A stretch of DNA of 62,293 nucleotides, counting the filler. It is 3 parts of 3 records of this genome, joined end to end, with 100 filler letters (N's around TTAATTAATTAA, not from the genome) between each part and the next. Parts side by side here need not be neighbours in the genome. Positions count along the whole stretch, not along the records: positions 1 to 18,389 come from DRR378314_1407; 2 more parts are not named here. The stretch is one strand, 5' to 3'. Under the pieces are notes generated by a model. That model saw nothing but the letters and a program-made list of their open reading frames with translations. It was not told the origin of the DNA and made no database searches. Below, one piece after another: positions 1-62,293 of the stretch. Each line of letters opens with the position of its first letter. Positions within the stretch are counted from its first letter, which is position 1. Made by a program: the position numbers and the translations under genes.

Positions 1-57
1 GGTTAGAGCGTCGGATTCATAACCCGGAGGCCGGGGGTTCAAGTCCCCCTCTCGCTA
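1..57 (+). tRNA. tRNA-Met (CAT anticodon), 5'-truncated at the window/contig edge
   Basis: D-arm end GGTTAGAGC, anticodon arm TCGGA-TTCATAA-CCCGG (CAT at 18-20), T-arm GGGGG-TTCAAGT-CCCCC, acceptor 3' strand TCTCGCT plus A; CCA not encoded. Met versus Ile2 identity cannot be fully resolved. Confidence 0.88.
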
Positions 58-65
58 CTAAAAAC

Positions 66-103
66 AAAGTCATTTAACTGGATTTCAGTTGGGTGACTTT
101 TTT
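66..103 (+). terminator. Rho-independent terminator after the tRNA
   Basis: AAAGTCA-TTTAACTG/CAGTTGGG-TGACTTT hairpin followed by a T-run. Confidence 0.65.
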
Positions 104-155
104 GTTTTCTCCCAAGTCTTTTTTTCATAACTTAAGGCTTTAAACCAACCTTCGA

Positions 156-344
156 ATGAATTATTTCAAAAAGTTAGGAACTGCCAATATATTGATGCTG
201 ATTTTATGTGCGTTGATTATTCTTGTGGCAGAGTACCTGTTTCTTAATGGTAACCCCGAACATGGTATATTTATAGGTCTTTGGGCACCCACTCTTTTAG
301 GTGTCATGATTTACTTAAAGCTTGTGGACAATGACAGCAAATGA
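156..344 (+). CDS. small 2-TM membrane protein (62 aa)
   Basis: Two hydrophobic stretches with a GIFIGLWAPT motif; AT-rich leader typical of Bacteroidota. Confidence 0.7.
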   Translation: MNYFKKLGTANILMLILCALIILVAEYLFLNGNPEHGIFIGLWAPTLLGVMIYLKLVDNDSK

Positions 345-441
345 TATCGTTTTATGGTTTTCCATTCTTGTTGTTGTACTGGTTGCTATTTGGGCCATAC
401 TTATGATACGAGCTTACAATAAGGCAAATGACAGCAAATAA
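331..441 (+). CDS. 36-aa single-TM small protein absent from the ORF track (MTANDIVLWFSILVVVLVAIWAILMIRAYNKANDSK)
   Basis: Manual translation: ATG 331, TAA 439-441; one clean TM helix; overlaps the end of the upstream ORF. Confidence 0.6.
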   Translation: MTANDIVLWFSILVVVLVAIWAILMIRAYNKANDSK

Positions 442-516
442 AAGGTGTCGGGACAATCAGTGTTTTTTCATTTAGGGCAATGTGTTTGTTCCGGTTTCCC
501 GTAATTTAGGTTTACT

Positions 517-2436
517 ATGAAGAACACCATCTCCGAACGCATTGCCGACTTTCTAAAAAACTATCCGCCATTTAACGCTATGGAATCGGCTCAACTGGAG
601 CAACTGTCGCTTGAGGTGGTAATTATCCACAAGGATACCAACAACATTGTTTTTTCCCAGAACGAAAGCCCGCACGCCCATTTTTATGTGGTAAACAAAG
701 GAGCTGTTGCCCTTTCCAAAACAGGATCCAGTCAAATTTTGGATATCTGCGACGAAGGTGATGTTTTTGGACTCCGCCCTTTGTTGGCCAACGAGAGCTA
801 TAAATTGGAGGCCAAGGCTTACGAAGAGACCATACTCTATGCCATCCCCATAAAAGATTTTAAACCTTTGGCCCTGGAGAACAAGCGTATCGGTAATTTT
901 TTGATAGAAAGCTTTGCTTCCAATACCGGGAACCCCTACTCTATCAAACACCGCGGCAAGCTGTATGGAGACAGCAGTGATTCCAATCAATATTCCAGTG
1001 ATAAAATATTGGACTTACAGCCCATAAAATATTCCACAAACCTCATCACTTGCAAAAAAGGCACAAAGATCAAGACCATTGCCAACAAAATGACCAAGCA
1101 CAATGTAAGCAGCATATTGGTGGAAAAAGACAATTTACCGGTTGGAATCATTACCGATAAGGATATCAGAAAAAAAGTGGCCACGGGGCTGTTTCCCATC
1201 ACGGCAACAGCCAAAACCATTATGTCCTCCCCCATTATCACCTACCCAAAAGGGCTTACGTTGGCACAAGCACAAATGGCCATGATGAAGAGCAACATCA
1301 GTCACCTTGTTCTTACCGAGGATGGTACTACGGATACCAAATCAGTAGGTATTCTGTCCAAACACGATATAATGTTAGCGGTCGGCAACAATCCAGCCGT
1401 ATTGCTCCGAGCTATCAAAAGAGCGACCAGCGCCAAAAGATTACGAGGCATTCGACATGGTATCATGAACTTGTTGCAGGGGTATTTGGATCAAAACATC
1501 CCTTTGGGATTGGTTTCCAAGATAATTTCAGAACTCAATGATGCATCGACCAAACAAGTCATACAAATTGCATTGTCCAAAATGGAGGAAGAACCCCCCG
1601 TAAAATTTACTTGGCTCAGTATGGGAAGCCAAGGTCGTGGGGAACAATTGTTGAATACAGATCAAGACAATGCCATTATTTTTGAAGACGTTCCCAAAGA
1701 ACAATTGGAAACAACTCGAACTTATTTTTTAAAACTGGGAGAACGCATTGCCAAAATGCTCAACACCATAGGTTTTGAGTATTGCCCGGCAGATATGATG
1801 GCCTCGAACCCTTCTTGGTGCCATAGTTTAAGTGAGTGGAAAGACGTCACCGCACAATGGATCCACAATCCGGGGACCGATGAAATATTGTTGTCTTCCA
1901 TTTTCTTTGATTACAATGTGACCTACGGTGACAAATCACTTGCCGATGAGCTTTCCCTCAGTATTTTTGATCATGTGAACCACTATCCTCAATTCTTTAC
2001 CCATTTGGCCAGTGGAGCATTGCAAAACCCCTCGCCATCAGGCTTTTTTAGAGACTTTTTGGTAGAACAAGATGGAGAGCATAAGGATTTCTTCGATTTA
2101 AAATTGCGTGCCCTTATGCCCATAATCGATGCTGCGAGAGTGCTTATTTTGTCCCATTCCATCAAGTCCATCAACAACACTGCGGAGCGTTATGAAAAAT
2201 TGGCCGAACTGGAACCCAACAATAAAGAACTATACCTGGCTTGTTCCTATGCCAGTAAGGCGTTGTTGAAGTTCAGGACAAGACAAGGTTTACTGCACAA
2301 CGATTCCGGGAGATATATAAAACTCGACAAATTGAACAAGGAAGAGAAAATCAAACTAAAGCGAACCTTTAAAACGGTCAAGGAAATTCAATCTTTGATC
2401 GAGATAAGGTTCCAAGTAAAAAATATGTTGCGCTGA
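517..2436 (+). CDS. cNMP-binding + tandem CBS + DUF294 nucleotidyltransferase-domain protein
   Basis: N-terminal cNMP-binding fold (FYVVNKGAV...GDVFG), CBS pair (VGIITDKDI, VGILSKHDI), Pol-beta NTase motif GSQGRGEQ...TDQDNA, C-terminal DUF294_C (FDLKLRALMP). Confidence 0.9.
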   Translation: MKNTISERIADFLKNYPPFNAMESAQLEQLSLEVVIIHKDTNNIVFSQNESPHAHFYVVNKGAVALSKTGSSQILDICDEGDVFGLRPLLANESYKLEAKAYEETILYAIPIKDFKPLALENKRIGNFLIESFASNTGNPYSIKHRGKLYGDSSDSNQYSSDKILDLQPIKYSTNLITCKKGTKIKTIANKMTKHNVSSILVEKDNLPVGIITDKDIRKKVATGLFPITATAKTIMSSPIITYPKGLTLAQAQMAMMKSNISHLVLTEDGTTDTKSVGILSKHDIMLAVGNNPAVLLRAIKRATSAKRLRGIRHGIMNLLQGYLDQNIPLGLVSKIISELNDASTKQVIQIALSKMEEEPPVKFTWLSMGSQGRGEQLLNTDQDNAIIFEDVPKEQLETTRTYFLKLGERIAKMLNTIGFEYCPADMMASNPSWCHSLSEWKDVTAQWIHNPGTDEILLSSIFFDYNVTYGDKSLADELSLSIFDHVNHYPQFFTHLASGALQNPSPSGFFRDFLVEQDGEHKDFFDLKLRALMPIIDAARVLILSHSIKSINNTAERYEKLAELEPNNKELYLACSYASKALLKFRTRQGLLHNDSGRYIKLDKLNKEEKIKLKRTFKTVKEIQSLIEIRFQVKNMLR

Positions 2437-3089
2437 TGTGGCCCTTTGCCAAGAAAAAACCTTTGGAACTTCCCGATTTTTGGTGGGAGTACGAGGAGCA
2501 TTTCAAAGAAAAGCTTCCAGAAGACATCCACGCGAATACATTTGTGGTGCTGGACAGCGAAACAACAGGTTTCAGTTTGACCAAGGACCGAATGTTGTGC
2601 ATCGGTGCCTTAAAATTATCGGATAACAATATTGTGGTGAAGGATAGTTTTGAAGTGTACATTCAGCAAGAACACTATAATTCTGATAGTGCTGAAATCC
2701 ATGGTATCCTGAAGAAAAGCAAAAAGGACTGCTTAACCGAGTTGGAAGCCTTGAAACAATTTTTGGTATATGCCCAAAATCATATTTTGGTAGGACACCA
2801 TATAATGTTCGATATCAATATGATCAACGCTGCCTTAAAAAGAAATGGATTGCCCAAATTAAAAAACAAGACCTTGGATACCGAGTCACTTTATGTCAGA
2901 ACCTTATTAATATCAACCGTGGTCCAAAAAAAAGAACGCTATTCTTTGGATGATTTGGCAAAAAGGTTCAGTATTTCCTGTAAGGACAGACACACAGCTT
3001 TGGGTGATGCCTTTATCACCGCTATTGCCTTTTTAAGAATCATTGAAAAGTTAAAGCCCAAAAAAATAAAGGACCTCCTTAAGAAATAA
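2436..3089 (+). CDS. DEDDh 3'-5' exonuclease (DnaQ/PolC-like)
   Basis: ExoI VLDSETTG, ExoII GHHIMFD, ExoIII RHTALGDA; TGATG overlap with the upstream gene. Confidence 0.9.
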   Translation: MWPFAKKKPLELPDFWWEYEEHFKEKLPEDIHANTFVVLDSETTGFSLTKDRMLCIGALKLSDNNIVVKDSFEVYIQQEHYNSDSAEIHGILKKSKKDCLTELEALKQFLVYAQNHILVGHHIMFDINMINAALKRNGLPKLKNKTLDTESLYVRTLLISTVVQKKERYSLDDLAKRFSISCKDRHTALGDAFITAIAFLRIIEKLKPKKIKDLLKK

Positions 3090-3142
3090 GAAAGTCCTTC
3101 AAAAGTTTTAAAACAAATGAGTTGTACATTTTGACTGAAATT

Positions 3143-3263
3143 TGTCAGTTCGAGTGGTTTTTCAAAAGAAAAATTGTACCTGCCGGCAGGCAGGGCGAGA
3201 ACACGAATTTCAAGACCAAAACCGATTCTCGATAAAAAATTCCTAAGGAATTTCGAATTGACA
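3143..3263. repeat. inverted pair of REP-like elements with an internal CCTGCCGGCAGG palindrome
   Basis: Left copy TGTCAGTTCGAG...CGAGAAC (3143-3202); right copy reads TGTCAATTCGA...TATCGAGAA on the minus strand (3226-3263); perfect palindrome at 3179-3190; AAATTCCT-A-AGGAATTT hairpin at 3237-3253. Confidence 0.65.
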
Positions 3264-3312
3264 GTTTTGGCGTAAAAACTTTCAAAATGCAAAACGGGTA
3301 AAACTGAATTAA

Positions 3313-5220
3313 TTATAAGCTTTCCTTTATAATGTTCTCCACCACTTCTGGATTCAACAAAGTTGAAGTATCACCCAAATTGCTCGTGTCTTTGGAAGCA
3401 ATCTTTCTTAGGATTCTCCTCATGATCTTACCACTCCGTGTTTTGGGCAAACCTTCCGTAAACTGAATCTTATCCAGTTTGGCTATCGGGCCAATATGTT
3501 CGGTGATCAATTGATTGATTTCCTTCTTAAGATTGTCACGGTTACGTGTTTCACCTGTTTCCTTCAGAATAATGTATCCGTACAATGCATTTCCTTTGAT
3601 GTCGTGCGGGAACCCGACTATGGCAGATTCCGCTACCGCTGGGTGCTCGTTGATGGCATCTTCAATTGGTGCCGTTCCCAAATTATGCCCTGAAACAATG
3701 ATGACATCGTCCACCCTACCGGTGATTCGATAGTAGCCCACCTCATCCCTAAGGGCGCCATCTCCAGTGAAATATTTCCCCTCAAAAGCAGAGAAATAGG
3801 TATCCTTGTATCGTTGGTGATTGCCCCAAATCGTTCTGGCAATGGATGGCCATGGGAATTTAATGCACAATCTACCATCCACCTGATTTCCTTTGATTTC
3901 CTCACCATTCTCATCCATAAGCGCAGGTTGAATCCCCGGCATGGGCAAGGTGGCATAAGTCGGTTTTGTTGGTGTCGAAAATGGGATGGGCGAGATAAGG
4001 ATTCCCCCTGTTTCCGTTTGCCACCAGGTATCCACAATCGGACATTTTTTTTCACCTACGTGATCGTTGTACCAGTGCCAAGCTTCCTCGTTAATGGGTT
4101 CTCCTACGGTTCCCAAAACTTTTAAACTGGAAAGGTCGTGATTGGTCACAAAATCCAAACTTTCTTTGGCCAAGGCCCTAATAGCGGTAGGTGCGGTGTA
4201 AAACTGATTTACTTTATGCTTTTGTACCACATCCCAGAACCTTCCAAAATCAGGGTAAGATGGTACACCTTCGAACATCACCGTAGTGGCCCCGTTGGCC
4301 AATGGTCCGTACACAATGTAGGAGTGGCCTGTAATCCATCCTATATCGGCAGTACACCAATACACGTCTTCTTCGCGATATTGGAATACATTTTTAAAGG
4401 TATAAGCGGTGTAGACCATATATCCACCGGTTGTATGCACCATTCCTTTGGGACGACCCGTGGAACCAGAGGTGTAAAGGATAAACAAAGGGTCTTCCGC
4501 ATCCATAATTTCGGGAACACAGTCCAAATAAGCCTTATCCAATAGAGGCTGTACCCAAACATCGCGACCCTCCTTCATCGTAACATCACCGCCAGTACGC
4601 TTGGTGACCAAAACGGTTTCCACACCCGGGCAGCTTTCCAGAGCTTCATCTACAATTGCTTTTAAATCGATGACTTTCTTGCCCCTAAAAGAACCATCAG
4701 AAGTAAGTACCATTTTGGCACCACAATCATTGATTCTGGTTGACAATGCGGTGGATGAGAATCCCGCAAAAACAACGGAGTGAATAGCTCCTATTCGTGC
4801 ACAGGCCAATAATGCTATGGCCAAATCGGGAATCATCGGTAAATAAATAACTACCCTATCCCCTTTTTTAACTCCTTTATCCTTTAATACATTGGCATAT
4901 TTACAAACACGTTCATGCAATTGATGATACGTGATATGCTCCGCTTCTTCATTCGGGTCGTTGGGTTCAAAAAGAATCGCGGTTTTATCCCCACGAATGC
5001 GAAGATGGCGGTCGATACAGTTTTCGGTAATGTTCAGTTTGGCTCCTTTGAACCAGCTTATTTCCGGTTTGCCGAAATCCCATTCCAAAACGGAATCCCA
5101 TTTTTTACGCCAGTGAAAGTGTTCTTCTGCTACTTCTTCCCAAAATCCTTCGGGGTTTCTTACGGATTTTCGATACACTTGAAAATACTCCTCTAAGTGT
5201 TTTATGTGGTAGTTACTCAT
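3313..5220 (-). CDS. acs: acetyl-CoA synthetase (AMP-forming)
   Basis: YTSGSTGRPKG AMP-binding motif, DTWWQTETGG, PKTRSGKIMRR (acetylation-site lysine). Confidence 0.97.
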   Translation of the reverse strand: MSNYHIKHLEEYFQVYRKSVRNPEGFWEEVAEEHFHWRKKWDSVLEWDFGKPEISWFKGAKLNITENCIDRHLRIRGDKTAILFEPNDPNEEAEHITYHQLHERVCKYANVLKDKGVKKGDRVVIYLPMIPDLAIALLACARIGAIHSVVFAGFSSTALSTRINDCGAKMVLTSDGSFRGKKVIDLKAIVDEALESCPGVETVLVTKRTGGDVTMKEGRDVWVQPLLDKAYLDCVPEIMDAEDPLFILYTSGSTGRPKGMVHTTGGYMVYTAYTFKNVFQYREEDVYWCTADIGWITGHSYIVYGPLANGATTVMFEGVPSYPDFGRFWDVVQKHKVNQFYTAPTAIRALAKESLDFVTNHDLSSLKVLGTVGEPINEEAWHWYNDHVGEKKCPIVDTWWQTETGGILISPIPFSTPTKPTYATLPMPGIQPALMDENGEEIKGNQVDGRLCIKFPWPSIARTIWGNHQRYKDTYFSAFEGKYFTGDGALRDEVGYYRITGRVDDVIIVSGHNLGTAPIEDAINEHPAVAESAIVGFPHDIKGNALYGYIILKETGETRNRDNLKKEINQLITEHIGPIAKLDKIQFTEGLPKTRSGKIMRRILRKIASKDTSNLGDTSTLLNPEVVENIIKESL

Positions 5221-5283
5221 TATGTGTAATTAAATTTTATGCTGCCTAAAAATAAGGAAAAACAAGGCGATTTCACAGTCATT

Positions 5284-6999
5284 TTAATGCGTAGATGCTT
5301 TGCCTGCTTGATTGGGCACACGGATATTTTCTACAATCTCTTGCACATCTTCGGGGGGTTCGGCGGTAAATTGGTTCACTACAATGGCAACGAGAAAGTT
5401 GACAAGCATCGCTATGCTTCCAAAGCCTTCTGGCGAAACGCCAAACCACCAATCATCGTTTAAAGCATCAACGGCCTCTTTACCTCCATCAAAAATTCCA
5501 AACTTGAATTTCAACATATAGAAAAGCATCAGGCAAAGACCTACAATCATTCCCGATATAGCTCCTTTGCTGTTCATTTTCTTATAGAAAATTCCTAATA
5601 TGATTGCAGGAAAGAATGATGCCGCGGCCAGACCAAAGGCCAAAGCAACTACAGCGGCCACAAAACCTGGTGGATTAATACCGAAGTACCCGGCAACAAC
5701 AACGGCAAGAGCAGCAGAAATTCGGGCGGCCCAGAGTTCTTGTTTTTCTGAAAGGTCTGGTTTTAATACGTTTTTAATCAAATCGTGAGAAACCGAAGAG
5801 GAAATTACCAATAGCAATCCTGCAGCGGTGGATAAGGCTGCGGCCAAACCACCAGCGGCAATCAAACCGATTACCCAAGCGGGCAAATCCGCAATCTCCG
5901 GGTTGGCCAAGACCATAATATCCCGGTCAACGGTCAACTCGTTTACTTCGGGCGAAGCCACATATTGAATTTTACCGTCACCGTTTTTATCCTCGTGGGC
6001 AATGAGTCCCGTTGTTTCCCAACGGCTAAACCATTCAGGCATCTCGTCATATTCTTTGCCACTGACCGTTTCAATGAGGTTGGTTCTGGCAAAAACGGCT
6101 ACGGCAGGTGCCGTGGTATACAGAATCGCAATGAACAACAAGGCCAAACCTGCCGATTTTCTGGCATCACGCACTCGTTTTACCGTAAAAAAGCGAACGA
6201 TTACGTGCGGTAATCCAGCGGTACCGACCATCAAGGCGAGGGTAATGGCAAAGACATCAATCGTACTTTTTGAACCATCCGTATAGGCTGCAAAGCCAAG
6301 TTCCGTGGAAAGACCATCCAATTTATCCAAAAGATAGGTTCCAGAACCATCGGAAAGGGTATCCCCAAATCCAAGTTGTGGAATCGGGTTGCCCGTCATC
6401 TGAATGGAAATAAATATGGCGGGCACCATAAAGGCGAATATCAACACACAATATTGGGCAACTTGTGTATAGGTGATTCCCTTCATACCTCCCAATACGG
6501 CATAGAACAAAACAATCACCATACCGATGACAACTCCTGTGTTGATATCTACTTCCAAATATCGTGAAAAGACGATGCCTACACCCCGCATTTGCCCTGC
6601 AACATAGGTGAACGAAACAATTAAGGCGCAGATTACGGCTACAACACGCGCTGTTTTGGAATAATAGCGCTCTCCGATAAAATCGGGCACGGTAAATTTT
6701 CCGAACTTTCTTAGGTAGGGTGCCAATAGCAGCGCCAAAAGCACATAGCCTCCTGTCCATCCCATTAAATATACGGCACCATCATACCCGGCAAAGGATA
6801 TGATTCCCGCCATGGAGATAAAAGAAGCCGCCGACATCCAGTCTGCTGCCGTAGCCATTCCATTGGCCAATGGGGAAACTCCTCCACCAGCTACATAAAA
6901 TTCTTTTGTGGAACCGGCTCTCGACCAGATGGCAATTCCTATATAGAGACCAAAGGACAATGCGACCAGCACATAGGTCCAAATTTGTACATCACTCAT
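5284..6999 (-). CDS. sodium:solute symporter, ActP-like acetate permease
   Basis: NGMATAADWMSAASF, GTAGLPHV and many TM helices; lies between DUF4212 and acs. Confidence 0.92.
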   Translation of the reverse strand: MSDVQIWTYVLVALSFGLYIGIAIWSRAGSTKEFYVAGGGVSPLANGMATAADWMSAASFISMAGIISFAGYDGAVYLMGWTGGYVLLALLLAPYLRKFGKFTVPDFIGERYYSKTARVVAVICALIVSFTYVAGQMRGVGIVFSRYLEVDINTGVVIGMVIVLFYAVLGGMKGITYTQVAQYCVLIFAFMVPAIFISIQMTGNPIPQLGFGDTLSDGSGTYLLDKLDGLSTELGFAAYTDGSKSTIDVFAITLALMVGTAGLPHVIVRFFTVKRVRDARKSAGLALLFIAILYTTAPAVAVFARTNLIETVSGKEYDEMPEWFSRWETTGLIAHEDKNGDGKIQYVASPEVNELTVDRDIMVLANPEIADLPAWVIGLIAAGGLAAALSTAAGLLLVISSSVSHDLIKNVLKPDLSEKQELWAARISAALAVVVAGYFGINPPGFVAAVVALAFGLAAASFFPAIILGIFYKKMNSKGAISGMIVGLCLMLFYMLKFKFGIFDGGKEAVDALNDDWWFGVSPEGFGSIAMLVNFLVAIVVNQFTAEPPEDVQEIVENIRVPNQAGKASTH

Positions 7000-7029
7000 T
7001 AGTTGTGGTTTTATTCAGTTGGGATTGAT

Positions 7030-7293
7030 TTATTCCTCGTTGTAGCCGTATTTCTTGTCCAATTTGTTCATGAGGCGTACGTATACAAAAATGAGTATGA
7101 CAAAAACGTAGATGGAGCCTTGTTGTGCGAACCAAAACCCTAGTTTAAATCCGCCTATTCGAATGTTGTTCAATGCATCTTTAAAAAGGATTCCAGCTCC
7201 ATAGGATACCAAGAACCATATTGCCAATAGAATGATCAAGTATTTGATGTTCTCCCTCCAATAGGCGGTTGCTTTTTTTTGTTTTTCGGACAT
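7030..7293 (-). CDS. DUF4212 small membrane partner of the symporter
   Basis: YW...GFKLGFWFAQQGSI motif; directly upstream of the SSS gene. Confidence 0.9.
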   Translation of the reverse strand: MSEKQKKATAYWRENIKYLIILLAIWFLVSYGAGILFKDALNNIRIGGFKLGFWFAQQGSIYVFVILIFVYVRLMNKLDKKYGYNEE

Positions 7294-7377
7294 ATCTTAT
7301 TGGTTGGTTTAGTTATTTGAAATTGCGCGGCATTAATATATCAAAATTGATTAAACAAATATGAACAAACAAGCAAT

Positions 7378-7406
7378 AAAAAAAGGGAATTCACAGAATC
7401 CCCTTT
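7378..7406 (-). terminator. terminator after purC
   Basis: Minus strand AAAGGGGATTC-TGT-GAATTCCCTTTTTTT. Confidence 0.7.
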
Positions 7407-7438
7407 CATTTATTGGTTAGATAACAAGTCTCTGGTGG

Positions 7439-8392
7439 TTATTTTGACATATATGCTTTTACATTGGTCAAGATGCGTTCCTGAAGGTTAGAAACATCAG
7501 CTTTCACAAAGGTATCTCCTGTAATATTCTCGTAGAGTTCGATATAGCGGTTGGATACCGATTCGATGTACTCATCCGACATTTCGGGAACGGACTGTCC
7601 TTCCAAGCCTTGAAAACCATTGGAAATGAGCCATTGTCTCACAAACTCCTTGGACAATTGTTTTTGAGACTCTCCTTTTTCTTGACGCTCTTCATACCCA
7701 TCAGCATAAAAATAGCGTGATGAATCTGGAGTGTGAATCTCATCGATCAATACAATTTCCCCATCTTTCGTTTTCCCGAATTCATATTTGGTATCCACCA
7801 GAATCAATCCTCTTTTGGCCGCTATTTCTGTTCCTCTTTGGAAAAGGGCACGGGTATATTTTTCCAACACTTCGTAGTCATCTTTGGAAACTATGCCCCG
7901 CTTTAAAATATCTTCTTTGGAAATATCTTCGTCATGATCTCCTTTTTCCGCTTTGGTAGCAGGTGTGATGATAGGTTCTGGAAACTTATCATTCTCCTTC
8001 ATTCCCTCGGGCATCGGAACACCACAGATGAATCTTTTCCCTGCCTTGTATTCACGGGCAGCATGACCTGACATATAGCCTCTAATTACCATTTCCACTT
8101 TAAAGGGTTCGCAAGCTTTCCCGACGGCCACGTTGGGGTCTGGGGTTGCCATCAACCAGTTGGGAACTACGTCTGCGGTTGCCTCCATCATTTTGGTGGC
8201 AATTTGGTTCAATATTTGGCCTTTATATGGAATTCCTTTGGGCATTACCACATCAAAGGCTGACAAACGGTCCGTGGCCACCATTACCAAAATATCGTTG
8301 TCCAAGGTATAAACCTCTCTTACCTTTCCTTTATAAACAGATTTTTGCCCAGGAAAGTTAAAATCCGTGGACATCAGCGTATTCATTCCCAT
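7439..8392 (-). CDS. purC: SAICAR synthetase
   Basis: [36 protein letters not shown]. Confidence 0.96.
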
Positions 8393-8399
8393 AATTGTG

Positions 8400-9359
8400 T
8401 TAGAATTGATTTTGGTGCTCTATGTTCTGATAAGCATCAATCACTTTTTTCACCAATTTGTGTCGGATTACATCTTTATCATCCAAATAAATAATACTGA
8501 TGCCATCCACATTCTTCAAAATAAGCAAAGCTTCCTTTAGCCCCGATATCACCCTACGTGGTAAATCAATCTGGCCGGGGTCTCCCGTCAACAAAAACTT
8601 GGCGTTCTTGCCCATACGGGTCAAAAACATTTTCATTTGGGCGTGGGTGGTGTTCTGGGCCTCGTCCAAAATAACGAAGGCATTGTCCAAAGTACGACCT
8701 CGCATAAAGGCCATCGGAGCAATTTGAATGGTACCGTCCTCAATGTATTTTTCCAATTTTTCCGAAGGAATCATATCCCGAAGGGCATCGTACAAAGGTT
8801 GCATATACGGATCTAGCTTTTCCTTAAGGTCACCCGGTAAAAATCCGAGGTTCTCCCCTGCTTCCACTGCGGGACGGGTCAAAATAATCCGCCGTACTTG
8901 TTTTTCTTTCAGTGCCTTTACGGCCAAAGCGACTCCCGTATAGGTTTTTCCTGTTCCTGCTGGGCCAATGGCAAAGACCATATCGTTCTCTTTGGTGGCA
9001 TCCACCATACGTCTTTGGTTGGCAGTCTGAGCCTTGATCAACCTGCCGCTCACGCCGTGTACCAAAACATCCCCACTGCTGGAGGAAGAAGTGTAATCCG
9101 CTTTACTTGTACTGGTGAGTATCCGCTCGATCATATTTTCATCGAGCTTATTGTATTTGGCAAATTGATTGGTCAGCTCATCAAAGCGCTTATCGAACTC
9201 TTCCAAAAGTTCTTCGTCTCCAAATACTTTTATCTTGTTTCCCCTTGCCACAATCTTAAGCTTTGGAAAGTATTTTTTCAGTAGCTCAATGTTGGCATTT
9301 TGTTGTCCAAAAAATTCCTGGGGACTGATTTCCGTAAGTTCTATTACAAGTTCGTTCAA
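8400..9359 (-). CDS. PhoH family ATPase (YbeZ-like)
   Basis: [26 protein letters not shown]; probable TTG start at 9359 (LNELVIEL). Confidence 0.93.
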
Positions 9360-9478
9360 AAAATGTGAGGTGTTACAGTTGTTTTTGAAGAATTTTATTC
9401 TTTCTTTTTTGACTAATTTTACAAACAAACTTAACTAAAAATCGATTTGAACACGGAAAAACATATCAACAGTATTGC

Positions 9479-10309
9479 ATGGCCATTGTAACCTTAACTA
9501 CAGATTTTGGATATAAGGACCACTTTGTTGGGGCTGTGAAAGGGGCAATACTGAGCAATATCCCCGATATTTCCGTTGTTGATATTTCGCACGCCATAAG
9601 TCCTTTCAATATCCAAGAATGCGCTTATATCCTAAGGAATGCCTACCACTCGTTCCCGAAGGGAACGGTCCATATAGTTGGTGTGGATTCGGAGATTTCG
9701 CCAGAAAATGAGCATATCGTTGTTCAGGTGGATGGTCATTATTTTGTGAGTGCCAATAGCGGTGTCATTTCCTTGATAACTTCTGAGGTGCAACCCGAAA
9801 AAGTGGTGGAAATCAATTTGCCGAATGCGGAGACTAGTGCTTTTCCCGTGCTCAATATATTCGTACAGGTGGCCTGCCACATTGCTCGTGGCGGTAAACT
9901 TGAGGTTATCGGCAAACCTTTGGAGCGTTTAAAAGAACTACGCGATTTTGAACCACGAATCACCAACGAAGGCAAGACCATAACGGGCAATGTAATTTAT
10001 ATTGATAACTACGGAAACGTGGTCACCAACATTCAAAAAAGCCTGTTCGAAGCTTACCGAAGCGGACGTGATTTTGAAATTATCGCGAGAACCACCAAAA
10101 TACGACAGGTGCATCAAAGCTATAATGGCATCATCAATTATAATCTGGAACGAAACCAACGCAAGGGCCCCGGAGATGCACTTGCCCTGTTCAATTCTGC
10201 GGGCTTTATAGAACTTGCTATTTACAAAAGTGATTTGAATTCAGTTGGAGGGGCATCCTCCCTACTTGGACTCAATTACAGGGATACCGTAACCGTAAAT
10301 TTCCTTTAA
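9479..10309 (+). CDS. DUF62 family (SAM hydroxide adenosyltransferase / chlorinase-like) protein
   Basis: VTLTTDFG, DISH, YIDNYGNVVTN, FNSAGFIELAI. Confidence 0.9.
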   Translation: MAIVTLTTDFGYKDHFVGAVKGAILSNIPDISVVDISHAISPFNIQECAYILRNAYHSFPKGTVHIVGVDSEISPENEHIVVQVDGHYFVSANSGVISLITSEVQPEKVVEINLPNAETSAFPVLNIFVQVACHIARGGKLEVIGKPLERLKELRDFEPRITNEGKTITGNVIYIDNYGNVVTNIQKSLFEAYRSGRDFEIIARTTKIRQVHQSYNGIINYNLERNQRKGPGDALALFNSAGFIELAIYKSDLNSVGGASSLLGLNYRDTVTVNFL

Positions 10310-10612
10310 ATGTTGATACGCATTGTAAAACTGACTTTTAAACCCGAAAATATTGCTAGTTTTGAGCGAATCTTTGAAGAATCTAAAAATGGCATCTTGT
10401 CTTTTGAAGGGTGTAATATGGTAGAGTTGTATCAGGACATCAATAATTCCAACATTTTTTTCACCTATAGTTTTTGGGATACGGAAGCGCATCTGGACAA
10501 CTACAGAAACTCGGATTTCTTTAAAGGGGTTTGGGGCAATACCAAAAAATTGTTCGCCGATAAACCCGAAGCTTGGAGCGTTCATAAAATTCAATCAACA
10601 AACCCATCTTAA
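10310..10612 (+). CDS. antibiotic biosynthesis monooxygenase (ABM) family protein
   Basis: 100 aa, FEGC...FFTYSFW...YRNSDFF pattern. Confidence 0.8.
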   Translation: MLIRIVKLTFKPENIASFERIFEESKNGILSFEGCNMVELYQDINNSNIFFTYSFWDTEAHLDNYRNSDFFKGVWGNTKKLFADKPEAWSVHKIQSTNPS

Positions 10613-11343
10613 TGTTCGCAATTTTTAAGAGAGAGGTACGGTCCTTTTTTACATCGCCCATCGGTTATTTGATCGTGGGGTCGTTTTTATTGCTCAATGG
10701 ACTTTTTCTATGGGTCTTCAAGGGCGAATACAATATTTTTGACTACGGCTTTGCCGATTTGAGCAACTTCTTTTTGTTGGCTCCCTGGATTTTTATCTTT
10801 TTGGTGCCCGCCATCACGATGAAGAGTTTTTCCGAAGAACGAAAAATGGGCACGTTGGAATTGTTATTGATCAAACCCATCTCTATTTGGAAATTGGTGC
10901 TCGGAAAATTCTGGGGTGCCTTTCTTTTGTGCGTGATTGCCGTTATTCCGACCATAGTGTACGTTTTTGCCATCTCTGGGCTGGGAATGGTAGAAGGCAA
11001 TTTTGACCTTGGCGTAGTATTGGGCTCTTACTTTGGATTATTATTTTTGATGGCGTGTTATACCTCCATCGGGATATTTGCTTCTACGCTATCGGATAAT
11101 CAAATCATTGCCTTTTTGGTGGGGGTTTTGGTATGTTTCCTGATTTTTAATGGTTTTGATGCCACTTCTTCTTTATTTTCGAACGGCGAAACGCAACAAA
11201 CCATTCAGTCACTCGGGGCAAAATCACATTTTGATAGTATTGCAAGAGGTGTGATAGACACCCGTGATTTAATTTACTTTATTTCATTGACATTGTTGTT
11301 TTTGTATCTCACTTTTCAACGTTTAAAACAATTGCCAAGGTAA
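10612..11343 (+). CDS. gldF: gliding motility ABC transporter permease GldF
   Basis: PAITMKSFSEERKMGTLELL, HFDSIARGVIDTRD; precedes gldG. Confidence 0.92.
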   Translation: MFAIFKREVRSFFTSPIGYLIVGSFLLLNGLFLWVFKGEYNIFDYGFADLSNFFLLAPWIFIFLVPAITMKSFSEERKMGTLELLLIKPISIWKLVLGKFWGAFLLCVIAVIPTIVYVFAISGLGMVEGNFDLGVVLGSYFGLLFLMACYTSIGIFASTLSDNQIIAFLVGVLVCFLIFNGFDATSSLFSNGETQQTIQSLGAKSHFDSIARGVIDTRDLIYFISLTLLFLYLTFQRLKQLPR

Positions 11344-13007
11344 TGGGGAAGTTTTTTGTATCCATCGTAAAAGTGATTGTGGCCGTGGTGGTCATCAACC
11401 TATTGGCCAGTTTTGTCTACACCCGATTCGACCTTACGGAAGACAAACGCTATACACTCTCCGAACCCGCCGTTGAAGTGGCCCAAAAATTTGAAACACC
11501 CGTTATCGTAGATGTATTGTTGGATGGAAACATTCCTGCAGAATTTTCCAAATTGAAAGCTGAAACCATACAATTGTTGGAATCCTTCGGGTCAAAAAAC
11601 AGCAACATCAAATATAATTTGGTGGACCCTTTGGCAGGGACCGAAAATCCACAAGAAACTGTTGCTCAGTTGCAAGGCTTGGGATTACAGCCCGCCAATG
11701 TTACCGTTGAGGAAAACGGGAAAGTATCTAACGAACTGGTCTTCCCCTGGGCTATGGTAAATTTTAACGACCAGACCGTAAAAGTGCCATTACTTAAAAA
11801 CAAATTGGGTTCCACGGCCGAGGATCGCATCAACAATTCGGTACAGCAATTGGAATATGCCTTTGCCGATGCCTTTACCAAATTGAGCATTGAAGAAAAA
11901 AAGAGCATTGCGGTCATCAAAGGAAATGGCCAACTAGATGATATTTACATCGCCGATTACCTGACCACGATTCGGGATTATTACAACATAGGTGCCATTA
12001 CGTTGGATTCGGTGGCTACCAATCCCCAAAATGTATTGGATCAACTCAAAAGTTTTGATTTGGCCATCATTGCGAAGCCAACAGAAGCGTTTACCGACCA
12101 AGAAAAATATGTGATGGACCAATATATGGTTCAGGGCGGTAAATCCATTTGGATGGTGGATCAAGTGAATATGGAAATGGACAGCATTTATGCCGGCGGC
12201 GGCGAGGCCATTGCCATTCCCAGAGACCTTAATTTGAAGGATTTATTTTTTAAATATGGGGTCAGAATCAATCCCGTTTTGGTCAACGACCTTTATTTTA
12301 CCCAAATTGTTTTGGCTTCTGGCGAAGGAAACGATTCCCAGTACAATCCACTGCCTTGGTTTTATTATCCGATGGTTTTTTCGCAGAACAACCACCCAAT
12401 CAACACGAATATTGAGGCAGTTCGATTTCAGTTTACAAGTCCAATGGACGTATTGGAAAACGATTATCGGAAGACCATCTTGTTGCAGAGTTCGCCACTT
12501 TCCAAAACCGATGGAATCCCTAGGATGGTGAGTTTGGATATGATCAATCAACAACCCGATCGGGAAACCTACAACAATGGCAATCTGACCCTTGCTGTGC
12601 TTATTGAAGGGAGTTTCACCTCCATGTACAAGAACAGGGTGAAACCGCTCAAACTTCAAAATACTTTGGAAGAAGGCCCCGAAAACAAAATGATCGTAAT
12701 CTCCGATGGCGATGTGATCAAGAACCAATTACGTAATGGCAGACCCTTGGAATTGGGTTATGATAAATGGACCAACAGCTTCTATGGCAACAAGGAATTC
12801 ATGATGAACAGCACAAATTACCTCTTGGACAATACGGGGCTTATTAACATTCGAAACAAGAAAGTATCCATTCCACTCTTGGATGTCAAAAAAATAGCAG
12901 AACAAAAAACCAAGTGGCAGCTTGTAAACATTGGATTTCCAGTGGTTTTAACCTTATTGTTCGGCCTGTTTTTCAGCTACTACAGAAAGCGCAAGTTTAC
13001 CGCCTAA
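11343..13007 (+). CDS. gldG: gliding motility ABC transporter component GldG
   Basis: RFDLTEDKRYTLS, LEYAFA, ELGYDKWT...YGNKEF, C-terminal TM. Confidence 0.92.
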   Translation: MGKFFVSIVKVIVAVVVINLLASFVYTRFDLTEDKRYTLSEPAVEVAQKFETPVIVDVLLDGNIPAEFSKLKAETIQLLESFGSKNSNIKYNLVDPLAGTENPQETVAQLQGLGLQPANVTVEENGKVSNELVFPWAMVNFNDQTVKVPLLKNKLGSTAEDRINNSVQQLEYAFADAFTKLSIEEKKSIAVIKGNGQLDDIYIADYLTTIRDYYNIGAITLDSVATNPQNVLDQLKSFDLAIIAKPTEAFTDQEKYVMDQYMVQGGKSIWMVDQVNMEMDSIYAGGGEAIAIPRDLNLKDLFFKYGVRINPVLVNDLYFTQIVLASGEGNDSQYNPLPWFYYPMVFSQNNHPINTNIEAVRFQFTSPMDVLENDYRKTILLQSSPLSKTDGIPRMVSLDMINQQPDRETYNNGNLTLAVLIEGSFTSMYKNRVKPLKLQNTLEEGPENKMIVISDGDVIKNQLRNGRPLELGYDKWTNSFYGNKEFMMNSTNYLLDNTGLINIRNKKVSIPLLDVKKIAEQKTKWQLVNIGFPVVLTLLFGLFFSYYRKRKFTA

Positions 13008-13046
13008 CTGTTAATAAATTTGTTTCTCTGCTAAATCCATTTGGGA

Positions 13047-13054
13047 TATATTTG
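13047..13054 (+). promoter_or_regulatory. Bacteroidota -7 promoter box upstream of dnaN
   Basis: TATATTTG matches TAnnTTTG. Confidence 0.5.
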
Positions 13055-13127
13055 TTTTTATTGATTTTACATACCCTTTACAAAGGGAAAATTGCTAAAA
13101 AAGCAACTATACTAAAGTATTTCGTTG

Positions 13128-14246
13128 ATGAAGTTTATTGTATCCAGCACATATTTATTGAAACAGCTTCAGGTTTTGGGAGGAGTTATCAACAACAGCA
13201 ACACCTTGCCCATTCTGGACAATTTTTTGTTCGACCTTAAAGAAAGTAAACTAACCGTTTCCGCTTCCGACTTGGAAACTACGATGAGTACGGTTTTGGA
13301 AGTGGATTCCGATTCTGAGGGAACCATTGCCGTTCCTGCTCGTTTGCTTTTGGATACTTTGAAAACATTCCCTGAACAGCCTTTGACTTTTGTTGTTGAG
13401 GATAACAATACGGTGGAAATCAGCTCTAACCACGGTAAATATGCCTTGGCATATGCCGATGGTGCTGAATTCCCAAAAGCAGTGGAAGTCTCCAACCCGA
13501 GCTCCACTACCCTATTGGGCGATATTTTGGCAACAGCTATTAACAAAACCATTTTCGCTGCAGGAAACGATGACCTTCGTCCGGTGATGAGCGGTGTGTT
13601 TTTCCAGTTTTCTCCAGAGAATCTGACCTTTGTGGCCACAGATGCCCATAAACTTGTAAAATATCAGCGACAAGATGTTTCAGCTTCCGAAGTAGCAGAA
13701 TTCATTATGCCGAAAAAACCATTAACCCTTTTAAAAGGTATTTTGGCAGGTTCAGAATCTGAAGTTACCATCGAATACAACGATAGCAACGCCAAGTTCT
13801 ATTTCGATAACACAGAATTGGTTTGTCGTTTGATTGACGGAAAATACCCAAACTACGAAGCGGTTATTCCAAAAGAAAACCCAAACAAATTAACGATTGC
13901 TAGAAACCAGTTTCAGAGCTCTGTGCGCAGGGTTTCTATTTTCTCCAACAAAACCACACACCAAATACGTTTAAAAGTTGCTGGCGCAGAATTGAATATT
14001 TCTGCAGAAGATGTGGATTACAGCAACAAAGCGGAAGAAAGATTGTCCTGTTCGTATCAAGGAGACGATATGCAAATTGGTTTCAACTCCAGATTTTTAT
14101 TGGAAATGTTGAACAATTTGACTTCGGACGAAGTATCATTGGAAATGAGCTTACCAAACCGTGCAGGTATTCTTACTCCTATTGATGGACTGGATGAAGG
14201 TGAGCATGTTACTATGTTGGTAATGCCGGTGATGCTTAACAATTAA
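13128..14246 (+). CDS. dnaN: DNA polymerase III beta clamp
   Basis: LPILDNFLF, ATDAHKL, RLIDGKYPNY, C-terminal LVMPVML. Confidence 0.97.
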   Translation: MKFIVSSTYLLKQLQVLGGVINNSNTLPILDNFLFDLKESKLTVSASDLETTMSTVLEVDSDSEGTIAVPARLLLDTLKTFPEQPLTFVVEDNNTVEISSNHGKYALAYADGAEFPKAVEVSNPSSTTLLGDILATAINKTIFAAGNDDLRPVMSGVFFQFSPENLTFVATDAHKLVKYQRQDVSASEVAEFIMPKKPLTLLKGILAGSESEVTIEYNDSNAKFYFDNTELVCRLIDGKYPNYEAVIPKENPNKLTIARNQFQSSVRRVSIFSNKTTHQIRLKVAGAELNISAEDVDYSNKAEERLSCSYQGDDMQIGFNSRFLLEMLNNLTSDEVSLEMSLPNRAGILTPIDGLDEGEHVTMLVMPVMLNN

Positions 14247-14268
14247 ATTAACTACCCAATCATAATTG

Positions 14269-14300
14269 AAAAAGCTGGAGCAATTTGTTCCAGCTTTTTT
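14269..14300. terminator. bidirectional terminator between dnaN and the DUF4870 gene
   Basis: AAAAAGCTGGAGC-AATTT-GTTCCAGCTTTTTT. Confidence 0.75.
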
Positions 14301-14303
14301 GAT

Positions 14304-14666
14304 TTACGATATAAACCTAATCGTCATAAAATAAGACGGTGATTCCCCATTCGATGCTTTTACCGCATTAACAATGGGCAATATAAATCCAAGTATCCCC
14401 ACTCCTATCAAGCCTAGTATGCCCAAGCCCAAAAGTAAAATGGCAGGAATGCTGATGATGATGTAAAGTATCAGACTAATTTGAAAATTTATAATGGCTT
14501 TTCCGTGCTCGTTCATTCCTTCGACTTTATCTTTGGATGACAACCAAATAATCAAGGGAACAATAAGGCTCCCGAAGCCGGTTACATACGATAACAGTTG
14601 TGTAAGATGCGTCACGGCCAACAAGGTATTATCTGTTCTGACCGCTTTTTGATTTATAACTTCCAT
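14304..14666 (-). CDS. DUF4870 membrane protein
   Basis: HLTQL...PLIIWL...HGKAIINFQIS...KASNGE; start taken at ATG 14666. Confidence 0.85.
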   Translation of the reverse strand: MEVINQKAVRTDNTLLAVTHLTQLLSYVTGFGSLIVPLIIWLSSKDKVEGMNEHGKAIINFQISLILYIIISIPAILLLGLGILGLIGVGILGFILPIVNAVKASNGESPSYFMTIRFIS

Positions 14667-14739
14667 TTTTGATTGATTTTGATGATTCAACTTATTAGTG
14701 TACAAATCACTAAAAATGTTACAAACACCAGCTAATTTG

Positions 14740-14747
14740 TACTTTTG
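14740..14747 (+). promoter_or_regulatory. -7 box immediately upstream of the mnmE ATG
   Basis: TACTTTTG ends 5 nt before ATG 14753. Confidence 0.55.
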
Positions 14748-14752
14748 TGCCC

Positions 14753-16123
14753 ATGTCGTATACAGATAACATCGTAGCTTTGGCAACACCCTCAGGAACA
14801 GGGGCCATTGCTGTAATCCGCGTTTCAGGACAAGATGCCATAATCTTAGTGGATAAGTTGTTCAAGTCCATTAAAGATAAAAAGTTGGTGGAACAGAAAA
14901 GCCATACCATCCATTTGGGGAATATTGTCGATGGTGATAAAATTCTGGATGAGGCGTTGGTGTCCATTTTTAAAGGGCCACATTCCTATACAGGTGAAAA
15001 TGTGGTGGAGATTTCTTGTCACGGTTCCCCTTTTATCCAACAACAGATTATTCAATTATTACTGAGGAATGGCTGTCGTGCTGCATCTGCTGGCGAATAT
15101 ACGTTGAGGGCATTCCTTAATGGCAAAATGGATTTGAGTCAGGCTGAAGCTGTGGCCGACCTTATCGCTAGCGATAGCGAAGCAGCCCACGATATTGCTA
15201 TGCAACAAATGCGTGGCGGATTCAGTAACGAAATCCAAGAGTTACGACAAGAACTCCTCAATTTTGCCTCACTTATTGAATTGGAACTCGATTTTTCCCA
15301 AGAAGATGTGGAGTTCGCGGACAGGACCCAGTTCAACGAATTGCTTACCAAAATCAGCAACGTTCTTAAAAAACTGATTGATTCCTTTGCTCTTGGCAAC
15401 GTAATCAAAAACGGAATTCCTGTAGCTATTGTAGGGCAGCCCAACGTTGGTAAATCAACCTTGCTCAATGTTTTGTTGAACGAGGAAAGAGCCATCGTTA
15501 GTGAAATCGCAGGTACCACGCGAGATACGGTTGAGGACCACATCAGCATTAAAGGCATCGGTTTTCGGTTTATTGATACCGCAGGAATCCGAGAAACGGT
15601 AGATGTTGTGGAGAAAATAGGCATTGAGCGAACTTTTGACAAAATTGAAAAAGCCCGGCTCATAATTTATCTGTTTGACGGAATGGATTTTAACAAAACT
15701 GAATTGGAACAACTACAGCAACGTTATCCCAACAAACAATTGTTGCCCATCTGCAACAAAATGGACCTCTTAAATCCAAATCAAAAAGAAAAAATCCAAT
15801 CAGAAATACCCGATGTGCTCTTCCTTTCCGCAAAACACAAAGAAGGTATTTCCGAACTGGAAAGCAGGCTTCTTTCTTTGGTCGATTCAGGAGCATTGAG
15901 CGGAGACACCACTATCATTACCAATAGCAGGCACTACGACGCCCTATTGAAGGCACTGGAAGAAATCCAAAAAGTAAAAGAAGGTTTGGATATGGAACTG
16001 TCCAGCGACTTGATGGCCATTGATATTCGTCAAGCACTGTATCATTTGGGAGAAATCACGGGAAGTGTGACCACCGATGACCTATTGGGTAACATATTTT
16101 CAAATTTTTGTATCGGAAAGTAA
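14753..16123 (+). CDS. mnmE: tRNA modification GTPase MnmE
   Basis: GQPNVGKS, GTTRD, DTAGIR, NKMD, C-terminal FCIGK. Confidence 0.97.
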   Translation: MSYTDNIVALATPSGTGAIAVIRVSGQDAIILVDKLFKSIKDKKLVEQKSHTIHLGNIVDGDKILDEALVSIFKGPHSYTGENVVEISCHGSPFIQQQIIQLLLRNGCRAASAGEYTLRAFLNGKMDLSQAEAVADLIASDSEAAHDIAMQQMRGGFSNEIQELRQELLNFASLIELELDFSQEDVEFADRTQFNELLTKISNVLKKLIDSFALGNVIKNGIPVAIVGQPNVGKSTLLNVLLNEERAIVSEIAGTTRDTVEDHISIKGIGFRFIDTAGIRETVDVVEKIGIERTFDKIEKARLIIYLFDGMDFNKTELEQLQQRYPNKQLLPICNKMDLLNPNQKEKIQSEIPDVLFLSAKHKEGISELESRLLSLVDSGALSGDTTIITNSRHYDALLKALEEIQKVKEGLDMELSSDLMAIDIRQALYHLGEITGSVTTDDLLGNIFSNFCIGK

Positions 16124-16489
16124 TCAAACCGTACACTCCAATTAGTTTGTTGTCAACTAAAAACGGAGAGACTTGATTTAAAATAAACCAAATAAACGGT
16201 TTCACTCTCAATTTAAATCCTTTCCTTTACATTCCATTATGTATTAAGGACAACGATTGCTCCAATCCTTAAAATAAAAAGATGGCCCACTGTTACTAAT
16301 TTCCAATTATTCAGGGTCGTTTCTTACTATTTTTTGCTTGTAACAATATCCTCATCAAAGGCCAGTGAGGCCAAAGTCTAAAATTCTACTGGTCAAGGAA
16401 TTACTATGTATTTCTTTGGAAGAACACTATGCTTTAGAAAAAAGCGTCGTTCTATGGCCGTATTCAAAAGAATAAATTAAATATAAGAT

Positions 16490-16684
16490 ATGCTAAAAAT
16501 CAAATTGGTTCCTGGTGAGAACATAGAAAGAGCTTTGAAAAGATACAGAAACAAAGTTCGAAACACTAAACAACTAAAAAACATTAGGAACAATCAAGAA
16601 TTTACCAAAAAATCCAAGGAGAAAAGAGAGCTTCTCGCAAAGGCCGTCTACAAAAATGAGTACCTGAAAAAGAACGAGGAGTAA
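16490..16684 (+). CDS. rpsU: 30S ribosomal protein bS21, probable second paralog
   Basis: GENIERALKRY...F.KKS...R...KAVY pattern; 64 aa, highly basic; divergent sequence and non-standard neighbourhood. Confidence 0.88.
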   Translation: MLKIKLVPGENIERALKRYRNKVRNTKQLKNIRNNQEFTKKSKEKRELLAKAVYKNEYLKKNEE

Positions 16685-16688
16685 TTTT

Positions 16689-17423
16689 ATGGATAAAGAT
16701 TTAAACCTAGCCGTCTTAATCGATGGTGATAATATTCCTTCCAAATATGTCAAAGAGATGTTGGAGGAGATTGCAAAATATGGTAACCCCAGCATTAAGA
16801 GAATTTATGGGGATTGGACTAAACCAAGTTTGATAAAATGGAAAGATGTCCTATTAAAAAATGCCATCACCCCTGTTCAACAATACGGATATACCACTGG
16901 GAAGAATTCCACGGACAGTGCCATGATCATCGATGCGATGGACATTCTCTATTCTGGCAAGGTAAATGGGTTTGCCTTGGTGTCCAGCGACAGTGATTTT
17001 ACAAGACTCGCCATACGCCTGCGAGAAGCAGGAATGACCGTGTTCGGTATTGGGGAGCGAAAAACCCCTGATCCATTTATCGTTTCCTGCGATAAGTTCA
17101 TTTATCTGGAAATTCTACAAAAACCCCATTTGGGAGAATCCAACGCACCGCAGAAGAACGATAAAAACAAAGTCGACAAAATTACTCCGAAGGTGATCGA
17201 CCTGATATTGACCACCATAGCAGATGTGGAAGATGAGGAAGGTTGGGCATTCTTGGGCGAAGTGGGCACCCTCCTTCAAAAAAAACAGCCCAATTTTGAT
17301 GCAAGAAACTATGGTTTTCGAAAGTTGACGCCTTTGGTAAAATCATTGAATCAAATTGAAATCGGTTCCAGAAAAAACCCTAAGGGCAATGGGAACCTTA
17401 TTTATGTAAGGACAAGAACCTAA
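16689..17423 (+). CDS. NYN (PIN-like) domain protein with C-terminal OST-HTH/LOTUS domain
   Basis: LIDGDN, YGDW, KNSTDSAMIIDAMD, SSDSDF; C-terminal GWAFLGEVG...FDARNYGFRKL. Confidence 0.92.
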   Translation: MDKDLNLAVLIDGDNIPSKYVKEMLEEIAKYGNPSIKRIYGDWTKPSLIKWKDVLLKNAITPVQQYGYTTGKNSTDSAMIIDAMDILYSGKVNGFALVSSDSDFTRLAIRLREAGMTVFGIGERKTPDPFIVSCDKFIYLEILQKPHLGESNAPQKNDKNKVDKITPKVIDLILTTIADVEDEEGWAFLGEVGTLLQKKQPNFDARNYGFRKLTPLVKSLNQIEIGSRKNPKGNGNLIYVRTRT

Positions 17424-17434
17424 TAATAAAGCCG

Positions 17435-18301
17435 ATGAGACCTCTAGCCATATCAAAACAGATTACCAAAAGGGACACCCCCTCCCTTACCAGATATCTT
17501 AACGATATTGCCCGTATTCCGATGATTACGGAGGAAGAAGAGGTTGAACTGGCAATTCGAATCCGAAATGGTGACGTTCCGGCACTGGAGAAATTGGTAC
17601 GATCTAATCTACGGTTCGTGGTTTCGGTAGCCAAACAATACCAGTCAAGGGGCATGAATCTTCACGACCTTATCAATGAGGGGAATCTTGGCCTGGTAAA
17701 AGCGGCTACAAAATTTGATGAAACGCGGGGCTTCAAATTTATTTCCTATGCAGTTTGGTGGATTCGCCAGGGCATTATTCAGGCACTTTCCGAAAAATCC
17801 AGAATGGTGAGGTTGCCGCTGAACAAAATCAATGTCATCAATAAAATAAATCGGGCCTCCTCCCATTTTGAGCAAGTTAATCAGAGACCTCCCACGGCAG
17901 AAGAAATATCAGAATTGATTGATTCTTCTTTGTCGGAAATTAAACTTTGTTTAAAGCACTCATCGTGGCCCATATCCATGGACGAATCATTAAAAGTTGG
18001 GGAAGATGGCTTTAACTTGCACGATATTATGCATTCGGATGACAGCATTAATCCAGACCAAAACTTGCTCAAAGGTTCATTGGGATTGGAAATAGATGAT
18101 GTTTTGGAAATGCTTCCCTATCGTGAGGCTTTCATTATTAAAATGTACTTTGGAATTGGTGCCAAGGATACGATGGGCCTAGAACAAATTGCCCTTAATT
18201 TAGAATTGACGACCGAAAGGGTCAGACAAATCAAGGTGAAAGCTTTGGCTCGGTTAAGGAACTCCTCCAAAGTTGAGCTATTGAAGGAATATTTGGAATA
18301 A
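17435..18301 (+). CDS. RpoD/SigA-family sigma-70 factor, divergent paralog
   Basis: Regions 1.2-4: NLRFVVSVAKQY, DLINEGNLGL, FISYAVWWIRQ, ERVRQIK; lacks region 1.1 like Bacteroidota primary sigmas. Confidence 0.92.
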   Translation: MRPLAISKQITKRDTPSLTRYLNDIARIPMITEEEEVELAIRIRNGDVPALEKLVRSNLRFVVSVAKQYQSRGMNLHDLINEGNLGLVKAATKFDETRGFKFISYAVWWIRQGIIQALSEKSRMVRLPLNKINVINKINRASSHFEQVNQRPPTAEEISELIDSSLSEIKLCLKHSSWPISMDESLKVGEDGFNLHDIMHSDDSINPDQNLLKGSLGLEIDDVLEMLPYREAFIIKMYFGIGAKDTMGLEQIALNLELTTERVRQIKVKALARLRNSSKVELLKEYLE

Positions 18302-18360
18302 TACAGCCAAATGTTAAGGAACTGATTATACGTTTAATGTTATAATGGGTGTTTTGGCTT

Positions 18361-18389
18361 CATGTTGAACTTGTTTCAACATCTCATTC
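18361..18389. repeat. palindromic REP-like element at the contig end
   Basis: ATGTTGAA-CTTGT-TTCAACAT hairpin followed by CTCAT; resembles the flavobacterial CATGCTGAACTTGTTTCAGCATCT intergenic repeat. Confidence 0.55.
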
Positions 18390-18489
18390 NNNNNNNNNNN
18401 NNNNNNNNNNNNNNNNNNNNNNNNNNNNNNNNNTTAATTAATTAANNNNNNNNNNNNNNNNNNNNNNNNNNNNNNNNNNNNNNNNNNNN
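18390..18489. other. artificial contig spacer
   Basis: 44 N + TTAATTAATTAA (stops in all six frames) + 44 N. Confidence 0.98.
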
Positions 18490-18540
18490 AGATTTATTAT
18501 CCAGAGTTCAGGTTAAATACCTAACGAGTAAGGATTTAGT

Positions 18541-19062
18541 ATGAAGACTCACTTGGTACCTTTGTTATCTGCGGGCATGCTTTTAGCACCTAGCGATGTC
18601 GATGCCATTCCAAATTGGTACAGTGTAAACGATTCGGTCATGGGCGGGCTTTCGACTAGTCAAGTTTACGAAAAGAATAACCACTTAGTCTTTGCAGGAA
18701 CTGTGTCACTTGAGAATAATGGCGGCTTTGCCTCTGTACGCACTATCATCAATACAGAAAATGAACCTTCTAAACAGATTGCATTGCGCGTAAAAGGTGA
18801 TGGCAAAACCTATCAACTTCGTTTAAGAACTAATCAATATATGGATGGCCCTGCTTATGCGGTTTCGTTTGATACACAAAAAGACCAATGGCAGGTTTTT
18901 ACATTTTCACCCAGTGATTTTATTTTGACCTTTCGTGGACGAGAGCTCGAACAACAACCAACTATTAACTTTTTAAAAATTAGTCAGTTGGGTTTTATGA
19001 TTGCTAAAAAACAGCAAGGTGAGTTTAAATTAGAAATTAGTGAAATTGCTTTTAATGGGTAG
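18541..19062 (+). CDS. CIA30 family protein
   Basis: W..VNDSVMGGLS, SLENNGGFAS, VKGDGKTY. Confidence 0.9.
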   Translation: MKTHLVPLLSAGMLLAPSDVDAIPNWYSVNDSVMGGLSTSQVYEKNNHLVFAGTVSLENNGGFASVRTIINTENEPSKQIALRVKGDGKTYQLRLRTNQYMDGPAYAVSFDTQKDQWQVFTFSPSDFILTFRGRELEQQPTINFLKISQLGFMIAKKQQGEFKLEISEIAFNG

Positions 19063-19157
19063 TATTATTTATTAGATTGTTTAGGCTATAAATAAGGGCT
19101 GATTATATTCAGCCCATGAGTAAGTAACATCCATAAAAGCGCTTTATATGGCTACTT

Positions 19158-19634
19158 TTACGACTCTACCTTTAATAATTCAACTTCAAAAATAAGTAAA
19201 GACGCAGGAGGAATGCTCCCTACACGCTTTTCACCATAAGCTAATTGGTGTGGAATATAAAAGGTGTATTTATCGCCCTCGCTCATTAATTGTAAGCCTT
19301 CAGTCCACCCCTTTATTACTTGGTGCAAGCCAAAACTAATCGGACTGTTTCGCTCAACTGAACTGTCAAAAACACTGCCATCAAGCAAGGTGCCATGGTA
19401 GTGAACGTTCACCATGCTTTTAGGGTTAGGTTTTACATCAGAGCCACTGCTGTACTCAATTTTGTATTGTAGCCCTGAAGCTGTCTCTGTTATGCCTTCA
19501 ACTTTAGTGTTGGTAGCTAAAAAGTCACTGCCAAGCTGCGCATTAGCAAGCGATTGTTGCTTAACTTTTTTACTGTTTTGAAAGATTAAGTAGCAAAATA
19601 TAGCGATAATTATCACTAAAATAATATTAATCAT
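19158..19634 (-). CDS. FKBP-type peptidyl-prolyl isomerase, N-terminally membrane-anchored
   Basis: TASGLQY, VHYHGTLLDGSVFDSS, VIKGWTEGL, LAYG, FEVELL. Confidence 0.93.
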   Translation of the reverse strand: MINIILVIIIAIFCYLIFQNSKKVKQQSLANAQLGSDFLATNTKVEGITETASGLQYKIEYSSGSDVKPNPKSMVNVHYHGTLLDGSVFDSSVERNSPISFGLHQVIKGWTEGLQLMSEGDKYTFYIPHQLAYGEKRVGSIPPASLLIFEVELLKVES

Positions 19635-22048
19635 GATTCTTCACTCTGTTCTTTTTCGTCTTCGTCACTATCGCCATTGACGATATCGGCAATATTATTT
19701 AATCGTGCTAAGGCAATGCCATTAACGGAATCTTCAGGGTAATGGCCATCAACCAGCTCACCAGCGTCAATATCCATTAATGCGTTAAGAGCTTGATCAA
19801 CTGTTTCGACGGCATAAATGTGAAATTTACCTCGTTCAACAGCGGTAAGTATTTCGTCATCGAGTACCAAGTTAACTTGGTTCGATTTAGGCACAATCAC
19901 ACCTTGCTGACCCGTTAAACCGCGCATTTTACAGAGTTTGAAAAAGCCTTCTATTTTTTCATTTACGCCACCGATGGCTTGTACATCACCATGTTGGTTA
20001 ATTGAGCCTGTTAGTGCAATTGATTGGCTTATTGGTAAGTTAGTAATTGCCGAAATCAGCGCACACAACTCAGCCAATGACGCGCTATCACCATCTATAT
20101 AGCCATAGCTTTGCTCGATAGCGATATTAGCACTGAGCGTTAAACTAAATTGCTGAGCGTACTTATTGCCCAAGTAACCGGTAAGTAGCATGACCCCTTT
20201 AGAGTGGATTGCTTTACCAAGCTCCGCTTCACGTTCTACGTCAATTACGCCATCAGCCCCAGCGTATACTGTGGCAGTAATACGTGCAGGCGTACCAAAT
20301 GATGTATCACCAATGTGTAATACAGTTAGGCCATTCACTTTACCCACGGCTTGGCCGTCAGTAGCGATTAGGGTGTGCCCTTCTTTAATGTCGCTGAGCA
20401 TGTTTTCGCTAATTTGCCCTGTGCGGTATTGCTTACCTTCAATTGCTTCATCAATATGATGAGCATCAATTAGGCTTAAATTATCTTGTTTGGTGTAAAA
20501 GCTGGCTTCTGCCACAAGCTCTAGCACGTCAGCAAAACGCGCTGATAGTTTATTATGGTGTTCAGCTTGGCGATAACTAAACTTAAGTAGTCTAACCATA
20601 GCTGATTCGGTCAAACTACACTTTAGCGTATCTAGGCAATACTCAGTCACTTTAGTGATAAACTGATATTGCAGTTTGTCACTACTAGGTAAGTAGTAAT
20701 CAAAGTCCGCTAACACTCTAAATAATTCAGCAAACTCTTCGTCGTACTCACCAATGGTGTAGTACAAATCTCGTGAGCCTAGCAAAATAATTTTCACATC
20801 AAGGGGTATTAACTGCGGACGAAGTGTAAAACTGCTGCCTACAGCACTGTCTTGATATGGTAGGTCATTTTTAATCTGATGCGTTTTTAATGACAGCTTT
20901 AAGCCATCCCACACTTGTGGGTTAGCCATGACTTTTTCAGCATCCATAATCAAATAGCCGCCATTAGCACGGTGAAGAGCCCCTGGCTGAATTGAGCGAT
21001 AGCTAGTGATCAACGAACCTTGCGACGCGGCATACTCTATCTTGCCAAAGATATTGCCAAACGTTGGGTTGGGTTCATAGACGACCGGCGCTGCATCGCC
21101 TTCTTTAAATTCGACCAAAATATTGGGCGCAAAAAAGTCGGTCAACATGCCTTTGCTATCAAAGTCTTCTTTGTTTTCTTCGCTGACATCTTCGTCGTCA
21201 AGCCATTCAAGAACCGCATCAATAATTTCAACTCGAATGTCTTTTAAATAACGAAGCACGCCGATATGAGCAGCGTATTTATGTTCTAAATCTTTTAACA
21301 ACGGTTTAGTCGCCAGCTCTGCAGTGGACTTTTTTAAATTCCGTAGTTTTTCTGAGGACTCACGTTTCCAACGAGGTAACTCTATTAATGCTTCGATTAA
21401 GGCATCTTCTAGTTTTTCGATAACCTCATAAAATTGCTCGCGCAAATCATCATCAAGGGCTGCAAATTCAGCATCACTTAACTGCTTGCCATTCACTAAC
21501 GGAGCAAACCCCACTACGCTTTTTTCTTCAATTAAAGCAACGCTCTGTTCAAGTGCAGCAATTTCAACTTCGGTGATTGCCGCGTCATAGGCGTCATTAA
21601 ACTCACGGTCTATTTTTTTCTTTTTACGCTGATAAGCTGGGTTATCAAATGCTGCCGGAAAAGTGTCGAGCACTTCATCAATAAACGAGTCGATATCATC
21701 GGCCAATTGCTTACTTTGCCCTGCTTGTAAAAACATCGCGATTGGCTCACGGTGATCATCGTAATTATTAACGTACAACCACTCATTTGGCGTCGGGCGG
21801 CCTTTACTGTGCGCCTCTAATTTATCTTTTACTAAAGTAAAGCGACCATGGGCAGCTTCCCCCATGACATACACATTGTAACCGGGAAGCTCCATCCCCA
21901 ATGAAAAATCCAGCGCACTTTGAGCGCGCTGTTGACCGATAAAAGTCAAGGTTTCAGGATACGGATTATTCATGCACGATTGCACATGATTAAGTGAAAT
22001 AGTCGGCGCTAACGCAGACACAGGTAATGGCAGCAGTTTTTTCGTCAT
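19631..22048 (-). CDS. Lon-like protease (AAA-like domain + Lon_C S16 domain)
   Basis: GALHRANGGYL, DGDSAS (catalytic Ser), IGGVNEK (catalytic Lys); start taken at ATG 22048. Confidence 0.9.
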   Translation of the reverse strand: MTKKLLPLPVSALAPTISLNHVQSCMNNPYPETLTFIGQQRAQSALDFSLGMELPGYNVYVMGEAAHGRFTLVKDKLEAHSKGRPTPNEWLYVNNYDDHREPIAMFLQAGQSKQLADDIDSFIDEVLDTFPAAFDNPAYQRKKKKIDREFNDAYDAAITEVEIAALEQSVALIEEKSVVGFAPLVNGKQLSDAEFAALDDDLREQFYEVIEKLEDALIEALIELPRWKRESSEKLRNLKKSTAELATKPLLKDLEHKYAAHIGVLRYLKDIRVEIIDAVLEWLDDEDVSEENKEDFDSKGMLTDFFAPNILVEFKEGDAAPVVYEPNPTFGNIFGKIEYAASQGSLITSYRSIQPGALHRANGGYLIMDAEKVMANPQVWDGLKLSLKTHQIKNDLPYQDSAVGSSFTLRPQLIPLDVKIILLGSRDLYYTIGEYDEEFAELFRVLADFDYYLPSSDKLQYQFITKVTEYCLDTLKCSLTESAMVRLLKFSYRQAEHHNKLSARFADVLELVAEASFYTKQDNLSLIDAHHIDEAIEGKQYRTGQISENMLSDIKEGHTLIATDGQAVGKVNGLTVLHIGDTSFGTPARITATVYAGADGVIDVEREAELGKAIHSKGVMLLTGYLGNKYAQQFSLTLSANIAIEQSYGYIDGDSASLAELCALISAITNLPISQSIALTGSINQHGDVQAIGGVNEKIEGFFKLCKMRGLTGQQGVIVPKSNQVNLVLDDEILTAVERGKFHIYAVETVDQALNALMDIDAGELVDGHYPEDSVNGIALARLNNIADIVNGDSDEDEKEQSEES

Positions 22049-22122
22049 TCTAACTTCTTTTTGTATCAGCACATCAGCTGATTAATTTTAATAGCGGCAA
22101 AGCGATGGGCCAACCCACTATT

Positions 22123-22581
22123 TTATGGTTGTAATGCCTTACGAGAAAAATAGATACCGTCGCACTGCGAACAAGCTCTAATTTGCGTGGCATGATAAAT
22201 ATCATAACTATGGCTGCAATTCTTACATACTAATGTGCCCATGGCTATCCATTCACCTTGGTGATAAACGCCATTATGCTTAAAATCTTGGTTTAATGCG
22301 TGCCATTCTAGTTGGGTTTTATCTTCTATGTGTGAAAGTTCAAACCACAAAGATTCCTTAAGCTCTTGCCATGCAAGTGAATCATAGTGATTGTCGTTTT
22401 CTTTAATGTGTTCAATGTCACGTTTTAAGTATTCGCGGTACAGCGTTAGCTTTTCTTGACCTAATTGCTTGAGTGCTTGTTCAGATTCAACAAACTTATC
22501 CATTGCACCTTTAAGCTCGTGCTCTTTTACATCTTTTAACCAGGCACTTAAATCTGTTAACCATGCTTTATAATCAGCCAT
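22123..22581 (-). CDS. zinc-ribbon protein (YbeL/DUF1451)
   Basis: DKTQLEW, YHQGE...CKNC...CSQC; divergent from leuS. Confidence 0.85.
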   Translation of the reverse strand: MADYKAWLTDLSAWLKDVKEHELKGAMDKFVESEQALKQLGQEKLTLYREYLKRDIEHIKENDNHYDSLAWQELKESLWFELSHIEDKTQLEWHALNQDFKHNGVYHQGEWIAMGTLVCKNCSHSYDIYHATQIRACSQCDGIYFSRKALQP

Positions 22582-22766
22582 TATGTACTCCTTTAAAACT
22601 ACGTTAAATCAGTGTTTACCTTAAACAAGTATAGGTTAACCTGCCCTGAAAACTAATTAAGTCATGAATTTATAAAATCCGCTTATTTGCCGCTGTGATT
22701 AGTACTATTTTTGGGGTATCCTATTCGGCAATTTTTTACTAGTTTGCAAGAAGTCTGGAATCATAG

Positions 22767-25355
<2,589 letters not shown>

Positions 25356-25356
25356 T

Positions 25357-25851
25357 ATGGCATCATTCAATGCCTTTAAAAACGGACTAGCCTTAGTGCT
25401 AGTCTGTTTTTTACTTACCAGCTGTAGCTTTCACTTAAAAAAAGCGTCGAGCTTACCTGATGATTTAAAAATCATGACTCTTCATGGGGATGATGAAAAG
25501 TCAGCTCTTTTTGCCATCCTTGAAAAAGAACTCACTTTAAGCAAAGTTGAATTGCAATCAGAACCTGCAAAAAATGTTGCACAACTGTATTTGTCTAAAG
25601 ACCGTTTAGAGCGCCAGATTTTGTCGTTATTTAAAAATGGTCAGGTGGCCGAATACGAACTCGCTTACAGTGTTGCATACACCCTAAAACGCCCAGGCCT
25701 TGATCCAATCGAGCAAAGTTTTGAGCTATACCGCAATTACCAAGATGACCCAGATAACGCACTTGCGAAAGCCAAAGAACTTGATTTATTGCTTAATGAA
25801 ATACGTAAGCAAGCAAGTCGTAGGATAGTACGAGAGTTGTCACAACTATAA
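25357..25851 (+). CDS. lptE: LPS assembly lipoprotein LptE
   Basis: Lipobox LTSC-SFHL; position between leuS and holA. Confidence 0.9.
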   Translation: MASFNAFKNGLALVLVCFLLTSCSFHLKKASSLPDDLKIMTLHGDDEKSALFAILEKELTLSKVELQSEPAKNVAQLYLSKDRLERQILSLFKNGQVAEYELAYSVAYTLKRPGLDPIEQSFELYRNYQDDPDNALAKAKELDLLLNEIRKQASRRIVRELSQL

Positions 25852-26888
25852 TGCGCTGTTACGCTAACCAATTATCGAGTGAATTAAATAAAGCACTCCA
25901 GCCTTTTTATTTAGTGTTTGGTGAAGAGCCTTTTCAAATAGCGCAATGCGCACAACAAATTCGCTCAAAAGCCAAGCAGCAAGGCTTTGACGAAGTCATA
26001 AAATTTACATTGATGCCCGGCTTTGATTGGCAAGAGTTAATCGCGCAATATCAAAGTATGTCGTTATTTAGTGCTCGTACTTTAATTGAGCTTGATCTCA
26101 ATTATCAAAAACCTGGCACTGTTGGCAGCCAAACATTTAAAAAACTGGTTGAACTCAATAACCCCGACACACTTCTAATAGTAACTGGCGCCAAAGCAAG
26201 CCAAGAAATTCAGCGCAGTGCATGGTTTAAAGCGTTAGATAAAAACGGTGTATTTGTCCCTTGCTACCCATTATCTGGCAATCACCTACAACGTTGGCTC
26301 GATGAGCAGTGCAACCGTTTATCAATTAATATGCAAAATGATGCTAAACGTACGCTGATTGATGCAACTGAAGGTAATTTACTCGCTTGTTTTCAAGAGC
26401 TTGAAAAACTATCATTGCTTCACGGAAGTGCGCTTATTGATCAACAATTAGTACTTCAAGGTTTACTTAATCAAGCTAAATTCGATATTTTCGATTTAAG
26501 TGATGCACTCTTGCAAGGTAATAACCGCCAAGCAATTAAAATTCTCACCAAGCTTGCAGATCATAATACTGAAGCGGTCACTATTTTATGGGCTATAAAC
26601 AAAGAAGCAAATACACTATTGAGTTTGCAATTAGGCCTATTACAAGGCGAGAGTTTAACAAGTTTATTTAAACAAAAAGCGATTTGGAAAAACCAGCAAG
26701 GGCCTGTTAATCAAGCGCTAAACCGCTTATCTATACAAACACTTGAGCATCTGATCAGTTTGCTCGCACAATTTGATGCAAGTTATAAGCAAGGCACCTT
26801 GATTAAACCATACCAAGCTCTGGCGCATATATGCCTCGTTTTTTGCCAACCGGTTGATGTTGCTCTCCCCGCTCACCCACTTGTTTAA
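25851..26888 (+). CDS. holA: DNA polymerase III delta subunit
   Basis: YLVFGEEP, SMSLFS, EGNLLA..QELEKL; synteny. Confidence 0.93.
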   Translation: MRCYANQLSSELNKALQPFYLVFGEEPFQIAQCAQQIRSKAKQQGFDEVIKFTLMPGFDWQELIAQYQSMSLFSARTLIELDLNYQKPGTVGSQTFKKLVELNNPDTLLIVTGAKASQEIQRSAWFKALDKNGVFVPCYPLSGNHLQRWLDEQCNRLSINMQNDAKRTLIDATEGNLLACFQELEKLSLLHGSALIDQQLVLQGLLNQAKFDIFDLSDALLQGNNRQAIKILTKLADHNTEAVTILWAINKEANTLLSLQLGLLQGESLTSLFKQKAIWKNQQGPVNQALNRLSIQTLEHLISLLAQFDASYKQGTLIKPYQALAHICLVFCQPVDVALPAHPLV

Positions 26889-26902
26889 AATTAGGAGCCA
26901 AA

Positions 26903-27538
26903 ATGATTGCACTATTTGGTGGTACATTCGACCCCATTCATTTAGGCCATATCAATATGGCTAAGCAATGTGTTGAGCACTTGAACCTTCGTTATTTACA
27001 ATTTATGCCATGTGCCATTCCTGCACATAAAGCGGTACCAGGGATCAGCAACGAAGATCGCATTGCAATGTTACAGGCTGCTATTGAACCTTATGATTAT
27101 TTTTCACTCGACTTGCGTGAGCTAAAACGCCAAGGACCCTCTTATTCGCTATTGAGCTTAAAAGAATTACGCAATGAATACCCTCACGAACCCATTTTAT
27201 TTTTAATTGGCCTTGATTCGTTTAATACGCTTGATAAATGGTTTGAATGGCAAGCAATTACACAGCTTTGTCACCTTGTTGTCTTTCAACGCCCTAATCA
27301 AAATATTAATTTGAGCACGCAGCTTATTGATTATAAAAAAAAGGCCCTTACAACATCATCTGACACGCTTCGCTCTGAACGTGCTGGGAGACTGTATTTC
27401 TTACCTGGTCAAATGATGGATATTGCGTCGAGCGATATTCGAAAAAAACTAAAAAAAGGCCAATCGTGTGAGGAACTTCTTCCTACTGCGGTGAGTCAGT
27501 ACATAAACGATCATCAACTTTATCTAAGTGGTGAATAA
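26903..27538 (+). CDS. nadD: nicotinate-nucleotide adenylyltransferase
   Basis: GGTFDPIHLGH, LIGLDS, IASSDIR; AGGAG SD. Confidence 0.95.
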   Translation: MIALFGGTFDPIHLGHINMAKQCVEHLNLRYLQFMPCAIPAHKAVPGISNEDRIAMLQAAIEPYDYFSLDLRELKRQGPSYSLLSLKELRNEYPHEPILFLIGLDSFNTLDKWFEWQAITQLCHLVVFQRPNQNINLSTQLIDYKKKALTTSSDTLRSERAGRLYFLPGQMMDIASSDIRKKLKKGQSCEELLPTAVSQYINDHQLYLSGE

Positions 27539-27592
27539 AAATCACCAGCGTGATAAAATAACAGCTATTCCCTTTTTTAATGAGATAACACT

Positions 27593-27910
27593 TTGGATTC
27601 GAAACAACTACTCGCCTTTGCACTAGACAAAATTGACGATATGAAAGCCCGTGATGTGGTTCAGATTGATGTAAAAGGCAACTCTGACATTACTGACTAT
27701 ATGCTTGTTTGTTCAGGTAACTCTAAACGTCATGTGCAATCAATTGCTGATCATGTTGCTAAAGAAGCGCGTCATGCCGGTGAAGAGCCTCTTGGATACG
27801 AAGGTCAAAATGAAGGCGAATGGGTTCTGGTAGATTTAGGTGATGTAGTCGTACACGTGATGCAAGATCAAGCACGTAGCTACTATGACCTAGAAAAGCT
27901 CTGGAGCTAA
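27593..27910 (+). CDS. rsfS: ribosome silencing factor
   Basis: DDMKARD, SGNSKRHV, WVLVDLGDVVVHV, YDLEKLW. Confidence 0.95.
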   Translation: MDSKQLLAFALDKIDDMKARDVVQIDVKGNSDITDYMLVCSGNSKRHVQSIADHVAKEARHAGEEPLGYEGQNEGEWVLVDLGDVVVHVMQDQARSYYDLEKLWS

Positions 27911-27946
27911 TAGCCCTTTATTTAAACTGAGTTTGGAAGGACACGC

Positions 27947-28417
27947 GTGAAAATACAAATGATTGCCGTTGGTACAAAAATGCCAGCGTGGGTAGAGACC
28001 GGGTTCGCAGAATACCAGCGTCGCTTTCCAAAAGATATGGCATTAGAACTTATTGAAATCCCAGCAGGAAAGCGCGGCAAAAATGCCGACATAAAGCGGA
28101 TTTTACATATCGAAGGCGAAAAAACCCTTGCGGCAATACCTAAAGGTAATCGTATTGTGACACTTGAAGTCACCGGCAAAGCACTTGATACACACCAACT
28201 AGCAAAAAATATGGAAAAGTGGCAACTGGATGGCCGCGATGTAAGTTTGTTGATTGGTGGTCCGGAAGGATTAGCACCAGAATGTATTGCAGCCTCCGAA
28301 CAAAAGTGGTCATTATCGAACTTGACCTTGCCGCACCCATTAGTGCGCATTATTGTAGCTGAAAGCTTGTATCGAGGATGGAGTTTAAACAATAACCATC
28401 CTTATCATCGCGAGTAA
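27947..28417 (+). CDS. rlmH: 23S rRNA pseudouridine-1915 methyltransferase
   Basis: [21 protein letters not shown]. Confidence 0.96.
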
Positions 28418-28422
28418 TCAAC

Positions 28423-30303
28423 ATGCTCAAACGAAGACCCACAATTCGAGATCACTCAGCAGAGGCTAATCTGTTTGCACGTCGCGCATTTGTGGGTTTT
28501 GTTTTCGTTACTATTCTTGTCGCTATATTACTTTCAAATTTGTACACCATCCAAGTTGATGATCACCAAGATTATCAAACGCGTTCGAACGACAATCGCA
28601 TAAAGGTTATTCCAATTGCACCCAATAGAGGTCTTATATATGACCGAAATGGTGTGCTTCTTGCCGAAAACAAGCCTGTTTATAACCTTGAAGTTATACC
28701 CGAAGATGTTAAGAATCTTGATGACTCGTTAGCAGCCATTAGTCAACTCATCGCTATTTCTGATCAGCAAAAAAATGACTTTCTTAACGACATCAAGCAT
28801 AACCGCCGCTTTAAAAGCCAAGTATTAAAAGCGCGACTGAACGAATCTGAAGTCGCTAAATTCTCGGTTAACCAGCATAAATTCCCTGGTTTTAGTATTG
28901 AGGCCCGTCTTGCTCGTTACTACCCTTATGCCGACACGCTGACCCATGCGCTTGGGTATGTTGCTAAATTAAACAAAAAAGAGCTCGCTAGGCTCGAAAT
29001 GGATGATCAAGCCACCAATTACAGAGCAACTCATGACATTGGTAAACTTGGTATTGAAAAGTATTATGAACAACTGTTACATGGGCAAGTAGGTTCACAG
29101 CGTGTTGAAGTAAACAACCGAGGACGTGTAATTCGAACGCTGAGTATGACGCCACCCGAACCAGGCCATGATTTAGTGTTAACACTCGATATTGGATTAC
29201 AACAAATTGCACAACATGCATTAAAAGACATGCGCGGTGCAATTGTGGTGATGGACGCAAAAGACGGTGGCGTTTTGGCGCTTTATTCGAACCCAAGCTA
29301 CGACCCAAATTTGTTTGTTCATGGTATCAGTAGTAAAAATTATAAAGCATTACTAAACCCCGACCGTCCACTTATAAATAGAACAACTCAAGGGCGATAT
29401 GCACCGGCATCAACTGTAAAACCGCACCTTGCTATACTTGCTCTTGAAGAAGGTTTAGTAACAGAGCAAACAAAAATGTGGGATCCTGGTTTTTTTCAAA
29501 TCCCCAATGTAGAACACAAATGGCGTGACTGGAAGCGCTGGGGCCATGGTCATGTTGATGTTTACAAAGCAATTGAAGAGTCATGTGATACCTATTTTTA
29601 TGACACGGCTTATCGTTTGGGGATCACCAAAATCAGCAACTTTATGGCGCAATTTGGCTTCGGTGATTTAACAGGCATTGATATTCACGAAGAAACTAGC
29701 GCTATTTTACCATCAAAAGAATGGAAAGAAGGCCGCTTTCGTGAGTCGTGGTGGCGAGGAGATACTATTTCCGTCGGAATTGGACAAGGTTACTGGACAG
29801 CCACGCCTATGCAGATTGCAAACGCAACTAATATTCTCGTTAATAAGGGCCGTAATTTCCCACCCCACTTAGTCCAAGTTGCAAAAAAAGAAGATGAAGT
29901 AACGCAAATAAATAATGAAGAAAAGCCTCCCGTTGAATTGAAAAATGCTGATCACTGGCGTATTGCTCTGGATGCAATGCATAATACTGTGCATAAAGTA
30001 ACGGGAACGGCTCACAAAGCATTCAGGGGGGCAACTTATGATCCGGCAGGTAAAACTGGTACAGCTCAAGTAGTCAGTATCGCCCAAGGTGAGCGTTACG
30101 ATGCAGAATCACTCAAAGAAAGACAACGCGACAATGCAATTTATATTGGTTTTGCCCCGTACAAAGACCCTCAAATTGTGGTTTCAGTGGTGGTAGAAAA
30201 TACCGGTGGAGGTAGCTCTGTTGGCGCCCCTATTGCTCGTCAGTTAATGGATTATTATTTTTCAGCAAATCCTCTAACGATTGCAAGGAGTGCTAAACAA
30301 TAA
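28423..30303 (+). CDS. mrdA: penicillin-binding protein 2
   Basis: STVK, SCD and KTG motifs. Confidence 0.96.
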   Translation: MLKRRPTIRDHSAEANLFARRAFVGFVFVTILVAILLSNLYTIQVDDHQDYQTRSNDNRIKVIPIAPNRGLIYDRNGVLLAENKPVYNLEVIPEDVKNLDDSLAAISQLIAISDQQKNDFLNDIKHNRRFKSQVLKARLNESEVAKFSVNQHKFPGFSIEARLARYYPYADTLTHALGYVAKLNKKELARLEMDDQATNYRATHDIGKLGIEKYYEQLLHGQVGSQRVEVNNRGRVIRTLSMTPPEPGHDLVLTLDIGLQQIAQHALKDMRGAIVVMDAKDGGVLALYSNPSYDPNLFVHGISSKNYKALLNPDRPLINRTTQGRYAPASTVKPHLAILALEEGLVTEQTKMWDPGFFQIPNVEHKWRDWKRWGHGHVDVYKAIEESCDTYFYDTAYRLGITKISNFMAQFGFGDLTGIDIHEETSAILPSKEWKEGRFRESWWRGDTISVGIGQGYWTATPMQIANATNILVNKGRNFPPHLVQVAKKEDEVTQINNEEKPPVELKNADHWRIALDAMHNTVHKVTGTAHKAFRGATYDPAGKTGTAQVVSIAQGERYDAESLKERQRDNAIYIGFAPYKDPQIVVSVVVENTGGGSSVGAPIARQLMDYYFSANPLTIARSAKQ

Positions 30304-31406
30304 TGCAATTACATGATAAGCGGTCTATTTGGGATAAATTACATTTAGATTTACCTCTGCTACTTGCATTGGTTTGTATGATGGTTGCCAGTTTAACTAT
30401 TGTTTACAGCGCAAGTGGTCAAAATGAAGCAATGATGCTTCGCCACGCTACCCGCATGGCCGCAGCTGTTATAGCGATGATTGTCTTAGCGCAATTTAGC
30501 CCAGCGACACTGAAGCGGCTAGTGATCCCTTTGTACTGCTTAGGGCTACTCATGTTGGTTGGGGTGATACTTTTTGGTGTTAGCTCAAAAGGTGCGCAGC
30601 GCTGGTTGGATTTAGGAGTCACTCGCTTTCAACCGTCCGAGCTAATGAAGCTGGCCGTCCCAATGATGGTTGCATGGTATATCGGGCGAAATCACCTCCC
30701 TCCGAGAGCATTACATTTAATGGTTGGCTTTGCCATCGTGATTTTACCCACTTTACTTATAATGGAGCAGCCAGATCTTGGCACATCTATTCTGATAGCA
30801 AGTTCAGGTATATTTGTCATATTTTTATCAGGACTAAGTTGGCGTCTAATTGGGTTTTTAACAGGCTTGGTTACCTTATCCGCTTGGCCTTTTTGGCATT
30901 ACGGAATGCATGCATATCAAAAGCAACGTGTACTGACCTTATTTAATCCTGAAAGTGACCCTTTAGGTTCTGGTTATCATATAATCCAGTCTAAAATAGC
31001 CATTGGTTCTGGCGGAATTGAAGGTAAAGGCTGGCTACAAGGTACACAATCACAACTCGAGTTTTTACCTGAGCGCCACACTGATTTTATTTTTTCAGTT
31101 CTCAGTGAAGAGTTTGGTCTGTTTGGCGTATGTTTGCTGCTATGTATGTATTTATTTATTATAGGCCGCGGTTTATACATTGCCGTCAATGCGCAAGATG
31201 CGTTTGGTAAGTTGCTCGCAGGTGCTCTGACCCTTACTTTTTTCGTTTATGTATTTGTAAACATTGGTATGGTATCTGGGCTCTTACCGGTTGTCGGCGT
31301 CCCTTTGCCGCTGATAAGTTATGGTGGAACGTCAATGGTTACACTGATGGCTGGCTTTGGCATAATTATGTCGATTGCCACTGATAAGAGGATGCTTTTA
31401 AAATAA
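30303..31406 (+). CDS. rodA: rod shape-determining protein RodA
   Basis: FQPSELMK, QPDLGT, PERHTDF, SYGGTS. Confidence 0.96.
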   Translation: MQLHDKRSIWDKLHLDLPLLLALVCMMVASLTIVYSASGQNEAMMLRHATRMAAAVIAMIVLAQFSPATLKRLVIPLYCLGLLMLVGVILFGVSSKGAQRWLDLGVTRFQPSELMKLAVPMMVAWYIGRNHLPPRALHLMVGFAIVILPTLLIMEQPDLGTSILIASSGIFVIFLSGLSWRLIGFLTGLVTLSAWPFWHYGMHAYQKQRVLTLFNPESDPLGSGYHIIQSKIAIGSGGIEGKGWLQGTQSQLEFLPERHTDFIFSVLSEEFGLFGVCLLLCMYLFIIGRGLYIAVNAQDAFGKLLAGALTLTFFVYVFVNIGMVSGLLPVVGVPLPLISYGGTSMVTLMAGFGIIMSIATDKRMLLK

Positions 31407-32185
31407 TGAAGTGGATGTTGAAGTATATAAGCCTGATGCTTATTGCGCTTATTGTAAGCGGCTGTAGTAGTTCAGGAAGTAAAACAGATCACAGTAGTCG
31501 TTATAGCATGAGGCATGATGCTGCGCCTTTACGCGCACCAACCGTTTTAGAAATGCAGGATGCTGTTGTAACTGAAGTAATAAAAAGTGCAAGCGCCGGC
31601 CGCCCTTACACTGTACTTGGTAAAAGCTATACCCCCATGCTGGATGAAACGGGCTACGAAGAAGAAGGAATAGCCTCGTGGTATGGCCGAAAATTTCACG
31701 GTTATCACACATCAAACGGTGAAATCTATGATATGTTTGCCATGACTGCAGCACATAAAACTTTGCCCTTGCCGAGCTTTGTTCGAGTCACTAATACCGC
31801 CAATGGTAAATCTGCCATTGTTCGCGTCAATGATCGAGGCCCTTTTCATGATGATAGAATCATAGATTTATCATACGCAGCGGCTTATAAGCTTGGTTAT
31901 TACAATCATGGTACAGCCAAGGTTAAGCTTGAGGCAATTACACTAGCGCATTCGCCTACACGCCCTAGTTATATTCAAGTTGCAGCGGGAAGCACATTAG
32001 CAAATATTGAAGCACTTGCCTCAACCCTGCGCCAACAATATAATTTACCTACAAGTATTGTAGAAAAAGATGCCATTTATAGGTTGCGACTTGGACCAAT
32101 TAAAAACGCTGAAGAAGCTCAGCAAGTGCTAGAAAAATTAAAACAAAACCAATTTCAAAACGCGTTCTTGCTTTACAGCCAGTAA
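31406..32185 (+). CDS. rlpA: septal ring lytic transglycosylase RlpA
   Basis: Lipobox, ASWYG, TAAHKTLP, VNDRGPF, C-terminal SPOR domain. Confidence 0.94.
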   Translation: MKWMLKYISLMLIALIVSGCSSSGSKTDHSSRYSMRHDAAPLRAPTVLEMQDAVVTEVIKSASAGRPYTVLGKSYTPMLDETGYEEEGIASWYGRKFHGYHTSNGEIYDMFAMTAAHKTLPLPSFVRVTNTANGKSAIVRVNDRGPFHDDRIIDLSYAAAYKLGYYNHGTAKVKLEAITLAHSPTRPSYIQVAAGSTLANIEALASTLRQQYNLPTSIVEKDAIYRLRLGPIKNAEEAQQVLEKLKQNQFQNAFLLYSQ

Positions 32186-32230
32186 GCGCTTTAGAATGAG
32201 AACAACGCGAATCTTTAACTTTAACCATTA

Positions 32231-33400
32231 ATGAGTATGATGAAATCAATTAAATACAAAATTCTCAACGGTGTGTGCGGCTTAGTCTGTTCTGCTGCCA
32301 TTTTCTCTGCCACTGCACAGATCATCCCTGCGCCTCCACAAATTAATGCAAAAGGTTATTTCCTTGTTGATTTTACCACTGGTAAGGTTATTGCCGAAGG
32401 TGAGCCGGATACTCGTCTAGCACCTGCTAGCTTAACAAAAATGATGACTAGTTACGTTATCGGCACAGAAATTAAAGCTGGCAATATTGCACCAACAGAC
32501 ATGGTTACGGTCAGTGAAAAAGCGTGGGCCAAAAACTTCCCTGAATCTTCTAAAATGTTTATTGAAGTGGGTAAGCAGGTCAGCGTCGAAGATTTAAACC
32601 GCGGTATTATCATTCAATCAGGTAATGATGCATGCGTAGCAATGGCTGAACACATTGCAGGAAGTGAAAGTGCATTTGCCGACCTTATGAATGCTCACTC
32701 TGAAAAGTTAGGTATGAGCAACACGCATTTTATTAACAGCCATGGTTTAGATACTGACGCGCACTTCACAACACCTCGCGATATGGCAACACTAGGTGCA
32801 GCACTTATTCGTGATGTTCCTGAGGAGTATGCTTTTTACGCTGAAAAGTCGTTCACTTTTAACGGTATCAAGCAGTATAACCGTAATTCTTTATTATGGG
32901 ATGAAAGCCTGAATGTTGATGGTATCAAAACGGGGCATACTTCAGAAGCTGGGTACAGTTTAGTCACCTCTGCTACCAAAGACGAAATGCGCTTAATCGC
33001 TGTAGTTATGGGCACTTCAAGTGAACGAGCTCGTAAAGTTGAAAGTAAAAAACTCTTAAACTACGGGTTCCGATTTTTCGAAACAATCACACCATATCAA
33101 GCAGGTGATAGCTTTGCAGAGCAACGCATTTGGATGGGCAACAAAGAAAATGTATCATTAGGTATTTTAGAAGATACTCCTATCACTATCCCTCGCGGCC
33201 AACGTAAAAATTTAAAAGCTAATTTTGAGCTGGATAAAACGTTAGAGGCACCGCTTACTAAAGGTACTAAAGTTGGCACCTTGTTTTTACAACTTGAAGG
33301 CGAAGAGATTGCACAATACCCTCTTGTAACGCTTGAAGAAGTTGAGGAAGGTAGTTTCTTTAGTAAAATTTATGATTACTTACGTTTACAGATTATGTAA
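32231..33400 (+). CDS. dacA: D-alanyl-D-alanine carboxypeptidase (PBP5/6)
   Basis: PASLTK, SGNDA, KTG. Confidence 0.92.
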   Translation: MSMMKSIKYKILNGVCGLVCSAAIFSATAQIIPAPPQINAKGYFLVDFTTGKVIAEGEPDTRLAPASLTKMMTSYVIGTEIKAGNIAPTDMVTVSEKAWAKNFPESSKMFIEVGKQVSVEDLNRGIIIQSGNDACVAMAEHIAGSESAFADLMNAHSEKLGMSNTHFINSHGLDTDAHFTTPRDMATLGAALIRDVPEEYAFYAEKSFTFNGIKQYNRNSLLWDESLNVDGIKTGHTSEAGYSLVTSATKDEMRLIAVVMGTSSERARKVESKKLLNYGFRFFETITPYQAGDSFAEQRIWMGNKENVSLGILEDTPITIPRGQRKNLKANFELDKTLEAPLTKGTKVGTLFLQLEGEEIAQYPLVTLEEVEEGSFFSKIYDYLRLQIM

Positions 33401-33420
33401 TTGCTAATTTAATAATTCTA

Positions 33421-33450
33421 AGCGCCTTGCACTGCAAGGCGTTTTTTTTT
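33421..33450 (+). terminator. Rho-independent terminator after dacA
   Basis: GCGCCTTGC-ACT-GCAAGGCGT followed by a T-run. Confidence 0.8.
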
Positions 33451-33546
33451 GCCTGAAAAATGCTAGAATGCGCCTCATATCTAACCTACAAGGTCGAGTG
33501 TGGGTTATTAGTCGGTTATAAGCGCATTATGTAAGGAGTCATCGTC

Positions 33547-33825
33547 GTGGCTACACCTGTAGAAAATACTAAATTTGATGAGTACTTAGAGTACCCTTGT
33601 CCGTTTACCTTCAAAGTAATGGGCTTAGCAAACGTTAATTTAACTGACCAAATTCTTGAAAAGTTACAGCCAATTGCACCTGGTGACTACGCGCCTAAAG
33701 TAAAGCCTAGCAGTAAAGGGACTTACGAGTCTGTGACTTTTGTTGCAACAGTGACCAGTGGCAAACATATTGAAGAAATCTACAACGTGATCAGTAATAT
33801 CGATGACGTTCGTCACATGCTTTAA
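33547..33825 (+). CDS. ybeD: DUF493 family protein YbeD
   Basis: [19 protein letters not shown]; upstream of lipB; AAGGAG SD. Confidence 0.92.
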
Positions 33826-33844
33826 ACCCTAATTGGAGATTGCA

Positions 33845-34498
33845 GTGAGCGAAAACACGTTAATCGTGCGCCAATTAGGCCGCCAGCGGTACATGCCAAT
33901 ATGGCAAAAAATGCAAGAGTTTACCGACACTCGAGATGATGCTGTCGCTGATGAAATCTGGTTAGTCGAGCACGAACCGGTTTTCACACAAGGCCAAGCA
34001 GGAAAGGAAGAACATTTACTTGCACCTGGCGATATTGAAGTGATCAAAGTTGATCGCGGAGGCCAAGTGACCTATCACGGGCCAGGCCAACAAATGATGT
34101 ATGTTTTATTTAACTTACGTCGTTTAAAAATTGGTGTACGTGAATTAGTAACTTGGCTTGAAGAATGTATTATCGATACATTGAAAGAATATGATATTGA
34201 AGCATACGCTAAAGCCGATGCACCGGGTGTGTATGTAAATGATAGTAAAATCGCATCGTTAGGCCTTCGCGTTCGTCGCGGCTGTTCATTTCATGGCTTG
34301 GCCTTAAATGTAAGTATGGATTTGAGACCATTTTTACGTATTAACCCCTGTGGTTATGCGGGTATGAATATGGTGCAGACAACTGATTTAGATGGTCCAC
34401 AAAACCTCGAGCAAGCAGGTAATGGACTTGTAAAACACATGATCACAAAGCTTAATGCTACACAGGTTAAGCATACTGAAGGGTTTGAAAACGAATGA
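33845..34498 (+). CDS. lipB: lipoyl(octanoyl) transferase
   Basis: [30 protein letters not shown] start after GGAG. Confidence 0.96.
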
Positions 34499-35460
34499 AT
34501 AAACCAGTCAAGATGGAACCAGGGGTAAAATTACGTGACGCCGAAAAAATGGCGTTGATCCCAGTTAAAGTATTACCGACTGAAAAAACTGAAATGTTGC
34601 GCAAGCCCGAGTGGCTAAAAATACGTTTACCAAAGTCAACTGAACGTATCGACGGCATAAAACAAGCAATGCGTAAGCACGGCTTACACTCAGTATGTGA
34701 AGAGGCTTCATGCCCTAACCTATCAGAGTGCTTCAACCATGGTACAGCAACCTTTATGATTTTAGGGGCTATTTGTACTCGTCGTTGCCCGTTTTGTGAT
34801 GTTGCCCATGGCCGCCCATTAAAACCGGATGCCGCAGAGCCTGAAAAGCTAGCACTAACTATTAAAGACATGAAGTTAAGCTATGTTGTTATAACTTCAG
34901 TTGACCGCGATGATTTACGTGACGGCGGTGCGCAACATTTTGCTGACTGCATTCGCGAAATCCGCAAACATAATCCAACCATTACCATCGAAATATTAGT
35001 GCCTGATTTTCGGGGTCGTATGGATCGTGCTCTTGAGATCTTAATTGAGACGCCACCAGATGTGTTTAACCACAACCTTGAAACTGCGCCACGCTTGTAC
35101 AAGCTTGCTCGCCCAGGTGCTGATTATAAATGGTCACTAGAGTTGCTGCGTCGTTTTAAAGAAGCGCACCCAGAAGTTAAAACTAAATCTGGTTTAATGG
35201 TAGGTTTAGGCGAAGAAATTAGCGAAATCGAAGAAGTATTACGCGATTTACGTGAGCATAATGTCGATATGCTTACTGTAGGCCAATACCTACAACCGTC
35301 AAAACATCACTTACCTGTTAAGCGTTATGTACCGCCAGCTGAATTTGATGCGTTAAAAGATTATGCAGATGAAATTGGCTTTACTCATGCAGCCTCAGGT
35401 CCATTTGTACGTTCGAGCTATCACGCTGATCAACAAGCCGCGGGTAAAGAAGTTAAGTAA
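34495..35460 (+). CDS. lipA: lipoyl synthase
   Basis: [24 protein letters not shown]. Confidence 0.98.
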
Positions 35461-35464
35461 CACT

Positions 35465-35503
35465 TAAACACTACACCCTTTAACATTTAGGGTGTAGTGT
35501 TTA
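35465..35503. terminator. long hairpin between convergent lipA and the lipoprotein gene
   Basis: TAAACACTACACCCT-N9-AGGGTGTAGTGTTTA perfect 15-bp stem. Confidence 0.7.
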
Positions 35504-35523
35504 CAGATTTAGTTTACTTAAGA

Positions 35524-35787
35524 TTATTTGATGCAGACATCATAATCTCTGTTTTTAGGTAATGTAGGATTCATGCTATAAGGTGATGGTTTTGATGTTA
35601 ACCAATCCGCTTTATTGCGAACATTCTGTCTTATCATCGCACTTTTACATGCATTAGCTGAATTATGAAAGCTTGTCACCTGCCCTGTTTTATTGTCAAC
35701 CAGTAAAAACTTTTCATCTTCTTGCGAAGTGGTAGAATTACAGCCAGCAAGCGCAGTGAGTGCTAAAACCAAAATCGTAGTTTTCAT
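35524..35787 (-). CDS. hypothetical small lipoprotein
   Basis: Signal peptide with lipobox LAGC; GAGGGA SD; two further Cys. Confidence 0.7.
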   Translation of the reverse strand: MKTTILVLALTALAGCNSTTSQEDEKFLLVDNKTGQVTSFHNSANACKSAMIRQNVRNKADWLTSKPSPYSMNPTLPKNRDYDVCIK

Positions 35788-35896
35788 ATTTAGTCCCTCA
35801 AATTATAAACACGCATTGTGTTAAATAAATGTATGACCTTTTCATTTACATGTCAATTAAACGGCTAATTAATCCAATATAATCAATAAATATAGT

Positions 35897-36409
35897 TTAT
35901 ACTTTTGTGCCTGCTATGTTCTGTTTTTCACGGATCATGGCCTTTTCTTCATGTTGATATAACAATTCCAGCTCAGCTGGATCGAGAGGGGTCGTAGCAG
36001 CTAGGTAATTTAACTCAATATGAGAAATAAGATTACTAAACACATATTCAACACGTTTAATATGAAATTCAGAACTCACTATCGTCGCTTTTTTTATATT
36101 ATTAGCAGTCAATATAGGCAGAGACATTGTTGCGTCCTCAAATGTAAATCGACTTAATGCTACGTCTAGAAAGGCGTTTCGCGAAATCCCCTGTTTTATT
36201 AAATAGTCCTTGGTTAGTTCGCCGTGGGCAAATGGGCTGGTGTTAAAATGTTCGCCAAATCCACCAGTGCATAATACTTTGCAACTAGGGTTTTGCGTAT
36301 ATAACTGAAAGGCTTTATCACATCTACTTTTTGCTATTTTAGATAACTCCCCACTTTTGCAATTAGGAGAGCCAAGTACAATAATGGCGTAAGAATCATT
36401 CTCTCTCAT
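35897..36409 (-). CDS. YdcF/DUF218 family protein
   Basis: IIVLG, CTGG, SRFTFEDA, VSSEFHIKR. Confidence 0.85.
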   Translation of the reverse strand: MRENDSYAIIVLGSPNCKSGELSKIAKSRCDKAFQLYTQNPSCKVLCTGGFGEHFNTSPFAHGELTKDYLIKQGISRNAFLDVALSRFTFEDATMSLPILTANNIKKATIVSSEFHIKRVEYVFSNLISHIELNYLAATTPLDPAELELLYQHEEKAMIREKQNIAGTKV

Positions 36410-36589
36410 CAAAGTTCCTCCTTATATGCTCTATTTATTCTATATATTAAAACAGATAGTTAGTTGGTTGTTGCAATATTGAATTTATTTCGGTGACTAA
36501 TAAATTATTTACTTGGTTTTTAATTAATCACTAGGTCAATTGTTCATTCCTTGCGACAATTAGCATAATTATATTAATCATGGCTTATT

Positions 36590-36829
36590 ATGAAATTATT
36601 AGTTAGAAACCTTTCACGCGCAACGACTGAGCAAGACATTCGTGTATTATTCACCGCCTACGGTAAAGTTGCTGAATGCACGCTTGTATTAGACAAAGAG
36701 ACGGGTAAATCAAAGGGCTTTGCATTTGTTGAAATGCCTATAGAATCAGAAGCTGAAGAGGCAATTAAAGCCTTAAACCAGAGCAATGTTGATAAAAACA
36801 AGATCCGTGTTAAATTGGCTGATGCTTAA
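36590..36829 (+). CDS. RRM RNA-binding protein
   Basis: RNP2 LLVRNL, RNP1 KGFAFVEM. Confidence 0.92.
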   Translation: MKLLVRNLSRATTEQDIRVLFTAYGKVAECTLVLDKETGKSKGFAFVEMPIESEAEEAIKALNQSNVDKNKIRVKLADA

Positions 36830-36858
36830 AAACCCACGTTAGACAAAAAACCAGCTAT

Positions 36859-36958
36859 NNNNNNNNNNNNNNNNNNNNNNNNNNNNNNNNNNNNNNNNNN
36901 NNTTAATTAATTAANNNNNNNNNNNNNNNNNNNNNNNNNNNNNNNNNNNNNNNNNNNN
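36859..36958. other. artificial contig spacer
   Basis: 44 N + TTAATTAATTAA + 44 N, identical to 18390-18489. Confidence 0.98.
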
Positions 36959-36969
36959 TAATCAATATC

Positions 36970-37025
36970 GGTTTCGACAGGCTCAACCGGACAAATCAAG
37001 CTATGAAGACTTTTTAAACACCCTC
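36970..37025. repeat. REP/MITE-like repeat at the start of contig C
   Basis: GGTTTCGACAGGCTCAACC REP-like core followed by GACTTTTTAAACACCCTC; 36986-37025 matches 62254-62293 in reverse complement at 36/40 nt. Confidence 0.75.
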
Positions 37026-37054
37026 CTTTCCTTTTCTTATATGTTTTTGGCTGA

Positions 37055-37567
37055 TTATTCTACTTTCATAAATATCTGGGTAAAATAGGGTCTACCATCT
37101 TTATCTAGCTCTATGCTAAGGGTTGTGTGGCTAAAGTCGCCTTCCATGGCGTCTTTGTGAGAGGTGCTGTTTATCCAGGCATCCAGGGTAACTTCTGCAG
37201 ATGTGTAATAGCGAGCAACATTTTCAGATATCAGTTGTGCATTTATTTCAGCCGCGATTTTGGAGGCGCGGGCTTCAAAATTATCATGGCTCAGGCTGTT
37301 TCTGGAAATCATATAATCGTTATGCTCCTCGGCATATTTATATGCCGGCGGGCTATTTTCCAAAATGTTCAAGCCAATCGATTCACGGTGATCATTGACC
37401 AAGTTGAACAATTCTTCTTCCATCTTTACCGGATCAACAGTGACTTTTTCATTTCCAAGATTAGCCTCCGTATACGTCTGTTCAAATTCTTCAGGCGAAG
37501 ATTGGCTGCAGCTCACAAGAAGCAATAAAAAAGCCATGACCAGCGTAGTGCTAGAATATTTTTTCAT
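37055..37567 (-). CDS. CAP (SCP) domain lipoprotein
   Basis: Lipobox LVSC, VNDHR, HNDYM..LSHD, ENVA, W..S..H; start taken at ATG 37567. Confidence 0.88.
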   Translation of the reverse strand: MKKYSSTTLVMAFLLLLVSCSQSSPEEFEQTYTEANLGNEKVTVDPVKMEEELFNLVNDHRESIGLNILENSPPAYKYAEEHNDYMISRNSLSHDNFEARASKIAAEINAQLISENVARYYTSAEVTLDAWINSTSHKDAMEGDFSHTTLSIELDKDGRPYFTQIFMKVE

Positions 37568-37750
37568 TTTCGGGGTGTTTTCGGGAGTGTTCAATTCCCT
37601 TATGTTCTCGATTGCTAAACTAATGGAGACACTGCCCTTTTCCATGGAATTTCCATGTTTGGATAGATTATCACGTTGAAATGCAGATAGATGGGTTCAA
37701 TGGTGTTTTTAAGTAAAGGCCGAACCCTTTTATCGGGAAAAGGGTACCGT

Positions 37751-38278
37751 TTATATGATTTCTTCCTTTGCTTCTATTTCCTCTGATGGAGTGTTTGCAT
37801 CATCAAAAACATAAGAAAAAACCAGTGCGCCTATTTCCTTGATGGGTTCGTAGAAAACGGATTCTTTTTTGGTTTCCTCATTGATGAGTCCCAGAGGGGT
37901 GGTAAGCTTTTCGAAGAAAATAAGGAACGCACCTAAAATCACAGCAACTTTTAAAGCGCCAAAAATACCTCCTGCGATTTTGTTCAAAAGTCCGAGCATG
38001 GCAAAATCGGCAATTTTGGTCAAGAATTTCCCTGCCAAATTCACTACAATGATGATGGCAAAAAAAGTAATCAAAAATGCAGCAATTTTAAGATATTGGT
38101 CGCTCCAATCGAACTGTTCGGACAAGTAGTCGCCCGTGATGTACGAAAAATGGATGGCACCATAGATACCTGCAATAAGGGCAATCAAAGAGGCCAATTC
38201 CACAAAAAGGCCGTTTTTGAGACCTTTGTAAAGGCCCCAGACCAAAAGAATTCCGATGATAATATCCAAAAAGCTCAT
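37751..38278 (-). CDS. CvpA family membrane protein
   Basis: LDII...GLKNGL..E, LNKIAGGIFGALK. Confidence 0.88.
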   Translation of the reverse strand: MSFLDIIIGILLVWGLYKGLKNGLFVELASLIALIAGIYGAIHFSYITGDYLSEQFDWSDQYLKIAAFLITFFAIIIVVNLAGKFLTKIADFAMLGLLNKIAGGIFGALKVAVILGAFLIFFEKLTTPLGLINEETKKESVFYEPIKEIGALVFSYVFDDANTPSEEIEAKEEII

Positions 38279-38338
38279 ACGCAGGTTTTAACAAATATAG
38301 AATATTGATTTGTACCTTTGGTACTCATTACAAAACAC

Positions 38339-38695
38339 ATGTCAAGAGACGAACAATTAAAGGAAAGATGGGAGTTTTTGGTGGAAAAACTATCTGCGCA
38401 ATTTTCTGATGGGGACCCGCTGGAACTCGATGGGATTGTTTATTTGGTCGGCGTTCAGGAATTGGGGGATTTTCATCGTAAATTTAAAAAGGACGAAAAG
38501 GTCAATTTGATGCATATCGCCATCTGTAGGCTTTTGGAACCTTATGGTTATTACGATTTTGATTTTTTTGATGAGGACGGATGGCCTCATTATAAAATGA
38601 AAGAACAATTGCCACCGTTAAAAGCTGGGGAACAATCCGTTTTAATGAAAGAAGCCCTGGTCAACTACTTCATGGAAAAGGAATACATTACCTAA
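38339..38695 (+). CDS. conserved hypothetical protein
   Basis: GVQELG...KDEKVNLMHIAIC..LEPYGYY..DEDGWPH; TACCTTTG -7 box upstream. Confidence 0.8.
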   Translation: MSRDEQLKERWEFLVEKLSAQFSDGDPLELDGIVYLVGVQELGDFHRKFKKDEKVNLMHIAICRLLEPYGYYDFDFFDEDGWPHYKMKEQLPPLKAGEQSVLMKEALVNYFMEKEYIT

Positions 38696-39004
38696 ATGGA
38701 GCCAAAAAAACCGTACTACGCCGTAATTTTCACCAACCTTAGGACTTCTGGTGATGATGGTTACGCGAAAATGGCTGAAGAAATGGAAACTCTGGCCAGG
38801 AAACAACCCGGATTTTTGGACTTTGAAAGCGCCCGCGATGGTCTAGGAATTTCTATCAGTTATTGGGAGAGTTTAGAAGCCATTGCCAATTGGAAAGCCC
38901 AGTTAGATCATAAAGAAGCCCAGAAAAAAGGAATCCAAAAATGGTACTCTTGGTATAAGGTTAGAGTGTGCCGTGTGGAACGCGAATACGAATTCAACAA
39001 ATAG
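38696..39004 (+). CDS. ABM family monooxygenase
   Basis: YYAVIF, QPGFL..ES, ISYWESLEAI..W, H..AQ..G..WY. Confidence 0.85.
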   Translation: MEPKKPYYAVIFTNLRTSGDDGYAKMAEEMETLARKQPGFLDFESARDGLGISISYWESLEAIANWKAQLDHKEAQKKGIQKWYSWYKVRVCRVEREYEFNK

Positions 39005-39008
39005 ACCC

Positions 39009-40676
39009 ATGAGCGAGAACAATGCTTTTTCCAACGTAAACAGAAAGGAGAACCTTCAAACAGTTGCCAAAAAGGCCTATGATCTTGTGGTGATCGGCGG
39101 AGGAATTACTGGGGCAGGCATTGCTTTGGATGCTTCTTCCCGAGGCATGAAGGTTTTATTGCTCGAAAAAGGCGATTTTGCTTCGGGTACCAGCAGTAAA
39201 TCTACCAAGCTCATTCACGGGGGACTCCGTTATTTAAAACAGTTCGATTTTTGGTTGGTGAAGGAAGTGGGTTCCGAAAGGGCCATCGTTCACAAATTGG
39301 CCCCACATTTGGTGCTTCCCGAAAAGATGTTGCTTCCCCTTATCGAAGGCGGTTCCTATGGAAAATGGCTGACATCCATCGGTTTGAAGGTCTATGATAT
39401 TTTGGCGCAGGTCTCCGGGGATGATAAACGGCAGATGTTGGAAAAAAAGGAGGCCTTGAAACTGGAACCCCTTTTACCCAAAAAAATCTTGAACGGTGCC
39501 GGCTACTATGCCGAATACCGAACCGATGATGCCAGACTTACCTTGGAAAACCTAAAGACGAGTCTTCAATTTGGTGCGCAGTTGTTCAACTATACCAGGG
39601 TCACCGATTTTATCTACGAGGATGAGCAGGTAGCAGGCGTAAAATTCACTGATGAAGTCCTTGGAGATGAATATAGTGTTTCATCAAAATATGTGATCAA
39701 TGCCGCCGGGCCTTGGGTGGATGAACTCAGGAGTGTAAACCAATCCAAAAAAGGCAAGCGATTGCATTTGACCAAAGGCGTGCATTTGGTGTTTCCAAAG
39801 GAAAAACTTCCTGTAAAACAGTCCGTTTATTTTGATATCCCTGATGGTCGGATGATGTTCGCCATTCCGCGTGGAAAGGTCACCTATATTGGAACTACCG
39901 ATACCAATTTCAATTTGGACAAGGACCATGTGACCACCGATATAGCCGATGCTATTTATTTGGTGTCCGCGGTGAACAATATGTTTCCTGACATTGAATT
40001 GGAGCTGGATGACATCGTTTCTTCTTGGGCCGGACTGCGGCCTTTGATTCACGAAGAGGGAAAATCAGCTTCAGAACTATCCCGAAAAGATGAAATTTTC
40101 ACTTCCGACACCGGTTTGGTGAGTATTGCAGGGGGCAAGCTCACCGGATACCGAAAAATGGCCGAGCGAACCGTGAACCGCATCGCCAAAAAAATGGAGG
40201 AAGACCACGATGTGGACCTGAAGCCTTGCACTACGGACAAGATTCCACTTTGTGGGAACGCATTTAAAAAGTTTAAGCACGTAAAAAAATATATTGGCAA
40301 GGTACAAGAAGAACTGCAAGCGGATGGTTTTTCGAAATATGATGGATGGTATCTAGTGACCACGTATGGCAAGCAGACGGAATCCATTTTGGAAAAATAT
40401 GCTCAAATAAAGGGGGACAAACCCAAAGAACGGATGATCAGGGCCGAGGCTCAATTTACCATAGCTCATGAAATGGCGCTGAATCCCTTGGACTTTTTTA
40501 TAAGAAGAACAGGAAGGCTTTATTTTGATATTGGCAGCGTTCGAAAATATAAGGAACCTGTTTTTGAAGAATTCCAAAAAGCATATAACTATTCCACAGA
40601 AGAAATGGAGACCTTTTCAACCGAATTGGATGCGGAGTTAAAGGAACATTCTGATTTTTCGTTGGAGCGGGATTAA
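39009..40676 (+). CDS. glpD: FAD-dependent glycerol-3-phosphate dehydrogenase/oxidase
   Basis: GGGITG, GTSSKSTKLIHGGLRYL, TDDARL, WAGLRPL, GGKLTGYR. Confidence 0.93.
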   Translation: MSENNAFSNVNRKENLQTVAKKAYDLVVIGGGITGAGIALDASSRGMKVLLLEKGDFASGTSSKSTKLIHGGLRYLKQFDFWLVKEVGSERAIVHKLAPHLVLPEKMLLPLIEGGSYGKWLTSIGLKVYDILAQVSGDDKRQMLEKKEALKLEPLLPKKILNGAGYYAEYRTDDARLTLENLKTSLQFGAQLFNYTRVTDFIYEDEQVAGVKFTDEVLGDEYSVSSKYVINAAGPWVDELRSVNQSKKGKRLHLTKGVHLVFPKEKLPVKQSVYFDIPDGRMMFAIPRGKVTYIGTTDTNFNLDKDHVTTDIADAIYLVSAVNNMFPDIELELDDIVSSWAGLRPLIHEEGKSASELSRKDEIFTSDTGLVSIAGGKLTGYRKMAERTVNRIAKKMEEDHDVDLKPCTTDKIPLCGNAFKKFKHVKKYIGKVQEELQADGFSKYDGWYLVTTYGKQTESILEKYAQIKGDKPKERMIRAEAQFTIAHEMALNPLDFFIRRTGRLYFDIGSVRKYKEPVFEEFQKAYNYSTEEMETFSTELDAELKEHSDFSLERD

Positions 40677-41674
40677 TCCAACTTCTCCGTCAACTTCTCA
40701 AACACCTTTTTGGGGTTCTTGTTTTTGTAGAGCACTTGGTACACGGCGTTGATAATTGGAGTTTTGGACTTCTTTTGTAGTTTTTCCATCAAATTATGGG
40801 CGCTTTGGGTGGCATAATAGCCTTCGGCCACCATGTTCATCTCCATCATAGCGCTTTTTACGGTGTAGCCCTTCCCGATCATGTTCCCGAACATACGGTT
40901 TCTACTGAAAGTGGAATAACCCGTTACCAACAAGTCGCCCAAGTAGGCCGAGGCGTTGATGTTTCGCTTCATTTTGTACACACGGTCTATAAAACGTTTC
41001 ATCTCGCGTATGGCGTTGCTCATCAACACACTCTGGAAATTATCCCCATAACCCAGCCCGTGGGCTATGCCCGCAGCAATGGCATAAATATTTTTCAGCA
41101 TGGCCGCATATTCCGTACCGATGATGTCGTCCGATATTTTGGTGCGGATATAATCGCTCTTCAGGTGTTTGGCCACCATTTTAGCTTTGTCGGCATCGGC
41201 GCAGGCAATGGTTAGGTACGATAGCCGCTCCAAGGCCACCTCTTCCGCATGACAAGGTCCTGTGATCACCCCGATATTCTCAAAAGGAATCTCATATTTC
41301 TCATTAAAATGTTCCCCAACGATTCGACCACTTTCAGGAACAATGCCCTTAATGGCCGAAAAAATAATCTTATCCTTCACCGAAACGGTCAAAGCTTGGA
41401 GTTCCCTTTCCAAAAAAGCTGAGGGAATGGCAAAAATGAGCACATCGGAGGCTTCCACTACTTCATTGATGTCATGGCTCATCACAAGTTGGTCCACATC
41501 AAACTCCACCGAACTCAAATAGTTGGGATTGTGCCATTCTTTTTTAATGTGCCGGATGGCAGAATCGCTCCGCATGTACCAATTTACTTGGTCTAAATTC
41601 TCCGTCAACATTTTAACAATAGCCGTTCCCCAACTTCCACCTCCAAATACTCCAAACGTAAGTTTGTCTTCCAT
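40673..41674 (-). CDS. gpsA: NAD(P)H-dependent glycerol-3-phosphate dehydrogenase
   Basis: GGGSWGTA, GPCHAEE, LKNIYAIAAG, GDLLVT..SRNR. Confidence 0.95.
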   Translation of the reverse strand: MEDKLTFGVFGGGSWGTAIVKMLTENLDQVNWYMRSDSAIRHIKKEWHNPNYLSSVEFDVDQLVMSHDINEVVEASDVLIFAIPSAFLERELQALTVSVKDKIIFSAIKGIVPESGRIVGEHFNEKYEIPFENIGVITGPCHAEEVALERLSYLTIACADADKAKMVAKHLKSDYIRTKISDDIIGTEYAAMLKNIYAIAAGIAHGLGYGDNFQSVLMSNAIREMKRFIDRVYKMKRNINASAYLGDLLVTGYSTFSRNRMFGNMIGKGYTVKSAMMEMNMVAEGYYATQSAHNLMEKLQKKSKTPIINAVYQVLYKNKNPKKVFEKLTEKLD

Positions 41675-41732
41675 GCATCCAAATTAAGGTGTAAAGCTAA
41701 AAAATAAAATCATCAGCCTGTTTTAAATTGAT

Positions 41733-41767
41733 TATCAAATAGTTAAAGAATTTGGCACAGTGCTTGG
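41733..41767 (+). promoter_or_regulatory. putative sigma-54 promoter with adjacent IHF-like site
   Basis: TATCAAATAGTTA (WATCAAN4TTR) at 41733-41745; TGGCAC-AGTGC-TTGG at 41753-41767. Confidence 0.5.
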
Positions 41768-41798
41768 TTTAGGTAAAGAGAACTTTAAAACCTCGATT

Positions 41799-42719
41799 AT
41801 GAAAAATAGAAAATTACTTTTTGGAATTTTGTTCATTGGTCTATTGGCCAGTTCTTGCTATACCGAGGTTATTGTGGAAGATGATCTGATCACAGAGCCA
41901 CCGATCAATACCGCTTTGGTTTTGGAATCGCACGACCTTTGGTATGTGGATATTAATGAAACCCGAGGGAACGGCGAAGTACCATTTTTGCAACGAGCAT
42001 TCACCATTTCTTTTGATAGGGGCATTGTTTATGCCAACAACAACCTTTCCGGTTTGGGCAAAACAGGCAACGGATTCGGTATTGATGTTGGGGCCTACGC
42101 AACCTATAGCGGACAGGTGGAAATAGACCACGATATGTACGGTCTTTGGATATTGGAAGTGTTCGCCTTGGACAACAACACTTTGGAATTGTACGACCCA
42201 CGCTCCGACATCTCTTATATTTTAGAGGGATATCAAAGAAACAACTTTAATTATGATATGGTATTCTATGATAACATCCATTACTTTTTGCAAGAATACC
42301 AAGTTTGGGAGAAAACCTATACCAGCGAGGTGGGTGCCTTAAATGAGTTTGATGAAGAAAACTATTTGCAGTTTTTTGCCGATGGGAATGGATATTTTAG
42401 GTCCTCGGTAGATGCACAGGGGATTCCCCTTACCAATATACAATGGGATTATGAAGGTGATTACGAAGTCTACGATGTAGCCGACGACACCTCCCTGAAA
42501 ACTTTAACACTCGATTATGACTTCTTGGGCAATGATTATTTTGAGTTGTACGTTATCAATGATAGTACCATAGAGTTGTACCATGTATCCAGTGGAACGG
42601 TATATGAATTCACGGGAAGAGGATACATTCAATATTTGAAATCAAGTGACGGAACAGGTAAAAAGCGTTCAAAGACCAACAACCCAGTAATGGACGTTGT
42701 CCGTCAAAGAAATATGTAA
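41799..42719 (+). CDS. hypothetical lipoprotein with internal two-domain repeat
   Basis: Lipobox ASSC; repeated (L/I)(D/N)(N/D).T(L/I)ELY.....Y...G segments. Confidence 0.8.
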   Translation: MKNRKLLFGILFIGLLASSCYTEVIVEDDLITEPPINTALVLESHDLWYVDINETRGNGEVPFLQRAFTISFDRGIVYANNNLSGLGKTGNGFGIDVGAYATYSGQVEIDHDMYGLWILEVFALDNNTLELYDPRSDISYILEGYQRNNFNYDMVFYDNIHYFLQEYQVWEKTYTSEVGALNEFDEENYLQFFADGNGYFRSSVDAQGIPLTNIQWDYEGDYEVYDVADDTSLKTLTLDYDFLGNDYFELYVINDSTIELYHVSSGTVYEFTGRGYIQYLKSSDGTGKKRSKTNNPVMDVVRQRNM

Positions 42720-42775
42720 GGAAGAACATTTTAGTTCGACTATACAAACAGTTTTTTTGGTTGGTTATTTAGTTA

Positions 42776-42815
42776 AGAACCGCCCTGGGCAAACTAGCTC
42801 GGGGCGGTTCTTTTT
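42776..42815. terminator. terminator between the lipoprotein and AraC genes
   Basis: AAGAACCGCCCTGGGC...GCTCGGGGCGGTTCTTTTTT. Confidence 0.8.
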
Positions 42816-43657
42816 TAGCGGTTTCTTTTTTTGTAATCCGAAGGATTTTCGCCGCTTATCTTTTTAAACGTCCGGTTGAAGTAGGACAAGCTTTCAAATC
42901 CACATTCGTAGCAGGTTTCTCCAATATTCTTGCCTGTCAACAACATTCGTTTGGCCTGCGTAATGCGATATTGGTTCAAAAAGTTGGTAAAGGTACTCCC
43001 CGTGTTTTTTTTGAAATACCTACAAAAAGCCTCTTTCCCCAGATTGATGGATGCCGCAATATCCTTCAACGCTATTTTTCTGGAATAATTCTCGTCGATA
43101 TAGGAATATACTTTTTGCAAACGTTCTTGTTGCTTGTTGGCTTTGTTGTTTATAATCGGATTGTCGTGCAAAAGAATATATTCATCACTCTGGGCCAACA
43201 GTTTGAGCAACTGTAGAATTTTCAGCAATTGATCAAACCGGTTCATCCCCTGCAATTGTTTCATAAGGGAACCCACTGTTTTTTTGGTTTCACCGTAAAA
43301 AGCCATGCCATGCTGAGACCTATCCAACAGTTCATACACATCTTCCAGCTCTTGAATCTCGGTAAAGACCTTCTCTTTGAACGAAGCGCTGATGTGCAAG
43401 ACCTCCTTATGGTACTCCGTTTTGATGCCGTGATCAAAGTTCAAATGGGGAATGTTGGAACCGATCAGTACAAGGTCGCTTCCCTTGAAATTGGAAATAT
43501 GACGTCCCACATGACGCTTCCCGTTGGCCCCTTCAATATAGACCAATTCAAACTCGGGATGAAAGTGCCAGAAAAAGAGGTCGTTCAACTTTGGGTTATG
43601 CAATAAATGAAAGGAACTCTTATCGTTGGGTTGTATGTTTTCCAGTTGGATTTTCAT
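42815..43657 (-). CDS. AraC family transcriptional regulator
   Basis: WHFHPEFEL cupin domain; CGFESLSYFNRTFKK HTH. Confidence 0.93.
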   Translation of the reverse strand: MKIQLENIQPNDKSSFHLLHNPKLNDLFFWHFHPEFELVYIEGANGKRHVGRHISNFKGSDLVLIGSNIPHLNFDHGIKTEYHKEVLHISASFKEKVFTEIQELEDVYELLDRSQHGMAFYGETKKTVGSLMKQLQGMNRFDQLLKILQLLKLLAQSDEYILLHDNPIINNKANKQQERLQKVYSYIDENYSRKIALKDIAASINLGKEAFCRYFKKNTGSTFTNFLNQYRITQAKRMLLTGKNIGETCYECGFESLSYFNRTFKKISGENPSDYKKRNR

Positions 43658-43789
43658 CTTATTGCTTTAATGTGACCAAAAATAAGAAGTAAAAATCAAA
43701 ATAGTTCAACTATTGGTCAATGTTAGGGTGGAAACCCCCATGCACTTCCACTAGTTTTGATTGATACATAATTCATAAAGCAGAGCACA

Positions 43790-44758
43790 ATGATGCAGCA
43801 ACACACAGAGATGGCCAACAAAGCCCATGAGGCCATACCCGGAAATCCATCCACAGCCACTAGTAGCAAAACAAAACTCAACGATAGATTCAACGGCAAA
43901 CCGCTACGAGTGCTGTCCGAGGAGGACTGGGCATTTTGGATAGAAAATGGATACATCGTAATCAAAAATGCCGTTCCAAAGGAACAGGCCAAGGCGACCG
44001 CCGATTTTTTATGGGAGTTTGATGAAAAGGACCCGAACGACCCCGACACATGGTATGCTCCCCCACGAGCGGAGATGAAGATGAAAGAACTCACCGGAAC
44101 GGGTATGGTGGAAGTGTACAATCACCAACATTTGTGGAACAACAGACAGACCCCAAAAGTGTACGATGCCTTCGTGGATATTTGGGGCACCGAAAAGCTT
44201 TGGGTAACCATCGACCGCGCCAATTTAAATATACCGCAACGCCCAGGCGAGAACAAAAAGGGCTTTATCCATTGGGACTACGACCCCGAGACAAAACCAC
44301 AAAATGTGCAAGGGGTTCTCGCCCTTGCCGATCAAATGGACGAAAACATAGGCGGATTTCAATGTATTCCATGGCTGTACCGAAACTACGATACGTGGAA
44401 GCAGACACAGCCCGAAGATCGTGACCATTTTCAACCTGATATCACAGGGTTGGAGGACAAAATCGTGAAGGTAAAATTGGAAGCTGGAGACTTGCTGATA
44501 TTTAACAGCACCCAACCGCATGGTATTCGGCCCAACAAATCTGGCCACAAAGTGCGGATAGCACAGTACATTTCCATGATGCCCGCCGAAGAGGACAATG
44601 AAGAAATGCGGCAATGGCGCATCAATTCATGGAAAAATAGGATTGCCCCCGAAGGTTATGCTTTTCCGGGAGATCCACGAAAATGGGAACAGACCAAATA
44701 CGATACTGCCAAATTAAGTCCACTTGGAGAAAAGTTATTGGGACTCACTAACTGGTAG
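43790..44758 (+). CDS. phytanoyl-CoA dioxygenase (PhyH) family Fe(II)/2OG oxygenase
   Basis: NGYIVIKNAV, HWD (HxD), AGDLLIFN...H, RIAQY. Confidence 0.88.
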   Translation: MMQQHTEMANKAHEAIPGNPSTATSSKTKLNDRFNGKPLRVLSEEDWAFWIENGYIVIKNAVPKEQAKATADFLWEFDEKDPNDPDTWYAPPRAEMKMKELTGTGMVEVYNHQHLWNNRQTPKVYDAFVDIWGTEKLWVTIDRANLNIPQRPGENKKGFIHWDYDPETKPQNVQGVLALADQMDENIGGFQCIPWLYRNYDTWKQTQPEDRDHFQPDITGLEDKIVKVKLEAGDLLIFNSTQPHGIRPNKSGHKVRIAQYISMMPAEEDNEEMRQWRINSWKNRIAPEGYAFPGDPRKWEQTKYDTAKLSPLGEKLLGLTNW

Positions 44759-44840
44759 ATTATCAAATCCTTAAAAATTTTCTAGCGATTAGGGTCTTGC
44801 ATTTAATAATGTTATTTTTGCCCGCTTCAAGAAAGAAGCT

Positions 44841-46364
44841 ATGAAAAAGTACCTCAACCTTTTTGATTTTTCACAGAAAGTAAATTATCGCACGGAAGTT
44901 TTATCGGGCCTAACCGTTGCACTTGCTTTGGTGCCCGAAGCCATCGCCTTTGCCTTTATTGCAGGTTTATCCCCCCTAACAGGGTTGTACGCCGCATTTG
45001 TTATAGGGTTGGTTACCTCTATTTTGGGAGGTAGACCCGGTATGATCTCTGGTGCTACCGGTGCCGTGGCCGTGGTCATCGTGAGTTTGGCCCAGCAATA
45101 TGGAGTGGAATATGTGTTTGCCACCGTAATTCTCGCAGGAATCATGCAGATGCTGGCTGGGGTGCTTCGACTTGGAAAATTGATGCGTTTGGTGCCGCAC
45201 CCCGTAATATTTGGATTTGTGAACGGTTTGGCCGTAATCATTTTTATGTCGCAGATGAGCCAATTCCAAACCGTGGATGGAGAATGGTTGAGCGGAAGCA
45301 CCTTATATATTTTCTTGGGCTTGGTACTTTTGACCATGGTGGTTATTTGGGGGCTCCCTAAATTGACCAAAGTGATTCCAGCATCTTTGGCAGCCATCCT
45401 TTTGGTCTTCGGAATCGTATTTTTCTTGGGATTGGATACACGAACTATTGGCGATATTGCATCCATTCAAGGAACATTCCCTCCTTTTCATATTCCCGAC
45501 CTTCCTATTACTTGGGAAACGTTACAGATTATATTTCCCTTCGCCGCGATCATGGCGGGTGTTGGCTTGATTGAAAGTCTTTTGACCCTAAATATTATTG
45601 ACGAAATTACCGAAACCCGTGGTCGTGGAAACAAAGAAGCTATAGCACAGGGAACAGCAAATATTCTTTCTGGTCTTTTTTCCGGTATGGGAGGTTGTGC
45701 CATGATCGGGCAGAGTTTGATCAATACCTCCAACGGTGCAAGAGCACGACTTTCTGGAATTGTAGCTGCCTTGATGCTTTTGGTATTCATCATGTTCGGC
45801 TCCAGTTTGATTGAAAAAGTACCTATGGCCGCGCTAACCGGTCTGATGATCATGGTGGCTTTGGGCACCTTTGAGTGGGCCAGCCTAAAAACTTTCCGCC
45901 GTATGCCAAAATCCGATGTTTTGGTGATGGTACTCGTAACTTTGGTCACCGTATTCCTCCACAACTTGGCCTTGGCCGTTTTGGTTGGGGTGATTATTTC
46001 AGCCTTGGTATTTGCTTGGGACAATGCCAAACGTATCCGGGCTAGAAAAAGCATTGATGACGAAGGCGTGAAACATTATGAGATATATGGTCCGTTGTTT
46101 TTTGGCAGCACCACTTTATTTGCCGAAAAGTTTGATGTACTCAACGACCCAGACGAAGTAGTGATTGACTTTAAAGAAAGTAGGCTGGTGGACATGTCCG
46201 CCATTGAAGCTGTGAACAAAATGACGGAGCGCTACCGTAAAGTGGGCAAAAAAGTACACTTAAAGCACTTGAGCCGGGACTGTAGGCGACTATTGGCCAA
46301 TGCCGACGATATTATCGAGGTCAACGTTTTGGAAGATCCTACCTATAAGGTTGTGGTGGATTAG
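44841..46364 (+). CDS. SulP family anion transporter with STAS domain
   Basis: ALALVPEAIAF, GGRPGMISG, GPLFFG, DMSAIEA; TATTTTTG -7 box at 44813-44820. Confidence 0.94.
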   Translation: MKKYLNLFDFSQKVNYRTEVLSGLTVALALVPEAIAFAFIAGLSPLTGLYAAFVIGLVTSILGGRPGMISGATGAVAVVIVSLAQQYGVEYVFATVILAGIMQMLAGVLRLGKLMRLVPHPVIFGFVNGLAVIIFMSQMSQFQTVDGEWLSGSTLYIFLGLVLLTMVVIWGLPKLTKVIPASLAAILLVFGIVFFLGLDTRTIGDIASIQGTFPPFHIPDLPITWETLQIIFPFAAIMAGVGLIESLLTLNIIDEITETRGRGNKEAIAQGTANILSGLFSGMGGCAMIGQSLINTSNGARARLSGIVAALMLLVFIMFGSSLIEKVPMAALTGLMIMVALGTFEWASLKTFRRMPKSDVLVMVLVTLVTVFLHNLALAVLVGVIISALVFAWDNAKRIRARKSIDDEGVKHYEIYGPLFFGSTTLFAEKFDVLNDPDEVVIDFKESRLVDMSAIEAVNKMTERYRKVGKKVHLKHLSRDCRRLLANADDIIEVNVLEDPTYKVVVD

Positions 46365-46373
46365 GATTCAACC

Positions 46374-46970
46374 CTACTCTTTGGTTTTACCCAAAAACAC
46401 ATTTACGTTAGGATTTTGTGGATTGCCATTGGCTCGACGCATCAATACAATTTGGCCGGTATGGTGAATGCAATCCGAAAGCATGCCATTGATCATGTTC
46501 CAATAGGGGAACTCGGATGTTCGCTCTCCCTGTTTGAATATAACCTTAAAATGCTCCATTTCTTCAGAAGTTTTGCCCAAAACTTTCTCGCTGGCAGCCT
46601 TTAAGTTGTTCAGGGTAAGTAAACGGAGTTCCTCATACGAGAACTTTTGGGGGTTCGTAGGTCTCTCATACGGCTTGGCATCTGGTGCCAATAAAATATT
46701 GTTGGACATCACGTAAATATGCTCCATGGTTTCAAAAACAGAACGACCATCTTCAGAAGGTCGGAACGCCAAGTCCTTTTCGGTGAGTCCTTCTGTCGCC
46801 CAGTAATACCGGAACCCCAATCCATCTATCATCCTGGAAATTAGGTTTCCAGGGCTATAATTGGCAGGGTAATCAGGGATTTCTTTATAGGGCAGTTCCA
46901 TTTGTTGAGCTTGAATTTTGATTTGGAAAGCCAAAATAACAAAAAGTAGCACAAAGAATCGTTTCTCCAT
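46374..46970 (-). CDS. secreted DinB-superfamily protein
   Basis: Signal peptide; FRP..DGRS...HI; HHTGQI. Confidence 0.65.
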   Translation of the reverse strand: MEKRFFVLLFVILAFQIKIQAQQMELPYKEIPDYPANYSPGNLISRMIDGLGFRYYWATEGLTEKDLAFRPSEDGRSVFETMEHIYVMSNNILLAPDAKPYERPTNPQKFSYEELRLLTLNNLKAASEKVLGKTSEEMEHFKVIFKQGERTSEFPYWNMINGMLSDCIHHTGQIVLMRRANGNPQNPNVNVFLGKTKE

Positions 46971-46972
46971 AA

Positions 46973-47806
46973 TCAATCCATTTTTTTGAATACCAACAAG
47001 TTTTCCTCTGATGGATTGGAGAGGTAAAGCCTATTATTCTCCAATTTATAGGATGTACTTGCTTGGAGAGCAGACAGGAACTCATTTTCCTTATCCATAT
47101 TTGGGCAGGCCATTCGGGTAGAGGCCACTTGGGTGAACCGCAGCAAATCCTCTTCGTAAAAAATGCCCCCCGTCATTCGGTTGCAGCCGGAAAACCCGGA
47201 ACATCTATTGTTGTTGATGTTGATTTCCATATTGGGTAGATCCCTACCGCCAAATTCTTCCTTGGAAACCGCATTGCCGTTCATGGCTTCCAATACCCAA
47301 ATATCGTGGAGCCTGTAATCGGTGATATAGGAACCACAGCCTTCGTACACTTTGGTCTCATCCTCAGCTGTATTTTTATACGATACGGTTACGGTATAAG
47401 GAAATACTTCGCCGGACATGGCATTGGTGTATTCCTTGTTCGATATGATGACGTCCATCTGAGTGGCCTCTGTTTGGATGCGGAACATTTTGATGTTTCC
47501 ATCCTGTGCTTTAATGGCTTCGGATGGGGGAGAGGTAATGGTGTCTTCCATGGTTTGCAGCTCCACCTTATCCTTAAAAAATTTAAGTCCCCAAAAGGGC
47601 TCTGTTCCTGTAGCTTTAAAATAGCTTCCATCGATTTTCATGGCAATGGGCTCCATTTCACGTCTTTTTTCCTCTGTTTTAATAGTGTCGGTTGTAATTT
47701 CTTCTGATGCTTCGGTAGCTTCAGGTTCCGCAGGTTCTTGCTTTTTCTTTTCAATACAGCCGAAAATTAGCAATGCTGCACAGCTTATAGTGACTAATTT
47801 TTTCAT
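46973..47806 (-). CDS. META-domain lipoprotein
   Basis: Lipobox IFGC; GTEPFW segment; GFSGCNR and STRMAC. Confidence 0.88.
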   Translation of the reverse strand: MKKLVTISCAALLIFGCIEKKKQEPAEPEATEASEEITTDTIKTEEKRREMEPIAMKIDGSYFKATGTEPFWGLKFFKDKVELQTMEDTITSPPSEAIKAQDGNIKMFRIQTEATQMDVIISNKEYTNAMSGEVFPYTVTVSYKNTAEDETKVYEGCGSYITDYRLHDIWVLEAMNGNAVSKEEFGGRDLPNMEININNNRCSGFSGCNRMTGGIFYEEDLLRFTQVASTRMACPNMDKENEFLSALQASTSYKLENNRLYLSNPSEENLLVFKKMD

Positions 47807-48222
47807 GGGTTTACTTTTTTGAATCGCATCATCGGTACTTCGCCAACCAAAAGATTGAGTTTGCCATCTTCCAAGGAGTACCCATCTATTTTCTTCATCA
47901 TTTCCAAGAAATGGCGTTCACTGCCACCACAGAACATCATGGTCGTTGGTCCCGGGTCGCCGAAGGCTATAGTGTTTTCGGCCAGTTCGAAATCGGCAGA
48001 GTATCCGTTGCAACTATCGGTTCCTGTTACTTTACCGGATTCTTTATTAAAGGTGATTTGTGGTTTTTTTTCAGGAAAAAGACCATCAAAAGCAATTCGC
48101 GGTCCTGAAATATATTCCAGTTCCCAAGTAGTGCCGTACAATTTTTCTTCGCTGGATGTTGTACCATCGCAGGATGCTGCCAAAAGTACTGCGGAGAAAA
48201 GCAGGATGATCGAGGTTTTCAT
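47803..48222 (-). CDS. META-domain (HslJ-like) lipoprotein
   Basis: Lipobox AASC; TW.L, GTDSCN, TMMFC. Confidence 0.88.
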   Translation of the reverse strand: MKTSIILLFSAVLLAASCDGTTSSEEKLYGTTWELEYISGPRIAFDGLFPEKKPQITFNKESGKVTGTDSCNGYSADFELAENTIAFGDPGPTTMMFCGGSERHFLEMMKKIDGYSLEDGKLNLLVGEVPMMRFKKVNP

Positions 48223-48318
48223 TTTACAGCAGTTAATGGTTAATGTTCATGTAAAATACTAAAAAATTGGATGAAGCACTCAATCCGTTGCCTTGTTACA
48301 TTGATAAAAGTGCGCTTT

Positions 48319-49023
48319 CTATTGGGTTCTTTTGCTCCAGACCTCATAAATGGGACTTCCCTTGCTGCTCAAACCTGAGTGATGCCAATCACCGTCTTTT
48401 AACTCATAATTGAACTCCAAACTTGCACCAACCCTAGAATCGTCCCTCGAAAAGAAACCTATACTTTCGGTGTACTTGCCATTAATCGTGGTGTATGTGC
48501 CGCCACCAGTTCCCATAAACTGTTTGGTTTCTGTGTTATAAGCAATCCATTGAAAACGGGTTCCCGATAATATTTTCATAGTTTTTCTTGGCCCAGAGGT
48601 GTCGCGCCTTACAATTTTACCGTCTCGTTCTCTGCCCGATATCAACCAAGCACCAAAAAGGTCTCCTGGAGATCCATTGTCAATTCGTGACCAATTCATT
48701 CCGCCCAATTCAAGGACATTGTTTTTTATGGTGTATGATTTGGATTTGGTTTCCCCGACCAATCCAGGCTCTTCGTTGGAAAATTCGTAAGAGAGGTTGA
48801 TTGTTTCACCATTTGAGATGTAGCTGCCCCCTTTGGTCCCTAAAAATTTTCCATCGCCTTTTTCATAAATGGCTTCTGAAAAAAAGCCGTCTGTAAAGGT
48901 TAGGGTGTGTTCAATTTGGATTCCTTCATCATTGGATGCCACGGTGAGCCATGCACCATCTAAATCTTGTCCGTGTAAAAATGGAACAAACAACATACAG
49001 AGGGCTATCAGTGATTTTTTCAT
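48319..49023 (-). CDS. secreted protein with tandem lipocalin-like domains
   Basis: Signal peptide; duplicated DL.GAWL and F.GT.GG.Y motifs. Confidence 0.75.
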   Translation of the reverse strand: MKKSLIALCMLFVPFLHGQDLDGAWLTVASNDEGIQIEHTLTFTDGFFSEAIYEKGDGKFLGTKGGSYISNGETINLSYEFSNEEPGLVGETKSKSYTIKNNVLELGGMNWSRIDNGSPGDLFGAWLISGRERDGKIVRRDTSGPRKTMKILSGTRFQWIAYNTETKQFMGTGGGTYTTINGKYTESIGFFSRDDSRVGASLEFNYELKDGDWHHSGLSSKGSPIYEVWSKRTQ

Positions 49024-49047
49024 GGTTAAATGTTTTTCTAGTAAGAT

Positions 49048-49085
49048 AAAAAAAGCTGCTGTTTTATTGCAAAACAGCAGCTTTT
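49048..49085 (-). terminator. terminator after the cytochrome c gene
   Basis: AAAAGCTGCTGTTTT-ATTGC-AAAACAGCAGCTTTT stem with flanking A-run. Confidence 0.75.
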
Positions 49086-49105
49086 ACTTATAAATAGGTT
49101 GGTTT

Positions 49106-49585
49106 TTAGAGCGTTCTTAGGTACTCGGCAATATCTCTGGCCTCGTCTTCGCTTAAATTTTGGTTCAGCATTATGGCGTTGTTGTATTCTTTCAACAAAG
49201 CTTTGGCGATGGGGTCTTCTTTCAACATGCCATCAGGATTTAGTATCATATTCATTACCCATTCAGGGCTTCTTCTGTCGTAAACACCTATTAAAGCTGG
49301 ACCGATCATACGTTGGTCGACCATATGGCAGGCAACACAAATAGCTTCAAACTTAGCCTTTCCGCGTGCGGCCATTTCATCATTGATCTCATCGGGAAAT
49401 TCCAAGTCGGTTATGGGTCCAACACCTTTGTTGTCTAAATCCACAGGAACACCTTCTTTAGCTTCCACTTTGGTATCTTCAGTTTTGGTGCGGCTCACTT
49501 CAAAACCATCTTTCTTTTCTTCTTTTTTACCGCCGCAGCTCGCTATCAAGGCACCCAGGGCCAAGAACATTACAATTTTTTTCAT
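49106..49585 (-). CDS. c-type cytochrome lipoprotein
   Basis: Lipobox IASC; CVACH; IGP.L; distal Met in IMLNQ. Confidence 0.92.
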   Translation of the reverse strand: MKKIVMFLALGALIASCGGKKEEKKDGFEVSRTKTEDTKVEAKEGVPVDLDNKGVGPITDLEFPDEINDEMAARGKAKFEAICVACHMVDQRMIGPALIGVYDRRSPEWVMNMILNPDGMLKEDPIAKALLKEYNNAIMLNQNLSEDEARDIAEYLRTL

Positions 49586-49700
49586 TCTATTTCTATTGAA
49601 GTTTGTATGTGTAATCCAAGGTACTAATATAGGTAATTAGGCATTAATATTTCGAGTGTTTTTTGTTTTGTACCTCACAAGAGTTCGCCAAAAAGCTTGT

Positions 49701-50660
49701 TTAAATGGAGTCAAAGAAGCTCAAAGCCTGCTTTTCCGTATAGGTGATATTGTTTTTGCCCCAAAAACCAACGTGACCACCATAGTTCGGCATTTCTAGA
49801 AACAACTTGGCGTTTTTATCGGTTTCCTTTACGGGATAACATTCAGGACCCAAAAAGGAATCATCCTTGGCATTGATGATGAGGCTCGGAACTTGAATAT
49901 GGGGTAAAAATTGTAGGGAGCTCGATTTTTTATAATAGTCCAATGCATCTTCGAAACCATGGGCCTGACTGGTGTAGATGTCATCAAAATCTTTCAGGGT
50001 CTTTATTCTTTTGATGTCGGCATCGCTGATTTTTTCGGGAAACAGCTGTTGTTTTTGCCGCAGTTTACCCAAGAGGTTGCCCTTGAACCTGATCGCGTAC
50101 AATATATTTTTTGGGCTGAGCAATTGCTGGCAGGAATCGTTGAGATTGCAGGGCACAGATATGGCAACGGCTCCTTTAAGTTCCTTAGGAACGTTGTTTC
50201 CTTCCCCTAAATATTTGAGCAATAGGTTGCCCCCCAAACTAAAACCCTTCAAATAGATCTCGGAGTAATTCTTGGTGTTCAGAATATGGTCAAGCACTTC
50301 AATTAAATCCTCTGTGACCCCGGAATGATAGGAACGGTACTTTTTATTGGGTTCACCACTACATCCACGGTAGTTTACTGCACAGGCATCGTACCCATTT
50401 TGGTTGAGGATTTTGGCACTTCCGGTAATGTAAGGGCGTTGGGCATCTCCTTCAAGACCATGAAGCAACACGACCAATTTTTTGGTCGGAGTTGACGAAT
50501 CGCTCCAGTCCAAATCCATAAAATCACCATCGGAAAGTATAAGACGCTCCCTTTTTTGCACCACGCCGTTTACGGACCGGATAATGCCGGAATAAATCGT
50601 AGCAAAGTGGCCATTTCTAAAAAGAATAGGAGGAGTGTAATTGGAATTAAGTTGGGGCAT
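49701..50660 (-). CDS. YheT family alpha/beta hydrolase
   Basis: HGLEG, GFSLGG, DDSF, GGHVGF. Confidence 0.9.
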   Translation of the reverse strand: MPQLNSNYTPPILFRNGHFATIYSGIIRSVNGVVQKRERLILSDGDFMDLDWSDSSTPTKKLVVLLHGLEGDAQRPYITGSAKILNQNGYDACAVNYRGCSGEPNKKYRSYHSGVTEDLIEVLDHILNTKNYSEIYLKGFSLGGNLLLKYLGEGNNVPKELKGAVAISVPCNLNDSCQQLLSPKNILYAIRFKGNLLGKLRQKQQLFPEKISDADIKRIKTLKDFDDIYTSQAHGFEDALDYYKKSSSLQFLPHIQVPSLIINAKDDSFLGPECYPVKETDKNAKLFLEMPNYGGHVGFWGKNNITYTEKQALSFFDSI

Positions 50661-50663
50661 TGG

Positions 50664-51641
50664 TTATTCCTTTGGGTAGGTTTTTAAAAGTTGGGCCTGC
50701 TCTTCTACCGCTGTTTTGAACCCATCCTTCAAATTTCCAACAAGTTTGGATACGGGCAGAACGTCATCTATCGTGGTTACACCTTGGCCAGCGGACCAAA
50801 TCGTTTTCCAGGCCTTGGCTTCCGTGTCCAACTCCTTGCCAAAATCAATTTTGGTATCTTTTTTCAAATCTTCTTCGGAGATGCCTGCTGCTTGCAAACT
50901 AGCGGCCAAGAAATTGGCGTGAACGCCCGAAATGGCCGCAGTGTAAACCACATCGCTTGCACCGGCATCAATGATCATTTTTCGGTACTCCTCCGTTGCT
51001 TTGCTTTCTTCCGTGTTGATGAATCGAGTACCCATATAGGCAAGGTCTGCCCCCATCTGCAATGCAGAAGCAACATCCCTTCCCGTACTGATGCATCCGG
51101 ACAAAATAATGGTCTTGTCATAGAACTTTTTCACTTCTGCGATCAAGCTCATTGGATTGATGGTGCCTCCATGCCCGCCTGCTCCCGCAGACACCAAAAT
51201 AAGTCCGTCCACACCTGCTTCCGAAGCTTTTTCCGCGTGTCGCTTTTTGATGATGTCGTGAAAAACCAGACCACCATAACTGTGAATGGCATCCACAACC
51301 TGACTCACGGCACCAAGTGAAGTGATCACCAAGGGAACTTGATGTTTAACACAAAGCTTTACATCGGCCTCCAGTCTTGGGTTTGTTGGGTGTACCACTA
51401 AATTTACCCCAAAAGGAGCTGCTTTTTTACCAGTTTCCTCTTCAAATGCCTTTAATTCGGATTTTATCTGGATGAGCCACTCCTCAAAACCTTCACTTGT
51501 CCTTTGGTTTAGGGCAGGAAAGGTTCCCACGATACCGTTTTTGCAACATTCCACTACCAATTTTGGCCCTGATATCAAAAACATAGGGGCAGCAATTACG
51601 GGAAGTGATAAATTTTGGATGAATTCAGCTTTTTGGCTCAT
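50664..51641 (-). CDS. nitronate monooxygenase family flavin oxidoreductase
   Basis: APMFLIS, GAGGHGG, YMGTRF, IWSAGQG. Confidence 0.9.
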   Translation of the reverse strand: MSQKAEFIQNLSLPVIAAPMFLISGPKLVVECCKNGIVGTFPALNQRTSEGFEEWLIQIKSELKAFEEETGKKAAPFGVNLVVHPTNPRLEADVKLCVKHQVPLVITSLGAVSQVVDAIHSYGGLVFHDIIKKRHAEKASEAGVDGLILVSAGAGGHGGTINPMSLIAEVKKFYDKTIILSGCISTGRDVASALQMGADLAYMGTRFINTEESKATEEYRKMIIDAGASDVVYTAAISGVHANFLAASLQAAGISEEDLKKDTKIDFGKELDTEAKAWKTIWSAGQGVTTIDDVLPVSKLVGNLKDGFKTAVEEQAQLLKTYPKE

Positions 51642-51758
51642 GGGTCTCTTGTTAAACTGTGTTTAAAAATAGGAACAATTCTTCTTCTACATGGGAATCA
51701 GTTACCAAAACTATGGTATTTTTACAACTCTTATGCATGCATAACAAAATAACCCACT

Positions 51759-52241
51759 ATGTTTTTTAAAGAATTTGAGATTAGATGGAGCGATACGGAC
51801 GCTAATCGGCACTTGGCGAATTCCGCCTATATAAATTTTATGAGCCATACCCGAATGGCATATTTGGGGCTGCTCGGCTTTAACCAAAAAAGTATGTCGG
51901 CCCACAATATTGGTCCTGTAGTGTTCTACGAGCACGTGTATTATTTTAAAGAAGCATTTCCGGGAATGCCGGTAAGGGTTTCGTTGGAGTTTATTGGAAT
52001 GAGCAAGGATGGAATGTTCTTTGAGTTTAGGCACAATTTTTATGACCATAAAGGCAAAAATTTTGCCCGTTGTGAAATGATGGGGGCATGGATCGATTTG
52101 AAAAAAAGAAAACTTACGGGTTTGCCGAATAAATTCCTTGAAGCATTTGAATCGATGGAAAAAGCCGAAGACTTTAAGGTTTTGACCAAAGAAGATACCC
52201 GTAGGTACGCACAAGTACCTAAGGATATCGAAATTCTATAA
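51759..52241 (+). CDS. acyl-CoA thioesterase (hotdog fold)
   Basis: IRWSDTDANRHLANSAY. Confidence 0.88.
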   Translation: MFFKEFEIRWSDTDANRHLANSAYINFMSHTRMAYLGLLGFNQKSMSAHNIGPVVFYEHVYYFKEAFPGMPVRVSLEFIGMSKDGMFFEFRHNFYDHKGKNFARCEMMGAWIDLKKRKLTGLPNKFLEAFESMEKAEDFKVLTKEDTRRYAQVPKDIEIL

Positions 52242-52246
52242 ATTCT

Positions 52247-52909
52247 TCAACCTCGAGGGTACCCGAACCAGGTAGGGGAAGTTGTGATCAATTTTCCAGA
52301 GATGATTTCATCCAGCCAGCGCTCGTACCAATTCAAAAAGTGTATGTCTTCGGAAAACTTTGGCGGTGATAGTTCACCTCGGTCCAAATTAATGATCATG
52401 CCTCTATAAGGACCGTTCAAAACCAAAGCGTGGATAAAGGAGCATCCTTGCGAACCTATGGGCAATATGCCGCCATAGAGGTTGCCGTTCAGTTCCTCGT
52501 AATCTTCGTCCGGGATATCGTCGGCATAGAGCGGTTCCAATTTTTTGTCCCATTCCTTTTCGGAGATATTGGGGTGGAGGGCACACCTTTTTTTTAAATG
52601 ATTCTCAACCTTGCCTTGTATCAAGTCATCTATATGGTGTCCAAAAGGATAAATCCCAAAAAAAGGCCCTGCACCGGAACATAAATAAGACCTTCCACCA
52701 TTTCCTATGTTCAGTAGAAAGGATTTATAGCAATCAGGCAGTTCGACTCCATAATTTTTTTCGAATGCATCAACATCCGAAATAGTTACTGGGGAATGGA
52801 TTTCATACCGATGGTTGCCTGCCCCAAACACGCTAAAAAGTTCATCGAACTCTTTGGCCTCTTGAAGCTTCTTTTTGATACGTTGGATTTGTAGGGCATA
52901 ATCTTTCAT
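52247..52909 (-). CDS. SMI1/KNR4 (SUKH) family protein
   Basis: FEKNYGVELPDCYKSFL...GNGG; GC....LVLNG; FLNWYERWLD. Confidence 0.82.
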   Translation of the reverse strand: MKDYALQIQRIKKKLQEAKEFDELFSVFGAGNHRYEIHSPVTISDVDAFEKNYGVELPDCYKSFLLNIGNGGRSYLCSGAGPFFGIYPFGHHIDDLIQGKVENHLKKRCALHPNISEKEWDKKLEPLYADDIPDEDYEELNGNLYGGILPIGSQGCSFIHALVLNGPYRGMIINLDRGELSPPKFSEDIHFLNWYERWLDEIISGKLITTSPTWFGYPRG

Positions 52910-53012
52910 AGTTGTCCTTTAAAAAGGAAAACTACACAATCGAACTATGAAAAGATATGGTGAATTGATGGATGGGTCTTTCTTTTTGACGGAAGTCCGA
53001 TTCTAATCAACA

Positions 53013-53906
53013 TCAAGAAATGCGTTTGGGCTTTTTACTGGCCAAATAGACTCCTGCCAATACAAAAAGCATAGCTACAATTTTAACCAAAGTAAGTTCA
53101 TCTTTACCCGAAAAAAGTGCGAAAAGAATGCCTACAAGGGGCTGCATATATACAAAAGCCCCTACGGATGAAGCCTTGAGCTGCGTGAGTGCAAAAATGT
53201 TGAACAAATAGGTCAAAAAGGTGGTTCCGATCACCACAAAGGCAATTGCGCCAAAGGCCCAAATGGGCATGGCGGACCATTGTATTTCCAAAGCTTCGGG
53301 CAGTGTAAGCGGCAGATTTATTATTATGCCGATAGTAAACAACCATTTCATCAAAGTGAAGGGGTGATATTTTTCAATCAGCTTTTTTACAACAACAAGG
53401 TAAGCACCATAGGAAGTCGCATTTATAATAAATAAAAAGTTTCCTAAAGGTATATTGGGCGCATTTTGCCGGGTTTCCGCCCCAAAAAGAATGAGTCCTA
53501 TCGCTCCCACAAAGCCCAAGAAAATGCCCAGCCCTTTGTTCACGGTAATTCTCTCTTTTAAAAACAGTGCTGAAACAACCACTACAATAATAGGAGTGAT
53601 TGTTACCAAAACCGCACTGTTGATAGGAGTTGATAGTTGTAGCCCCTTAAAAAAGGAAAGCATATTTATGGACATGCCCAAAAGGGCACAAACCAACATT
53701 CTGCCCCAGTCCCGCTTTTCGATTTTTTCCTTGGGGCCAGAAAAGGAAATCAACCAAAAAAGGAATGCAGCCCCCCCCACTCTTAAAAATATAAACCCAA
53801 AGGGTTTAACGTGCACGGGCATAACCCCTTTGGCCACGGTGTGGTTTATCCCGTATATAACGGTAGCACCTATGGCGGCCAGAATGGCCAAGGTTCTTTT
53901 GCTCAT
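53013..53906 (-). CDS. EamA/DMT family transporter
   Basis: About 10 TM helices in two EamA repeats; LKERI, YMQP. Confidence 0.9.
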   Translation of the reverse strand: MSKRTLAILAAIGATVIYGINHTVAKGVMPVHVKPFGFIFLRVGGAAFLFWLISFSGPKEKIEKRDWGRMLVCALLGMSINMLSFFKGLQLSTPINSAVLVTITPIIVVVVSALFLKERITVNKGLGIFLGFVGAIGLILFGAETRQNAPNIPLGNFLFIINATSYGAYLVVVKKLIEKYHPFTLMKWLFTIGIIINLPLTLPEALEIQWSAMPIWAFGAIAFVVIGTTFLTYLFNIFALTQLKASSVGAFVYMQPLVGILFALFSGKDELTLVKIVAMLFVLAGVYLASKKPKRIS

Positions 53907-54256
53907 GAATGCAGGGCTTCCTTGGTGGCTTCCACAGTTTTTTTGGAATTGCCCACAAAAATTTGGTCATCCACTAGGGTTACGGGTCTTTTTAAAAAGG
54001 TATAGTGCTCTAAGATCAAGTCTTTGTAATCGCTTTCGGAAAGTTCTTTTTCATGCAGTCCCCTTTGGCGGAAAAGCATGGCTCTTCTACTAAAAAGTGA
54101 TTCGTAACTTCCGCTGAGCGCCGCCATTTGTTCCAATTGTTCGGGGGTAATGGCTTCGGCTTTTATTTCTTGAAGTTCCACATCATCCAAAGGTTCCAAT
54201 TCTTTAAGGATACGTTTGCAGGTGGAACAACTGCCCAAATGGTATATTTTCTTCAT
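53903..54256 (-). CDS. ArsC/Spx family protein
   Basis: CSTC, FLKRPV. Confidence 0.88.
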   Translation of the reverse strand: MKKIYHLGSCSTCKRILKELEPLDDVELQEIKAEAITPEQLEQMAALSGSYESLFSRRAMLFRQRGLHEKELSESDYKDLILEHYTFLKRPVTLVDDQIFVGNSKKTVEATKEALHS

Positions 54257-54430
54257 GCGTATGGTGTTGGATGGACAAAGGAAGTTAAAAATCCATCAAA
54301 ACACATTATGAAGCTGTAAAATCAACAGCTTTTAAGAGTAGTGTTTGTTTTTTGATGATGAATTAATCAGGCTCGAAGAACACTTTTTCCAGATTTTAGG
54401 GCTAGTTTTAGGTGAACCAATTGCTGTGCT

Positions 54431-54895
54431 ATGGAAAAAACATTTGACATTCTTCTAAAAAACAGAAAAATACTCTACAATTTTTTACGAAATACCCCAA
54501 AGGAAGATTTGTTTCGAATTCCTGAGGGTTTTAACAATAACATTTGGTGGAATATTGCCCACGTGGTGGTTACGCCACAATTGTTGATGTATAAATTGAG
54601 CGGTTTGGATTTTACCATTGAAGAAGAGTTGGTCAACAAGTACAAAAAAGGCACTTTTCCCAATGGGGAGCCCTCCGAAATGGAAATGGAGAAAATCTCG
54701 GCCTATCTTTTCAGTACCGTAAAACACATTCAATTGGATTACGAACATGGGAAATTCCAGAATTTTCAAGAGTACATGACCACTCCAAAAATTGGTTTGA
54801 GCAGTCCAGAGGATGCTTTGTCCTTTAATGTTTTTCATGAGGGACTCCATTTGGGTGCCATCTTGGCCATTAAGAGGGCATTGGCAAAAGCCTAG
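54431..54895 (+). CDS. DinB family protein
   Basis: NNNIWWNIAH, HEGLHLG. Confidence 0.88.
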   Translation: MEKTFDILLKNRKILYNFLRNTPKEDLFRIPEGFNNNIWWNIAHVVVTPQLLMYKLSGLDFTIEEELVNKYKKGTFPNGEPSEMEMEKISAYLFSTVKHIQLDYEHGKFQNFQEYMTTPKIGLSSPEDALSFNVFHEGLHLGAILAIKRALAKA

Positions 54896-55013
54896 GAGTT
54901 TCTACATCTCAAAAACTACTGGTTTTTTGATGCTTGATTTTTATGAGAACCTAACTCAATGAAAATCAGTTATATTTGTTTGCCAGAATTTAAGAACCCA
55001 AATCTTAGTCAAA

Positions 55014-55568
55014 ATGAAACACTGCCATTTATGCTGTGGGGTCCTGTTGGCACTCCTTATCGTTCCTTTTCAAAATGCATTGTCGCAACGCGGAAACCTT
55101 TCTTTGGGTTTGGTGCCCACTTATAAAACCGATGGTTACGGGATACAGATCAATGCAAACCATTACCATAGCACTACTGATTTTATGCAAGTATCCTTGG
55201 TTGCGACTTTTTCTACAGAAAAACCAAATTCGGGCGTGGAGTTTCCGTACGAGGATTATTTGTTCGGTCTGGGGTACTTTACCACTATTTTAAGTTCTCC
55301 CAAACGGGGTCTCTTCTTTTATTTTGGTGGAGGGCCTTCTGTAGGGTACAAATACATTAATGATGGTAAGACTGATTTTCCCTTTGACGCCCCTAGTGAT
55401 GCGGAGAGCAGTTTTATTTATGGAGGTTATGCCTCTTTTGAGATGGACTTTTATATTTCCGACCGTTTTTCCTTGATTGTCCCCATTAACGGGTACTACC
55501 ACTTTAATAGTGCCCTCAACGACTCCACGCTATTATTGGCAGCCGGGCTTCGCTACTACTTTAAATAG
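55014..55568 (+). CDS. TraO-like outer-membrane beta-barrel protein
   Basis: Signal peptide; GY..IN.G, FIYGG...E.DFY.SDR, C-terminal GLRYYF resemble Bacteroidota conjugative-transposon TraO. Confidence 0.6.
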   Translation: MKHCHLCCGVLLALLIVPFQNALSQRGNLSLGLVPTYKTDGYGIQINANHYHSTTDFMQVSLVATFSTEKPNSGVEFPYEDYLFGLGYFTTILSSPKRGLFFYFGGGPSVGYKYINDGKTDFPFDAPSDAESSFIYGGYASFEMDFYISDRFSLIVPINGYYHFNSALNDSTLLLAAGLRYYFK

Positions 55569-55577
55569 ATGGAAACC

Positions 55578-56318
55578 CTAATTTTTTACTTTTCGTTTTA
55601 GGTACGGATTGATTTCGCTGTAGGGTAAAATCAACTCAATGGGCCCATCGGCGTAGGAGGCTACTTCGTATTGATTGTAAATCAACTTTAACCCATCTTT
55701 GGTGTACCCTATATTGTCAGCTAAGTGGAACATATCATCCTCGAACATAAAACCCGTAGCATTGATGTTGCCACCCCGAGGTATATTCTCCTGTTCACGA
55801 AACTTGGTCTCGGTATAGCCCGCAAATCCTTCCAAATCATCAAAAAGCTCCCAGTTTTCCAGTTCAGCGCCGCTTTTTTTATCAAAATTTAGATAGGAAG
55901 TAGAAGCATATCCGTGGGCGCCGCCTGTAAATGAGTATGAATTCAGCATCAACGTGATGATGTTTTCGTCTTCATAAATCGCTTCGCCGTCTATGGTAGC
56001 TTCCCATTGCACTTCATCGGGAAATTTGGTTTTTAGCTCTTTGTAGCTATCGGTAAATGATTTGATCGCTTTGTCCGCACTATCAATGGTTTCGTCTTCG
56101 GTAAAAGATAAAACACTGATGATTTCCTCTCGCAATGCCCTATTAATGGCTTCTGAAACTTTGGAATCGTCCAACGCATGGGGAATATTGATTTCGATTT
56201 TGGGGCAACTGTTGCAGTTTTCACCCAACAACTGGGTTGGTTCAAAAGTAAGTTTACTCTCTGTTTGGCAACCTATCAAGAAGATCAAAAACAAAATGGG
56301 GCCAAGGTATTTTTTCAT
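55578..56318 (-). CDS. DUF4163/DUF3298 (PdaC/RsiV-like) lipoprotein
   Basis: Lipobox LIGC; YSFTGGAHG; YNQYEVASYADG. Confidence 0.88.
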   Translation of the reverse strand: MKKYLGPILFLIFLIGCQTESKLTFEPTQLLGENCNSCPKIEINIPHALDDSKVSEAINRALREEIISVLSFTEDETIDSADKAIKSFTDSYKELKTKFPDEVQWEATIDGEAIYEDENIITLMLNSYSFTGGAHGYASTSYLNFDKKSGAELENWELFDDLEGFAGYTETKFREQENIPRGGNINATGFMFEDDMFHLADNIGYTKDGLKLIYNQYEVASYADGPIELILPYSEINPYLKRKVKN

Positions 56319-56366
56319 AGATCGAGGTTTTGGGTCATCAAAAATAATACTTCGGAAAGATAACGA

Positions 56367-56374
56367 TACATTTG
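56367..56374 (+). promoter_or_regulatory. -7 box upstream of the cystathionine gamma-synthase gene
   Basis: TACATTTG ends 18 nt before ATG 56393. Confidence 0.5.
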
Positions 56375-56392
56375 TATGAAGATAGTTTCAAC

Positions 56393-57547
56393 ATGGGCAA
56401 AAAAGAGTTAAAATTCAACAGTAAAGCGATTCACGGAGGACAGCAACCCGATGTTGCATACGGAGCGGTAATGCCCCCGATTTATCAAACTTCCACCTAT
56501 GCACAGCCCAGTCCTGGAAAACATAAGGGGTATGAATATTCCAGAGGCGCGAACCCTACGAGAGCTGCTCTGGAGCGTGCGGTGGCCAGTTTGGAAAACG
56601 CTGACTTTGGGATGGCTTTTGGCAGCGGAATGGCCGCTATTGATGCCGTGATGAAGTTATTGGGGCCAAACGACGAGGTAATCTGTACAAGGGATTTGTA
56701 CGGGGGCAGCTACCGACTTTTTAAAGGCGTTTTTGAAAAATTTGGTATCAAGTTTCGGTTTTCTGAGATGGTGGACATGGAAGAATTGGCTTCACAAATT
56801 AATAAGAACACCAAATTGGTTTGGTTGGAAACGCCCACAAACCCCATGATGAACATTGTGGATATTGAAGCGGTATCAAAAATTACGAAAGAGCATGGGT
56901 TGTTGTTGGCGGTGGACAACACTTTTGCAACACCGTACCTGCAGCAACCATTGGATCTGGGCGCCGATATTGTGATGCATTCCGCTACCAAATATTTGGG
57001 AGGACATAGCGATGTAATAGTGGGCGCCTTGGCGGTAAGAGATGAACAATTGGCCGAGCAACTGTATTTTATCCAAAAATCCAGTGGAGGCATCTGTGGG
57101 CCCATGGACAGCTTTTTGACCCTACGTGGCATAAAAACGCTTCACGTGCGTATGCAAAGACATTGCGAAAATGCGGAATTGATTGCCAAATATTTGGAGA
57201 ATCATCCTAAAATTGATACTGTATACTGGCCGGGCTTTGAATATCGCCCCGACCACGAGGTGGCCAAAAAACAAATGAGGGGATTTGGAGGCATGATTTC
57301 CTTTGTGCCAAAAGGCGGAAGCTACGCTGACGCTATAAAAATTGTTGAGAACCTTAAACTTTTTACCCTGGCCGAATCGTTAGGAGGTGTCGAAAGCTTG
57401 GCGGGCCACCCAGCAAGTATGTCGCATGGAAGTATTCCAAAGGAGGAACGCCAAAAAAACGGCCTTGTCGACGGGCTGATCAGATTAAGTGTCGGCATAG
57501 AGGACGCAGACGATTTAATTGCAGATTTGGATCAGGCCCTCAACTGA
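56393..57547 (+). CDS. metB: cystathionine gamma-synthase/lyase (PLP)
   Basis: PIYQTST, YSR..NPTR, DNTFATP, HSATKYLGGHSD, AESLGG. Confidence 0.88.
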   Translation: MGKKELKFNSKAIHGGQQPDVAYGAVMPPIYQTSTYAQPSPGKHKGYEYSRGANPTRAALERAVASLENADFGMAFGSGMAAIDAVMKLLGPNDEVICTRDLYGGSYRLFKGVFEKFGIKFRFSEMVDMEELASQINKNTKLVWLETPTNPMMNIVDIEAVSKITKEHGLLLAVDNTFATPYLQQPLDLGADIVMHSATKYLGGHSDVIVGALAVRDEQLAEQLYFIQKSSGGICGPMDSFLTLRGIKTLHVRMQRHCENAELIAKYLENHPKIDTVYWPGFEYRPDHEVAKKQMRGFGGMISFVPKGGSYADAIKIVENLKLFTLAESLGGVESLAGHPASMSHGSIPKEERQKNGLVDGLIRLSVGIEDADDLIADLDQALN

Positions 57548-57674
57548 CATTATTTGAAAAATTTATAAAAAATAAATATTCAAATTATTGAAATAGTATA
57601 ATTTTGCCCTCAAATTCATAATTCAATAAAAAATACTTTTCGTTAGCGAAAAGACAATTAATTTTAACCCATAT

Positions 57675-59015
57675 ATGGAAGAAAAAATAAAAGTGTTTAT
57701 GGATGAGGTGATTTCCAGAAATGGACATGAACCCGAATTCATACAAGCAGTACAAGAGGTAGCGGAAACCGTGATACCTTACATAGCCCAAAATGATATT
57801 TACTATGGGAAAAATATTCTTTTGCGTATGGTGGAACCAGAGCGATTGATTTCGTTTCGTGTGGCATGGATAGATGATGATGGCGAAATCCATGTGAACC
57901 GTGGCTATAGGGTTCAAATGAACTCTGCCATTGGACCTTACAAAGGAGGACTTCGTTTTCACCCTACCGTAAATGCCAGTGTACTAAAATTCTTGGCTTT
58001 TGAACAAGTATTCAAGAATAGTTTGACCACTCTGCCCATGGGTGGAGGAAAAGGAGGATCGGATTTTGATCCAAAAGGTAAATCCGATGACGAGATCATG
58101 CGTTTTTGCCACGCTTTTATGACAGAGCTGTGCCGACATATCGGTCCAAACACCGATATTCCTGCAGGTGATATTGGCGTAGGTGCCCGAGAAATTGGAT
58201 TCCTTTTCGGAATGTACAAGAAAATCCGCAACGAGTTTACAGGGGTATTGACCGGTAAAGGGTTGTCTTGGGGAGGATCATTGATCCGTCCCGAAGCAAC
58301 AGGTTATGGTACGGTGTATTTTGCCGATAGCATGTTAAAGACCAAGAACGAAACTTTTGAAGGGAAAAAAGTAGTGATTTCAGGTTCCGGTAACGTGGCG
58401 CAATATGCTGCAGAAAAAGTATTGCACCTTGGAGGCACCGTTTTGACACTTTCCGATTCGGGAGGATTTATCTATGATAAAGACGGTATTGATGAAGGCA
58501 AACTCGCCTTTGTAATGGAGTTGAAGAACAACAAACGAGGAAGAATTTCCGAGTATGTGGATAAATATCCATCGGCAGAGTTCCACAAGGGAGAAACACC
58601 ATGGAAAATTGCTTGCGATATAGCATTACCATGTGCTACACAAAACGAACTGGATGGCGATGCGGCCCAAACCTTGATAAAAAACGGATGTATTGCCGTG
58701 GCGGAAGGAGCCAATATGCCCTCAACCCCGGAGGCAATCCACGCCTTCCACGATGCAAAGATTTTGTTTGCTCCAGGGAAAGCCTCCAATGCAGGCGGTG
58801 TGGCCACTTCAGGATTGGAGATGAGCCAGAACTCATTGCGCATTAGCTGGACCAGGGAAGAAGTGGACAAACGTTTGAAAGGAATCATGTCCGATATCCA
58901 CGATTCTTGTGTGGAATATGGAGAGGAAGACGGGTATTGCAATTACGTAAAAGGAGCCAATATTGCCGGCTTTGTCAAGGTAGCAGATGCTATGTTGGCC
59001 CAAGGGGTGATATAA
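57675..59015 (+). CDS. gdhA: NADP-specific glutamate dehydrogenase
   Basis: GPYKGGLRFH, GGGKGG, RPEATGYG, GSGNVA, EGANMP. Confidence 0.97.
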   Translation: MEEKIKVFMDEVISRNGHEPEFIQAVQEVAETVIPYIAQNDIYYGKNILLRMVEPERLISFRVAWIDDDGEIHVNRGYRVQMNSAIGPYKGGLRFHPTVNASVLKFLAFEQVFKNSLTTLPMGGGKGGSDFDPKGKSDDEIMRFCHAFMTELCRHIGPNTDIPAGDIGVGAREIGFLFGMYKKIRNEFTGVLTGKGLSWGGSLIRPEATGYGTVYFADSMLKTKNETFEGKKVVISGSGNVAQYAAEKVLHLGGTVLTLSDSGGFIYDKDGIDEGKLAFVMELKNNKRGRISEYVDKYPSAEFHKGETPWKIACDIALPCATQNELDGDAAQTLIKNGCIAVAEGANMPSTPEAIHAFHDAKILFAPGKASNAGGVATSGLEMSQNSLRISWTREEVDKRLKGIMSDIHDSCVEYGEEDGYCNYVKGANIAGFVKVADAMLAQGVI

Positions 59016-59044
59016 TATAAACCATCGTTGTATGGTTTTTGGTT

Positions 59045-59098
59045 AGCAGTTACCAAGAGTAGTGATTACATTTACACTTTTGGTAACTGCTTTTTTTT
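59045..59098 (+). terminator. terminator-like hairpin between gdhA and recO
   Basis: AGCAGTTACCAAGAGT...ACTTTTGGTAACTGCT followed by a T-run. Confidence 0.65.
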
Positions 59099-59103
59099 AG
59101 CCT

Positions 59104-59823
59104 ATGCAAATCACAACTAAGGCCATAGTGCTCTCTTCCATAAAATATGGGGATACAAGTCTTATTGTTAAGGCCTTTACCCAATCCGATGGAATAAAAT
59201 CGTATTTGCTCAAAGGGGTTCTATCTTCCAAAAAAGCAAAAGTGAGACCTGCTTATTTTCTTCCGCTCATGCAGTTGGAGATTGTGGCGAACCATAAAAA
59301 CAAAGGCACTTTGGAAAGCATTGGGGATGTTAAGGTGTCCGTTCCCTACCAAAGTATGCATACTGATGTTCTAAAAAACAGCGTGGTCCTTTTTTTGGCT
59401 GAAATATTGGGCAGCAGCATTCAAGAACAAGAACGGGATGAAGGTCTTTTTAATTATCTGGAATATGCCTTTCAATGGATGGACACACATAAACTGTCTC
59501 CAAACTTTCACATTCTATTCTTGCTGAATCTCACCAAATACTTAGGCTTCTATCCAGATACTTCCCACCAAAACTTACCGTTTTTCGACCTTTTGGAAGG
59601 CAGCTTCTACAAAACACCATCGCTCAACCCCTTGATTCAGGATGAAAATCTGGAAAATTTCAAGAAGTTTTTAGGCACGAATTTTGAGGCGTTACAAGGT
59701 ATACAACTAACTAAGTCGAACAGGCGAGAACTCTTAAAAACGGTAATCCAGTATTTCCGCTTGCATGTGCATGGATTTCGGGAACCGAAGTCCCTCGCTG
59801 TTTTAAATGCAGTATTTACCTAA
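59104..59823 (+). CDS. recO: DNA repair protein RecO
   Basis: TKAIVL..IKYGDTSLIV, LTKYLGFYP, FDLLEG.F, KSLAVL. Confidence 0.92.
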   Translation: MQITTKAIVLSSIKYGDTSLIVKAFTQSDGIKSYLLKGVLSSKKAKVRPAYFLPLMQLEIVANHKNKGTLESIGDVKVSVPYQSMHTDVLKNSVVLFLAEILGSSIQEQERDEGLFNYLEYAFQWMDTHKLSPNFHILFLLNLTKYLGFYPDTSHQNLPFFDLLEGSFYKTPSLNPLIQDENLENFKKFLGTNFEALQGIQLTKSNRRELLKTVIQYFRLHVHGFREPKSLAVLNAVFT

Positions 59824-59825
59824 AA

Positions 59826-62246
59826 ATGCAAAACTTAAAATCAACCTTACCTTTAATTCTTTTATTTTTCTCCGCAACCTTTTACGCGCAAGAAATAACA
59901 GTTTTGGATGTTGATACTGGAATACCAGTGGACAACGCCGCCATTTTTAATAAAGACCAATCCAAGAGTACGATCACAGATGCCAATGGAAAATGTGAGT
60001 TGGATATTTTTTCTTCTGATGATAAAATAACCTTTAAACATATTAGTTACCAAACCTATACTGCCACAAAAAAGGAAATAGAACGTCGTGGGAACCGCGT
60101 TTATCTTTATCAAAAGACAGAAGAACTTCAAGAAGTGGTAATGTCCGTTTCCAAATGGGAACAGCAGAAGAAGAACGTTCCCCAAAAAATAGAAACATTG
60201 GATGCCCGCAGTATTGCTTTCAACGCTCCTCAGACCTCGGCGGACCTTTTGCAGAACAGCGGCAAAATATTTGTTCAAAAAAGTCAATTGGTAGGAGGAA
60301 GCCCTATGATCAGGGGGTTTGCCACCAATAGGATTTTGTTGGCCGTGGATGGCGTGCGCATGAACAATGCCATATTTCGAGGGGGAAATCTTCAGAATGT
60401 GATATCCATCGACCCATTTACTATCAATAAAACAGAAGTGACCTTTGGTCCCGGTTCGGTCATCTACGGAAGTGATGCCATTGGAGGTGTTATGAATTTT
60501 TACACGCAAAAACCACGATTTTCATTTGCCGATAGCCTAGCTTTTTCAGGTAACTTTAATTACCGATACTCTTCCGCAAATAACGAGAACACCACACATT
60601 TGGATTTTAATTTTGGAAAGCAAAAATGGGCGTCTTATACCAGCTTCACCTATAATAATTTTGATGATTTAAAGATGGGCGAGCACGGACCCGAATCCTA
60701 TTTACGTTCCAATTATGTGATTAGGGAGAACGGAACCGATGTTCTGGTGGAGAATGATGATCCCAAAAAACAAGTGAGTACAGGATATGATCAAATCAAT
60801 TTCCTTCAAAAGTTTACCTATAAACCCAACAGCACTTGGAACTACGATTTGGGACTATACTATTCTGAAACCTCCGATTATCCAAGGTACGATAGGTTGA
60901 TAAGGCCCAATAGGGATGGTGATGCCCTCCGTTCCGCAGAATGGTATTATGGTCCGCAAAAATGGTTCATGGGAAATTTTCAAATTACCCAAAAAGGAAA
61001 GAACAACTTTTATGATGGCGTAAAATTGACCGCGGCCTATCAATTTTTTGAGGAAAGTAGAAACGATAGAGGTTTTCAAGACCCAGAGTTGTATTCAACC
61101 AAGGAACAAGTAGATGCGTTATCCGTCAACTTGGATTTTGAGAATAAAAAAATAGGAAACTTGCATTTGTATTATGGTACCGAGTATGTTTTCAACAAGG
61201 TCAATTCCAAAGGAAGCGTACGAAACATTGAAACCAATGAAGTAGCGGGAACAGCTTCTAGGTATCCCGATGGTGCAACTTGGCAAACCTTGGCAGGGTA
61301 CATCAATGGAGAGTATCAATTAAAGCCAAACCTTGCCGTATTATCGGGAATGCGGTATAGTCAAGTTTGGGTGGACGCTACCTTCGATACCACCTACTAT
61401 CCCTTTCCTTTTGATGAAGCCGATATTGTCACTGGGGCGTTTACGGGAAGTTTGGGGCTAAGTTGGTTCCCAAGGTCGGATTTGCAGGTTACTTTAAACG
61501 GTTCCACTGGATTTAGAGCCCCCAACATTGATGACATTGGAAAGGTATTTGATTCCGAACCGGGCTCCGTAGTAGTGCCCAATCCCGATTTGGAACCCGA
61601 ATATGCCTATAACGGGGAGCTGGGCCTCAGGAAAAACTTTAATGATATTGTAGTTCTAAAAGGCGCTACCTATTATACTTATTTGGTAGATGCTCTTGTG
61701 CGAAGGGATTTCACCTTCGGAGGGCAAACCGAAATTGAATACAATGGAGAACCCAGCAATGTACAAGCCATTCAAAATGCGGCAAAGGCCTATGTGTACG
61801 GTTTTGAGTTTGGACTGGAAGCCTATTTTAACGAGCACTTGTCTCTAAATTCCAACTTGACTCTAACGAAAGGAGTGGAAGAAGATGATGACGGTACCGA
61901 TAGCCCATCTCGCCACGCCGCACCGACCTTTGGTGACGTGCATTTGATTTGGGAGAATCAAAAACTGAAAGCAGATGTATTTGTCAACTATAACGGTGAA
62001 GTAAGTAATGATGATTTGGCGCTTTCGGAGCAAAGTAAGGCCTTTATGTATGCCAGTGATGCAAATGGAAACCCTTATTCACCATCTTGGTATACTTTAA
62101 ATTTTAGGTCGCAATATCAAATCACAAATGCTTTAAAAGCATCTTTGAGTTTGGAAAATATGACGAACCAACGGTATCGAATGTATTCTTCGGGTATTGT
62201 TGCCCCTGGAACCAATTTGGTTTTGGGCTTGGGATATGTATTTTAA
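59826..62246 (+). CDS. TonB-dependent outer membrane receptor
   Basis: Plug motifs SPMIRG, VDGVRMN, GPGSVIYGSDAIGG; GFRAPN, LEPE; C-terminal Phe. Confidence 0.93.
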   Translation: MQNLKSTLPLILLFFSATFYAQEITVLDVDTGIPVDNAAIFNKDQSKSTITDANGKCELDIFSSDDKITFKHISYQTYTATKKEIERRGNRVYLYQKTEELQEVVMSVSKWEQQKKNVPQKIETLDARSIAFNAPQTSADLLQNSGKIFVQKSQLVGGSPMIRGFATNRILLAVDGVRMNNAIFRGGNLQNVISIDPFTINKTEVTFGPGSVIYGSDAIGGVMNFYTQKPRFSFADSLAFSGNFNYRYSSANNENTTHLDFNFGKQKWASYTSFTYNNFDDLKMGEHGPESYLRSNYVIRENGTDVLVENDDPKKQVSTGYDQINFLQKFTYKPNSTWNYDLGLYYSETSDYPRYDRLIRPNRDGDALRSAEWYYGPQKWFMGNFQITQKGKNNFYDGVKLTAAYQFFEESRNDRGFQDPELYSTKEQVDALSVNLDFENKKIGNLHLYYGTEYVFNKVNSKGSVRNIETNEVAGTASRYPDGATWQTLAGYINGEYQLKPNLAVLSGMRYSQVWVDATFDTTYYPFPFDEADIVTGAFTGSLGLSWFPRSDLQVTLNGSTGFRAPNIDDIGKVFDSEPGSVVVPNPDLEPEYAYNGELGLRKNFNDIVVLKGATYYTYLVDALVRRDFTFGGQTEIEYNGEPSNVQAIQNAAKAYVYGFEFGLEAYFNEHLSLNSNLTLTKGVEEDDDGTDSPSRHAAPTFGDVHLIWENQKLKADVFVNYNGEVSNDDLALSEQSKAFMYASDANGNPYSPSWYTLNFRSQYQITNALKASLSLENMTNQRYRMYSSGIVAPGTNLVLGLGYVF

Positions 62247-62253
62247 AGACAAA

Positions 62254-62293
62254 GAGGGTGTCCAAAAAGTCTTCATAACTTGATTTGTCAGGT
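62254..62293. repeat. REP/MITE-like repeat at the end of contig C, inverted copy of 36986-37025
   Basis: GAGGGTGTCCAAAAAGTCTTCATAACTTGATTTGTCAGGT; 36/40 identity to the reverse complement of 36986-37025. Confidence 0.75.

What the first reader, a model, noticed from the sequence alone, without database searches (positions are those of the whole stretch)
16490..18301. Accessory rpsU-2 / NYN-LOTUS RNase / RpoD-paralog operon: candidate module acting on translation, RNA decay and transcription together
Seen: three tightly packed co-oriented genes (gaps of 4 and 11 nt) downstream of mnmE: a divergent bS21, an NYN protein with intact acidic motifs plus OST-HTH, and a divergent primary-type sigma. 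Established: in Flavobacterium, bS21 helps sequester the anti-Shine-Dalgarno sequence (Tyr54 implicated; Tyr54 is retained here) and the primary rpsU mRNA has a strong SD for autoregulation, which this copy lacks. Alternative bS21 paralogs alter translation in Francisella. The layout echoes the rpsU-dnaG-rpoD operon with an RNase in place of primase. Inference: a stress or dormancy cassette that swaps a ribosomal protein and a sigma factor while remodelling RNA. I know of no description of this three-gene system.
Basis: partly seen in the sequence, partly recalled or inferred. Interest (0 to 1): 0.78.

Follow-up and report, generated by a model that had tools for sequence, protein, structure and literature searches.

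The report
Accessory S21, RNase and sigma operon
A marine flavobacterium carries, beside its normal copies, a tight operon of a spare ribosomal protein S21, a conserved RNA-cutting enzyme and a spare sigma factor, and in related genera the same spare S21 sits beside cold-shock genes, so it looks like a cold or RNA-stress switch acting on transcription, translation and RNA decay together.

Summary
Three co-oriented genes lie at 16490-18301 with gaps of 4 and 11 nt: a divergent bS21 ("bS21x"), an NYN+LOTUS protein and a 288-aa sigma-70 paralog.

- **Spare copies.** The nearest held genome, G001, has the same operon at 99-100% protein identity. It also has a canonical rpsU with a strong Shine-Dalgarno (SD) sequence and a pnp-linked primary rpoD.
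- **Recurrence.** The triad occurs in at least 7 genera of Flavobacteriaceae. Its sigma is found in 25 of 61 species of the window's genus.
- **Leader.** A ~190-nt conserved, single-copy noncoding leader (16198-16383) always precedes the operon in that genus.
- **Cold-shock link (new).** In 6 genera a cold-shock gene (csp) lies 51-72 nt upstream of this bS21 type. It is separated by a terminator hairpin in 5 of those 6 spacers. A fatty-acid desaturase, with or without csp, adjoins the module in other genomes.
- **Second pairing.** A different sigma paralog sits directly upstream of a different accessory bS21 type in at least 9 genera.

My best reading, at about 0.5, is a low-temperature or RNA-stress module. 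It is a new variant of the known csp-rpsU and rbpA-rpsU cold operons. No expression data could be obtained. The window is three glued contigs, so genes after 18390 are not neighbours of the operon.

The parts
16198..16383 (+). Conserved, single-copy noncoding leader of the operon (candidate promoter/operator or 5' leader)
   Evidence: It aligns at 62-90% identity among 6 genomes although dS is saturated. A profile built from it hits upstream of the module in 20 of 20 fetched loci of the genus, whatever the flanking genes are. There is only one copy in G001 and in G020. No Rfam match, no consensus fold on 23 sequences, and two hand-picked hairpins do not exceed shuffles. Coordinates were transferred from the hit in L008 (9191-9376) with an offset of 7007.
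16490..16684 (+). bS21x: accessory ribosomal protein bS21 of 'type C' (64 aa)
   Evidence: Pfam S21 at 38.9 bits, below the NCBIfam equivalog cut-off. Tyr54 is kept, Ile55 is Lys and KPS reads KKS. No SD. It falls in a clade separate from canonical type A and accessory type B. dN/dS is 0.06-0.15.
16689..17423 (+). NYN (PIN-like) nuclease domain plus C-terminal LOTUS/OST-HTH domain: a MARF1-like protein
   Evidence: Pfam NYN at 133 bits and OST-HTH at 61 bits. Five Asp residues are invariant. dN/dS is about 0.02. Orthologs are 66-78% identical in 66 of 151 genera of the family and about 70% identical in other Bacteroidota and in Ignavibacteria records. An SD-like hexamer lies 7 nt before the ATG.
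17435..18301 (+). Divergent group-1-like sigma-70 paralog (regions 1.2, 2, 3, 4; no region 1.1, as in Bacteroidota primary sigmas)
   Evidence: Pfam regions. It is 57% identical to G001's primary RpoD, while primary RpoDs are 94-96% identical between genera. Region 2 is 79% identical to the primary sigma, region 3 45% and region 4 51%. It lies outside the well-supported clade of primary plus other paralogs (100/98). dN/dS is 0.06-0.08.

Best explanation
This is a real, selectively maintained operon of spare gene-expression parts. I read it as a low-temperature or RNA-folding-stress module.

**Proposed working (inferred, not shown)**
- A conserved ~190-nt leader drives one transcript that encodes three products.
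- bS21x is an accessory bS21 that lacks the SD by which the canonical rpsU is autoregulated in Flavobacteriales. It can therefore be made independently of the bS21 feedback loop. It fills or replaces bS21 on 30S subunits. Tyr54 is kept, but the neighbouring contact residue and the KPS motif are changed, which may tune how the anti-SD tail is held.
- The MARF1-like NYN-LOTUS RNase binds RNA through its LOTUS domain and cuts RNA at or near ribosomes.
- The fast-evolving sigma-70 paralog keeps the core-binding and -10-recognition region 2 but has diverged regions 3 and 4. It redirects RNA polymerase to a sub-regulon.
- In sister genera the same bS21 type is fed by read-through of the terminator behind a cold-shock gene. 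In others it is paired with a fatty-acid desaturase. The trigger is therefore most likely a temperature downshift or the RNA-structure stress that comes with it.

**Shown:** anatomy, spare status, recurrence, purifying selection, and the csp/desaturase context.
**Inferred:** co-transcription, ribosome incorporation, RNase activity, promoter specificity and cold induction.
For: **Spare copies**
- G001, which has the same operon at 99-100% identity, has 3 bS21 genes (69.8, 47.8 and 38 bits) and 4 sigma genes.
- The canonical rpsU has an SD and sits by xerC/hpf. The primary rpoD sits between pnp and rpe.
- 11 of 11 canonical copies carry an SD, against 0 of 26 accessory copies.

**Recurrence**
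- The triad is in 5 of the 30 best NYN loci of a sample of 151 genera, in 5 of the 80 best loci across GTDB species, and in G428.
- It is complete in 18 of 20 fetched loci of the genus, with the leader present in 20 of 20.

**Selection**
- dN/dS is 0.02-0.15 where it could be computed. dS is saturated, yet the leader still aligns.

**Cold-shock context**
- csp lies 51-72 nt upstream on the same strand in G134, G115, G104, G044, G048 and G133.
- These genomes hold only 2-7 CSD (cold-shock domain) genes each.
- A terminator hairpin with a U-run is present in 6 of 7 csp-to-bS21x or csp-to-sigma spacers.
- A desaturase, with or without csp, is adjacent in G039 and G020 and in 6 of 20 loci of the genus.
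- Overall, 8 of 12 family-level type-C-like bS21 loci with at least 5 kb of flank have csp or desaturase within 3 kb.

**Coupling of sigma and bS21**
- A second module, in which a sigma paralog 76-83% identical to RpoD is followed by a type B bS21, occurs in 8 of 30 loci and in G134.

**Precedents from papers (passages read)**
- The S. meliloti cspA-rpsU cold-shock operon and the Anabaena rbpA-rpsU operon, induced at low temperature (PMC4424878).
- A Burkholderia S21 paralog linked to low temperature (PMC7074383).
- Synechocystis Rbp3 pulls down ribosomes together with two LabA/NYN proteins, one of them with an OST-HTH domain (PMC12232666).
- A bacterial LOTUS domain binds G-quadruplex RNA (PMC7498356).
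Against: - The window's own copy, and G001, have no csp or desaturase within the flanks seen. G001's two CSD genes lie on other contigs.
- 14 of 20 loci of the genus show neither csp nor desaturase. 4 of 12 family-level type-C-like loci (G001 C17, G001 C21, G028, G013) have none.
- The named relatives are ordinary marine mesophile genera (their ecology is recalled, not tested).
- Csp proteins also serve in stationary phase and other stresses.
- The NYN-LOTUS gene stands alone in most genomes, so it need not be dedicated to this module.
- No promoter was identified. The sigma-70-type scan found no more sites than shuffles do.
- The leader shows no supported RNA fold.
- Kin are not independent, so the counts overstate the number of evolutionary events.
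Confidence: 0.5

Rival explanations
1. General stress or stationary-phase cassette. The spare sigma, spare bS21 and RNase are induced by starvation or other non-thermal stress. The csp/desaturase neighbourhood reflects a broad stress regulon rather than cold.
For: The spare status, recurrence and coupling evidence is the same as for the best reading. The window's own locus has no csp or desaturase. The best NCBIfam hit of the sigma is RpoS, although below the cut-off (246 against 378.7 bits). A Listeria paper links loss of rpsU to general stress resistance (PMC4424878).
Against: A desaturase next to csp is a classic low-temperature pair. The csp-then-terminator-then-bS21x layout matches known cold operons. 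Nothing in the loci points to starvation or dormancy genes; hpf lies beside the canonical rpsU, not beside this copy.
Confidence: 0.25
2. No functional coupling. The three genes are neighbours by descent in one clade, and each acts alone.
For: The triad-linked NYN genes form one clade, so the linkage may have arisen once. The parts occur separately: NYN alone in 24 of 30 and 75 of 80 loci, csp-bS21x without NYN or sigma in G044 and G048, NYN lost in G020 and G491, and leader-sigma alone in G502.
Against: Order and 2-20 nt gaps are kept across at least 7 genera with saturated dS. The leader moves with the module to different chromosomal sites. An independent pairing of sigma and bS21 paralogs exists in the same family.
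Confidence: 0.1
3. bS21x works off the ribosome, as an RNA-binding adaptor or regulator of the NYN-LOTUS nuclease or of a ribonucleoprotein.
For: The two genes are 2-5 nt apart in all triads. bS21x has lost the KPS motif. A paper title and abstract report bS21 as a component of the OLE ribonucleoprotein complex (PMC12054373, search listing only).
Against: The same bS21 type occurs without NYN in G044, G028, G048, G133 and G001 C21. NYN occurs without it in most genomes. The ribosome-contact residue Tyr54 and full length are kept.
Confidence: 0.08
4. Mobile, phage-derived or anti-phage defence module.
For: Distribution in the genus is patchy (25 of 61 species) and the chromosomal site varies. 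Phages commonly encode bS21 (PMC9976891, passages). A repeat lies at the contig end.
Against: There is no PADLOC hit apart from the generic sigma part of MzaA. Only 4 phage records match bS21x, at 52% identity or less. No integrase or transposase was noticed in the flanks that were annotated. Base composition is unremarkable.
Confidence: 0.05

Closest known systems
csp-rpsU cold-shock operon of Sinorhizobium meliloti and the cold-regulated rbpA-rpsU cluster of Anabaena variabilis
   Same: An RNA chaperone gene is followed by a bS21 gene. In 6 related genera csp lies 51-72 nt upstream of this bS21 type. Low-temperature induction is documented for the known cases (PMC4424878, passages).
   Different: Here the bS21 is a spare paralog beside an SD-regulated canonical copy. 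It is extended by an NYN-LOTUS RNase and a sigma paralog. The window's own copy has a conserved leader instead of csp. Cold induction is untested.
Macromolecular synthesis operon rpsU-dnaG-rpoD of E. coli
   Same: A bS21 gene and a group-1-type sigma gene sit in one co-oriented unit with one gene between them.
   Different: There is no primase. Both genes are spare paralogs. The canonical rpsU and rpoD of this lineage are unlinked. There is no evidence of common descent.
bS21 paralogs of Francisella tularensis, and the taxa with several bS21 genes listed by McNutt et al. 2023
   Same: There are several bS21 genes per genome, which are thought to make heterogeneous ribosomes (PMC9976891; PMC13374519, listing).
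   Different: The passage of McNutt et al. that I read names no Bacteroidota. Here 54 of 151 genera of one family show 2-3 S21 matches (my count), in three sequence types. Two of those types are linked to sigma paralogs.
bS21 autoregulation and anti-SD sequestration in Flavobacterium johnsoniae
   Same: Same protein family and same lineage. Tyr54, which stacks on A1534, is kept (PMC7797042). Canonical copies carry the SD.
   Different: bS21x has no SD, so it escapes that loop. Ile55 is Lys and KPS reads KKS.
MARF1-like NYN+LOTUS proteins (bacterial examples TP0894 and NE0665; Synechocystis Slr1870)
   Same: The same two-domain architecture. The LOTUS domain of TP0894 binds G4 RNA (PMC7498356). 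Slr1870 co-purifies with Rbp3 and ribosomes (PMC12232666).
   Different: No bacterial member has a tested nuclease function (PMC5499597). Operon linkage to bS21 and a sigma was not found in the papers searched.
Second RpoD homolog of Dokdonia
   Same: A Flavobacteriaceae genome with two RpoD-like sigmas, the second of unknown promoter specificity (PMC3587595).
   Different: It is not known which paralog lineage that one belongs to. The triad sigma is far more divergent (about 55% identity to RpoD).

Membership tests
Ribosomal protein bS21 (PF01165 / TIGR00030) | Profile match over the full length, above the curated cut-off | tested here: met
   Pfam 38.9 bits against a cut-off of 27, covering residues 4-56.
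Ribosomal protein bS21 (PF01165 / TIGR00030) | NCBIfam equivalog score, which marks the housekeeping S21 | tested here: not met
   21.2 bits against a cut-off of 28.95. The canonical copy of G001 scores 69.8 Pfam bits against 38 for this one.
Bacteroidia-type bS21 | Signature Tyr54 that stacks on A1534 of 16S rRNA | tested here: met
   Gap-free alignment to 7JIL_z over residues 1-55. The role of Tyr54 comes from PMC7797042.
Bacteroidia-type bS21 | Ile55 contact and the conserved KPS/T motif | tested here: not met
   Lys55, and KKS in place of KPS.
Canonical Flavobacteriales rpsU | Extended SD before the start codon (autoregulation) | tested here: not met
   None before bS21x. 11 of 11 canonical copies have it, against 0 of 26 accessory copies.
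Ribosomal protein bS21 | Incorporation into 30S subunits | not testable with these tools
   Needs ribosome mass spectrometry.
NYN / PIN-like nuclease (PF01936) | Domain match and conserved acidic active-site residues | tested here: met
   133.2 bits. D12, D14, D76, D101 and D103 are invariant in 6 of 6 sequences. That these residues form the active site is by analogy to the family, not by structure.
MARF1-like NYN+LOTUS architecture | C-terminal OST-HTH/LOTUS domain | tested here: met
   61.4 bits at residues 165-232. PDB matches 2kpm and 2kzv cover this part only.
MARF1-like NYN+LOTUS architecture | RNase activity and RNA binding | not testable with these tools
   Needs an enzyme assay.
Group 1/2 sigma-70 | Regions 1.2, 2, 3 and 4 present | tested here: met
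   All four Pfam regions score above their cut-offs.
Primary sigma RpoD/SigA of the lineage | Orthology to the highly conserved housekeeping sigma | tested here: not met
   57% identity to G001's pnp-linked RpoD, while primary sigmas are 94-96% identical between genera. It lies outside the primary clade. All RpoD and RpoS equivalog models score below their cut-offs.
rpsU-dnaG-rpoD macromolecular synthesis operon | Primase between rpsU and rpoD; housekeeping copies | tested here: not met
   The middle gene is NYN-LOTUS, and both flanking genes are spare paralogs.
csp-rpsU cold-shock operon | Cold-shock gene directly upstream of the bS21 gene | tested here: not met
   Not in the window or in G001. 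It is met in 6 related genera that carry the same bS21 type.
csp-rpsU cold-shock operon | Induction at low temperature | not testable with these tools
   No RNA run was available.
Anti-phage defence systems (PADLOC; MZA) | Match to a defence-system protein model beyond a generic domain | tested here: not met
   Only the sigma domain matches the C-terminal part of MzaA, at 144.9 bits. bS21x and NYN have no hit.

The most novel reading that the evidence does not exclude
The spare sigma and the spare bS21 form a matched pair, a semi-orthogonal expression channel. Transcripts started by the spare sigma carry leader features, for instance SD-like sequences such as the one before the NYN gene. Ribosomes carrying bS21x hold the anti-SD tail differently and so translate these transcripts preferentially. 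The NYN-LOTUS RNase meanwhile clears the old mRNA pool. The family would then have evolved this transcription-translation pairing at least twice, as module B and module C.
Probability: 0.12. Interest if true: 0.9.

Novelty: new variant of a known kind. Interest (0 to 1): 0.66.

Why it matters
Bacteroidia ribosomes are unusual because bS21 helps to hide the anti-SD sequence. Ribosomes that lack bS21 translate a different set of mRNAs.

A widespread, selectively maintained set of spare bS21 genes escapes the known feedback loop and is hard-wired to spare sigma factors, a conserved RNase and cold-shock genes. This gives a natural, genetically tractable system for two questions:
- Do bacteria build specialised ribosomes on purpose?
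- Do they coordinate those ribosomes with a change of promoter use and of RNA decay?

It also offers a first physiological handle on bacterial NYN-LOTUS (MARF1-like) proteins, for which the classification paper I read reports no functional study.

Tried and rejected
- **Own genome.** Searching the window's own genome was not possible because the assembly is not held. G001 was used as a stand-in.
- **RNA evidence.** No RNA holder was listed. The four 'RNA?' runs proved to be low-depth DNA-like metagenome contigs when laid on the window. They say nothing on expression or co-transcription.
- **Rfam.** Nothing at E up to 1 on 15900-18389.
- **Leader as a structured RNA.**
  - The consensus fold on 6 sequences is weak (-6.3 kcal/mol) with 1 compensatory pair.
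  - The single-sequence z-score is -1.57.
  - There is no consensus structure on 23 sequences.
  - Two hand-picked hairpins do not exceed shuffles; 112 of 500 shuffles reach the observed score.
- **Leader as a decayed csp gene or csp leader.** No CSP similarity (best E 0.085 over 11 aa). The profile finds nothing upstream of the csp-linked modules.
- **Promoter and terminator scan.** The sigma-70-type scan found no more sites than shuffles do. No exact Bacteroidota-type -7 motif was seen by eye.
- **Phage origin and defence.** See the rival explanation.
- **Literature.**
  - No Muricauda transcriptome was found.
  - No description of the triad was found.
- **Supplements not seen.** They may already record multiple bS21 genes.
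Full report
**1. What is in the window**

ORF listing and sequence reading confirm three co-oriented ORFs at 16490-16684 (64 aa), 16689-17423 (244 aa) and 17435-18301 (288 aa). The gaps are 4 and 11 nt. They lie 366 nt downstream of mnmE, and gldG, dnaN and a DUF4870 gene lie further upstream.

- ORF1 matches Pfam Ribosomal_S21 (38.9 bits) but stays under the NCBIfam equivalog cut-off.
- ORF2 is NYN (133 bits) plus OST-HTH/LOTUS (61 bits).
- ORF3 has sigma-70 regions 1.2, 2, 3 and 4, and no RpoD or RpoS equivalog model reaches its cut-off.

One correction matters for context. The window is three contigs joined by N-runs around a 12-nt stop-codon linker at 18390-18489 and 36859-36958. The CIA30, FKBP and Lon-like genes that follow are therefore not neighbours. 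The second contig has no DNA match in the nearest genome.

**2. Are these spare copies?**

The window's own assembly is not held. The nearest genome, G001, carries the same operon. bS21x and NYN are 100% identical, sigma is 99%, and the 216-nt upstream region is 100% identical.

G001 has three S21 matches at 69.8, 47.8 and 38 bits, and four sigma genes of the 287-288-aa class.
- The best-scoring rpsU lies beside a tyrosine recombinase and hpf, and has an 8-nt SD. bS21x has none.
- One sigma lies between pnp and rpe. Proteins 94-96% identical to it exist in all ten other genomes tested, so it is the primary RpoD.
- The window's sigma is 57% identical to it.

In eleven genomes carrying an accessory bS21, the canonical copy was fetched. 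11 of 11 canonical copies have the SD, against 0 of 26 accessory copies. The caveat is that G001 stands in for the window's own genome.

**3. Recurrence**

*Family level.* In a sample of one genome for each of 151 genera of the family, the NYN-LOTUS protein is found in 66.
- Of the 30 best loci, 5 hold the full triad, 1 holds bS21x-NYN only, and 24 hold NYN alone among varied neighbours.
- Of the 80 best loci over all GTDB species, 5 hold the triad: Flagellimonas yonaguniensis, F. amoyensis, a Croceivirga MAG, [Muricauda] lutisoli and Flavobacteriaceae sp. LMIT009. The other 75 hold NYN alone, including Ignavibacteria, Cytophagia-type and Bacteroidales-type records at about 70% identity.

NYN-LOTUS is thus an old, very conserved gene that one clade has recruited. 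The triad-linked NYN genes form one clade.

*Phylum level.* A sample of 301 genomes found this bS21 type (E up to 1e-13) in only 2, both of the same family. The second of these, G428, also has the triad.

*Genus level.* The triad's sigma is found in 25 of 61 species. In 20 fetched loci:
- the triad is complete in 18;
- NYN is missing in 1;
- bS21x and NYN are both missing in 1;
- the chromosomal site varies: beside mnmE in 3, beside a divergent desaturase-csp pair in 6, and elsewhere in the rest.

**4. A conserved leader**

About 190 nt upstream (window 16198-16383) aligns at 62-90% identity among genomes whose synonymous sites are saturated. It is single-copy in G001 and G020. It precedes the module in 20 of 20 loci of the genus, whatever lies further upstream. 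It belongs to the module.

I found no support for a conserved RNA fold and no Rfam match. A promoter/operator region, or a leader that depends on its sequence rather than its fold, is the more economical reading.

**5. Selection and rates**

Where it could be computed, dN/dS is 0.06-0.15 for bS21x, about 0.02 for NYN and 0.06-0.08 for sigma. All three are under purifying selection, but bS21x and sigma change about three times faster than NYN.

In a maximum-likelihood tree the primary sigmas form a 100/100 clade with branches of 0.03 or less. Primary sigmas plus the other paralogs form a 100/98 clade that excludes every triad sigma. The triad sigmas sit on long branches in three or four lineages, and a single origin is not excluded.

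Region 2 of the triad sigmas stays 74-89% identical to the primary sigma. Region 3 falls to 31-47% and region 4 to 47-60%. The window's lineage has Thr where the primary sigmas have the first Arg of the region 4.2 recognition helix. That this Arg contacts the -35 element is recalled from E. coli work and was not tested here.

**6. The cold-shock context (new)**

The accessory bS21 genes fall into two sequence types beside the canonical type A.

Type C, to which bS21x belongs, has a cold-shock-domain gene 51-72 nt upstream on the same strand in six genera. Three of them have the full triad and three do not. Those genomes hold only 2-7 CSD genes. In 6 of 7 spacers between csp and bS21x or sigma there is a strong hairpin followed by a U-run, ending 20-30 nt before the next start codon. 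That leaves little room for a separate promoter.

Other cold-related neighbours:
- G039 has bS21x-NYN-desaturase-csp on one strand.
- G020 and 6 of 20 species of the genus have a divergent desaturase, with csp beside it in those six species.
- G104 has a fatty-acid hydroxylase-family gene after its sigma.

GH3 and DUF2797 genes flank both the triad of G115 and the csp-bS21x pairs of G044, G028 and G048. So csp-bS21x may be the older core, into which NYN and sigma were added, or from which they were lost.

Csp proteins acting as transcription antiterminators is recalled knowledge. One search gave only listings of papers that hold the terms. Read-through of the csp terminator is therefore a proposal.

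**7. A second sigma-bS21 pairing**

In 8 of the 30 best bS21x-like loci, and in G134, a different sigma paralog lies 10-46 nt upstream of a type B bS21. This paralog is 76-83% identical to RpoD and sits inside the primary-like clade. Two different paralog lineages of each gene are thus linked in the same family. This is the strongest argument that the linkage is functional.

By my count from the table, 54 of 151 genera show two or three S21 matches. The tool warns that matches are not strict copy numbers.

**8. Comparison with what is known**

- bS21 paralogs are documented in Francisella, Burkholderia, cyanobacteria and rhizobia. The list I read in McNutt et al. names no Bacteroidota.
- The S. 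meliloti cspA-rpsU operon and the Anabaena rbpA-rpsU cluster are cold-regulated.
- Bacterial NYN+LOTUS proteins are called MARF1-like, and one LOTUS domain binds G4 RNA. Functional studies of bacterial NYN proteins are lacking according to the PIN-domain classification paper.
- Two such proteins co-purify with an RRM protein and ribosomes in Synechocystis.
- Dokdonia is known to have two RpoD homologs.
- My searches found no description of the three-gene unit, or of linkage between sigma and bS21 paralogs in Flavobacteriaceae.

**9. Verdict**

The spare-copy and recurrence claims hold. The 'stress cassette' idea is sharpened to a cold or RNA-stress module at about even odds. The operon is a new variant of known cold-linked rpsU arrangements.

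Co-transcription, induction, ribosome incorporation, RNase activity and promoter specificity all remain untested.

Noticed in passing
window 18390-18489 and 36859-36958: Two artificial joints (44 N, a 12-nt all-frame stop linker, 44 N) show that the window is three concatenated contigs. Contig 2 (18490-36858) has no DNA match in G001 at E up to 1e-20, although contig 1 is nearly identical to G001. It may come from another organism or from accessory DNA.
   Followed up: partly
window 18285-18380: The last ~100 nt of contig 1, just after the sigma gene, has about five times the summed contig depth of the rest in four metagenome runs. It contains an 8-bp AT-rich palindrome. It is probably a dispersed repeat that broke the assembly.
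   Followed up: no
window 16669-16688 and the same place in related loci: An SD-like word of at least 5 nt lies 4-20 nt before the NYN start in 19 of 29 loci where NYN follows bS21x (16 of 25 after dropping 4 duplicate loci). It occurs in 6 of 75 stand-alone NYN genes. The word is made of the last Glu codons of bS21x. It is unusual in a lineage that avoids SD sequences and whose bS21-less ribosomes favour them.
   Followed up: partly
L051, L056, L057, L058, L061, L063, L066, L067; G134:C10:19208-20267: 'Module B': a second sigma paralog (76-83% identical to RpoD) lies directly upstream of a second accessory bS21 type in at least 9 genera. It has no SD and no NYN.
   Followed up: partly
family sample: 54 of 151 genera of the family show two or three S21 matches. 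Multiple bS21 genes therefore seem common in Flavobacteriaceae, a group not named in the published list that I read.
   Followed up: partly
L158 (G133:C3): This locus shows a variant layout. The order is csp-bS21x, then three small unassigned ORFs, then a second csp followed by a terminator and a very divergent sigma (51% identity, and the longest branch in the tree).
   Followed up: no
L007 (G001:C19:221192-222049): The fourth sigma paralog of G001 is interrupted by a TAA, leaving a 241-aa ORF that lacks most of region 4. It is a possible pseudogene.
   Followed up: no
L002 / L159 (G001:C21:9350-9538): The third bS21 of G001 (type C-like, no SD) lies between a GNAT acetyltransferase gene and a 63-aa basic ORF upstream of proC. 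No csp, NYN or sigma is nearby.
   Followed up: no
L154 / L053 (G013:C10): The order is reversed in one genus. NYN-LOTUS is followed about 190 nt later by an accessory bS21 of another subtype, and a near-identical second copy lies elsewhere on the same contig.
   Followed up: no
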